A stretch of 64,000 nt of DNA from positions 186,001 to 250,000 of the forward strand of contig NIVC01000640.1 in assembly GCA_002269645.1 (NCBI GenBank). Direction: 5' to 3'. Under the pieces are notes generated by a model. It did not search any database. It worked only from the letters and a program-made list of their open reading frames with translations, and was not told the DNA's origin. Positions 1-64,000 of this stretch are shown piece after piece; the stretch's first letter is position 1, and the number at the start of each line of letters is the position of its first letter. Made by a program: the position numbers and the translations under genes. The DNA comes from Macrostomum lignano. Its lineage: Eukaryota.

Positions 1-2789
<2,789 letters not shown>

Positions 2790-3476
2790 GAGGTTGCACA
2801 CCTGTACCGGAATCTTGCCGCTCTCTGAAGACACCGCGAACACGCGGCCGGGCAGCACTCCGATTCTGTCGATGAACTCCTGTGACGGCTCGAAGATGCC
2901 ATGTGCCTGCTTGGTCTCGGTCGTCACGTCCACCACTTTAACTGACCTTGGCGGTACCACGACGGCGCCCTGAACTCTGGCGATGATCACTGTGGGAACC
3001 AAGCAACAGGACAGTGGGCCATCTTGCTTGGAATCGCAGTTACTGAACGGAACCGCCTCACCATCGAATGCGACTGTCTTGGCACCCTGGTCAATGCTGA
3101 ACTGCGATCTGGCCGCCTTGCTCACGAAATCCATCCCCAGGATGAAGTTTGGGCGAATCCCTCTGACCACCAGCACGTCCATTTGTCTGCGCAGCTGATG
3201 ACTGAGTCGCACCGTAATGCTCACGCTTCCTAACAGCTCGAGAACGGAGCCGTCCACGGACACAGGCCTGACATCTGCAGGCTTCAGCTCGCAGCGACCG
3301 TCCAGCTCTCTCAGAGCAACGTCGCTGATCAGCGAGGTCTGCGCTCCGGTGTCCAGCAGCCAGCGGCACGGCTTGCCGTTTGCCTCTCCAGGTATAAAAA
3401 TAGCATGAAGCACGGGATTGCTCCTTGGGGTTGGTGTGGGTCCCGCACCCGTTGCACCAACCCTTAAAAGTTTCCC
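2790..3476 (-). CDS. Gypsy Pol N-terminus (aspartic protease + linker) in the -1 frame, truncated by the LINE
   Basis: WLLDTGAQTS and ILGMDF retropepsin motifs. Frame is -1 relative to gag. The final YLLTTYY* is read from the LINE tail. Confidence 0.85.
3411..3476 (-). promoter_or_regulatory. -1 programmed ribosomal frameshift signal
   Basis: G GGA AAC in the gag frame (3476-3470), 6-nt spacer TTTTAA, then a 9-bp stem GGGTTGGTG/CACCAACCC. Confidence 0.8.
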
Positions 3477-4282
3477 GGAGCCTTCGATGGGCAGACAGAG
3501 GCCTTGTGCCCCCGCCCAGAACACTTGTGGCAGATGATCGGACCCGGCTGTTTCTCTTGCTGACATTGCGCTGCACGGTGTCCGAGCTGGCCGCAGTTGA
3601 AGCAGCCGCCTCCTCGCTGTTGACGGCGACGCCGAGTGTCGGTACCCGACTGTACGCTGACCCTCGCGATGAGCTCCTCCATGCGTTTCTCCAGTCGGTC
3701 CAGGCGGTCCTCGCTTGGTTCTGCCGATGATGTAGCGCTGACGGCTCCGACTGCCGCCACCGACTGTCGCCCAGCCAGCTCCTCCAGCCGAGCCGCCCGC
3801 TGCAGCAGAGTCTCTAGGCTGCAGGTCTCTGCGTCCTCTGCCTTAAGCAGGTTGTCACGAATGTCGGCCTTGAGCAGCTGCAGAAGCTTGAAGCGCACAT
3901 CTCGGTCTCGTTGAGCAATTGAGTCCTCCGGTCTGGCTTTCTGGTGTAGCAGCTTCAGGTTAAAGCAGAGCTCACGCAGTGTCTCGGCATCTCCACGTTT
4001 CCTCGCATAGAAGTCGCTCATGGCCTTAAAGCTGTCGGCTTCGCCTCCATAAAACTTTGTGAGGTCCTCCTTTATACTTTTAAAACTCTTTTGTCTTGTC
4101 TCGGCCAGGTCCCAGACGACCAGTTGGGCTTCTCCCGTGAGCAGCAGCTTCACCTTCGACGCTGAGGTCGCGTCGTCCCATTTCGCATCGTTGGCGAATT
4201 CCTCAAAGATGCGCAGCCACTTTCTCACGTCAGTGCCGTCTGTTCCACTGAACTTTGGCGGTAGAAGGGTGTTCTGGGCCAT
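3464..4282 (-). CDS. Gypsy Gag
   Basis: ATG at 4282 (MAQNTLLPPKFSG), KFSG...W capsid-like start, zinc knuckles CFNCGQLGHRAAQC and CHKCSGRGHKASVC. Confidence 0.88.
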   Translation of the reverse strand: MAQNTLLPPKFSGTDGTDVRKWLRIFEEFANDAKWDDATSASKVKLLLTGEAQLVVWDLAETRQKSFKSIKEDLTKFYGGEADSFKAMSDFYARKRGDAETLRELCFNLKLLHQKARPEDSIAQRDRDVRFKLLQLLKADIRDNLLKAEDAETCSLETLLQRAARLEELAGRQSVAAVGAVSATSSAEPSEDRLDRLEKRMEELIARVSVQSGTDTRRRRQQRGGGCFNCGQLGHRAAQCQQEKQPGPIICHKCSGRGHKASVCPSKAPGNF

Positions 4283-4304
4283 GAGTGCACTTGCACTGGG
4301 TTCT

Positions 4305-4315
4305 CGCTGCCACCA
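4305..4315 (-). promoter_or_regulatory. Primer binding site, tRNA-Leu-like
   Basis: TGGTGGCAGCG lies 1 nt after the LTR end ...TTACA and is complementary to the ...CGCUGCCACCA 3' end of eukaryotic tRNA-Leu(AAG/UAG) (from memory). Confidence 0.65.
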
Positions 4316-4568
4316 ATGTAAGAGCCGAGAATTTAGAGTAAGTTTACGAAGTATATTTTGATGCACGATAATTTACGAGCGATTAAATAGTCAGCGATGA
4401 TAGATCGATTAAAGTGACTCACCCAACTGGGGTGGTGGGCATGTACAGAGAAGAAAGCGAGATGCAAGTAAATATACTAATAGAGCAGCCCCCACCCCGA
4501 CGGCCCAAACCAAACGCAACCCTACAGTATCAATTTGACTTGCTACTCTCTGACCACAGTGGCATAAG

Positions 4569-4571
<3 letters not shown>

Positions 4572-4632
<61 letters not shown>
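4572..4632. repeat. (CT)n microsatellite
   Basis: About 30 perfect CT units. Confidence 0.97.
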
Positions 4633-4634
<2 letters not shown>

Positions 4635-5699
4635 GCCTCTCTCCCTGTTGAATGCAGAAGACAATTTTTTGATTGATTGATTGATTCCAAACTACCGATA
4701 TGACGGTTCATGCCTACTTCCTATAGGCTCTATTGAAATGGCCATCTAGAGCTAGCAGTTTGTTCAGCTCGAATAAGCAAAGCCAGATCTACACAAGGAA
4801 CGTTCATTTCAGTTCACTTGTCAATTGTTTGACCCTTCGTAACAAGTGAAGGTCACATATCATTTTCGGGCACAGACTGCGGTGAGGCTGAAAATAAAAA
4901 AATCTTTAAGCAGTCGTTCGTAATAAACACATTCTAAAAATCTGTGCTGACAGACGAATCAGCCAAGCTGACAGCATTACCGTACCTTGAGTGTAAATAG
5001 TTTGCAGTTGCTGAGAGGCGCACCTGCATAGGTGTGTGTGTAGCTCGAACTCGATTTAGACAAGTTTTTATCGCGAACCAGCTGGGAAATTGGCGCTAAA
5101 AACTGCCCGCTGTTCTTAGACTGGCGCGCGTGACCTCTTATCGATTCCCCAAACAGAGATGTAGGATAAGTCTGGGTTTGGGGAGTGAAGAAAACAGCTG
5201 TTGTTGCTAAAGCAGACAGTCGGTGCAGCAGCGCTAGTAGTGGGCTGGCGACAAACTGCAAAGCTGCATGAGGGCTCCCTTCAATCCTGCGGCAATCTGC
5301 CGATCAGATAGTGTAAAAAGTACTATAAGTGTGCCTGACACAACACTATTATATGCTTTTCTCTACTTCCAGCCTCGATTTTACAATCACGGAGCTCTCG
5401 GCCATCAAGTCCGTGCATTGCGCATGCAAAAAAGGGAAATGCAAGGGCGAAAGGACGCAAAAAAACTGTTTTTCTTTCGATCTCTCGCTGCAATTGGGGG
5501 AAGCTGGACAGTGCACGGATGGAGCCGCCACAGCCAATCCGGGCGGAAATTGCTTCGCCGCCCCTTGGCCTCGGGTTCCTCTCCATCTGATAGGGCTAGA
5601 GAAAAGAAATTACTTTTAAGGAGGATTAGTAATAAGGTAGTGGCAGAAACAAGAGGCTCACATGCAGCTGCACTTGAGTGTTCCTTCCATCCATCCAGC

Positions 5700-8600
5700 A
5701 TGTCAGCCGCCAACCAAACCGCTGCATCCGAGTCCGAGTTCGGCCTGGTCCGAGTCCTGCCCGCACTGCCGAACACCGCTTGCGACCCGCTGCACCTCTA
5801 CAATGCCTCCAGAGGCGCCGCCGCCCTCGCCGAAGAAGACAACCTGCTGGACATTGCCAGCATTGCGCTGTGCCTGTTCAACACCCTTGCCAACGGACTG
5901 TCTTTTGCCATCTTCATCAACAAGGCCTTCAATCGGTCCATCACCAGCGTGCTGCTGACCGGTCTGTCCATCTTCGAGACCGCCTTCCAGCTCGGACAGT
6001 CGGGATTTCTCACCATCAGCCTGCTGCGCGCCTGCTGCCTGCCGCCGCTGCCCAGCCGCAGCCTGGCGGTCGGCCTGGCCGGTCTGGCCGTGCTGGCCAG
6101 GCAGACTTCGGCCACTTTTCAGCTGGCCCGCAACTGGACTCTGGCCGGCCTCAGCTATTATCGCTACGAGGCCGTCTGCCGGTCCACCTCCACTGCGCGG
6201 CTGTTCCGCCAGCAGACCTGCGCCCGGGTGCTGGTCGGCGCGGCGCTGCTCTGCGCCCTGGCGATGCTGCCGCGCCTGTTCGAGGCTTACGAGACCGTCT
6301 GCGCGCTGGAGCCGGCTGGCCACTTCGCTCTGGGCTCCACTGTGCCCTACATTCCAGTGTACTCTAACCAGTACTACAGGATCCTCTACCTGTCCGGCTG
6401 CCTGTTCCTGCTGCAGTCCGGCGGACCGGCCATCGTTGTCCTGGTGTGCAGCGCCCACGTACTCAAGGTGAAGATGCAGTTCTTTTGGGGAGAACTGCAT
6501 TTTATATCTACATGTATATCAGGGGTCGGCAAGCACATCCGGCCCGCGACACATCCGCGTCTTTAAAACATCTCAATAGCAATCCGGCCCGCTCAAGGTT
6601 TGTGTCTCTTCTCAGCTCTCTTCTCTCTAATAATCTCCTCTCTTTCCTTTCCTCTCCTCTCCTCTCCTCTCCTCTCCTCTCCTCTCCTCTCCTCTCCTCT
6701 CCTCTCCTCTCCTCTCCTCTCCTCTCCTCTCCTCTCCTCTCCTCTCCTCTCCTCTCCTCTCCTCTCCTCTCCTCTCTCTCCTCTCCTCCCCTCTCCTCTC
6801 CTCTCCTCTCCTCTCCTCTCTTCTCCTCTCCTCTCCTCTCCTCTCCTCTCCTCTCCTCTCCTCTCCTCTCCTCTCCTCTCCTTTCCTCTCCTCTCCTCTC
6901 CTCTCCTCTCCTCTCCTTTCCTTTCCTCTCCTTTCCTCCCCTCTCCTCTCCTCTCCTCTCCTCTCCTCTCCTCTCCTCTCCTCTCCTCTCCTCTCCTTTC
7001 CTCTCCTTTCCTCTCCTTTCCTCTCCTCTCCTCTCCTCTCCTCTCCTCTCCTCTCCTCTCCTCTCCTCTCCTCTCCTCTCCTCTCCTCTCCTCTCCTCTC
7101 CTCTCCTCTCCTCTCCTCTCCTCTCCTCTCCTCTCCTCTCCTCTCCTATCTTCTCTTCTTCTCTTCTCTCCTCTAAATAGACAAGATAGACAAGATAATT
7201 TACTGCATTTGTAATCTTTTGGATGAAATTGCTTCCCAGGTGCGATAATTGGCGGTCCGCATCATTATTTACCCAGGAAAATTGCTTTTCAGCTTTATAG
7301 AAATTGGCAAAGCAGATTTTGCCTTTGAAGTAGAAATTGTTTTGAGCACGATTGGATGCCGAATAAAAATGTACTGGTTTTAAAGAAATTTTCGGGAATC
7401 TAAGGGGGAGGATAATTTCTGAAATTGCTTCTAATTGCGCGCATTCGCTTCTTCCGTGCAAGCAGTCGGGGTAAAAGTAAAAACTGTTGAGCCAGCTTCA
7501 AAGCAGAAAATAATGTCAGCTTGGATTTGTTTGGATTTATCTAGATTCGGCAGGGTTTGTCTAGATTCGGCAGGGTTTGTCTAGATTCGGCAGGGTTTGT
7601 CTAGATTCTGCAGGATTTGTCTAGATTCGGCAGGATTTGTCTAGATTCGGCATGATCTGTCTAGATTCGGCAGGATTTGTCTAGATTCGGCAGGATTTGT
7701 CTAGATTCGGCAGGATTTGTCTAGATTCGGCATGATCTGTTTAGATTCGTCAGGATTTGTCTAGATTCGGCAGGATTTGTCTAGATTCGGCAGGATTTGT
7801 CTAGATTCGGCAGGGTTTGTCTAGATTCGGCATGATCTGTTTAGATTCGTCAGGATTTGTCTAGATTCGACAGGATTTGTCTAGATTCGGCAGGATTTGT
7901 CTAGATTCGGCAGGGTTTGTCTAGATTCGGCAGGATCTGTTTAGATTCGTCAGGATTTGTCTAGATTCGGCAGGATTTGTCTAGATTCGACAGGATTTAT
8001 CTAGATTCGGCAGGATTTGTCTAGATTCGGCAGGATTTGTCTAGATTCGGCAGGGTTTGTCTAGATTCGGCAGGGTTTGTCTAGATTCGGCATGATCTGT
8101 TTAGATTCGTCAGGATTTGTCTAGATTCGGCAGGATTTGTCTAGATTCGGCAGGATTTGTCTAGATTCGGCAGGGTTTGTCTAGATTCGGCATGATCTGT
8201 TTAGATTCGTCAGGATTTGTCTAGATTCGACAGGATTTGTCTAGATTCGGCAGGATTTGTCTAGATTCGGCAGGGTTTGTCTAGATTCGGCATGATCTGT
8301 TTAGATTCGTCAGGATTTGTCTAGATTCGGCAGGATTTGTCTAGATTCGACAGGATTTGTCTAGATTCGACAGGATTTGTCTAGATTCGTCAGGATTTGT
8401 CTAGATTCGGCAGGGTTTGTCTAGATTCGGCAGGATTTGTCTAGATTCGGCAGGGTTTGTCTAGATTCGGCAGGATTTGTCTAGATTCTGCAGGATTTGT
8501 CTAGATTCGGCAGGGTTTGTCTAGATTCGACAGGATTTGTCTAGATTCGACAGGATTTGTCTAGATTCGTCAGGATTTGTCTAGATTCGGCAGGATTTGT

Positions 8601-11563
8601 CTAGATTCGGCAGGATTTGTCTAGATTCGTCAGGATTTGTCTAGATTCGTCAGGATTTGTCTAGATTCGTCAGGATTTGTCTAGATTCGGCAGGATTTGT
8701 CTAGATTCGGCAGGATTTTTCTAGATTCGACAGGGTTTGTCTAGATTCGACAGGGTTCGTCTAGATTCGACAGGATTTGTATAGATTTGGCAGGATTTGT
8801 CTAGATTCGTCAGGATTTGTCTAGATTCGACAGGGTTTGTCTAGATTCGACAGGGTTTGTCTAGATTCGTCAGGATTTGTCTAGATTCGGCAGGATTTGT
8901 CTAGATTCGGCAGGATTTGTCTAGATTCGGCAGGATTTGTCTAGATTCGGCAGGATTTTTCTAGATTCGACAGGGTTTGTCTAGATTCGACAGGGTTTGT
9001 CTAGATTCGACAGGATTTGTATAGATTTGGCAGGATTTGTCTAGATTCGGCAGGGTTTGTCTAGATTCTGCAGGATTTGTCTAGATTCGGCAGGATTTGT
9101 CTAGATTCGGCATGATCTGTTTAGATTCGTCAGGATTTGTCTAGATTCGACAGGATTTGTCTAGATTCGACAGGATTTGTCTAGATTCGACAGGATTTGT
9201 CTAGATTCGGCATGATCTGTTTAGATTCGTCAGGATTTGTCTAGATTCGGCAGGATTTGTCTAGATTCGGCAGGATTTGTCTAGATTCGGCAGGGTTTGT
9301 CTAGATTCGGCATGATCTGTTTAGATTCGTCAGGATTTGTCTAGATTCGACAGGATTTGTCTAGATTCGACAGGGTTTGTCTAGATTCGTCAGGATTTGT
9401 CTAGATTCGTCAGGATTTGTCTAGATTCGGCAGGATTTGTCTAGATTCGGCAGGATTTGTCTAGATTCGGCAGGATTTTTCTAGATTCGACAGGGTTTGT
9501 CTAGATTCGACAGGGTTTGTCTAGATTCGACAGGATTTGTATAGATTTGGCAGGATTTGTCTAGATTCGTCAGGATTTGTCTAGATTCGGCAGGATTTGT
9601 CTAGATTCGTCAGGATTTGTCTAGATTCGGCATGATCTGTTTAGATTCGTCAGGATTTGTCTAGATTCGGCAGGATTTGTCTAGATTCGGCAGGATTTGT
9701 CTAGATTCGGCAGGATTTTTCTAGATTCGACAGGGTTTGTCTAGATTCGACAGGGTTTGTCTAGATTCGACAGGATTTGTATAGATTTGGCAGGATTTGT
9801 CTAGATTCGTCAGGATTTGTCTAGATTCGGCAGGATTTGTCTAGATTCGGCAGGATTTGTCTAGATTCGGCAGGATTTGTCTAGATTCGTCAGGATTTGT
9901 CTAGATTCGGCAGGATTTGTCTAGATTCGGCAGGATTTGTCTAGATTCGGCAGGATTTGTCTAGATTCGGCAGGATTTGTCTAGATTCGGCAGGATTTGT
10001 CTAGATTCGGCAGGATTTTTCTAGATTCGACAGGGTTTGTCTAGATTCGACAGGATTTATCTAGATTTGGCAGGGTTTGTCTAGATTCGACAGGGTTTGT
10101 CTAGATTTGGCAGGGTTTGTCTAGATTCGACAGGGTTTGTCTAGATTCGACAGGATTTGTATAGACATCCTGACAGCTCCAGATGTTTCCATAAAATAAC
10201 AAACGGAGATCGGAATTCCATGCGAGCCGCGTGATACTGGACCTGAGTCCCCAGCAGCAATATTCACACCGAAAGGGGAGGGGTCGGGAAAGCCTAACTG
10301 AATGGGAGATTCAGTTAATCTAGTTAGCATTGACTACTGCATGACCCGGTTTAGAAAAATGTTTGTCGCCAGTGGAGAGAGCTGACCGTTCGGCCGTCCG
10401 GCTGTCCGAGACCCTCTAGCTGATATTTTTTCGGGTAAAACTCCGCTCCTGTCTTGAATTTTCATCTGAACTTCATTTTCATCTCGGCTGTTTCACAACC
10501 TGACTCTACTGGGCGTGCGAGAGATTCGGGATTAAACAGTCAGTCGTTTGACTCATTGAAATTCTTCTGTCTGGATGGATTAAGTCAACTGCTGCTGGGT
10601 TCAAACTGACTGCAAAATGCTAAACGAACGTATTTATAAACACATTTGCCTAGAAATCAATGCACTATTGCACATTAACTACTGCAAACTTCTAATAAAG
10701 TCACGTAGTGGCAAATTAATTAATCTATCAAAAATCTATTAATAGACTGTGACTACAAAATCCGAATTCCAACATAGCGTTGCCACCTTCCACAGTCTCA
10801 GCACTGTACAATATGTACGAGTAATAATAGCCTTCTTGTCCCAGTGGCGCAGCCAAGGATTTCCATCTTGGAGGATCCCAGGAGGGATCACGTAGTCCGC
10901 GTGATTGAAGAACTTTTTTAGCGATATTTTAAAGAGAGCAGTTCCCATCTCAATTTTGATGGCCAGGCTAGTCACTGTCGGGTGCGCCGTGCCAGTGAAG
11001 CGTGCGTATTTCTATGTAAACACATTCTATAATATCTTCGCTATCCTTCACCCCAGGTCCTGTGGGCCCGGCAGAGGTTCCGCGAGTCGCACAACCTTCG
11101 GCGCAAGTCCGGCACTGACAAGCTGATCATCATGCTAGCATTGACCTTCTTTGTGCTGGAGATGCCCGCCTTCTTCTCCAAACTGCTATTCGCTTTCAAG
11201 GCCCTGTCAAAGTCCACCGAAGTGACTCTGTCGAAGTGGTCCAACATGCTGATCACCCTGGACTCGTCCATGAACATCTTCATCTACCTGGTGTCCAACC
11301 CGACCTTCCTGCAGGTGGCCAAGCAGCTGCTCTGCCGACGCGCCCCGGCCCAGGCTGGCGGCCAGAGAGACTCGAACGAGGAGACGATCAACGCTACGAA
11401 GTCGCCGACTCGCGCGAATCAGCAGCATAACCAGCAGCAGCATCTGGCGCGGCAGCCACTGCAGTACAGACAGCTGCCAACTGTAGAAACTGAGGAACAG
11501 ATAGAGCTGCGCGAGCTGCATCGGGAACAAACTCTACGGCACTACGAAGTTACGGAGCTTTGA
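5700..11563 (+). CDS. Rhodopsin-family neuropeptide GPCR, FMRFamide-receptor-like (~424 aa, 2 exons)
   Basis: Exons 5700-6467 and 11057-11563 join in phase 0 (HVLK|VLWARQ). Seven hydrophobic segments, N-terminal glycosylation sequons, YRY at the DRY position, TM6 FFVLEMPAF, TM7 DSSMNIFIY. The donor GTGAAG is weak-ish. Confidence 0.85.
6520..6650 (+). mobile_element. Left end of a hAT/Charlie-like non-autonomous element
   Basis: Starts CAGGGGTCGGCAA with CCGGCCCG subterminal repeats. Paralogous to 14809-14890 + 17128-17200. No right TIR found. Confidence 0.55.
6651..7173. repeat. (CTCCT)n pentanucleotide array
   Basis: About 100 units, inside the GPCR intron. Confidence 0.97.
7531..10164. 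repeat. 20-bp minisatellite (CAGGATTTGTCTAGATTCGG), ~130 copies
   Basis: Strict 20-bp register with recurring variant blocks, inside the GPCR intron. Confidence 0.98.
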
Positions 11564-13854
11564 AATTTGAGTTCTAACATTTCCTTTGAGTTATCCTGTA
11601 GTTTTGCTGTTACTGCAAGTTGACTATTCAACTCTCTCCATTCCTCTGGACAGATCAGTAACAACATAGTACGTATTAACTCACCGCATTCAGGATTCGC
11701 TTTAAAAAGTTTCACGAACCAGAAACTTAGTCAAACAGACATTTCATAAACTAAATTAGAAACTAGAAATTTCCCCAGACGTCCCGAATCTCCAGCTGTT
11801 TTCTGCCGTGATTTAAATTGAAATTCATAATTCATAGAACTGGTTGCTAAGATTGTCTACGGAGTTAAAGTTATAGCGAGTGAAGCATCTTTTCGGAAAG
11901 TGTAACTTTCTCACGACACGAAGTTTCTAGTTTGTGAAGCTTTTTAACTAGTGAAGGTGCATGTTTTGTTCTGTGAAAGTTCTAGTTTCTAATTGTGTGA
12001 AATTGTGTTGTGTTGTTCAAGTCGATCAATTAATTGACAAATAAATAAATAATTGTGTGCCAGACGGCAACTAAAAGCCAGACCGCTTCTAAATTAAACA
12101 AAATTGAAGGGTGACTCGACATTTGAGACCTCTGTTGTTTCTTGAGTCCTGCCAAGCATGCCAAACAAATTGAAATTGCTTTCACTTGGCACTGATGAAT
12201 CACTGCGGCGCGTGACCAGTGCCAGCCGGATATTTTGACCTGTTGTTTCTCGGCCAAGCTTTTCAATCCAGAACTCTCCGGCTTGGGTCATTCAAAGTCC
12301 CTTCCCGCGCATCCCGGGCCAGGGATTCTTCTGGTTCGTCTCTCTCGTTCTGTCAACAGCGGAAATGACGGTCCAAGCTGGCTGTAATGGCGGAGATCGC
12401 GAACCGCCCGATCATCCCTTGCAGAGCGATTAATCAGGCATGCTGCTGCCGCTGGCAAGGCCATTTCTGCCCCGTGCTACAGTAATACTGTGTGTGCTGC
12501 AGTGATGAATGACTGGCAGTGAGCAATCTTGATGCAGCTCTCGGTGAGCCAGGTTTTTTTGGGCATTAGTCCTTCGTGAAATCTCTCCGAGTGGCTTTTT
12601 CTATATTCTCCTCTCGAGTGAGTCCCTCAGCTCTAGAGCCGAGCTTCCTCGTGAGCCATCATCAGTCTGAGCAGCATCCTCTTGGGCTCCCCTGCTCATC
12701 CTCTCTGCCTGCAATGAGTAAAAAGCACGGAGAACAGATGATATGGAAATAACTTTGACAGGCCCGTGAGATGATGAACACAAATTAGCGCTGCTCAGAA
12801 TGTAAATACCTGGGCTCTCTCCTCTTCTCTGTAAAAATTTTCTGCGTTATGAACTGTTCGCTTTTAATAAATAATTGCTCTGGAGACTCTATAGAAATTA
12901 ATTTACTATTTTTAGATTATTGCTCAACGCTTACGATATCAGAGCAAAGTCGAAACTGGTTTTTTCAAAAGTCCCCGCGATTCGATGCCGTGCGCGGGCT
13001 GCGGATGGAGTTCGTGCTCGGAAATCGGTGGCTTGTCGTGCAAATTACTAACAGGTGCAGAGTGCGTGCATGCCTGATCAAAAAGCCAGGGGGCCTTGGT
13101 ACACCCCATGAATCGAATTCATCCTGCATTAAGCTGTTGCTTGGCTTAGTTCACAGCGAACTTTTGGCGTTAAAGTTGATGAGGAGCATCACGCCGGGTT
13201 ACCCTACGTGGATGCCAATTTTATGCGAAACAATGCATGTAATTTAGATAACCATAGCTACTTTTAAATACACGGATTATCCTTAAATAAAATTTTACAC
13301 AATCCTGGCGCCCAAGTAAAAGTCCATCGTGTCCACTATAGTATCATTGAGTCAAGAAAGAGGATGAATATCCTATCTGAGCAGCTGCGTTGCCTCAACT
13401 AACGCCTTTTCCGTTCTCTCTCACTGTCGAATAAGACGGGTTGCACCAAAGCCACGCTTCTTCTGTCATCCTTTATCCGGATGATATATGGCTGTAGCGC
13501 ACTAGCTATATATTATTTTATGCCAGCCACTGCCAGACTATGAAATCCAGCTCGAATCCAGTTTAATATTGCTAAAGGAATTTTGCCTGGGAGAGCATAT
13601 CTCCAGATTGAGGAGAGGCGCACTAGATGAATGAACGGATGGTGCGAAGGCACTCTCTGGATCTATGGAGATGATTTTTGCAACTATATAGATTTGAGTT
13701 ATTTGCTTTAAGCGCAGTCTGTGAGAATATCCTCTCTCTAATGCTGGGCGCGAAGCTAGAATTATAAAGAGCTTTTGTTTTCACTTTGTGAAAAGATGAT
13801 GGGCCCAGAATCAGTGAGTTCGATTTAGCCTGTCCTGTGATTCACGTCAGGAGC

Positions 13855-14288
13855 GCACCAGGGGCGCCAGCACCAGGGGCGCCAGCACCAGGGGCGCCAG
13901 CACCAGGGGCGCCAGCACCAGGGGCGCCAGCACCAGGGGCGCCAGCACCAGGGGCTTTAGCACCAGGGGCGCCAGCACCAGGGGCGCCAGCACCAGGGGC
14001 TTTAGCACCAGGGGCGCCAGCACCAGGGGCGCCAGCACCAGGGGCTTTAGCACCAGGGGCGCCAGCACCAGGGGCTTTAGCACCAGGGGCGCCAGCACCA
14101 GGGGCGCCAGCACCAGGGGCGCCAGCACCAGGGGCGCCAGCACCAGGGGCGCCAGCACCAGGGGCTTTAGCACCAGGGGCGCCAGCACCAGGGGCGCCAG
14201 CACCAGGGGCGCCAGCACCAGGGGCGCCAGCACCAGGGGCGCCAGCACCAGGGGCGCCAGCACCAGGGGCGCCAGCACCAGCACCAGG
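13855..14288. repeat. 15-bp minisatellite (CACCAGGGGCGCCAG)
   Basis: About 29 copies with a GGGGCTTTAG variant. Confidence 0.97.
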
Positions 14289-14964
14289 CAGGTCCATAGG
14301 AAAATTTCTTTCCTATGGACCTGCAGTCTCAGCGAAGGTAAGACTCTGAAAGCCGAGAGACGCAGAACGCAGCAGGTGGGCGCGGCAGTTCAATCATGCA
14401 GTGATTTGCGAAATTTCCGCTCTCGGTTTTTGTTCGGTTTAAGAAACTCTCCGACAGCAGGCATCCACCTGCCTCTGCCTGGATTTCTGACGGAGCAGAT
14501 GGTTTGAGCAGTCAGCCTGCGTGAGAGATTACTCCACAATTAGAGAGCTTGGGTGAGAAGGGGAAGACTGTTCCGGGGGGGGGGGCTCTCTCTGTCAGAC
14601 GAACGTTGCAATTAAAACTCGAAATATTTTTTGCGTCATCGATTCGGCCATCTAAAGAGTGTTTTGCTCAGCAGCTTTCCAGATTTCCAGACGAGTAGTG
14701 ACGAATTCTGACTTAGCCCATGTTAGTTTGCCTCACAGACTAGGATTAAATAGATAATGTAAGATCTTATTTTCATTTCAAGTACATGCAGAGATGACCT
14801 GGCTACGTCAGAGGTCGGCAACTCCGGCCCGCGGACCACATGTGGCCTGTAAAGCCTCTCTATCCGGCCCTCGGATCCTTTGAAACTTCATGCTGGTAGA
14901 GTCGCTCGCTTGGCGAGAAGAATAAATAGAAAGCTTAATATCAACATTTGAATGTGATTTCAAT

Positions 14965-15022
14965 TTCTAACAACTTCAACGCGTTTCGCACGCCATGGTG
15001 CATCGTCAGGATTTTATTAGAA
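14965..15022 (-). ncRNA. Minimal type I hammerhead ribozyme motif (3' pLTR)
   Basis: Reverse complement of 17022-17079. Confidence 0.8.
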
Positions 15023-15306
15023 CGATTTGAGAAATTGCGATTGAAAGCGATTGATTAAATATTGGTTTTTGCAACGTACACAGGTAAGGAGGGTAAGAAT
15101 GAAAACAATTGATTACAACTTGGCTTTAACAACATACATAGGTATAGTAGGTAGGAGAGAGAATTATAGATTGAGAATGAAATTTAAACCAAATGTACAC
15201 AATTCTTGTCCAGTGGTCAAAAGGCAGAATCAGGGGCGGTAGCTAGCTTAGGTAATTGAACGTCAAGCTAAGTGTACACAGCGTGCACGACTGTGTCACT
15301 CACTGT

Positions 15307-16656
15307 TCAGAAAACGCGGAGAACGTGACCTGCACCACTATGTTGTAATTGGGTGTTGAGGTTCGGGGTCTGAGCTTTTATGTGCAGGGCCTCGAGAATT
15401 CTAAGTTTGGCGTCAGTATGGCTTTGGTCAATGATTTTAAAGTGTTCTTCTGGTTTGCAGTCATTGCAGTTAGTGCATTCAAGGAGGTGAGTTTGTATAG
15501 CGGATGGTTTGAGCCAGTGTTCCCTGATCCTCGTGTGTAGGTGTCTTTTGGTTTTCCCCACGTAGGAGACGCTCTGGTCCACAGAGCAGTTAAATTGGTA
15601 GACAACACCTGCACGCAGAGTACAAGGAACACGCGACTTTAATCTGCTAACAAAGTTCCCAATCTTGTGCGTGTGGAAGACGACCCGGATGTTACGATTG
15701 AAAGAGGCAAAGAATAACCTACGCATTCTGTTTTTAAAGGCTAGAGATGGAGGTCCGAGGAAGGGGAGACGCAGAATGGGTTCAAATTCTTCAGTGGTGA
15801 CAGATTGCTCAGGTTTTTGTTTGGTGATTTTGTCCGAGATGAACTTGTTGACGATTTTTTGGACCAGACAAACGGGGTAGTCATTTTGATGGAACAGTCT
15901 GGTGAGGAACTGCACCTCCCGGTCAAAGTTGATCCAGGTGTTACAGGTAGTGAAAGCTCTATGGAGCAAACACCTCACGAGCCCAGTTTTCCATTGTCTG
16001 GGGCAAGTGGCTTGGAAGTTGAGAATGAGATTGGTAAAGCTTTTCTTACGGAAGACTTTTGTGGAGAGGGTTTCCTTACTGTAGTCAATGTCAATGTCCA
16101 GGAAGGGGAGTCTTTGGTCAACAGCATGTTCAACCGTGAATTTTATGTTCTTATGAGTGGAGTTGAGAGCGTGGAGGAACTGATCAATTTTTTGCTCCTG
16201 ATCAAAGATGGCAAACGTATCGTCGACGTAGCGCCTGTAGAATTTGGGGGCACAGTTGAGAGACATCCAGTTTTCGGTTTCCCAATGGGCCAAGCAGACG
16301 TTCGCCAGAGTGGGGGCCAAGGGGCTTCCCATGGCACAGCCATCAACTTGCCTATAGTATTTATTGTCAAACATAAAGATTCCAGAGGTAGCAAAGCCCA
16401 GGAGTTTTCTAAAGGACGACTTGGCCATGGTGGGAGGGTTCGTGTTGTACACCAACTCAGTGGCATAGTCAATGGCCAGATCAAGGGGGATGTTGGTGAA
16501 GAGAGAAACAACATCAAAACTACATAGAGAGTCGGATCTGTTGAGCGTAGGGTTGAACTTTTGAAGGTCATTGAGGAAGTCTTTGTTGGATTTGGACATG
16601 AAGTTGGAAGGAATGCAGGGCTTGATAAGAGAATCCAGGTACTTGGCAACTTCAGA
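15307..16656 (-). CDS. PLE reverse transcriptase + GIY-YIG endonuclease (5'-truncated, no internal stops)
   Basis: SFDVVSLFTNIP, GCAMGSPLAP, RYVDDTF, LPFLD; GIY-YIG AGVVYQFNC...SYVGKT...RIREH. Confidence 0.93.
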   Translation of the reverse strand, partial: SEVAKYLDSLIKPCIPSNFMSKSNKDFLNDLQKFNPTLNRSDSLCSFDVVSLFTNIPLDLAIDYATELVYNTNPPTMAKSSFRKLLGFATSGIFMFDNKYYRQVDGCAMGSPLAPTLANVCLAHWETENWMSLNCAPKFYRRYVDDTFAIFDQEQKIDQFLHALNSTHKNIKFTVEHAVDQRLPFLDIDIDYSKETLSTKVFRKKSFTNLILNFQATCPRQWKTGLVRCLLHRAFTTCNTWINFDREVQFLTRLFHQNDYPVCLVQKIVNKFISDKITKQKPEQSVTTEEFEPILRLPFLGPPSLAFKNRMRRLFFASFNRNIRVVFHTHKIGNFVSRLKSRVPCTLRAGVVYQFNCSVDQSVSYVGKTKRHLHTRIREHWLKPSAIQTHLLECTNCNDCKPEEHFKIIDQSHTDAKLRILEALHIKAQTPNLNTQLQHSGAGHVLRVF

Positions 16657-17021
16657 GCTCAGACCCCAGCTCAGACCCCGAACCTCAACACCCAATTACA
16701 ACATAGTGGTGCAGGTCACGTTCTCCGCGTTTTCTGAACAGTGAGTGACACAGTCGTGCACGCTGTGTACACTTAGCTTGACGTTCAATTACCTAAGCTA
16801 GCTACCGCCCCTGATTCTGCCTTTTGACCACTGGACAAGAATTGTGTACATTTGGTTTAAATTTCATTCTCAATCTATAATTCTCTCTCCTACCTACTAT
16901 ACCTATGTATGTTGTTAAAGCCAAGTTGTAATCAATTGTTTTCATTCTTACCCTCCTTACCTGTGTACGTTGCAAAAACCAATATTTAATCAATCGCTTT
17001 CAATCGCAATTTCTCAAATCG

Positions 17022-17079
17022 TTCTAATAAAATCCTGACGATGCACCATGGCGTGCGAAACGCGTTGAAGTTGTTAGAA
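17022..17079 (+). ncRNA. Minimal type I hammerhead ribozyme motif (inverted pLTR copy)
   Basis: CTGACGA 17035-17041; stem II GCAC/GTGC; GAAAC; palindrome AACGCGTT 17059-17066; stem I TTCTAATAAAATC/GAAGTTGTTAGAA (11 of 13 paired). Confidence 0.8.
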
Positions 17080-17638
17080 ATTGAAATCACATTCAAATGT
17101 TGATATTAAGCTTTCTTTGAAACTTCACAACAGCAATCCGGCCCGCTCAAAGTTTGTCTCTTCCCAGCTCTCTTCTCTCTAATCTCCTCTCTTCTCGACC
17201 TTCTCTCCTCTCCTTCTCTTCTCTCCTCTCTCTTCGTCTCTCCTCTCTCCCCTCCTCTCGTCTCCTCTCTTCTCATTTATTCCCTCGCCTCTCCTTTCGT
17301 CATCTCTCTTCCATCTCCTCTCTCCCCTCCTCTGGCCCGAAGTCGTGCTCTAGGTTCTCAATCTGGCTCTTGATTTTTCCGACCTTGGGGGTTACGTTCA
17401 ATACCACTCAAGATTAGTACACATGATGTACTGACTGAATTACGCTCGTATTTGACCCTCCTCGATTCGGCCATGTACGCCACTTGCGGGTGGGAACCAT
17501 CGACTATATAGTAGCCGCATGAAAAAATCTATATCTTTCAATCGATCGAAATGTCACTTCACGGAAATGACGTCTGCCTAGTGGCTGGTCATTAACTAAA
17601 AGTCTTGTTTCGGCCATAGACAATTCACTCATTGCAGC

Positions 17639-17790
17639 TAATATGAAGCGGGAATTTAAGTTAGTGACCAAGGTTACGAGCACTGGGTAGGGACACAGAC
17701 ACACCCCTGAAGAATCAGAGAGTAGGCACCGACCCCTGAAAAGTCGCACTCGTGACCTTGGTCATTAACTTAAATTCTCGCGTCATATTA
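17639..17790. other. 152-bp foldback: 42-bp imperfect inverted repeats with TA ends (small MITE or RNA hairpin)
   Basis: 17639-17680 pairs with 17749-17790 with 4 mismatches. Confidence 0.6.
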
Positions 17791-20156
17791 ACCTTTCATT
17801 ATTTATTCAAACCATTAATTTGCAGAGGTGAGGGACTATAATGTAACCTGCAAATACACAATAACACAATTGATGATAGCAACGCCTTGGAAAAAGACAA
17901 AAGATTATGCATGGGCGTCGCCATGGATTATTATTTGAATCGGTGTTGTTAGCATACTGACTGTGGTGAAGCAGGCCAGACTACAGCATTCTAATACTCA
18001 TTTTGGCGCCCCTGTCTCTTGGTGGGCGCCCCTATACTCTTGGTAGGGGCCAGTGTTTCTTGGTTAGCGCTCCTGTCTCTTGGTTGGCCGGTCCAAGAGG
18101 TACGTCCAAGAGGTGGAAAAAGTCAATGCTCCTGCAGTCCTTCGTCGAAACCTCTTGAGAAATAAATGAACAGCTCACGGGGAGGTCCGTGGCCCGCTGG
18201 ATTCCTCTGGACGCCATCGATCTGGGCAGTCTGTATACAGGATCTGCATCAGCGGCTCGAGCTACTTATTTCAGTAATAAGGATCAAAAACAACGTTTTG
18301 CGGTACTCAGATACATGTGCATGAATAATATTCATTGCAACTGAAAAGAGGCAGTTGCAATTTAGTCGAGTAGACAACGTGGTGTAGTCAGTGATTAGCT
18401 GAGTAGATTAAGAGTTGGCTTTATGCATTTAGTTTAATTAAACTGGAGCAAATATTATCGAGCTCGCCTAAAAGAGCTTACTGTGCAAATCGGCGAGAGA
18501 TATAATAGTCGCGCTCGTAGAGTGGGCGCCCGGCCCTGTCTCTTTGGTGGACGCATGATACTCGCATTTCATCTGCATGCATGCATGAGGACTCCTCGGT
18601 CAAGCCCGATTGTTTATAGCCTGCATATAAATCGCTGAGCATTAAAAAGTCTATTGAGTTAGAAAAACTGAACCACAAGGACAAGGGAGAGAGGAAATTC
18701 ATAAAAATTCCTGCCTTCAAAGGCAGATAAAATATTGACCGGTACAGCACGATGGACGAGCTCTTGACTCGTCTTTGCACCGGTAAACTGGGTGCGTGAA
18801 TGCGCTAGCTACATACTGTAAATAAACCAATATAGCTATTATCGATATATTTATGCAGCTGTCCTACTGCATTGATCGCATCCCCGCTGAGGCGTAGCTA
18901 TACTGCAGTCCACCCCCAGGGTGCTAACCAGCTCTGCTGCATCTCAATTAATGTATAGTACGATTTTTAACTGATGATATTAATTAACTGTCTGCTGACT
19001 ACATGGCCATGGACTGGCAGCTTTAGGGACTGAATGGTTGACTTGTGAGTTAACAAATTCCAAACTCCCTAATTTATGCCTGTTTAGTTCATAAAAATTA
19101 TAGTCCTAATTACTCACATGCAAGGGCCAAGATCCCGAGCTTGATCAAAATACCCCCGAAGCCTTTGTGCAGGGAAGATGGCCATTAGAAAAAAATAGGA
19201 AATTTGGTTAGTACCTAGCAATTTTCCGCCAAGAAATACATTACACATACGAGCGTACTAGTTTCTGTTCTTAATTCAATTTTTGCAGCACATGTACAAT
19301 TCTGTCCTTTTACATGTATAAGGACCAACCGTTAGGAGCCCCAAGCCCAAAATGGAGCAACCAGTTAACTTAATCAACAAACATCCTTCTTTATGACGAC
19401 GCTAAAACCGAATCGGGTAACAGTTAACAGTTATCGGGTAAAAGGTCAAGTTACATGTTAGTATCGTGCATGGTTCCTACCGTTCCTCTGGTTGCAGTCA
19501 GAGATGATCGAGAAACCTACATGTAGGTTGATTCTATTCGTACCCGAAAATGTCAACATTTTACAGCTCCAAAAGATCCAGTAAAACTATATTTTCTAGC
19601 GCTTTTAAAAATTCCAAAAGTTTGCTTTGACCCTGAAAAAATCGACGTGAGCATTCTAACGCCTGCAGACATGTACTTAAGTAGTGCTTGCTGAGTACAG
19701 GGTTCAAATATTTATATTTGTGGTAAAAACTAATGCAAAGAGGGTTTTCCAGATTGGAGAGGCATAGACCCCTAACCAGTATTATCCATAAATATGAGTA
19801 TAAGTTGTTTATACCCTCCTCTAGCTGTGATAACTGCATGTTAGATAAATTATGAGTCGTGACACGCGCTTAATGCTTGCAATGCGATTTGGAGTTTCAA
19901 ACCCGGAATTAAAAATTTTGCAAGCCAAAAAGCCAATAAGGTCTCTCGAAGCCTGCAGATCATAGTTCCCTTGTTATTTAAGCCAAAAAAGAAAAGCCAT
20001 TGAAATGGCCTAGAAAATTTCTCAGCAGCTGTGTGTTTGGATAGCAAAAAGGCCAAACATTACATTAGTTTGACTGATTTTTCTTCAAATCATCGGAAAC
20101 AAAAGAAAACCTTCAGAAGTGTGGACCAGAGCTTGCAATGGTAACAACCAGTCAAC

Positions 20157-20416
20157 GGGCCTTTTCATATTGCTTGTTCTGGTTCCAGAACCAGAACCAA
20201 TTTGTGAAGTATAACTTTTTGTCTCCATAACTAGAGGGAGATACGTGCTATAAATTTTTTATTATTGAATGACAATCGCCAAGAAGAAAGTGAAAAATCG
20301 TGCAAAGTGAGGCTGTTAAGGCAGTCAAATATTAACAGAGTTTAATAGTTATACTGCTGTTTTTCTTGGAATTCCAAACCGATTCTGGTTCTGGAATTGG
20401 TAATATGAAAAGGCCC
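20157..20416. mobile_element. PIF/Harbinger-like MITE
   Basis: 15-bp perfect TIR GGGCCTTTTCATATT; 3-bp direct repeat AAC on both flanks. Confidence 0.7.
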
Positions 20417-20806
20417 AACCACGGTCAAAATATTAACACATTATAGGCCTTTTAGTATTAGGGGCCTATATTTTAATTTAATAAAGCACAGAAACTAAGA
20501 CACGGTACAGCAGATAGTACAGTAGGCTACTACGTTTCTTTCTATCTTTTTTCCGGACCAAGGGGCCGGGCTAGGCTAGGCTTAACCTACTACATAAAAA
20601 TTACATTAAATGTCATAGGACAAATTTTCCAGGTGCTGGGGGTACTTTTTAAACTTTGTTGACTCTTTTGAGATGAGAAATTAAGATACAAAGCAGTTAG
20701 AAATTTAAGGTCTATGTATGTAGCCTATAGTAGGCCTATGCCCTAAGCATAGGCCTAGTATATCTCTTATTTATGTCTAGACTCTAGTCTAGGGCTAGGC
20801 CATAGG

Positions 20807-20970
20807 CAGGTGCAGATCCAGAAAATTTTTGAGGAGAGGGCCAAGCTATACCAAGCACTACAACCCCATATTGGAAAATAGACCTAGCATAGTAGCAGGC
20901 TAAAAAGTATGACCAAATTTTTTTGGCTGCAGCTGAGAGGGGCCTTGCCCCCCCTCTAGATCTGCTCCTG
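20807..20970. mobile_element. Decayed hAT-like MITE
   Basis: TIRs CAGGTGCAGATCCAGA / TCTAGATCTGCTCCTG; 8-bp flanks GCCATAGG and GCCCTAGG (7/8 match). Confidence 0.65.
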
Positions 20971-21779
20971 GCCCTAGGGGTCTTATTGCATTGATTATTT
21001 AGTTTGTTCATAATTTGATAGAGGCTATATCTAGACAAGTCAAAATAATTTACTTAGTAAGCCTATTTAAAAGATGTATAGTATAAGGCCTATTGCATAG
21101 GCCCTAGTTCTTGTTGGCCATAGGCCTAGTACCAAATATGCACTGTGCACATAAGAATTTTTGCCCTGGATGCTACATTATTAGAGATGTTCCAAAATAG
21201 CATTTTTTGTCATAATCAAAATTTGTAAACTTTTTGAAATTGAAATTGAAATTTTCCAAAATCAAATTTAGAAAAACAAAGTTTACAAGTATTATGACTA
21301 GACTCACTTTTTACTTTTGATTTACTGCTTATGCATAACAAAATAAATGTATATATACTTGTAATAGAAATTAGTTTATTTTTAGCTACTTTTTTAGATA
21401 CTTCCAAAATTTTAACTTTTGAATTTTTAAAAATAAAAATTCACTTAAAAATAAAATAATGTTGGAAAATCGTAATGGAAAATTTGGAGCATCTTTAAGC
21501 ATTATAAATGATAAGTGTATAGGCCCCTTCTATAAAGGTATTAGGCCCCTTTTATGTATATTTATTTGCTAGAGCAGCAGCCAATAGAAAAGGGCAGTGC
21601 ATGTGCAGGCACTAGGCTAGGGCCTATGCGCCTATGCGTGCACTATGCTTTAGAAAAATTTCAAAAGTGCTTTGGACACCATCTGCAGTTTTACAACTTT
21701 TCCTATAGAGAGGCCTATATATAGCACTGCTATGTTAAACATACCAAAAGAACTTTGCCAACTCCTTGATGCATATTAT

Positions 21780-23150
21780 GCATGCAGTATTAAACTGTGG
21801 TGAAATAGCACTTACCAAGTGGACCATGGCGCACATCATTGCCATTCCAAAAAAGCTGGGCACTACATAGCTAGATGAGCACCAAGGCATCTGCCTGCAA
21901 TCCTGTGCTGCAAAGTTGTTCAACTGGATGCTACTATCGTGGTTGCAACCCATACTAGATCCCTACCTGCAACCTGAGTAGAATGGGTTTTGGCCCCACT
22001 GTGGCATGCTGATTGCTGGCGCAGGTCTTAGCTCTTCGCCAAATCATTGAGAAGGCACACACGCACTAGTTGGACCTGATTGTTGTCTTCATTGACTTCA
22101 TGAAGGCATTCAACTTAGTTGCAAGGGCTGCACTCCCACATGTGCTCCATGCATATCATGTACCAGAACAGCTGATCTCTGCCATAATGGCATTGTATTG
22201 TACTACAAGAGCAGCTGTGATGATGCCAGATGGCCTGTTGGACTCCTTTGAAACATCCTCTGGGGTGCTCCAGGGGGACACTCTAGTGCCCTTCTTGTTT
22301 GTCCTGGTTCTTGACTGGGTGCTACAAACTGCTCTTCCTACTGACAAAGATGGCTTCCTACTGTGGCAACGCATGGGTCAACATCAACCAGAGAAATGGC
22401 TCAGTGTGGTTGGCTATGCCGATGACCTTGCCCTGCTGTCCTCGACTATAGAGGGTGCTCAGTGCCAGTAGCACTGCAGCAAGCATCACCCTGGTGGTCA
22501 ACACAAAGACCATTGTGCTCTGTGTGCAGGGCAACATCGAGGCCACAATTTTCTGCCAAGGTGCTGGTGGGCAGGTAACGGAGCTTCTGCATTGTCAGCA
22601 GTTTGTCTTCCTTGGCAGTCTGGTACCTGACGTCTGCAAAGATCTGTGGCATTGCCGCGGGCTTGCTTGGGCTACCTTTTGCTCTGTGAGGGTGGTCCTG
22701 CAGTCCAAGGCCCTACCTGACCGCCAGAGGGCAGCGCTGTTCTAGGTGGTGGTCGAGATCATCCTGTTGTACAATGCCAAGACCTGGATGCTGACGGATT
22801 TGCTCAAACAGCAAGTCAACGTGGTGCATGCTGGCCTGCTATGCGCCACCTTTAAGATCAGCAACGAGTGGATCACTAATGCGGCACTCTATTGCTGCAC
22901 CAGCCTGGCCCATCCAAGTGAACTGCTGCAAGTTCAGCGACCAGCTGGCAGGCCACATCATCCGCACCAAGTCCTACTGCCCGCAGCTGGTGCAAGAGGT
23001 GCTGCTGCTAATGCTGCAGGCACCCTACTGGTGTGGCCAGGCCCAAACTTGGCATTTCGTTGACTGCCTGCTGGCCGACGCTGGTGCCCTGGACTCTGCT
23101 GGTGGTGTGGCCTTTGTTTGCACCCAGGCTCTGAAGCATGCCCTGTGACA
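21780..23150 (+). pseudogene. Fossil RTE-clade LINE reverse transcriptase
   Basis: IIAIPKK, IDFMKAFN, GVLQGDTLVPFLF, GYADDLALL. Contains stops and frameshifts; Arg codons systematically changed to W/Q/C/H. Confidence 0.88.
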
Positions 23151-25405
23151 CTGCTTTTTTTCCACCTGACAGTGTACTTTGTTGTTCTTATTGCTGTGTA
23201 TTAAACTGCCTAGGACCTTGTTGCACATGAGACTTTTCTATCAAAAATGGTATATTATGGCTGTATTTTTGACAAAATTTTTGGTATCATGTTAAACACT
23301 TTAATGTAATAGTGTATCTTAATATAAAACCAGTATTTGGCCCTTAGTAAAATTGAAAAATGTATCAATTTAGTGCAGTTCCTCATTTTTTCAAGGAATT
23401 ATTATCATTATAAAAAACTAGCTGTTGAAACCCACAGATTTTGAACCTGCTAAATTCCAACCTTTAGAACTATTTTTGTATATATTCCATTAAAAATAAA
23501 TATCATTAAAATATATGATATACTTATATTTATATATATAACTTGATCTTTACCTTTTCCATGGTTTCTATAATCTATTTGCTTACTTATAAGGTTTATT
23601 AAAAATCTTTGGCATAAGTTTAAACCTAGCCTTGCCATAAATACCTAATGAAAAAAAACAATAAAAAAGAATTTTTTTAAATAGTCTAGTATAAAAAAGA
23701 TAGAACTATATAACATGTATACTTTTTTGTAAAGAGTAAAATAAATTATATTAAGTAACATTTTTAATCCTGTTACAAATTTTGTATTCTAGAAAAAAGT
23801 TTTTATTTTTATTTTTTCCAAGAAAAATTGGATATAGAAAAGATTATATTGAAATCATTAAAAAAATGCAAGTAATAGCCAAATTGATTGGTTGCAGTCA
23901 TTGAAAGTTTATATCCCTCTTTTGATATATGAATACACATGTGGTGGATTTGATCTACTCTTATATACATTATGTCGCAGGGCTGATTCCTCTGTCTAGA
24001 AATCTCAGCCGCTGACACCAAGTTGTGCTAGGGGTGTTCCCATACGATACACAATCCTACCGCTATAACCAAAGTTGTCGTGGGGCTTACTTCTGTCCTC
24101 CAACTATCCCACTGTTGTCACCAAGTTGTAGCAGGTTTTCAATTTCCCTCTATTAAATTTATACTGCTGATACTAAATTCTGCCTTTGGTATTTCTAACT
24201 GTTTCTTAGAATTCCATTTGGATATGCTGGTAGCATTTTATGTATTAGTCTGGTAGCGTCTTATGTATTAGTCTGGTAGCATTCTTAGTATATGGCCTGA
24301 GCGGTCTTACTGGTATATGTACTTTCTCTCTCTAGTCTGGGCGTTACCGAGATTAGAGGGTCACAGCGATTACTCTTGGTACTACTCTTTGCATGAATCC
24401 CAATTGCAACCTCCAACCTTCTTTACAATACTCTTAGAAATGAACAATGATCTGAGAACGATTTATAGAACACGTTTTAAGCTTATAGCTATTGAACGAG
24501 TTATCTCTTCTTCTTCTCAGCCTGCTCCTATTTATACTATTCAAAGGCGTGTATTTTTAACAAATATTAAATATTGAGAATATATAGAATATGTAGAATA
24601 TATAGAATATTTTGTAGAATAAAATGAATTATTAGCGCAGATTCAAACTGTTATATTCCTAGAAACTATTAACCACTTCTACAATTATGCAGGGCATAAA
24701 ATTCTTTCATATATAGTTTATACTCAGGACTATGGGGTGTAGACAGCAATGTTGTTTTTAATATAGTTGATATACTATCTTGACCATTATAGGAACAAGA
24801 TGCTTTTTTATATAAATAAATTTTTGAAAGGCTTCATTATCATAACTATGACTCATGTCAGTTTATAACTAATTAGCTACCCTATGAAGTCAAGAAAAAT
24901 ACTTAAATTTTCATTTGTTTTTGCCAAAGTTTAGTCTATTTAGAAATTATAGAAATGCATAATAATACATATATTTTTTGTTGTTTTTGTCCAAATAATT
25001 ATCCAATCATTCTTATAGACCTTTTAGATCTTATTAAATAATTTTATTGGCAAAGCATATTAAAAAAGATATTTTAAAAGCAATTAGCTGTCATAATTTT
25101 AGGATATTGATTTTAACTCTGTTGTAAATCATTATTTATTTTTAACTTTATTGGTTATAGGCTTAGCAACAGTAATAATAGAATTAGATTACAAGCCTTC
25201 ATAGAAAACAATAATAGAAAATTTTATCAGGATATGGTGCAGCACATATCAGTTAGATTCTACTAGATAGACAGGCAAAGCTGCCCATTTCATATTTAAT
25301 AATTTTTAATACGCCACTCCCCAGAAGAGGCAGCAAGCTCGCAGCGGCGTTGGCAGTCGCCGCAGTCCTACTGGCTCTCCCAGACTAAAAGTTGAGACCA
25401 AGGCT

Positions 25406-27655
25406 ATGCAGAAAGCCGTTCACATGTCCTCTGCTGCCCCTCGGACAAGTTCGAGGCCGGCTAAACCGCCTAAGCCAGTGTACTGCCTGTGCCGGTCTAC
25501 CGACAGCACCAGGTTCATGATCGCCTGCGACAGCTGCGAGGAATGGTTCCACGGCGACTGCGTCAGTGTCACGGCCAGCCTGGCGGAGCGCATCGTTGCT
25601 TATTATTGCGAGGCCTGTCGCAAGCGAAATCGCCGCCTAGCTGTGCAATACAAACCGGCGGCATCGCCAACCGCTAACAGCAAGCCAGATGCCAAGCATA
25701 GGCGCAGGGGCAAACAGTCGGCCACGCGTAAGCGTGACGCCAGCGAGGCTTCTAAAAGCAGCAACAGCAGTCCAGCAGAGTCTGCAACCAGGAGAAAGGC
25801 TCGGAATGTAAAGAACCAGCAAGACGGCTCTAAAGCAGACGGGCCTGCTTCGACGCTGCAGAACGGACGCGGTGGGTCGCCGTCAGGGCGGCAGCAGCGC
25901 CGGCAGCGCGGCGGGCAGCAGAGTCGCCGAGCAGAACCTGCTCAGCCAGATTCGTCGCCGGACACTGCACGACGGCGCGGCAGGCGACGTGCGCGGCAGT
26001 CGCCGATTCGCCAAATTAGCAACGATGCCAACGACGAAGCTATAGTCGATGAAGCTTTGGACGATTCAATCGACGACGTGTCAGCCGAGCTGGTCCCCGA
26101 CGGTGGAGGCAGCGGCGGTGGTGGTGGCAACAACGGCATTGTTGTCGTTCCCGATCCGCCCTCGCTGCTGTCCAGCCCGTCTGCCGCCGCCGCCGCCGCA
26201 GCCGCTGCCGCTCTCGGCGCTGTCGTTAGCGACGTCGATGTTGACGAAGACGAAGCCGAAGCTGTTGTTGTTGACGCCGACGATATCGCCGTTGAAGAGG
26301 AGATGCTCCTGCCGGCCGAGGACGAGTCGGCCACCGACGACGAGCTAGAGACGTCCGGTTTCCGGCCGCCGCAGATGGAGTCGGACGTTGAGCAGGACCA
26401 GAACTCGCTGCTGGACGAAGACGACTTCGCGTCTACCAGCGTTTTCCGATTCCCGAAACGGTGCGGCTACTGCGAGGCCTGTCGGCTGAAGGCGGACTGC
26501 GGCCGCTGCGAGGTCTGCCAGGCCAAGAAGCGCTACCCGAGCTTCAAGCTGGACAGCGTGGACTGCTTGGCCCGGCAGTGCCGCACAATGGCCAAACTCG
26601 GCGGCCGACTCGGCTCTCTGCCCTTTCCCATACAGAAGCGCGGCCGAGGCCGGCCCTCCAAGGCGTCGCTTAGCAACGAATATTTTCTCTACTTATCCGC
26701 CGGGGCCAGGCCGCGTCGGCGCGACGATTATAGCGGCGGCCATCAGAAGCAGCAGCGACTGTCGCCTGCGCCGGCAGCTCTGTTGCAGCAACAGCAGCAG
26801 CAAAGACCTGCCGCCGCTGTAGCCGCCCCAATTGCCGACTTGGGGCGCAAACGGCGGCATCATCAGCAGCACCAGCGTCTGCCTGTTGACGACGGTCTTT
26901 TAGTTGTCCAGCCGGCTTCGCGACCGCAGTTTTGCACGCCGTGAGTCATTACTAATTCAAAATTCTGTTGTCAATAGCCGTCTTAGCTCAAGGCTCGAAC
27001 CCATAGATCTTTGTCCATACTCGTAGACCACTGAGGATTAGTTTTCAGCGGTGCAAGCGAACATCTTTTCGTCCCCGAAGTCATTTTTGGGTGTCATTTT
27101 CTATCCATAGGCCATAGATCTTATATTATACACCCAGTCAAACCATTGAGTCTTATGGGAAGCTTTCCAAGAAGCGGTGATTTCAGCTAGTGTTCAGTAG
27201 TTAATGCGCATGTTTGTCAGTAGCTGAAAAGAGTATTAAATTAACCTTTTTATTCAGCTGTGTCAGCGTAAGACTTGAAATGACTTTGTATGATCAGTGT
27301 AAGATTATAATCAGCAAGAGTGCGTTTTAAATTAACAATAATTTTCTACTCATAAAATTACGAATGGTTTTTGGCTAGCGGTTAGAGCGCCGGACTCACG
27401 ACTCAAAGGTCGGGGGTTCGATTCCTGACCCATTCGGAACAATTTGTGTCCTTGAGCAAGACACTTAACTCTGCATTGCTTCAGTTCACCCAGCTGTAAA
27501 ATGGGTGCCAGCATTAGCTGGGGTAATTGAGGCTGTGTGGTGACCCCCCAGTCCTTGGACTGAACAGCCGTACGCAGCCTTCAGATGCGCCTTGCAATAG
27601 CTGCGGCTGAGCTGTCGGTTGCACAGCTGGCCATTAGGACAGGTGCAATCTATTA

Positions 27656-27717
<62 letters not shown>

Positions 27718-28078
27718 GTTTAAAGTGTAAAGTATATGTTGTTCTATCATTGCATTCGTATTGCATCTTTGACTATATTAATTAACTGCCAGGTACGGCC
27801 TGAGCTACTCCGATCACTCCTATTGCAAGCACCACGCCTCAGGCGGCTGGCAGCGTCAGTCGCCTCAACCAGTTAGCCAGCTCGTATCGCCAGTCAGCTC
27901 CGCTGCTGCCGTTGCTGCCGCTTTGTCAGCCGCCGCGTCGGTGTCGGCCTCAGTTGCTCAGCCATTTAGCCAGCAGCAGCAGCTGATCCAGCAGCACCAG
28001 CAGCAGCAGGCATTCTACACGCTGAACGATGACACGGACAATTTGAAGGTTACCTGGCCTGAGGAGGCGGCCGCTTAA
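25406..28078 (+). CDS. CXXC1/Cfp1-like protein: PHD + CXXC + AT-hook, short Gln/Ala-rich tail (~606 aa, 2 exons)
   Basis: Exons 25406-26940 and 27793-28078 join in phase 2 (GTGAGT/CCAG). PHD 25481-25618 (YCLC...FMIACDSCEEWFHGDC...YCEAC), 8-Cys CXXC 26462-26581, KRGRGRPSK AT-hook. The start could be the second Met. Confidence 0.82.
27365..27717 (+). mobile_element. tRNA-derived SINE with (TAT)n tail
   Basis: A-box-like TGGCTAGCGG, B-box GGTTCGATTCC (27415-27425), central GTGTCCTTGAGCAAGACACTTAAC...CCCAGCTGTAAAATGGGT, ~22 TAT units. Sits in the CXXC gene intron. Confidence 0.85.
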
Positions 28079-28227
28079 GTTGTCTGCTTTGTTCGTTTTT
28101 TAATTTAACCTTGTTTTTGTAGAGTTCAGCTTGTACAGCACTGCGATTCTGTGTATGCGTGATGCGTTTTGCGTATTCTTGTTGTGTATAATGCGTTAGT
28201 TTAGCACATTTTGGGTCAAGTTAATTA

Positions 28228-29168
28228 TTGATTGGTTGATTGATTGACGGCTGATTAATTGATTGATAGATTCACAACTTATTGATTGATTGATTCACAA
28301 CTGACTGATTGATTGATTGATTCACAACTGACTGATTGATTGATTGATTCACAACTGATTGATTGATTGATTGATTCACAACTGATTGATTGATTCACAA
28401 CTGATTGATTGATTCACAACTGATTGATTGATTCACAACTGACTGATTGATTGATTCACAACTGATTGATTGATTCACAACTGATTGATTGATTGATTCA
28501 CAACTGACTGATTGATTCACTGATTCACAACTGATTGATTGATTGATTGATTCACAACTGATTGATTGATTGATTGATTCACAACTGATTGATTGATTGA
28601 TTGATTCACAACTAATTGATTGATTGATTGATTCACAACTAATTGATTGATTGATTGATTCACAACTAATTGATTGATTGATTGATTCACAACTGATTGA
28701 TTGATTGATTGATTCACAACTGATTGATTGATTGATTGATTCACAACTGATTGATTGATTGATTGATTCACAACTGACTGATTGATTGATTCACAACTGA
28801 CTGACTGATTGATTGATTCACAACTGACTGACTGATTGATTGATTCACAACTGATTGATTGATTCACAACTGACTGATTGATTGATTGATTCACAACTGA
28901 CTGATTGATTGATTGATTCACAACTGACTGATTGATTGATTGATTCACAACTGACTGATTGATTGATTCACAACTGACTGACTGATTGATTGATTCACAA
29001 CTGACTGACTGATTGATTGATTCACAACTGATTGATTGATTCACAACTGACTGATTGATTGATTGATTCACAACTGACTGATTGATTGATTGATTCACAA
29101 CTGATTGATTGATTCACAACTGACTGATTGATTGATTGATTCACAACTGACTGATTGATTGATTCACA
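28228..29168. repeat. Compound (GATT)n-CACAACT satellite
   Basis: CACAACT spacers separated by 2-5 GATT/GACT units. Confidence 0.96.
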
Positions 29169-31019
29169 AAAGGTAAAAATGATTTGGGATTAGTATTTGC
29201 AGTCAGAAGTTAATGCTGCGTGTAATATACCAGTAACTCACAGCTGCAGGCAATTGAGCAATTATTAAATGTATGATGAAGTCTGCTATTGTGTTTCTGT
29301 CACAGGCTGTCAGTTCTGAAATTTGGCCAGCCTGTGTTTCATTTATATTGAACATTTGCTCGCCTCATCCCAATTCCTCTGCAGCTATATGCATACATGC
29401 TACTTACTAGTAGCTGTACTAGTAGTATATGTAGCGCTAAATTGCCTGGTGTTGCGTGGCAATTTTTTGCTTGTTATTATTTTTATTGTTAATTTGGCAT
29501 GTTGAAGAATTGATAAAATATCGAAATCTGATTACTTATTTCATCAGTAGCATCGTCAGTTAATTATTAATTTTTTATTTACTTAGAAACAAACCGGAAT
29601 GCCGAATTGCTGTTTTTGTATGTAGCAATATTGTTTGAACTGAAATTTGGATTAAATCATTATTTATTTTTGTTATCGATTGGTAACAACCTTGCCTACA
29701 TGTATTGGCTTCAACTGTATTATGCATTAGCCAGCCCCTCTGACTTCGTATCCTAGGCAACAGCAATCTCTGGTTTTGTGTGTATCACTATATGCTCCAT
29801 TTGCATAATTTTTTTATTGTTTAATCCCGTTTGTACAGCATCTCACTCATCATCTAGTGTACAGGTGTAGCAAGTAACCCTCAGTTTTTGTTTGAAAGCA
29901 TATTTTTAACAGAACCATTTTTTACAGGTCTCACTGGTCCTGTCTCTGTACAGTAGTATATAAGTAATCTTATTGTGCACCCCCCTAGCCCACTGTTTGG
30001 TTGCACTGCTCTGCATGATTCTCTTCGCTGTATACGAACTTCTAATCATCAAGTCTGTCTACACGTGTCCCGATTATATAGCAACTTATAACCTTAGTAA
30101 TATTTTTATATTAAGAAATCGAAATTTCAAATATATACCATTTTTTCTCCTATTTAAGTGTGCACCAGTTGCTTTGCTGCTATCTTGACTGACAAAATTA
30201 GTCATTTATAATTGACAAATTATTAATGTTTCATTTACCTTTAAATTGTATTAACTGACGACATATGAAGGTCAACACTCAAGGCACAGAAAGTTGTACA
30301 ACTGCACATGCCTGACGATTAGACAGTCAGGGCTGCTGTACACCTTGTGTGAGCGTGTGTGAGTGCGTGACTGAGTACAGTAAGTGCTCAGGACTCAGAT
30401 TGCCTCACTGCTGGTAATGCGCCTCAAGGATGCTCATTGCACTCTTGCAAATATCGCGGAAACCGCTACTCAAATATTACGAACTGGTCACTAGAAGTAG
30501 TATCTACTGCAGCCTCTGCAGCATTCCAACTGAAACTGTTCTGTCCTTAGCATGCTAAGTTTTGCAGTCAAAGCAAATCTGTTACTAAGCAGATAAGCGC
30601 CACTAGCTGGTCTTGCGCAGTGTTAGCTCTGGCTCTCTCTCTCTCCCTCTCTCTCTTAGCACTTGGTTTGGAACGCATTGGCTTTATCCAATACGATTAA
30701 GAAACTCGGAAGCTATTCCGCCTGAGCATGTCAGGGTTGAGCTTGTTTATGCGAGCCGAGCCCGCCCCGCCAGGCACACGGATCCAATCTTATCAATTCT
30801 TGCTGTGCGAGAGGCCGCCCGCCAGTCGCAGGACTAAAAAAGCCGAGCTAAAAATGCTTAAAGCCCATGAATTCGGCAAATCTTCGCCCTTTTTGGTTCG
30901 GGCGTTGCCACCAGCTCCAAGCGATCGAGACTCTCAAAGCCCGCAGCTGAAGTCGTTGCCGCCAGCTCCAAGCGATCGAGACTCAGAGTTGGTGTTGCTA
31001 TTTGGCCACGCCGCAATCG

Positions 31020-34000
31020 ATGTACCGAGTCGCCATTGCCGCACTCGCCGTCGTCGCCCTGACGCTGACGGCGGCCAGAGGGCAGCCGCAGCCGGTCGGA
31101 GAGGCCAATGTGACCATCGGAAGCTGCTCGATCGTCGGCTCCGAGTTCAATCTGACGATGCCCGACGGTCTCGGCAGCCGCCTGCTCCGCTTCCTGCGGG
31201 TGCCGTACGCCGAGCCGCCAGTCGGCGACAGGCGGTTTGCCAAGCCGCAGCCGTTCAACTTCAGCCGCTCCGACTGCCGGCTGACCGGCGAGGAGGCCGC
31301 CGACCCCGAGAAGAACTTGCTCCGCCTCAGCATTCGAACTCCCGACCTTGCCCCCGCTGATCCGCTGCCCGTGCTGGCGCTGCTGCTCGACGGCTCCTCC
31401 GACTTCAATGACAGCCTCGGCCACGAAGTCGGCGACGCTATCGGCACAAGTGTCGTCATGGCAACCATCGGCAGTCGATTCGGCGTCCTTGGCAACGTGC
31501 CGGCAGGGCAGAACAACGGCCTTGAGGATCAGCGCCTGGCGCTGGAGTTCCTGCGCGACCAGCTGCACCGATTCGGCGGCGACCCGGCGCGAGTGACGCT
31601 GGCCGGCCACGGCGCCGCCGCTGCCGCTGTCGGCCTGCACGCGGTTGGAAGCGGCGGATTCTCGCGCGTCGTCATGATGAGCGGCTCCATCGCCGCGCCG
31701 CTGGGCTGGTCGGCCTCCGCCGAAGTGGCCGCCGCCCTGGACCGCCAGCTGGCCGCCAGCCTGAGCTGCGGCATCGGAGATGAAGGCCGCCTGCCGCTCG
31801 ACTGCCTGCGGAGCAAGCCGCTGAAGGACCTGCTGGATGCTGAGTCGCTTCTCCGGCGGGACTACGGCGACGGCGCTGGTCGGTTCGCGCCGTCCTTCAA
31901 CGCCTCCTCGCTGCCGGACGCGCTTTGGCGCTCTGGCGCCTTCAACGGCTCCCTGATGATCGGCGTCGGAACTGGCGTCGGCCCGGCGCTGGCGGAGCTG
32001 GCGCTTCGCGTGCAGGGCGCCGACTGGGGCGCGCTCGACCAGACGGCATTTGAGACCGTGAGTGGCGCGCTGCTCTGAGCTGGGGCTGAGCTGAGCTCCC
32101 TGATCCCTTCATGCAGTGCCGTTCCAGCCATGCAGCTGCCTGACCCACCTGGCCACTGCAGCTGTCACTCACCTGACCCACCTGGCCACTTTGCAGCTGT
32201 CACTCACCTGACCCACCTGGCCACTGCAGCTGCCACTCACCTGACCCACCTGGCCACTTTGCAGCTGTCACTCACCTGACCCACCTGGCCACTTTGCAGC
32301 TGTCACTCACCTGACCCACCTGGCCACTTTGCAGCTGCCACTCACCTGACCCACCTGGCCACTTTGCAGATCCTGGATCGCGAGTTTGGCCAGTTTCCCC
32401 GCCTCCACTCGGCCGGCCGAAACGCCTCGGTCAGCGGGCGCCGCTACCTCCGGCTGACTCTGTCCGACTGGCCGCACTTCGCCTACGGCGGCCGCGTCCG
32501 CCAAATTTTGGCCCGCGCGCTGTCCGACTTTGGCGCCGTCTGTCCGGTTTGGGAGGCCGCCAACGACATGATTGGCTCAGGCCGGGTGTTTGTCTACCTG
32601 CACGATGAGGACGGAGATCCCGCAGCTGCACTGTCGGTGGCGAATGACGCGAAGGTGCTGCTGGGAGAGCCGCTGGTGCGAGCGAACTACTCAGCTGAGC
32701 ACAGGAGTCTGTCCAGAATCATGATGCAGCACCTGGTAGATTTTACTGCTAGTGGAGGTGAGTTCTTCAGGCAGCTGTGTAATTGAAATGCCTGGTCAGA
32801 TTTGCTGCTTCAAGAGCCGCTTTCCTTGCCTCTTTCAGCTCCCAGTCCCGGCTGGCCCTCCAGCAGCGCCGGCGCCTTTGATTTCCTGCGCTTCGGCGCC
32901 AAAACCGGCGTCAATTCGACAAGCGGCGGCTTCGCCTTCGAGCCCGGCCGCTGTCCACTCTGGTCGACCGAGATGTCGCTGGCCAGCAACCTGTCCGCCT
33001 CGCCGCCTCCTCCGCAGCCTCCGCCGCCGCCGCCGCCTCCGCCACCGCGAACCTCGCCAGGAGGTGCGCAGCCGTTCTCGAACACGGTGCTGCGGAACTA
33101 CAGCGTGAATATTCTCGGGCTGGGCAGGACGGTCGGCCAGACGATCCGCACCCCCGCTGGCAAAGTGATGACGCAGTTTCTCGGCCTGCCCTACGCCAAG
33201 CCTCCCATCGGAGGGAAGCGCTTTGCTGTTCCGGAGCCGGCGGATGCGTTCGGTGAGCTGCCGCTACCAGCCTCGAGTCCTGCATTGAGTCCCGCATTGA
33301 GTCCCGTATTGAGTCCCGCATTGAGTCCCGCATTGAGTCCCGCATTGAGTCCCGTGTTGAGTCCCGGATTGAGTCCCGGATTGAGTCACGAATTGAGTCC
33401 CACATTGAGTCCCGGATTGAGTCCCGGATTGAGTCACGCATTGAGTCCCGGATTCCTGCATTGAGTCCCGCATTGAGTCCCGCATTGAGTCCCGTATTGA
33501 GTCCCGCATTGAGTCCCGCATTGAGTCCCGTATTGAGTCCCGTATTGAGTCCCGGATTGAGTCCCGGTTGAGTCACGCATTGAGTCCCGCATTGAGTCCC
33601 GTATTGAGTCCCGTATTGAGTCCCGGATTGAGTCACGCATTGAGTCCCGGATTGAGTCCCGGATTCCTGCATTGAGTCCCGCATTGAGTCCCGTATTGAC
33701 TCCCACATTGATTCCCATATTGAGTCCCACATTGAGTCCCACATTGAGTCCTGCCCTAGCAACTAAGCGTTGATCCACGACCGACTTCCTTTTACCCTGC
33801 AGGCGAGGACTTCCTAGCGATAAGCCCGAAGCCCGCGTGTCCGCAGCCGGGGCCGCTCGCGACCTCCGAGGACTGCCTCTACCTGAACTTGTGGACACCC
33901 AAGCACTCGGACCGGGAAGTTGAAAAACTCCCCGTCTTGGTGTTCCTTCACGGCGGCTTCTTTCAGACTGGCGACGCCTTCGATGAGCGCTGGCGGGGAA

Positions 34001-37000
34001 GCCACGTGCTGGACCAGGTCGATGCGGTGGTGGTGACGGTCGCCTACAGACTGGGTGAGTGGGTGAGGAGAGGGTGAGGAGAGGGTGAGGAGAAGGTGAT
34101 TGAGCAGAGGGTGACGAGAGGGAGACGATAGGGTGAGGAGAGAGGGTGAGGAGTGGGTGATGAGAGGGTGAAGAGAGGGTGAGGAGATGGTGAAGTGGTG
34201 AAGAGAGTGTGAAGAGAGGCTGAGGAGATGGTAAGTGAGGAGAGGGTCCTCAGTCTTTTGGTGGGCTGCAGCAGCAATGGCAGGTGATGGGATCTGAGGT
34301 GCTCAGGCCTTTGGTGAGCTGCGGCAGCAATGGCAGGTGATGGGATCTGAGGTGCTCCGGGCTGCAGTAGCAAAGGGGATCTTCCAGCTTCAGTCGCAAT
34401 GCCTGCTGATTCCCAGGTGCTCTGGGCTTCCTGTGGCTGCAAAACGCCTCGGTGCCCGCAAACCTTGGCCTCCGAGACCAGGCGCTGGCCCTCCAGTGGG
34501 TGCGCTACAACGTGCGCTTTTTTGACGGCAGCCCCAGCAAAATCAGCCTGGTGGGCGCGGAGGCCGGCGCTGCCTCCGTCGGCTTCCACCTGCTGGCGGA
34601 GTCGCTGCAGTTCCAGCGCGCCGTCCTTCTGTCGGGCTCGCCGAACTCCCCCTTCGCGGTGTCGCCAATGCCAGACGAAGTGCGGGCGATGCACAAAAAT
34701 TTTACAGGTGAGACACCTGCAGATGCCCGCTTGCTTGCAGTTTAGGAGTACTTTGAGTACTTTGCTTGTGCTCAGCACAGTCCGCGCAAGTATTATCTGC
34801 CAGACTGCACAGGTGTCAGCTCGGCCATCCCTTGACTCCTCAGCCAGCTACTTGAGCTGCAGCACTCATCTCCCAGACTGCACAGCTCAGCCTCCCCTCC
34901 GACTCCTCAGCCAGCTACCTGAGCTGCAGCACTCATCTCCCAGACTGCACAGGTGTCAGCTCAGCCACCCCTCCGACTCCTCAGCCAGCTACCTGAGCTG
35001 CAGCACTCATCTCCCAGACTGCACAGCTCAGCCTCCCCTCCGACTCCTCAGCCAGCTACCTGAGCTGCAGCACTCATCTCCCAGACTGCACAGCTCAGCC
35101 TCCCCTCCGACTCCTCAGCCAGCTACCTGAGCTGCAGCACTCATCTCCCAGACTGCACAGCTCAGCCTCCCCTCCGACTCCTCAGCCAGCTACCTGAGCT
35201 GCAGCACTCATCTCCCAGACTGCACAGCTCAGCCTCCCCTCCGACTCCTCAGCCAGCTACCTGAGCTGCAGCACTCATCTCCCAGACTGCACAGCTCAGC
35301 CTCCCCTCCGACTCCTCAGCCAGCTACCTGAGCTGCAGCACTCATCTCCCAGACTGCACAGCTCAGCCTCCCCTCCGACTCCTCAGCCAGCTACCTGAGC
35401 TGCAGCACTCATCTCCCAGACTGCACAGCTCAGCCTCCCCTCCGACTCCTCAGCCAGCTACCTGAGCTGCTGCCAGTCGGCCCCCGCTGAGCTGCTGGAC
35501 TGCCTGCGCAACCTCACCTCCTCGGAAATCGTCAGCGCGGCCGCAGACTTCCAGCGCGACGTCGCCCGCCTCCAAGCGCCCTTCGTCGCCTTCGGACCCG
35601 CCCTGGACGCCGACTTCCTGAAGTCCGACCCGTGGTCGGTGGACGCCTTGCCGCCGGTTCCGCTGCTGCTGGGCGGCGTGGACTCCCCCGGCAACACGCT
35701 GGTGCGGCTGCTGCTGCCCGATGGCCTGAACGTGACGCGAAACCGCGTGCTGGAGGTGAGGTGCACAGCACCTGGGCCAGTCACTGCTGAGTCCCGCACT
35801 CCTCTCACCACCCACAGCACCTGGCCCAGTCACTGCTGAGTCCCGCACTCCTCTCACCTCCCACAGCACCTGGCCCAGTCACTGCTGAGTCCCGCACTCC
35901 TCTCACCTCCCACAGCACCTGGGCCAGTCACTGCTGAGTCCCGCACTCCTCTCACCTCCCACAGCACCTGGCCCAGTCACTGCTGAGTCCCGCACTCCTC
36001 TCACCTCCCACAGCACCTGGCCCAGCCACTGCTGAGTCCCGCACTCCTCTCACCTCCCACAGCACCTGGGCCAGTCACTCCTCTCACCTCCCACAGCACC
36101 TGGGCCAGTCACTGCGCCACTTCCCCCGCTTCGGCGAGTCGCTGTCCTCGGTCGGGCTGGAGGCCGCGAGTCGCCGCTTCGCCGAATTCCCCAGCTCGAC
36201 CGCTGACGCCGGCGTCGGGGACGTCAAGGAGGCCCAACTGCTGTCGCGGGCGCTGGGCGATCGGCACTTTACCTGCCCTAGCTGGAACTTCATGGCCAGA
36301 GCGGCTGCTTTGAGCACTGCTCAGGTTTTCGGCTTCCTGCTCGCCGAGCCGGCCGAGGAAATCGGGGATCGGCTGGTCGGCGCCAGCCTCTGTGAGCAGG
36401 CGGGGCTGAGGGGAGCGGGGAAGTCAGGCAGGTGGTCAGACAGTATGAGCTCGCTCAGTTTAACACTGAGGCACTGGTTAACCAGTGCAAATCGCCACTC
36501 ACTGAAGTGCTCCAAAGCCCCTCCAACCGCTTAACTCCCACTCACTGAAGTGCTCCAAAGCCCCGCCAACCGCTTAACTCCCACTCACTGAAGTGCTCCA
36601 AAGCCCCGTCAACCGCTTAACTCCCACTCACTGAAGTGCTCCAAAGCCCCGCCAACCGCTTAACTCCCACTCACTGAAGTGCTCCAAAGCCCCGCCAACC
36701 GCTTAACTCCCACTCACTGAAGTGCTCCAAAGCCCCTCCAACCGCTTAACTCCCTCTCACTGAAGTGCTCCAAAGCCCCGCCAACCGCTTAACTCCCACT
36801 CACTGAAGTGCTCCAAAGCCCCTCCAACCGCTTAACTCCCACTCACTGAAGTGCTCCAAAGCCCCGTCAACCGCTTAACTCCCACTCACTGAAGTGCTCC
36901 AAAGCCCCTCCAACCGCTTAACTCCCACTCACTGAAGTGCTCCAAAGCCCCTCCAACCGCTTAACTCCCACTCACTGAAGTGCTCCAAAGCCCCGCCAAC

Positions 37001-38029
37001 CGCTTAACTCCCACTCACTGAAGTGCTCCAAAGCCCCGTCAACCGCTTAACTCCCACTCACTGAAGTGCTCCAAAGCCCCGCCAACCGCTTAACTCCCAC
37101 TCACTGAAGTGCTCCAAAGCCCCTCCAACCGCTTAACTCCCACTCACTGAAGTGCTCCAAAGCCCTCCAACCGCTTAACTCCCACTCCAGCGGATGACGC
37201 CGTCTACGCCTTGGGCAGCCCTGCGAGACCCTCCAAGCCGCTTGGCGAGGCGCGCGCCCAACTGTCGGGCTTCCTCGTCCGCAGCCTCGTCGAGTTCGCC
37301 AACAGCGGCAACGTGAGCTGGGAGGCCTACGGAGCCGACAGCCGGCGGGTGCTGCTGCTGCGCGACTCTGGAAGCGGCGGCTGGAACGTCAGCTGGCCGC
37401 CTCGCTACGTTGAGCACGCGCTCCGCGGACTGGACTGCGCCTTCTGGGACCAGACGCTGCCGTGCGTCGCCTCGCCTGACTGCATCAACGACCTCCCTAC
37501 GCCCTCGCCGACGACACCGACGGAGACACCGACGGAGACACCAACGGCACCACAGACGGCGACGCCGCAGACGGAGATGACCGATTCTACTGGAACACAG
37601 GTGACTGGCCAGTCAACTAATTATGACTCTACCTTGTCCTCAAGCTCTACAGGTCCCACCGATCATTCAGAAATCACTGACTCAACACCCGCACCTACTA
37701 CTCCGATCCTCCCTTCCGAGACTCCGAACCCGGATGCAGGCGGCCTCGAAACCTGGGCAGTTGCACTCATTGTGGTCTTCTCCGTTGTCGGCGCTGGCCT
37801 GCTGATTGGCAGCGGCTTCTTGCTCTACAGGTGTTATTTTCGGAGTCAGTCAGATGGAGAGAACTTTCCGATGGAGTCAAACTCTGGTAGAGCAAATCCA
37901 CCAAAGAGGCAAGCAGTTCAGCAGCCACCGCCGCAGCAGCAGTATCGTCAGCATGAGCAGCCAGAAAATTATCTGCGGCAGTCGAGGCCGACTGAAGCCG
38001 GCAACAGCAACGGCGGATATACTGGCTGA
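31020..38029 (+). CDS. Type I membrane protein with two tandem non-catalytic carboxylesterase/cholinesterase-like domains (~1272 aa, 8 exons)
   Basis: Exons 31020-32057, 32370-32757, 32839-33252, 33803-34054, 34417-34707, 35454-35755, 36097-36391, 37191-38029; all GT-AG, 3819 nt, phases consistent. Signal peptide; two copies of FLxxPYAxPP-G-RF; SEDCLYLNLWTP; Thr/Pro stalk; TM WAVALIVVFSVVGAGLLIGSGFLLY. Confidence 0.85.
32137..32369. repeat. 33/35-bp intronic tandem repeat ending at the acceptor
   Basis: Unit CTGTCACTCACCTGACCCACCTGGCCACTTTGCAG, ~7 copies. Confidence 0.93.
33281..33752. repeat. 12-bp intronic tandem repeat (ATTGAGTCCCGC)
   Basis: About 39 copies. Confidence 0.95.
34055..34245. 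repeat. Degenerate purine-rich GAGGGTGAGGA repeat
   Basis: Begins at the donor GTGAGT. Confidence 0.75.
34828..35470. repeat. 67-bp tandem repeat spanning an intron/exon boundary
   Basis: About 9.5 copies; each contains CTCCTCAG|CCAGCTACCTGAGCTGC. Confidence 0.94.
35768..36115. repeat. 49-bp tandem repeat spanning an intron/exon boundary
   Basis: About 7 copies; each contains CACAG|CACCTGG(G/C)CCAGTCACT. Confidence 0.93.
36492..37188. repeat. 43-bp intronic tandem repeat
   Basis: About 16 copies containing CTTAAC and TCCCACTC; the last copy runs into the acceptor CAG. Confidence 0.95.
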
Positions 38030-39230
38030 AAATTTGTCTTTTAAAATTCTTTCTTTTCTTCATTTGAATATTCAGACAGTCAGCAAGACGTAACCTACAT
38101 ACACGAATATTGCATGTGCAATACACTCAAGTTGATTCACGTATAGTATTTGGCTTAGCTAGCGGTTTGATTGTTCAGAGACTCGCTTCACTTGTTATCG
38201 TTTTTCTTCTCTCTTGCTCTTATTCTGTTTCGCGGAGCTAATTCAACATTTCGCGCGCGTTATGGACGTACCCACTGTCGATGAACGTTAATGGAGAATG
38301 GACACTTTTAAGTTTTACATTAGTCAGACGGAGGCCGACCTACCAAAACATTTTTGTTTTAATTATTTTTTTTTCGCTGATTTGCGCAGTCTTGTCGTTA
38401 CTAGCGTCGGCTATCTATTGTAAAAGTCCGCGCCTAGCTTCAACGTCGCATATGCGACGGGTTTTTGTGCTGTGCATATATATAGCTATAACGTACCTGT
38501 AGGACTTTTGCTGTGACTTTCGCCTACATAATTATACGCGTATGCTGTTTGCCCTGCATCATTGCAATTCCATGATTAATTACACTTCCTCTTGCCGTGT
38601 GCATGTACACGTGAAATGGTGTAAAATTGGATGCACTGTTTATGAGTGTATTATTACTCTTTGACAATATTTTGAGATGAGGGACCAATGAGGGACCAAT
38701 CGGAATTTTTTTGAAATTTTCAGATACTTCCAGTTATAAAAGAGTGAAAAAGGACACCGCCAACATTTGAAGTCAAAGCCAACGCGCTTCGACACAAGCA
38801 TGCAGTCAAGCAGCTTAAACAGCAAATAATTATATTTGAGTTAAGGGTACAGGGCAGTAGACATAGTGTGCTCAGTCCCTATCGATAAATGCACAATCAG
38901 GTATGAAAACAGAGTAAACGGCCTACAATTCACTGAACTTAATTGGCAAAGCGATCGGTACGCAAACACTGAGTTTAGAAAATTTTGAGCTGCAAAATGG
39001 CTCATCCACCTGCAAGCTGCGCATTCAAACTATAGGCCTGTGATTTTGTGAAGCTTTACAAGCGTATGTCCTCATTCTTTTATATTTTTTGTTCAGCGAG
39101 CATCTCTACCTAACTTTCTATTTCAAGTTAGATTTTGTTAACTTTTTTTAATAAAAGCAGCCTTATTTAAGAGTTTTGGACCATACATGTACATGCATAT
39201 ATGATATGAATATGATGATGCTCATGAAGT

Positions 39231-39935
39231 CAAGGACGACTTAAGTAGAAGGACGGGAAACCTCGTTTCTTAGAAAATTTGACGAGTAGAAGGCAGGTTT
39301 TCCCGAAAAAATACGCTATGGAGATAAGAAGTTTTCATTTTTTAGCACAAAAATTGCTATTGCTTTTAATAGGAGGCAGATCCAGTGTTCATCTTTTGAT
39401 ATGTTGTGCCTTTCTTATTGCTCTATCGATATTCGAAAAGCTTTTCGTTCAGAAAAATAGATTTCTATGTTAATTTTTTTTAACATACATTTTCTGTATC
39501 TAAAAATCACAAAAATGCATGACACAGCTCCAATATTTGGTTTTATGAATCTATTTTATCATCTCTGTTACAAATATTTGTTACACAGTCAGGTAAGAAT
39601 GATAAAATAGACTCACCAAAGAGCCAAGCCGTGGCATTTTAATGTATTTCAGGCACAAGACACGTGAAAATGTACGTAGAAAAAAAAATTACATAGAATC
39701 CAAATTTTTTGAAGGAAAAGCTTTATGAATATCGATAGAGCAATAAAAAAGGCACAACATATCAAAAGATGAACACTGGATCTGCCTCCTATCAAAATCA
39801 ATAGCAATTTTTGTGCTGAAAAAATGAAAACTTCCTATCTCCATGGCGTATTTTTTTCGGGAAAACCTGCCTTCTACTCGTCAAATTTTCTAAGAAACGA
39901 GGTTTCCCGTCCTTCTATAACTTAAGTCGTCCTTG
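39231..39935. mobile_element. Long-TIR foldback/MITE (705 bp)
   Basis: Ends CAAGGACGACTTAAG / CTTAAGTCGTCCTTG; arms pair over ~270 bp; GT on both flanks. Superfamily unclear. Confidence 0.85.
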
Positions 39936-40912
39936 GTTCGTGTATGTACGTATCAGTTCCTTGTAGCTCTAATTAAAGACACTATATTTTTTACAACCAA
40001 CTGTTTGCAGTTATGCGTACATGTACATGTCAATGCTAAAAAGTCTAAGACCAACCAAGAGACTACACTACACTATAATGAGAGTGAGATCTTTTCCCCT
40101 TCAATTTAACCACTCAATTACATAATCATGAGCACCAAGGGGAGTTGGATTGCAGCATCCAATAGCTTTGGTTTGGAGGCAGTGGTCAAGCAGTACCTGA
40201 CTTCGCCAATGTAGAATGACACTGAAGACACTGGATATTGCATACTCTGAGGATTTATTTAAAGTTTTATATCATTTACTCTCTAAATGCGAAAAAAACT
40301 TTGACTTGTTTGTTAATATAAATGTTAAAAGTAACAATGTTTCTCGGAAAAGATTTGCGGGATGTTCTAATTAATTTATAACCCCATATCATCATTCACC
40401 TTTATGTCTGGACTAAATATGTACGCTGTCGCTGCTGACTACACTCTATAGACTATAGTATATGACAGTGCGGACCCAATTGGGTGGCATTGGCCCCGCC
40501 CCTCAGCCGTGTCCAAAAAACTTGGGCCATACTTTTGGTCTGGAATTAGGGGCCTATACAGGCTGAGCCTGTATAATACAGCTGTTATCTTCTAAAAACT
40601 AAAATTATATTTCGCAACCAATTAAATTCTCAAAATCAGCAAGTCTTGTTGAAAATGAAAGGCCAAATAAAAGTTTCAAACTAATTTAATTAAAAAAATA
40701 ATATGGTTACAAAGCTAGGTCTTTTTTAATTTTTATATTATTGTTTGCCATGATGTCTTATTGCTTCAAAAATCTATTTAATTTAATAATAGGGAGCCTA
40801 GGTTGCATTGCCATTGGCATTAGCATTGTTGTTATAAACTAGGCCTAACAATCTAACATGATAAATATGTTTTTTGACATAGGGTAGGGCCTATTTTTAT
40901 ATTAAATATTAT

Positions 40913-42258
40913 GGTTTTAGTCCATTTCGGCAAAAGCCCACTTCGGCAAAGGCCACTTTGGCAAAAGACCATTTCAGAGAATCCACTTTGGCGAATGCAA
41001 TTGACCACTTTGGTGAACAATATAATATAATTTATTTTATTTTACATATTTGAATTATAATAGTATTTTATTACTACAACTAAAAATTTAGTACTAAAAT
41101 TGTAAATTTTTCTATCACCTTTTGTTGTACTTTCTTAACACAAAATAGTCAGTTCACTCTTATGTTTAAAATTTTGTTCTAAGTAAAAGAAAAGCCTAAG
41201 AAAAACCAAACCATTGCTAAAAACTTGGTAAGTCAACAATGTCATCCAAGTACATGGTTGACTTGGGAAGTTTAGCATGTTTTTTTACCCGAGTACTTTA
41301 GATATAGATTTTTACTGTATTTCTTCAGTTTCAACAGGAGTAGTTTTAAGAATATTCTTAAAAATACATGTAGCACAAATTAAATGTACATAGCTATATG
41401 TTCTTAAAATGTCTATTTTCTAATTGAAAACCTAGCTAAATGGTCAGTTACATGTAATTTTGCTTTACAAACAAAGTCAAAGTTGAATTCAAATCAGGAA
41501 AACAATAATACTTTTAGTACATTATGCACTTTATTGGTTTCAAAATTACATGTATATATACATATAGAGCAGCAGGTATACAGTATATACAATTTTTTTA
41601 GCTTTCATGTATATATATATATATGAGCTCGTATAGCATGAATGAATAGCATGAATTGTCAATTGCTGGGTATCGCACATATTCATTATTATTGAAATGA
41701 TCACGGCACATTCAGTTTGCTACAGGCGTGCAGTAGCTGCATAGCAATATACAGACCAGTTTCATACTTTGCCCAAAGTGAAGCAAACTTCATCTGGCGC
41801 TTGAGAAAAGCTGCTCGGTCAACTTGTCGAGCAGTGCCTTGTTCTAATAGTCAGCTCTCCACAAAGACCAGATGGACCTCTTCATGAAGCAACCGGATCA
41901 GAAGGTAAAAGGGCAGCTGGCCTTGTTGAGCTCGAGTGTCCCCAAAATGTGGCAATTACGTCACACAAAATCTCTTCGCAATAGTTAAGGCACTTTGGCA
42001 CATTGGTTTTATTAAGATTATTATAGCTAAGTAGATCAATGAACTCAATATTACAGGAAGCAGATATTAATTTCTTTGCAGGAGATAAACTTGTATGTAC
42101 TAGCATACTGTTATCTTGTTTCGTTAAACAAATGTTTTGTTATGTTTCACAGGCTTTGCCAAAATGGTCATTTCATTTGCCAAAGTTGATTCTCCAAAAT
42201 GGTCTTTTGCCCAAGTGGCCTTCGCCGAAGTGGTCTATCACCAAAATGGTCAGCACCC
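40913..42258 (-). mobile_element. MULE/Mutator internal-deletion derivative
   Basis: About 100-bp TIRs with internal GACCACTT(C/T)GGCAAA repeats; 8-bp TSD AATATTAT; transposase remnant inside. Confidence 0.8.
41701..41940 (-). pseudogene. MULE transposase C-terminal remnant
   Basis: Hand translation DTRAQQGQLPFYLLIRLLHEEVHLVFVES*LLEQG...LWAKYETG...QLLHACSKLNVP* resembles invertebrate MULE transposase C-termini (from memory). Confidence 0.72.
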
Positions 42259-44249
42259 AATATTATTGGCTTATCCTTGTAAAATAGTAAAACTTGTATC
42301 ATAGGGCCCAATCATAAAGAATGCAATCCACTTTAGTAATAGCCATTTTGGTAACTGCCATTTTAGTAACAAAAATGACTAGGCCTACTTTGATTGATAA
42401 TAGCCATTTTGGTAACAAAGCAGATTTATGACTATCAACACTATATTTCTATGGTAATTAAATTTAGTAGGGCCTAACAATTAATTTAATAATTAACATC
42501 TCAAATATTGTATTTATTTGTATTTCCACATATAGTTAAAATTTTCTAGTTAAACTATATTACAATTTGTTTAAACTTGCACATTAATTTTGTAATAAAT
42601 TTGAAGGCAAAGAAAATTAAGCAAAGCATATAATTTATTGAAATGGGATATTTAAATTAATTAATGAAGCAAAAAATAGATTCTATAATTTTAAGTTGTT
42701 GCTGACTCAGAGATTCTAATGTATATAATATTTGGTCAATTATAGGATATCTCAATATTGATACATACATCCGACTTATACAAAAAGTATAATAGATCAG
42801 TTAAAACACTTTTAAATAAACAAATTAAACTTATACTGTCATGTTTTCTTTAAAGTTTGTTTGCATATTATATATATATATATATATATATTAACTTTAT
42901 TAATTGATATGATACAATATATTATATATCATAATATGATACATATATTATTAGAATCATTTCTGTCCTATTCTTATAGTATTAATTTTATGAGAATAAT
43001 TTTTTGCTTATCCATATGGCATTGACAAGATAGCTACTATATTGTTATATTATAATTAAACTGTAAGTAACAAACTAATTTTTTTCTTACAGTATCTATT
43101 AGAAGAAGATAAGACAGACTATTTTGTCATTGTGCCTTGTGGATAAAAAGTTAAGTATTCTTTATATATAATATATTTAGGAAGATAAGCAACTATCTTG
43201 CTAGTATATTATATGGATAAGATAGAAATAATTTTTATAACATGTAGAAGATAAGATAGCTATCTAATTAGTTTATATATAGATATAGATAAGACAAAAA
43301 TTATTCTTATGAATGTACTGTATAGATAAACACTGTCTTAGATTATATCATTATCAATGGCCTATCTATACTTACTAAGAAAGTCTTCTACAAACTAGAA
43401 TTTTATGGTAACATTAGCCTTTTTTAGCTTGGTATGTAATAAAGCTGTGTATAATAATGAATAATAATACAATAGATATATATTGGGTTGAGGGGATAGG
43501 TGCATATACTATGTTCTACATATAAGGCAAATAACTTTCCCCCCTATGTTGGGGGTGCAATTAAACTTAATGATTCCCTAGGAATAGGGGGAGATTGGGC
43601 TTAATCTGAGTGTACATAGTAGTTGTACAGTATAAACAGATAGATAAGACTATGTTGAGATTCAATTAGTCTTATTATTGGCCTTGTGTTTTAGCTACAC
43701 AGTGAAATTCAATAAACAAACTTATGAGCCTCTTAGGCAAGCAGTCAGGAAATTGGTAAATTTCAAATGCTAATTGTTCTTTGATTTTTAAACTCTAAGA
43801 GGAAAGACTTATATTGCTAGAAATATCTTATAACACTGAGTTTAGGGATATCAGTTTCTTGCTTTATATATAAAAACAAAAGGCACAGCATTCAAGATAA
43901 AACATTCTTTTAATTTCTGACATGTCTTCTGTATATAATTCAATTAAAACCCCCATGTTGGAGGTGGCGGCAATAGGGTTCAATGTACAGGTGAATACCC
44001 AGTAAAGAGGCTACGGATAACAATGAAATGAAAGAACAATGAAATGATGTTAACTCTAACCCTAACCACTGACACCTCTAACTTGAATTATTAAAAGTAT
44101 GGAAATCAAAGATCTTTTGGATCTCAATCTCAATTTAAAAGTCTTGATGGACTAGAATTTCATGGAGATATTGGGTATTATGATTAAATTAGTGAATTGC
44201 AACTTGCTTGATGGAGATGATATTAAAAATAGATTATTGTTGAATGGAG

Positions 44250-44620
44250 AAGATTTTGATAGAATTTAGCTTCATGAAAAGAATTTGATAAAGTTCTATT
44301 TATGGAAAGAATTTTGATAGATTTCTGTTTGATGGAGAGGATTTCAATGGTTTTTACTTTCATGGAAAGGATTTCTATTTTGCAGAGAAGATTTTGATGG
44401 AGTTCTATTTCACAGAGAGAATTTTGATGGATTTCTATTTGACAAAGAGGATTTTGATGGTTTTCACTTTCACAGAGAGGATTTCTATTTTGCAAAAAGG
44501 ACTTTGATAGAGAAGTTTCACAGAGGTGAATATTGATGGTTTTAGCTTCATGGGGAGGATTTCAATGGAATTCTATTTTATGGAGAGGATATTAATAGAG
44601 TCCTATTTCATGGGGAGGAT
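44250..44620. repeat. Highly degenerate ~33-bp repeat
   Basis: Recurring GAGAGGATTTTGATGGA and TTCTATTT motifs. Confidence 0.55.
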
Positions 44621-45750
44621 TCTGATAGATTTGGAAAGGATTAAGATAATGGGATTTGGGTCATAGGATTAAACTAATGGATTTCAGGGAATTAAATTCT
44701 AGTGATAAGAGTTATTAAACCCTTTTCTCCTCCAAAAGAGGAATTCTATTTATACTATAATAATTTCTATATTCTTATAGATTTTTGTTGTCTTTTATAG
44801 CCTAGACCTTTGTTAACTTAATTGGGCATAAGTGTCTAATAAGACAGACCAATATTTTCAGTTCTTTCTAGCATTTTTTACTGTGCTAAACTGTAAAAAA
44901 TAAAGTAGAAATTCCCTAACTGCTAGGTTTATGCACTATGATTTTTTGCAACTTTCATTGCTATATTGTATTTGATACACAGAACTTAATTTAGGCATGG
45001 CTGCATAGAAGCCAGGTAATTAGTTTTTTATTCAGATGCTACAACTGATGTTTGTTTGTTTTCTAATTGTTTTAACTTTTAATATTCATTTTCATAAAAA
45101 GCCAAATATGCCACTTTTACTTAGTAAAGTGCATATAATATATACTCATATGCAAATTTTTTTATGATTCTCATTAGTTTTCTAATAGATTATACTAATC
45201 CACTAAATCCTAATTTTGTCAATTTTTAAGCATATATCAAAAAATCACATTTTCACTCATTGCTCTATTCCAAAATATAAAAAAATGACCAGATTATTCA
45301 TTCTATCAGGTGATTATTCATCTCTTTCTATATCTCATTTATGCCTAGCCTTTGGTGGTTAGTGCACAAAGATTCAAAGCTCAAAGGAATTTTGTAGCAT
45401 ATAAAAGTTAGGATTTCTAATATTCTATCTAATAAAGACTATATGATCCATTAATGTTTAGTCTACTAAAAATAGTATACTAAATATTTTTGGACCACTA
45501 GTCACTATCAAAATATAGAACTAACTTTTAATTAATTATAACTTTAAGGTATCACAATGCCAGAATAAATCACTATACTGTTTATATATTATTAGGGCTG
45601 AAAAAAAAGTTCTTTTTTACAATATTTCTATTGCATGCTATATTACAGTGGTTAGTTGATACTAAATTGTATTATCAAATGATAATGTGTAAATATGACT
45701 ACAAGTAAATATGACTTGTATATAGAACAAGTGTGTTGGTGATACAAGTA

Positions 45751-46026
45751 CATACATGCGCAACTGCTAGACAACCTGGCCGATCTGGCCACTGTAAATT
45801 GTGGTGGACCAGGGGTAAGTTGCAAGAATGCCCACCCCAAAGAATATAGACATAGTACTAATTAGATGACGATGCATTTTTAGCCCTCATAAGACAGTTA
45901 TAGTTACTCCTGCCATTTACCCAAAAGCGTTGATTTTGCTTTAGGGTTTCTTTCATAGGTAAGTTGCATTTTTGGTCAAAAAGTAAGTTGCATGGCCAGT
46001 GTAAATCAGGGGGTTGCGCATGTATG
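45751..46026. mobile_element. hAT MITE (276 bp)
   Basis: 14-bp perfect TIR CATACATGCGCAAC; perfect 8-bp TSD TACAAGTA. Confidence 0.85.
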
Positions 46027-46900
46027 TACAAGTAGCAATAGTATAAGGCTACTATTTATTAAGTAGATTTTTTTATTACATTTACCCCAATTGAAATTGA
46101 CCTTACCTTACCTTTGATTGGGATTGGCCTAGTCTGGTCAATCCAATTGGGCCAGATATATTATAATATTGGGCCAGTTTTTTAACCACTAGGCCCCAAT
46201 TAGGCCAGATGTGCAACCAACAGCTCAGGTGTAGCTATATATCTACAGCTGACTAGGACTATGGGTTGCTATATACATCCTCAATTATCCCAGCTAATTC
46301 TGGCATCCATTTTATAGCTGGATGCCTTCTTAACTCAGCTCTTAGTTCTTAGTTTAGTGTTTGAATACACATGGCAGTTGAATTTCTACTTCAAAAGCAT
46401 TGTTATTGTAACTGGCATTATTAGATACATGTGATTGAGCATTTTGATGACATCAAATTTCCTTCTGGTTTTCTGATTCTTGTCGGCTTAGCTGCAATAG
46501 AAAGTGTTTTTCCTTTGATCCAGGAGTATAACTTTCTAGTCTGGTCAATCTCGTTTTGTGAGCTCAGTCGCCCCCCTGAGTGCAACTCAGCCCGATAGTT
46601 TGTGTCGGCGTTAGATCAAAGAAAATTAACCCGCCAGTGTCTAACTCTGCTCCTCTGGACCTCCTAGTATTATTTACCTTTGATGCCGCCCGCCCCGTTT
46701 TATGATGGGGCCAGATCTTTGTGTACGCAAGGCCAGATTAGGAAGTCTGGCTAAAGCTACAGTGTTGGTGCATTCTTTTTAACTGAAACTCCGTCTCAGA
46801 ACATTCCTAGATTAGATGGCATGACTAAACGTTTAAAGCTGCATATCTGTCTTTCGGACTTGTCAAAATTATCTCAGTAATTTTTTTAATCTTCGTTGTC

Positions 46901-48851
46901 TATAGATAGTCTTGCGGTTTGTATTCTCAGCTCAGATAGTCATGCGGTTTCAGTTCTCAGCTCAGATAGTCATGCGGTTTGTGTTCTCAGCTCAGATAGT
47001 CATGCGGTTTGTATTCTCAGCTCAGATAGTCATGCGGTTTCAGTTCTCAGCTCAGATAGTCATGCGGTTTGTGTTCTCAGCTCAGATAGTCATGCGGTTT
47101 CAGTTTTCAGCTCAGATAGTCATGCGGTTTCAGTTCTCAGCTCAGATAGTCATGCGGTTTGTGTTCTCAGCTCAGATAGTCATGCGGTTTGTGTTCTCAG
47201 CTCAGATAGTCATGCGGTTTGTGTTCTCAGCTCAGATAGTCATGCGGTTTCAGTTCTCAGCTCAGATAGTCATGCGGTTTCAGTTCTCAGCTCAGATAGT
47301 CATGCGGTTTCAGTTCTCAGCTCAGATAGTCATGCGGTTTCAGTTCTCAGCTCAGATAGTCATGCGGTTTGTGTTCTCAGCTCAGATAGTCATGCGGTTT
47401 GTGTTCTCAGCTCAGATAGTCATGCGGTTTCAGTTCTCAGCTCAGATAGTCATGCGGTTTGTGTTCTCAGCTCAGATAGTCATGCGGTTTGTGTTCTCAG
47501 CTCAGATAGTCATGCGGTTTGTGTTCTCAGCTCAGATAGTCATGCGGTTTCAGTTCTCAGCTCAGATAGTCATGCGGTTTGTGTTCTCAGCTCAGATAGT
47601 CATGCGGTTTCAGTTCTCAGCTCAGATAGTCATGCGGTTTCAGTTCTCAGCTCAGATAGTCATGCGGTTTCAGTTCTCAGCTCAGATAGTCATGCGGTTT
47701 GTGTTCTCAGCTCAGATAGTCATGCGGTTTCAGTTCTCAGCTCAGATAGTCATGCGGTTTGTGTTCTCAGCTCAGATAGTCATGCGGTTTGTATTCTCAG
47801 CTCAGATAGTCATGCGGTTTCAGTTCTCAGCTCAGATAGTCATGCGGTTTCATTTCTCAGCTCAGATAGTCATGCGGTTTGTCTTCTCAGCTCAGATAGT
47901 CATGCGGTTTGTATTCTCAGCTCAGATAGTCGCGGTTTCAGTTCTCAGCTCAGATAGTCATGCGGTTTCAGTTCTCAGCTCAGATAGTCATGCGGTTTGT
48001 CTTCTCAGCTCAGATAGTCATGCGGTTTGTCTTCTCAGCTCAGATAGTCATGCGGTTTGTCTTCTCAGCTCAGATAGTCATGCGGTTTCAGTTCTCAGCT
48101 CAGATAGTCATGCGGTTTCAGTTCTCAGCTCAGATAGTCATGCGGTTTCAGTTCTCAGCTCAGATAGTCATGCGGTTTCAGTTCTCAGCTCAGATAGTCA
48201 TGCGGTTTCAGTTCTCAGCTCAGATAGTCATGCGGTTTCAGTTCTCAGCTCAGATAGTCATGCGGTTTCAGTTCTCAGCTCAGATAGTCATGCGGTTTCA
48301 GTTCTCAGCTCAGATAGTCATGCGGTTTCAGTTCTCAGCTCAGATAGTCATGCGGTTTCAGTTCTCAGCTCAGATAGTCATGCGGTTTCAGTTCTCAGCT
48401 CAGATAGTCATGCGGTTTCAGTTCTCAGCTCAGATAGTCATGCGGTTTCAGTTCTCAGCTCAGATAGTCATGTGGTTTTGTGTTCTCAGCTCAGATAGTC
48501 ATGCGGTTTGTGTTCTCAGCTCAGATAGTCATGCGGTTTCAGTTCTCAGCTCAGATAGTCATGCGGTTTGTGTTCTCAGCTCAGATAGTCATGCGGTTTC
48601 AGTTCTCAGCTCAGATAGTCATGCGGTTTGTGTTCTCAGCTCAGATAGTCATGTGGTTTTGTGTTCTCAGCTCAGATAGTCATGCGGTTTGTGTTCTCAG
48701 CTCAGATAGTCATGCGGTTTGTGTTCTCAGCTCAGATAGTCATGCGGTTTCAGTTCTCAGCTCAGATAGTCATGCGGTTTGTGTTCTCAGCTCAGATAGT
48801 CATGCGGTTTGTGTTCTCAGCTCAGATAGTCATGCGGTTTCAGTTCTCAGC
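46901..48851. repeat. 30-bp minisatellite (TTCTCAGCTCAGATAGTCATGCGGTTT + GTG/CAG), ~65 copies
   Basis: Strict register; variation is almost confined to one triplet. Confidence 0.98.
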
Positions 48852-50448
48852 TTTTAGCTTTAGCTTTTAACGTTAATTTCTGCTTGTGTACAGCAAAGCC
48901 TGTGATAAGATTGTTAGCGCAAACAGTGGCGCACGCGTGGGTGGCGGCTCTGCAAAATGTTAGTATTTCTCTAATAATTGAGATCCGATAGATAGGCTAC
49001 TAGTTGTCGGGGCTTCTTAACAGCGCCAAGCCCCAATAAACGAATCGAACGGAAGTGCTTTTTGGCTAGGGTAACCTCTCTCCTCTGTTTGGGGGGGGGG
49101 CTGGTTTAGCTAAGAAATTGATTGACACTAGCGATAGGCATGCGATAGGTTTGGAGGGAAGGGGGGTTGGATCGTGTATGCACACTCCACGGACTGATAG
49201 CAGGCACTGAGGAATGGCCCGGAAGGGGGGGGGCTAAAATCTTGGGAATTTTACCCCGCCTGTCTAAGCAGTCAGCCAGGAAGCAACTCTAAATTGCCTA
49301 CTTTGCCGCGCTTACCTTGTCTATAATACTTATCTAGAGCATAACTCTTCTATGAACCCTTTGCCCAAAATAAGGCAGTGCATTTCTTTTGTTTTTTAGC
49401 TATTAGCTATGATTTACAACGGTTTTGTTCAACCATTATTTACAAATTTTGTTTTTTTTATCCTGGGTGTGTTTAAGCGTCCGAAAATGCAAGTCCAAAT
49501 TCAGTACGCCAGGTGGCATCAGTCAGTAAAAAAATAAATAATCAAATAAACTACTAACATCTATGCCCTACCCTTTACACTGCCGAGCATCTAACTCAGA
49601 AGTTGCAGAAGCATTACTCAAATTTGACAATTTATAGAAGTCTTGAAATCCCAAGAATCACAATATTTATAATATTATTTAATATGCTATAAGTATTCAT
49701 CAGCGCACTAACCGCAGCCATCTCTGCTTAACTTGTGGCAGCGGCGAAGGCGCTAACCCACTGGGCTAACGACCCCTGTCCTGAATGCGCCACCCAAAGC
49801 TTTATTTAGGAGTCCATGATCAAGTATAGAATCTGCCGCAACTGTTCCCATCTCCTTTAGCCCTGGTATCTGAACGCATAAGGTTTGCTTGGACTAATCA
49901 CCGGGACAGATTAAATGAATGATAAAAACGCAGACAAAAGTGTGCTGTCCGCGCGTTTAGTAGGTTTATATATATATTATAGTTTGGCGGCTGGTGCGCG
50001 TCCGTCAGTGTTGGCATTTTGCTGGGCCAGTGTACGAGCGTGTCAATGTAAAGCGGCACAGCTCTTCTTTCCAATAATTTCAGTCGCATATATTTTGCAC
50101 ATATTATATATATTTATATAACTGACCAAGTTATAAGTGTCAGAACTTTCTGGACACCCCTCGTATATATAAACTATTGATACTTTGTGGTTGGAAGTTA
50201 AGGAATTAAAAATATTTGGTAAATATGACTTACAAAACATACATGTACTGTTTTCCTAAAATGTTTACTGCATGCCTGTTAGTGGAAAGATTTACGGGTT
50301 AAAAGGGTGTTCTAGGAAATGCGATTCTTTAAAAGTGTGTTACTTTAGACAGCTCAGTGCTTCAATCACGCGTTCACTTTTATTGTGATGCATGGCAAAC
50401 TGCCAGCAGCTGTTACAGTTAGGCTACCAGCTGCCTTAGCCGGTTGCC

Positions 50449-53400
50449 ATGACAACGCCGAACTCCGGGCCCGGCAGTCGGCGGGGCTCCGGCGGCGGCG
50501 GCAATAGCGCGGTCGCTGGCGGCACCAAAACGCCGGTCAGAGGCGGCGCGGGCTCAACCGAGGCCAGCCAGCGCGGCTCGCCGAGTCTCAACGCGGCCTA
50601 CAGCTGCCTGCGCTGGGCCGAGTGCCCGCAGAATCTGCTAGACGATCCAGAAGGTGTACTACTGCTGAAACAGTTCATGGAGGACATGAACCCGTCGCAT
50701 GCCCGCGCATTCGATTTCTATTTCGCTGTTAAAGGTTTAAAATCCGGCTGCCAGCTCGAAGGCTTAGATAATCCGCGGAAGCTGGTCCGCCTCATCAATA
50801 AGAAATACGTGAGCAGAGAGGACTGCGTCCCAATCAGCGCCGCGACCCGGGCCGCTATCCAGGCCCGAGTCCGTTCCGGGGACGCCGATCCGGGCCTGTT
50901 CGACCCGGCCCTGGACGAGATTGTGCAATTCCTCACCCACACTGTGTACCCAGCCTTTCTCAAGTCCGATCTGTACATCAACTACGTGGCCTGCGTTGGC
51001 AGCGGGTCCGCCTGGCAGCCCTATCTGGCTAGCGGCCCTGAGCTGGCGGCCTCTCCTGCCGGGCACACGCCGCGCAGCCTGCCAACTGTGCACGAGGATC
51101 GGGAACTGCAACAGCAGCTGACCGCTGCAGCATCCGCGGCCGCTTCAACCGCCGCCCCTGGCTCCGGCGGTCCGGGTTCGCGCGCCGGTTCCGTGCCCCG
51201 CTCTCGTTCCTCGCCGTCGCCAGCGGCAGCTGCCGGCGTTGTTGCAGCCGTGTCATCAGCGTCGGCTTCAGCTGCCCCGGTGCTGGACCTGACTATCAAG
51301 AATCTCTACGCTACCAGATTTCAGCGCGGCCGCGCTTCGCTGCCAGAGTTTGCCGGCGGGCCGCAGTCTGGGTGAGAGTTCGCTCGGCCATTCTGAGCTT
51401 GTGACTGACTTTCCTAGCTAGCTAACTATTTTTTAGTATATGGATTTTTTAGTGACAGTGAATATCAGTGACCAATTTAGTGGCAGTGAATATCAGTGAC
51501 CAATTTAGTGGCAGTGAATATCAGTGACCAATTTAGTGACAGTGAATATCAGTGACCAATTCAGTGACAGTGAATATCAGTGACCAATTTAGTGACAGTG
51601 ATTATTAGTGACCAATTCAGTGACAGTGAATATCAGTGACCAAATTAGTGACAGTGAATATCAGTGACCAATTTAGTGACAGTAAATATCAGTGACCAAT
51701 TCAGTGACAGTGAATATCAGTGACCAATTTAGTGACAGTGAATATCAGTGGCAAATTCAGTGACAATGAATATCAGTGACAAATTCAGTGACAGTGAATA
51801 TCAGTGACCAATTCAGTGACAGTGAATATCAGTGGCAAATTCAGTGACAATGAATATCAGTGACCAATTCAGTGACAGTGAATATCAGTGACCAATTCAG
51901 TGACAGTGAATATCAGTGGCAAATTCAGTGACAATGAATATCAGTGACCAATTCAGTGACAGTGAATATCAGTGACCAATTCAGTGACAGTGAATATCAG
52001 TGACCAATTCAGTGACAGTGAATATCAGTGACCAATTTAGTGACAGTGATTATTAGCGACAGTGAATATCAGTGACCAATTAAATGACAGTGGTTATTAG
52101 TGACAATGAATATCAGTGACCAATTCAGTGACAGTGAATATCAGTGACCAATTTAGTGACAGTGATTATTAGTGACAATGAATATCAGTGACCAATTCAG
52201 TGACAGTGAATATCAGTGACCAATTAAGTGACAGTGGTTATTAGTGACAATGAATATCAGTGACCAATTCAGTGACAGTGAATATCAGTGACCAATTTAG
52301 TGGCAGTGAATATCAGTGACCAATTCAGTGACAGTGAATATCAGTGACCAATTTAGTGACAGTGAATATCAGTGAACAATTTAGTGAAAGTGAATATCAG
52401 TGACCAATTTAGTGACAGTGAATATCAGTGACCAATTTAGTGACAGTGAATATCAGTGAACAATTTAGTGAAAGTGAATATCAGTGACCAATTTAGTGAC
52501 ACTGACAGTTAGTGATATTCTGGAACATTTTCTTATCTAGACAGAATCAGGGTACTATTTATTTGCTTTAATTGAAAAATTCTGAATTTTTTGATAATAC
52601 GCCAGAACAATAGATTAGCCTAGCTTGTGTATGGAGAAACAGAAAGTATAAATTGGCGAGTGCTTATGTCAGCCTGCTGGTCTCTGGCTTTGCCCGTGGT
52701 GCCGCCGCCGCCGCCTGTGATGTGCGTCTGTGTGTGAGCCGCCGGCCGTGCCGGTAAATCCGCCTGCCCTGCAATCTAATTCAACCCCCACCCCTCAGCC
52801 GTCATCTCGGGCGGCTTCTCCCCTCCTTCCACTTTATCCTCACCTCGCCCATTATTCCTCCTCTCTCCTCTTCTCCCATACACCTCGCTGCCTTTGAACT
52901 CTGCCGCCGTCTACTCACTACTGATGCCGCCGCCGCTCTGCCGACAGCTCAGTTAGTAAGCCAAAAACAGGCTTGGCGAGAGGCAACAGCGCCTGAATTC
53001 TGTGCCAAAAAGGGGGACTTTCTACTAAAACTGAGACGGCTTTTTTCTGCTATTCAAACCTGGCCGTATTATGATTAACCTGCTAGCTTCCCAATCGGCC
53101 TGTCTGCTTTTGTTCTCCGTTGGTTTTGAGTTAAAAAGCAGCTGAGAAGCAGTGAGGTTGCAGTCTGTAAAATTTCCCTAGCCGGCAACTCACTTCCTCT
53201 TTGTAGTTCCGCCTCCGTCTGTCGTTTGGCCTACCAAACGTTTCTCTTTCTGTATGTCTGTCGGCTGTTTCTCGTTCACTTTCTGGTTCGCCGCCTTTTG
53301 TATTGAAGCCGCTACGGGAGGGTCCTCCTGGCTTACCCTGCCTCCCCCTCCCCCCCCGGGCCGCTCTCACCAGCTTTCATTTTTTGCCGCGCCCTGAGCG

Positions 53401-56325
53401 CTGAGCAGAATTGCAATTTCTTCTTCTTTCATATTTATGTATGTATAGCTTTTATTCTGCTTCCAACGCTCAATCAGCACCGGCCAATGCCATTTCAGTT
53501 GTCCGGCTGAGCTTCCCAGTGCCATGGAAAGGCTCTATAAAAATGTTTCTTTGTTCACTCAAAGCTCTTTTTGTTTTTTTGCCGCTGTTTTTTTTAGTTT
53601 AACAATGCCTCTCCCTGCTCTCTGTTTCTATTGCTCCTCCTTTTGTCTCTAATAGGCGGGGAAGGGAGAGAGAGAGAGTCATTTGGTCGGCTTGCGCCAC
53701 ACCTCAGGGCCCGATCAGGCCAATCCCCTGCCACGGTTTGGCGCGCGGGTACAAAATCATTGATATGGGAGATTTTAATGCGAGATTTCACGCGCTTGCC
53801 CCCCCCACAACTTTCAAATCCTACAGTATGAGCCAGGCGGCACTGCCCTACCACACTTCCTACGCGCCGGGCTCCAAGCAGGACTCGGAGCTGCAGTCTT
53901 TGTCATCTGACGCCCTCACTGACGACACAGTCTCGCATGCGGACACCTCTAGTAGCTTTGAGCAGCAGCAGCTCAGCCGGCGCGGCCATCAGCGGGCGAT
54001 CAGGCGCTCGGCTGACATCAACAAGGAGGACCCGCGGGCGGCCATCATTCCTCGGCCGGCAACTGCCGCCGCTGGCGGGCCCAGCCGGCCAGCCGGCTGC
54101 GATGCGGCCAGCAATCCGGTTGAGTTCGCCCGCCAGCTGGCCGAGAAGCTGCAAGCTGTTCAACGGGATTTGGGCCGGACAGAGCGGCTAGCCGAGGCCA
54201 TCGGCCGGCCAGAGCGGCCCACAGGCGCCGGCGTGCTCAACTCCGAGTGGGCCCAGCGACTGCTGGCTCGCAATTCTGGCGGCGCCGAGCCGCACAATCC
54301 GGAGCAAATACTCGACAATCATCTGGAGACTGTGTTCGACCGGGCAGGGCCGGCCGGAGCTGTCGGCCATCAGGCCAGCCGGTCCGACACCGAGCACGTC
54401 CATCACTACCACTACCATCATCATTACGGCGAGCAAAGCGGGTCGGGCGTAGCCGCTGGCTGTCGCCAATCGAAGTCGACAAGCTCGCTGGCCGATTCCG
54501 GCGTCGGCACGGTGTCCAGCCGCGGCCGGAGCCGCCAGTCGGCCAGTCAGCATCGACAGCACACGCTTCCACCAGCACCTCCACCGCTGCCGCCAACGGT
54601 GCCCCCTCAACTACCGACCTCTCTGTCGATGCCGGCGCCACCCATGTCAGTGCCTGGGCCGCCGCCGCCACAGCCGCTGACGGCAGCACCGTCTCTGTCG
54701 CCCGGCTTTGCGTCCGGCGGCTCCGTTGGCGTCTCTCAACGTCAGTTGAATTTGCACGTGGCCCAACAGGCGGCCCAGGCCGGACCCAGGCAGCCGTTTG
54801 CCTGCGATCCGAATCTGCCGCTGATAGACAAGCCGCTTACAGATAATGTCATTGTGGAGGCGAGCCGGCGGCTGGAGAAGGTGCGTTGACCGTTTGTACT
54901 CTTATTTGTGTGAATGGGAAGAATGCCGCTGATTGTGTGGGATGTGAATGCAAAGAATATCGGTGATTGTGTCACGTGTGGGATGTGAATGCAAATAATG
55001 TCGGTGATTGTGTGGGATGTGAATGCAAAGAATGTCGGTGATTGTGTGGGATGTGAATGCAAAGAATGTCGGTGATTGTGTGGGATGTGAATGCAAAGAA
55101 TGTCGGTGATTGTGTGGGATGTGAATGCAAAGAATGTCGGTGATTGGGTGAGATTTCAATGCAAAGAATGTCGCTGATTGTGTGGTATGTGAATGCAAAG
55201 AATGTCGGTGATTGTGTCACGTGTGGGATGTGAATGCAAATAATGTCGATGATTGTGTGGGATGTGAATGCAAAGAATGTCGGTGATTGTGTGGGATGTA
55301 AATGCAAAGAATGTCGGTGATTGGGTGAGATTTCAATGCAAAGAATGTCGCTGATTGTGTGGTATGTGAATGCAAATAATGTCGCTGATTGTGTGGGATG
55401 TGAATACAAAGAATGTCGGTGATTGTGTCACGTGTGGGATGTGAATGCAAATAATGTCGGTGATTGTGTGGGATTTGAATGCAAAGAATGTCGGTGATTG
55501 TGTGGGATGTGAATGCAAAAAATGTCAGTAATTGTGTGGTATGTGAATGCAAAGAATGTCGGTGATTGTGTGGTATGTGAATGCAAAGAATGTCAGTGAT
55601 TGTGTGGTATGTGAATGCAAAGAATATCGGTGATTGTGTGGTATGTGAATGCAAATAATGTCGGTGATTGTGTGGTATGTGAATGCAAAGAATGTCGGTG
55701 ATTGTGTGGTATGTGAATGCAAAGAATGTCGGTGATTGTGTGGTATGTGAATGCAAAGAATGTCAGTAATTGTGTGGTATGTGAATGCAAAGAATGTCGG
55801 TGATTGTGTGGTATGTGAATGCAAATAATGTCGGTGATTGTGTGGTATGTGAATGCAAAGAATGTCGGTGATTGTGTGGGATGTGAATGCAAAGAATGTC
55901 GGTGATTGTGTGGGATGTGAATGCAAAGAATATCGCTGATTGTGTGGTATGGGGAAAAATTAAACCGCTAAGTATGCCCGACCACTCACCTGTTTACCTA
56001 GATATCGGTGTCATCGGCGCAGGAGCCGGTGGCCGGCCCGGAGCAGCAGCAGCAGCAGCAACAACAGCAGCAAGGCCAGCTGACAATCGGGTACTTCCTA
56101 TTCGGCGAGCCGGTGCCGTTCCGCTGCACGTGGCCTGGCAGGGAGATCACGCTTGGCCAGTTCAAACAGCTAATAGCCAAGAAGGGCAGCTTTCGCTACT
56201 TCTTCAAGAAGCGCTCAGACGAATTCGTAGTTGGCGGCGCTGTGCACGAGGAAGTGACGGACGACTCCGAGCTGCTGCCGCTCTGGGAGGGCAAAGTGGT
56301 CGGCAAAGTGGAGAAGATCGAATGA
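50449..56325 (+). CDS. Axin: Axin (~766 aa, 3 exons)
   Basis: Exons 50449-51371, 53827-54880, 56002-56325; 2301 nt, phases consistent. RGS domain (LRWAE...LLDDPEG...FLKSDLY), DSELQSLSSDA, GSK3-binding NPVEFARQLAEKLQAV, beta-catenin-binding NPEQILDNH, DIX domain (FRYFFKK...LPLWEGKVVGKVE). Confidence 0.96.
51451..52507. repeat. 28-bp minisatellite in Axin intron 1
   Basis: Unit TCAGTGACCAATTTAGTGACAGTGAATA. Confidence 0.96.
54927..55950. repeat. 34-bp minisatellite in Axin intron 2
   Basis: Unit GATTGTGTGGGATGTGAATGCAAAGAATGTCGGT. Confidence 0.96.
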
Positions 56326-56869
56326 TTTAGGCCAAGTCGACGGTGTTTTCTTTTTCTCTTTCGTCAAATCGAGATTCCCGTGTGCCTTTTTCTTTTCCTA
56401 AATTCGATTTTATTCTACTTGAAAATACTACTGCCCCCTGAGAGTAGTACGTAATCGCTGAAAGGTTCGTATGGAAATATATAAATAAAAATTACCCTGG
56501 CCTATTTACCTACGATGGCCGAGCTCATTTAAGCAAGCGAGCTGTCGGATTTGCCGAATATTTCATCGAGCTTCCATTAGCTTCCAGATCGGAGCCCATT
56601 GCTGCTCTCCTGGATCAATGGCCATTAGCCTTATACTTTGTGTACATACTGTGTTTTCCTTGGTGCAAACGCTTGTTCATATATTCATTTAATCCTTAAG
56701 CCTTGAGTTTTTGCCGTGTTTTTTAAGTCCTATGTTTCAAGTTTTTGTACTTAATACCCCACGTTTTTTTACCCCTGGAATTATGAGTTTAGCAGAAACC
56801 GGAAATTTCGACATATTTGTAAATTACTTTTCTACTTTCAATTCAGTAGCAAAGAAGAACGCGTGGTCT

Positions 56870-57610
56870 ATCTATTTTGTGTGGAATTCGTGGTCGGAGG
56901 GTTATGTTGAGGGGGCGTAAGAGGGCCAATAAACGAGTCCATATAATGTACATAGCAGATCTAGATGGAACAGCAGAGGAAGGCAATAAAAATTGGGCGG
57001 TTTGGGTGGGGGTAGAGATTTTGTGTGGGATTCGTGGTTGGAGGGTTATGTTAACGGGGCGTAAGAGGGCCAATAAACGAGTCCATATAATGTACATAGC
57101 AGATCTAGATGGAACAGCAGAGGAAGGCAATAAAATTTGGGCGGTTTGGGTGGGGGTAGAGATTTTGTGTGGGATTCGTGGTTGGAGGGTTATGTTAACG
57201 GGGCGTAAGAGGGCCAATAAACGAGTCCATATAATGTACATAGCAGATCTAGATGGAACAGCAGAGGAAGGCAATAAAAATTGGGCGGTTTGGGTGGGGG
57301 TAGAGATTTTGTGTGGGATTCGTGGTTGGAGGGTTATGTTAACGGGGCGTAAGAGGGCCAATAAACGAGTCCATATAATGTACATAGCAGATCTAGATGG
57401 AACAGCAGAGGAAGGCAATAAAATTTGGGCGGTTTGGGTGGGGGTAGAGATTTTGTGTGGGATTCGTGGTTGGAGGGTTATGTTGACGGGGCGTAAGAGG
57501 GCCAATAAACGAGTCCATATAATGTACATAGCAGATCTAGATGGAACAGCAGAGGAAGGCAATAAAAATTGGGCGGATTGCGTGTGGGGGTAGAGTTTTT
57601 GTGTGGAAAT
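56870..57610. repeat. 144-bp tandem repeat, ~5 copies
   Basis: CCAATAAACGAGTCC recurs at 56926, 57070, 57214, 57358 and 57502. Confidence 0.96.
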
Positions 57611-59623
57611 AAAGTGTGGTTTTGTTTAATCATCTACTGAACTGCAAGTAGCTTATACGCAAATGTGCTGAGTAGTCCCTGTGGTTCCGCATATTTATTA
57701 CAGCGAGTGTCAATTGACTTATTGACTTAATGGGCGACAGCATTCAAGACCGTCGGGATATTCAACGACTTGAATATTCCGGAAGGTCAATTCTTTGTTA
57801 TAAAAATGACTTCTCAAGTTCTCAGCCTTTTGTTGTATTATTTGTCAAATGGTGTCTCTCATTGTAGTTCTCCTGTTTAAGTGGGCAAATTATTTGCCTG
57901 CTAGTGTCTCTACCTCTCTCTGGGCTTTATAAAATAACCTTCGATACATATCGGTATACAATTCTTTTTAGTTTAAACCCATAGGCATTATCCAGAGAGA
58001 GGACGAGGAGACAAATTTTCACAGTCAGGCTACTCATCAGGAATTCTATTTTGTTAGATTGTTCACAGTTTCCTTTCCTGGCTCACTTTTTTCAGCCAGG
58101 CCAGCAAGCCTTCAAGTGCTTTTTTTGTTCATGTTTGCAACCCCGCCAAGCCGTATTGCCTTAGTAATATGCTTATGTAAATGCTTGTGTGCGTATGTAC
58201 GAGTACACAAACCGACTGTTGGATTTCTTTGTCAGTGACTAGCATGCTTCATTAATAATACTATGAAATTGTAACTTCCTGCTAACATATTTTACTATTG
58301 TTATTAATAGTAAATTGTCGAATTTTGTTTGGTCAGGATTGTTTGCTGTCCTGTTAAGATTGGTGCCTTCACACACGCGTCGTTGATACCGAGTTGCGTC
58401 GCTGCTATGCAAATAACGGTGTGTGAAGTGCTTTTAACAAATAACAAATTAAATTTTTTGGACTAAAATTAGGGATTCCACACTATATGATGTAAATTTA
58501 TTAACGATGTAAATTGCAGTTTATCACTCATTTAAACAAAACCTCAAAATATGCTGCAAAGGATTTTGAAAAAAACTGTAAAACAAGGAATTAGAAACTA
58601 AAAAAAATATGGTACTTATGTCTTTAAAAGTCGTAAATGTTACAATAAGCAACATACATGCTATTTGCTAAGATCCTTTTTGGCGTTGCATCAACGTTTC
58701 AATTTATTCAATTTTACTTTAGCCAATTGTGTTAATAATACTAATCTTTGTTCGTGCTGGCTAAATATTTAATTAATTAATTTATTATTATTAGCTAAAG
58801 CCCAATTTTATTTTAACTTAAAGAAAAGTAGCGAATTGCAATATTTGGTGTACTGTTTATTCTGATCGATTTCAATTTTTTTTCGTCCTGCAATAGACTT
58901 TTTCGAGCAAACCGTACAAATACTAAAATTTATATATAATTTTTCACTTTTGAATGCATAAGTAGAAGTTCTGGTCTCATCTGGGACACCTGACTGATGA
59001 CAAAGCTGATGGAGGCAACCATTGATTCAGATTGTAGCAAATAAGTGATCAAATAAAATTTACAATGCAACTTAGGAAATTGCTTTCAATTTGTAGTGTT
59101 TCTAGGCCTAAAGCTTTATAAGTTGGTATGTTTTAAAAAAAATTTTGTAGTTTAAAGTTTACACTAAAAATATAAAATACAAAGATTATCTGCTTTTAAA
59201 AGCAATATACCAGAAGATTTTAGCACTTTTCACTATATTAGTCCTTTTTAGTATTCCAATTAGAGTTTTATATCTAGATACAAAAAATTCTGTAATAGTT
59301 TTGCATAAAGCTGTATAATGTGTTTTAGCATGCTTGCAATTACATCTTGTTTTTATAAATTTTATTATCGAGTAACTCATTATAAATTAATTATATGGTC
59401 ATTAAATTGCTAGAAAATTAGTTTTTTCTAGTGTTTTAATTGTCTGTGGTTACAAATAAGTAATATAAATAGTAGTTTGATATGTAATAAAAAATATATA
59501 CACTCCTATATATATAGAAATATGTAACACAGTTCCTAGTGCCATTCGTAATTAAATCTCCAAAAAACACCCCATGCAAGCAGAGCTCTGGCAGCCGCCA
59601 CAAAACACAGCTCGCCATCAGGA

Positions 59624-63227
<3,604 letters not shown>

Positions 63228-63611
63228 GTGAGCAGCCAAACCCGACGCGGTCTTGGAAGCCATGAGCCTGAGTTTGTTTTACTGACTTAGTAGTTCAGTA
63301 GATTGTATAGAACATTGTAATTCTCTTATCTTTACTTGATTAATTTTTAAATCTACCTGAAAAATATGGATTTTTCTTGCCTTCATCCCGTGATTAAAAG
63401 AAAACCTATTAGCTCCTTATACCCTCGATTCTTAATGTTTAGTCAGCTGGTTTTTGCATGAATAGAGTCAGAAAATGTCGCAATCACGATTGCTGTAGTA
63501 ATGATCCTAAACTGCTTTTTTATTCTCTGATTGACTTCTGTCTTCCTGATAATTTTGACTGTCCTCTTATCAGCTGTGCTTTTCTACTAAAATTTTGCTG
63601 TCCACTCGCAG

Positions 63612-64000
63612 GCTGCCCACTGAAGGGTCTGTAGGGGGTGGGGGTAGAGGCTGCCCACTGAAAGGGGAGGGTCGGTGGGGAGGGTAGAGGCTACCCACTG
63701 AAGGGTCTGTGAGGGTGGGGGTAGAGGCTGTCCACTGAAGGGTCTGTGGGGGTGGGGGTAGAGGCTGCCCACTGAAGGGTCTGTGAGGGATGGGGGTAGA
63801 GGCTACCCACTGAAGGGTCTGTGAGGGTGGGGGTAGAGGCTGTCCACTGAAGGGTCTGTGGGGGATGGGGGTAGAGGCTGCCCACAGAAGGGTCTGTGGG
63901 GGGTGGGGGTAGAGGCTGCCCACAGAAGGGTCTGTGGGGGGTGGGGGTAGAGGCTGCCCACTGAAGGGTCTGTGAGGGTGGGGGTAGAGGCTGCCCACTG
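63612..64000. repeat. 37-38-bp G-rich minisatellite, running off the window end
   Basis: Unit GAGGCTGCCCACTGAAGGGTCTGTG(A/G)GGGTGGGGGTA. Confidence 0.95.

Follow-up and report, generated by a model that had tools for sequence, protein, structure and literature searches.

The window, a 64,000-nucleotide stretch of Macrostomum lignano DNA, matches NIVC01000640.1 (GenBank) with 100% identity over its whole length, and its forward strand carries the coding region of BOX15_Mlig025559g3 (Table 1). The eight-exon model encodes 1272 aa and contains seven introns, 7/7 of them bounded by GT-AG; all seven had been deduced from the letters in an earlier, sequence-only reading and all are part of the GenBank model. 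The latter has one further GT-AG intron of 120 nt (37601-37720), in frame and within the stalk, and when it is removed the eight-exon model yields exactly the sequence of GenBank protein P0001 (1232 aa). The GenBank annotation was derived from RNA-seq by means of StringTie, TACO and TransDecoder (PMC5730564), and since the gene was assembled from RNA-seq we count it as expressed. GenBank and UniProt already list its product, under the label hypothetical protein and with two COesterase matches. A tblastn search found no second COesterase copy elsewhere in the 64-kb window, and an Rfam scan of the window gave no match.

Table 1. Features of the BOX15_Mlig025559g3 locus, in window positions
Feature	Positions	Strand	Basis or remark
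Coding region of BOX15_Mlig025559g3	31020-38029	+	gene model, GenBank record
Exons 1-4	31020-32057, 32370-32757, 32839-33252, 33803-34054	+	gene model
Exons 5-8	34417-34707, 35454-35755, 36097-36391, 37191-38029	+	gene model
Putative signal peptide, aa 1-21, MYRVAIAALAVVALTLTAARG	31020-31082	+	hydropathy alone
ChE-like domain 1, aa 22-530 (exons 1, 2, start of 3)	31083-33002	+	Pfam, HMM columns, AF2, Foldseek
Domain 1 LDG at the HGG position	31386-31394	+
Domain 1 elbow GHGAA	31605-31619	+
Domain 1 VANDAKVLLG, containing the His position	32637-32666	+
Exon 3	32839-33252	+	one open frame: last ~55 aa of domain 1, linker, first ~45 aa of domain 2 (FLGLPYAKPP)
Poly-proline linker SPPPPQPPPPPPPPPPR, aa 530-546	33000-33050	+	in exon 3
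ChE-like domain 2, aa 569-1095 (exons 3-8)	33117-37495	+	Pfam, PDB alignment, AF2, Foldseek
Domain 2 HGG	33949-33957	+
Domain 2 elbow GAEAG	34554-34568	+
Domain 2 LSDDAVYALG (His position)	36388-37216	+	spans intron 7
Thr/Pro/Ser-rich stalk, aa 1096-1182	37496-37756	+	37601-37720 is spliced out in frame in the annotated transcript
Predicted transmembrane helix, aa 1183-1206	37757-37828	+	hydropathy
Predicted cytoplasmic tail, 66 aa ending GYTG, plus stop codon	37829-38029	+

No intron separates the two domains: exon 3 runs from the final part of domain 1 through the linker into domain 2, and we therefore take the locus to be a single gene. Domain 2 has neither a start codon nor a signal peptide of its own. 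The sequence-only reading had placed the join between the domains at the splice from 32757 to 32839 and had regarded its absence as the mark of two separate genes. That splice is present, and the RNA-seq-derived model joins both domains, but it sits inside domain 1, and the actual join lies within exon 3.

Profile searches and structure prediction showed that both domains have the cholinesterase (COesterase) fold. Against Pfam COesterase (PF00135, cut-off 27 bits), domain 1 scored 155 bits (E 3.6e-45, aa 54-485) and domain 2 scored 297 bits (E 4.6e-88), so that the two matches foreseen in the sequence-only reading were obtained; apart from alpha/beta-hydrolase models, no Pfam family matched the protein. 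Domain 2 aligned with AChE in the PDB at E 9e-53. The AF2 model of domain 1, run alone, reached a pLDDT of 82 and a pTM of 0.89, and domain 2 a pLDDT of ~90 in the whole-ectodomain run; in Foldseek comparisons with AChE the TM scores were 0.8 for domain 1 (human AChE) and 0.84 for domain 2, in agreement with the fold that had been proposed. The whole-ectodomain run modeled domain 2 well and domain 1 poorly, because every single-domain homologue had been aligned with domain 2. Domain 1 retains the disulfide pairs C250-C262 and C404-C514. Family disulfides 2 and 3 are retained in both domains, disulfide 1 (that of the Cys-loop) in domain 2 only.

Judged from the HMM alignment and the PDB alignments, from which the catalytic positions were taken, both catalytic triads are destroyed. 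The nucleophile elbow reads GHGAA in domain 1 (Ser to Gly) and GAEAG in domain 2 (Ser to Glu), the acid position holds Val and Pro, and the His position holds Val (in VANDAKVLLG) and Leu (in LSDDAVYALG), respectively; the oxyanion HGG is LDG in domain 1 and is retained in domain 2. The alignments thus bore out what had been read by eye of both elbows, of the replaced His and of the missing HGG. The Cys (omega) loop lines the gorge entrance and bears the choline-binding Trp. In domain 1 it is deleted, with 14 alignment columns absent, and in domain 2 (C626-C638) it is shorter by 7 columns. Neither domain has a Ser-Glu/Asp-His triad or a complete loop. Since the triads and the domain 1 HGG are lost and the Cys-loops are truncated, the protein is predicted to be neither a serine esterase nor a conventional acetylcholine binder.

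Every element of the order first read from the letters was recovered, from signal peptide through fold 1, poly-Pro segment, fold 2, stalk and transmembrane helix to tail. All 17 N-glycosylation sequons fall in the ectodomain and the inner flank of the transmembrane helix is positively charged, and we infer from the sequence that the protein is glycosylated and lies at the cell surface. The 66-aa tail gave no Pfam match and shows neither a recognisable motif nor a PDZ ligand, the latter as its GYTG terminus had led one to expect. In the g1 copy the poly-Pro linker lacks three residues, and exon 3 has a 6-nt gap. With ~34 residues, a rigid poly-Pro rod among them, the whole inter-domain linker could in principle reach far enough for the two domains to pack against each other.

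The sequences closest to each domain all come from M. lignano paralogues. An exhaustive HMMER search found at least four further domain 1-domain 2 units in this species, among them those of A0A1I8I8B3 (P0059), A0A1I8F227 (P0067) and A0A1I8G704 (P0058); word-index searches for homologues had returned mostly low-complexity or bacterial esterase matches, and a single-sequence search for paralogue models found only older ab initio ones. Apart from g1 and g3, the paralogue models stem from that older ab initio annotation, which contains frameshifts and may have merged genes. At 32-42% identity, the units share GHGxx in the first domain and G-x-[ED]-A-G in the second, where the replacements of the acid by Pro and of His by Leu are also seen again; all disulfide cysteines and the GHG and G-x-[ED]-A-G elbows are invariant over the five two-domain units, which are 32-41% identical. 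The paralogues differ from BOX15_Mlig025559g3 in keeping the domain 1 His and in having linkers without poly-Pro, and HGG is kept in domain 1 of the P0058 units only. M. lignano also has single-domain, transmembrane-anchored, triad-impaired ChE-like relatives, such as BOX15_Mlig032086g1 (P0135), with one dead domain and a transmembrane helix.

In a neighbour-joining tree, domain 1-type and domain 2-type sequences form separate groups inside one Macrostomum clade, with weak support (37% and 54%, respectively), and GC/Ala-rich composition could draw the Macrostomum sequences together. The nearest neighbour from outside Macrostomum is an acoel 'acetylcholinesterase 3' with the elbow GNDAG. The intron patterns of the two domains had been described as different; they do differ in part, but one phase-0 position, alignment column 366|367, is shared by intron 1, in domain 1, and intron 6, in domain 2. 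The domain 1-domain 2 unit probably arose by internal tandem duplication and was then copied into several paralogues, within a radiation of ChE-like genes, membrane-anchored and triad-impaired, that is restricted to Macrostomum and would include BOX15_Mlig025559g3.

In a comparison of the g3 copy with the g1 copy in the genome, domain 1 shows 5 non-synonymous and 15 synonymous changes, a dN/dS of 0.12 (p=8e-6 against neutrality), which indicates strong purifying selection. The corresponding ratio for domain 2, 0.71 (p=0.18), is not separable from neutral and rests on only ~32 changes.

Taken together, these data make it reasonably probable that BOX15_Mlig025559g3 encodes an expressed type I membrane glycoprotein with two dead ChE domains that acts through its surface, belongs to a Macrostomum-restricted radiation and is not a neuroligin orthologue. 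In the protein (1232-1272 aa) a proline-rich linker joins the two COesterase domains, and the mucin-like stalk would hold this tandem ectodomain away from the membrane. It would most likely act via its surfaces in a non-catalytic binding, adhesion or receptor role, as single-domain cholinesterase-like adhesion molecules do; an adhesion or receptor function is what we infer by analogy.

Three readings would deprive the locus of this role. That two adjacent esterase-like genes were falsely joined in one model might be suspected from the many multi-COesterase database proteins, such as Lineus P0063, that resemble merged tandem genes in that every triad is active and a signal-peptide-like segment begins each domain. 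Here the junction exon runs without a stop, domain 2 lacks such a start, the RNA-seq-derived model spans both domains and the same unit is found again in the paralogues, so that we consider a merger extremely improbable and reject it as an artefact on the strength of the single-exon junction and the GenBank model. We find it equally hard to credit that the protein is a working hydrolase by way of a non-canonical nucleophile (of the Glu748 type, in domain 2). Asp serves as nucleophile in some alpha/beta hydrolases, and the acidic residue at this position is conserved in domain 2-type paralogues (GAEAG, GVEAG, GDDAG), but Leu has replaced the general-base His of domain 2 and Pro its acid, and domain 1 lacks all three triad residues and the oxyanion hole. 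The gene might instead be a recent product of lineage-specific expansion that is drifting, has at most a minor function and is on its way to a pseudogene: the domain 2 ratio is not significantly below 1, no other domain 1-type domain is as degenerate as this domain 1, which has lost the HGG and His kept in paralogues, and the gene is in none of the germline, neoblast and differential-expression tables searched. We regard this as very unlikely, as at least two copies in the genome have the 3.8-kb ORF unbroken over 8 canonically spliced exons, expression sufficed for RNA-seq assembly, purifying selection on domain 1 is strong and paralogues share the structural cysteines.

Two further readings accept a dead surface protein and differ on what it does. 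It may be a non-catalytic surface or shed protein with a job other than cell adhesion: it could bind a soluble ligand, as a receptor or scavenger, or its ChE-like domains could, as in thyroglobulin, serve mainly as folding and dimerisation modules. The fold is kept in both domains, the tail is without scaffold-binding motifs, and many non-catalytic relatives likewise have Asp or Glu in place of the nucleophile Ser, a hint that use of the pocket is conserved; dimerisation through a four-helix bundle, moreover, is a general property of the ChE family (PMC5943944). Against this stand the truncated Cys-loop at the gorge entrance of both domains, the lack of extra domains that would require a dimerisation module and the lack of a known ligand or partner, and we hold it to be rather unlikely. 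Less probable still is the combined proposal that the two domains pack via their four-helix bundles as a single-chain, built-in dimer of a neuroligin-type receptor, and that a tandem dead-ChE class arose convergently in flatworms, nemerteans and ambulacrarians.

Our literature search found no paper on tandem or two-domain cholinesterase or carboxylesterase membrane proteins of such a layout, and the sequence-only reading likewise named no characterised member with two such domains. 'Mlig025559' is not mentioned in searchable full texts, nor does it occur in supplementary tables from three transcriptome studies of M. lignano (germline, neoblast and differential-expression tables), and these sources gave no data on function, localisation or expression pattern of BOX15_Mlig025559g3. 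The proposal of a new two-domain architecture therefore stands insofar as no described member was found; the layout itself is not unique, and examples are public as uncharacterized proteins. The proposal was to be dropped if double-domain proteins proved widespread and annotated, and this is nearly the case, since they occur in urchins, a nemertean and other animals, although each of these proteins is unnamed and uncharacterised. The sequence is already public; its value lies in pointing family curators and those who work on flatworms to the gene, and the finding opens no long-standing question. The flatworm, echinoderm, hemichordate and nemertean tandem layouts together form a small unstudied branch of the family, and if the tandem domains are a covalent dimer or offer two binding faces, they would exemplify the reuse of an enzyme fold for surface recognition. 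M. lignano is a tractable flatworm model in which transgenesis has been reported (PMC5730564), as have knock-down studies.

Among RefSeq predictions, two dead ChE-like domains with a transmembrane helix occur in Lytechinus (XP_054767789), Diadema (XP_071500051) and Lineus (XP_064622620), and one active-like with one dead domain in Acanthaster (XP_022079595, XP_022100211), Saccoglossus (XP_006825066) and Glandiceps (XP_077983973); Styela XP_077968891 has four domains, three active-like and one dead. The tandem proteins resemble that of Macrostomum in their signal peptide, two ChE-like domains, transmembrane helix and tail, and those of the sea urchins and the nemertean also in that both domains are dead. 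The sea-star and hemichordate proteins differ in their intact domain 1 triad, the ambulacrarian domains cluster with each other by position, apart from the Macrostomum domains, and the membrane-proximal urchin domain is neuroligin-like. From these sequence comparisons, the RefSeq and Macrostomum proteins appear to be of separate origin.

Neuroligins and gliotactin are organisers of synapses and epithelial junctions. With these and the other cholinesterase-like adhesion molecules, neurotactin and glutactin, the BOX15_Mlig025559g3 protein shares an extracellular ChE fold without the catalytic Ser, displayed, by its predicted topology, on the surface as theirs is on surface or matrix. It resembles neuroligin and gliotactin in type I topology (predicted here), Ser/Thr/Pro-rich stalk and short tail, and neuroligins in the Gly at the domain 1 nucleophile position. 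It differs in having two ChE-like domains instead of one, a C-terminus without a PDZ-binding motif, a truncated Cys-loop and a lineage-specific family; to our knowledge, all characterised non-catalytic cholinesterase-like proteins have a single ChE-like domain. Neuroligin orthology was rejected on a best-hit test: the best 60 PDB matches of each domain were all ChE or carboxylesterase, with no neuroligin among them, whereas the positive controls behaved as neuroligins, beetle P0007 scoring 374 bits to neuroligin vs 234 to AChE and urchin domain 2 ranking neuroligins first. AChE/BChE are the top sequence and structure matches of both domains and share with them the family disulfides described above, but in the Macrostomum protein the triad is gone from both domains, the oxyanion hole from domain 1, the loop with the choline-binding Trp is deleted or shortened, and anchoring would be by its own transmembrane helix. 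In thyroglobulin the ChE-like domain serves folding and dimerisation; there it is appended to repeat domains, whereas here no further Pfam domains accompany the pair.

Three-frame translation of the g3 region revealed eight coding blocks which, when joined by canonical GT-AG introns, formed a 3819-nt ORF encoding 1272 aa. Homology searching matched the product to P0001 (1232 aa), the BOX15_Mlig025559g3 protein of the flatworm Macrostomum lignano, and the contig encoding P0001, NIVC01000640.1 (GCA_002269645.1), showed identity with the window over 27 kb. Exons 1-7 combined with an extra GT-AG intron reproduced the GenBank protein exactly. This 120-nt, in-frame intron lies within the Thr/Ser-rich stalk, its splicing removes 40 stalk residues, and the GenBank models of both g3 and g1, another genomic copy of the gene, splice it out. 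Stalk length may differ by alternative splicing, retention adding 40 residues with the frame intact.

GenBank annotation of M. lignano was derived from RNA-seq (StringTie and TACO on the genome, plus a de novo transcriptome), with gene boundaries set by trans-splicing and poly(A) evidence and ORFs by TransDecoder (PMC5730564); the g3 model is therefore transcript-supported. The sequence-only reading had named the splice between exons 2 and 3 (32757/32839) as critical for the one-gene claim, but this splice falls inside domain 1, not at the domain junction. The junction itself lies in exon 3, which is open throughout and runs from the closing stretch of domain 1, with its last conserved Cys and Trp, through the poly-Pro linker into domain 2; the opening ~45 residues of domain 2 (FLGLPYAKPP) are encoded in this exon. 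Two separate genes would require a transcript boundary within exon 3, and domain 2 has neither its own start codon nor a signal peptide. These results show that g3 is a single expressed gene, already annotated yet uncharacterised.

Features of the window, with g3 exons as defined by translation and GT-AG joins
Feature	Position	Strand	Remarks
Retrotransposon ORF	206-2692	+	reverse transcriptase and RNase H
Retrotransposon ORFs	2763-4366	-	gag zinc-knuckle and aspartyl protease
Large satellite arrays	6634-10165, 46904-48852, 51448-52505, 54909-55951, 61199-62153		e.g. 20 bp x 132 copies, 30 bp x 65 copies
ORF	15307-16695	-	reverse transcriptase domain; GIY-YIG endonuclease match, weak (20.3 bits, under the 22.6-bit Pfam cut-off)
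Upstream neighbour gene	25337-28078	+	PHD-finger and CXXC zinc-finger protein (CFP1-like), 629 aa annotated
Direct repeat	30907-30984		~27 bp, two copies
g3 exon 1	31020-32057	+	
g3 exon 2	32370-32757	+	
g3 exon 3	32839-33252	+	
g3 exon 4	33803-34054	+	
g3 exon 5	34417-34707	+	
g3 exon 6	35454-35755	+	
g3 exon 7	36097-36391	+	
g3 exon 8	37191-38029	+	
Extra stalk intron	37601-37720	+	GenBank models
ORF	50449-51375	+	RGS (regulator of G-protein signalling) domain

Six of the seven g3 introns (1 and 3-7; 32058-37190) consist nearly throughout of minisatellite, with a unit that differs from intron to intron (35, 12, 11/41/53, 67, 49 and 43 bp). The unit reaches or crosses the 3' splice site in introns 1, 5, 6 and 7, and in introns 5 and 6 it extends ~17-20 nt into the exon that follows, so that the acceptor is present in tandem copies. 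Intron lengths are strongly unlike between g3 and g1 (312 vs 617, 746 vs 137 and 341 vs 807 nt). Directly upstream of the start codon, a direct repeat, GCC[A/G]CCAGCTCCAAGCGATCGAGACTC, occurs twice about 50 bp apart. Minisatellites are a trait of the whole window and not peculiar to g3. The pairing at 15307-16695 of a reverse transcriptase with a weak GIY-YIG endonuclease match is one typical of Penelope-like elements.

The Pfam scan returned the two expected COesterase matches (PF00135), both far beyond chance: 155 bits for domain 1 (E 3.6e-45, aa 54-485) and 297 bits for domain 2 (E 4.6e-88), with no Pfam match in the stalk, TM or tail. By hydropathy, the protein has no hydrophobic segment apart from one at the N-terminus and one at aa ~1183-1206, which together bracket all 17 N-glycosylation sequons. 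The pre-TM segment is rich in Thr (24/84 residues), Pro (13/84) and Ser (10/84), and the 66-aa tail ends in GYTG. The anatomy read from the sequence alone is thus borne out.

To examine catalytic positions, every domain was aligned to an HMM built from 47 single-domain relatives. The canonical nucleophile elbow GESAG reads GHGAA in domain 1 (Ser to Gly) and GAEAG in domain 2 (Ser to Glu); the catalytic Glu is Val and Pro, and the catalytic His is Val and Leu, respectively. The oxyanion-hole HGG is LDG in domain 1 and is kept in domain 2. Aligning the domains with AChE and BChE structures in HMMER gave a concurring result. The changes at the elbow and His positions of both domains and the lack of HGG in domain 1, proposed earlier, hold. 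The Cys (omega) loop, on which the choline-binding Trp of AChE sits, is absent by deletion in domain 1 and shorter in domain 2, and family disulfide pairs two and three are kept in both. AlphaFold2 modelled both domains with confidence as ChE-like folds, as the sequence-only reading had expected (domain 2 in the ectodomain run, pLDDT about 90; domain 1 alone, pLDDT 82, pTM 0.89), and Foldseek placed human AChE as a neighbour of each (TM 0.84 for domain 2, 0.80 for domain 1). We conclude that these are folded ChE-like domains that cannot act as serine esterases. Asp or Glu stands in the catalytic-Ser HMM column of many unrelated non-canonical ChE-like proteins: in Macrostomum domain2-type domains and Parastrongyloides, for instance, as well as in Hofstenia 'AChE 3' (GNDAG) and in a beetle neuroligin (GHDTG). 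Glu and His remain intact in some of these proteins.

Relatives were sought exhaustively with HMMER among 1.84 billion representative proteins, together with cluster look-ups, and the nearest relatives of either domain were M. lignano proteins only. The paralogue P0059 aligned across both g3 domains in a single alignment (42% identity), the same paralogue is present in frameshifted form as P0067, and P0058, an ab initio model of 3380 aa, contains three domain1-type/domain2-type units in succession. All three carry GHGxx in domain 1 and G-x-[ED]-A-G, acid to Pro and His to Leu in domain 2, and structural cysteines are invariant among five aligned two-domain units. Among further M. lignano relatives are single-domain proteins with a TM anchor and an impaired triad, such as BOX15_Mlig032086g1 (GASYG, His to Leu) and P0148 (GLDAG).

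A neighbour-joining tree was built from the HMM-aligned domains (63 taxa). All Macrostomum domains formed one group in it, inside which domain1-type and domain2-type lay apart, and the two g3 domains were never sisters. Bootstrap values were 100% for g3 and P0059 domain 1, 37% for the domain1-type clade and 54% for the domain2-type clade; in every replicate, the smallest clade with all seven tandem domains held 8-11 of the 63 taxa. The intron patterns of the two domains, earlier said to differ, do so for five introns; intron 1, in domain 1, shares alignment column and phase with intron 6, in domain 2. Taken together, the Macrostomum-only relatives, the tree grouping and the intron 1/6 match indicate a probable internal duplication in an intron-bearing Macrostomum-lineage ancestor, followed by copying of the two-domain unit, on a tree whose method is simple, whose domain1-/domain2-type support is weak and whose Macrostomum grouping may be inflated by shared GC/Ala-rich composition. 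By sequence comparison, g3 belongs to a Macrostomum-specific expansion.

Substitutions were counted between g3 and g1, which lies on another contig (L002); the copies are very recent (overall dS 0.03) and counts small. Domain 1 showed 5 non-synonymous and 15 synonymous substitutions (dN/dS 0.12, p = 8e-6 against neutrality) and domain 2 showed 21.5 and 10.5 (dN/dS 0.71, p = 0.18), a difference with p = 0.009. Domain 1, though more degenerate-looking, is clearly under constraint. In the longer term, both domain types retain cysteines and characteristic replacement residues among paralogues.

In the same HMMER search, dozens of predicted proteins carried 2-8 COesterase domains. Many, such as Lineus P0063, look like merged tandem genes because triads are intact in every domain and a hydrophobic segment marks each domain start. 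A separate subset combines tandem domains with an N-terminal signal and a single C-terminal TM. Both domains are dead in Lytechinus pictus and L. variegatus (P0096), Diadema antillarum and D. setosum (P0104) and Lineus longissimus (P0113); domain 1 is active-like and domain 2 dead in Acanthaster planci (two proteins), Saccoglossus kowalevskii and Glandiceps talaboti; and Styela clava has four domains (three active-like, one dead) with a TM. Outside Macrostomum, the sole name of these proteins is 'uncharacterized protein'. Ambulacrarian first domains clustered with each other, second domains formed echinoderm (99% bootstrap) and hemichordate (100%) clades, and the membrane-proximal domain of the urchin Lytechinus best matched neuroligins. 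Because of its own tree groupings and this neuroligin-best domain, the ambulacrarian family looks distinct from the flatworm one.

P0096, P0104, P0087, P0103, P0090 and P0076 form an unnamed family conserved in echinoderms and hemichordates, in which a ChE/esterase-like domain at the N-terminus precedes another ChE-like domain, a TM and a tail. This second domain is neuroligin-like in the one tested (Lytechinus), which the others join in the tree; the whole arrangement resembles a neuroligin-type protein carrying an additional ChE domain. Our literature search found no paper on any tandem ChE-like protein, and the literature and supplements of M. lignano transcriptome papers yielded no expression or phenotype information on g3. 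The initial observation is confirmed and its interpretation is supported in part, as a non-catalytic tandem-domain variant whose two-domain layout has look-alikes in several other phyla.

An expressed single gene of a lineage-specific family, g3 encodes two folded ChE-like domains without catalytic machinery, and its product is a tandem-domain variant of non-catalytic ChE-like surface proteins, of moderate interest. We considered whether it is a neuroligin. A Ceutorhynchus beetle neuroligin used as control (P0007) scored 374 bits to neuroligin-1 vs 234 bits to AChE; unlike this control, g3 had no neuroligin among the best 60 PDB sequences of either domain, all 60 being cholinesterases or carboxylesterases, and its tail, in contrast to neuroligins, lacks a PDZ ligand. 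We thus reject this assignment. Judging from family knowledge, the g3 protein would enter the ER by secretion, be glycosylated and be displayed at the surface as a type I protein on a mucin-like stalk. There it would most likely bind partners via its domain surfaces, in the manner of neuroligins, gliotactin and neurotactin. A four-helix bundle mediates dimerisation in ChE-fold proteins, neuroligins and the ChE-like domain of thyroglobulin among them (PMC5943944); the tandem pair could build such a bundle within one chain, or offer two different faces.
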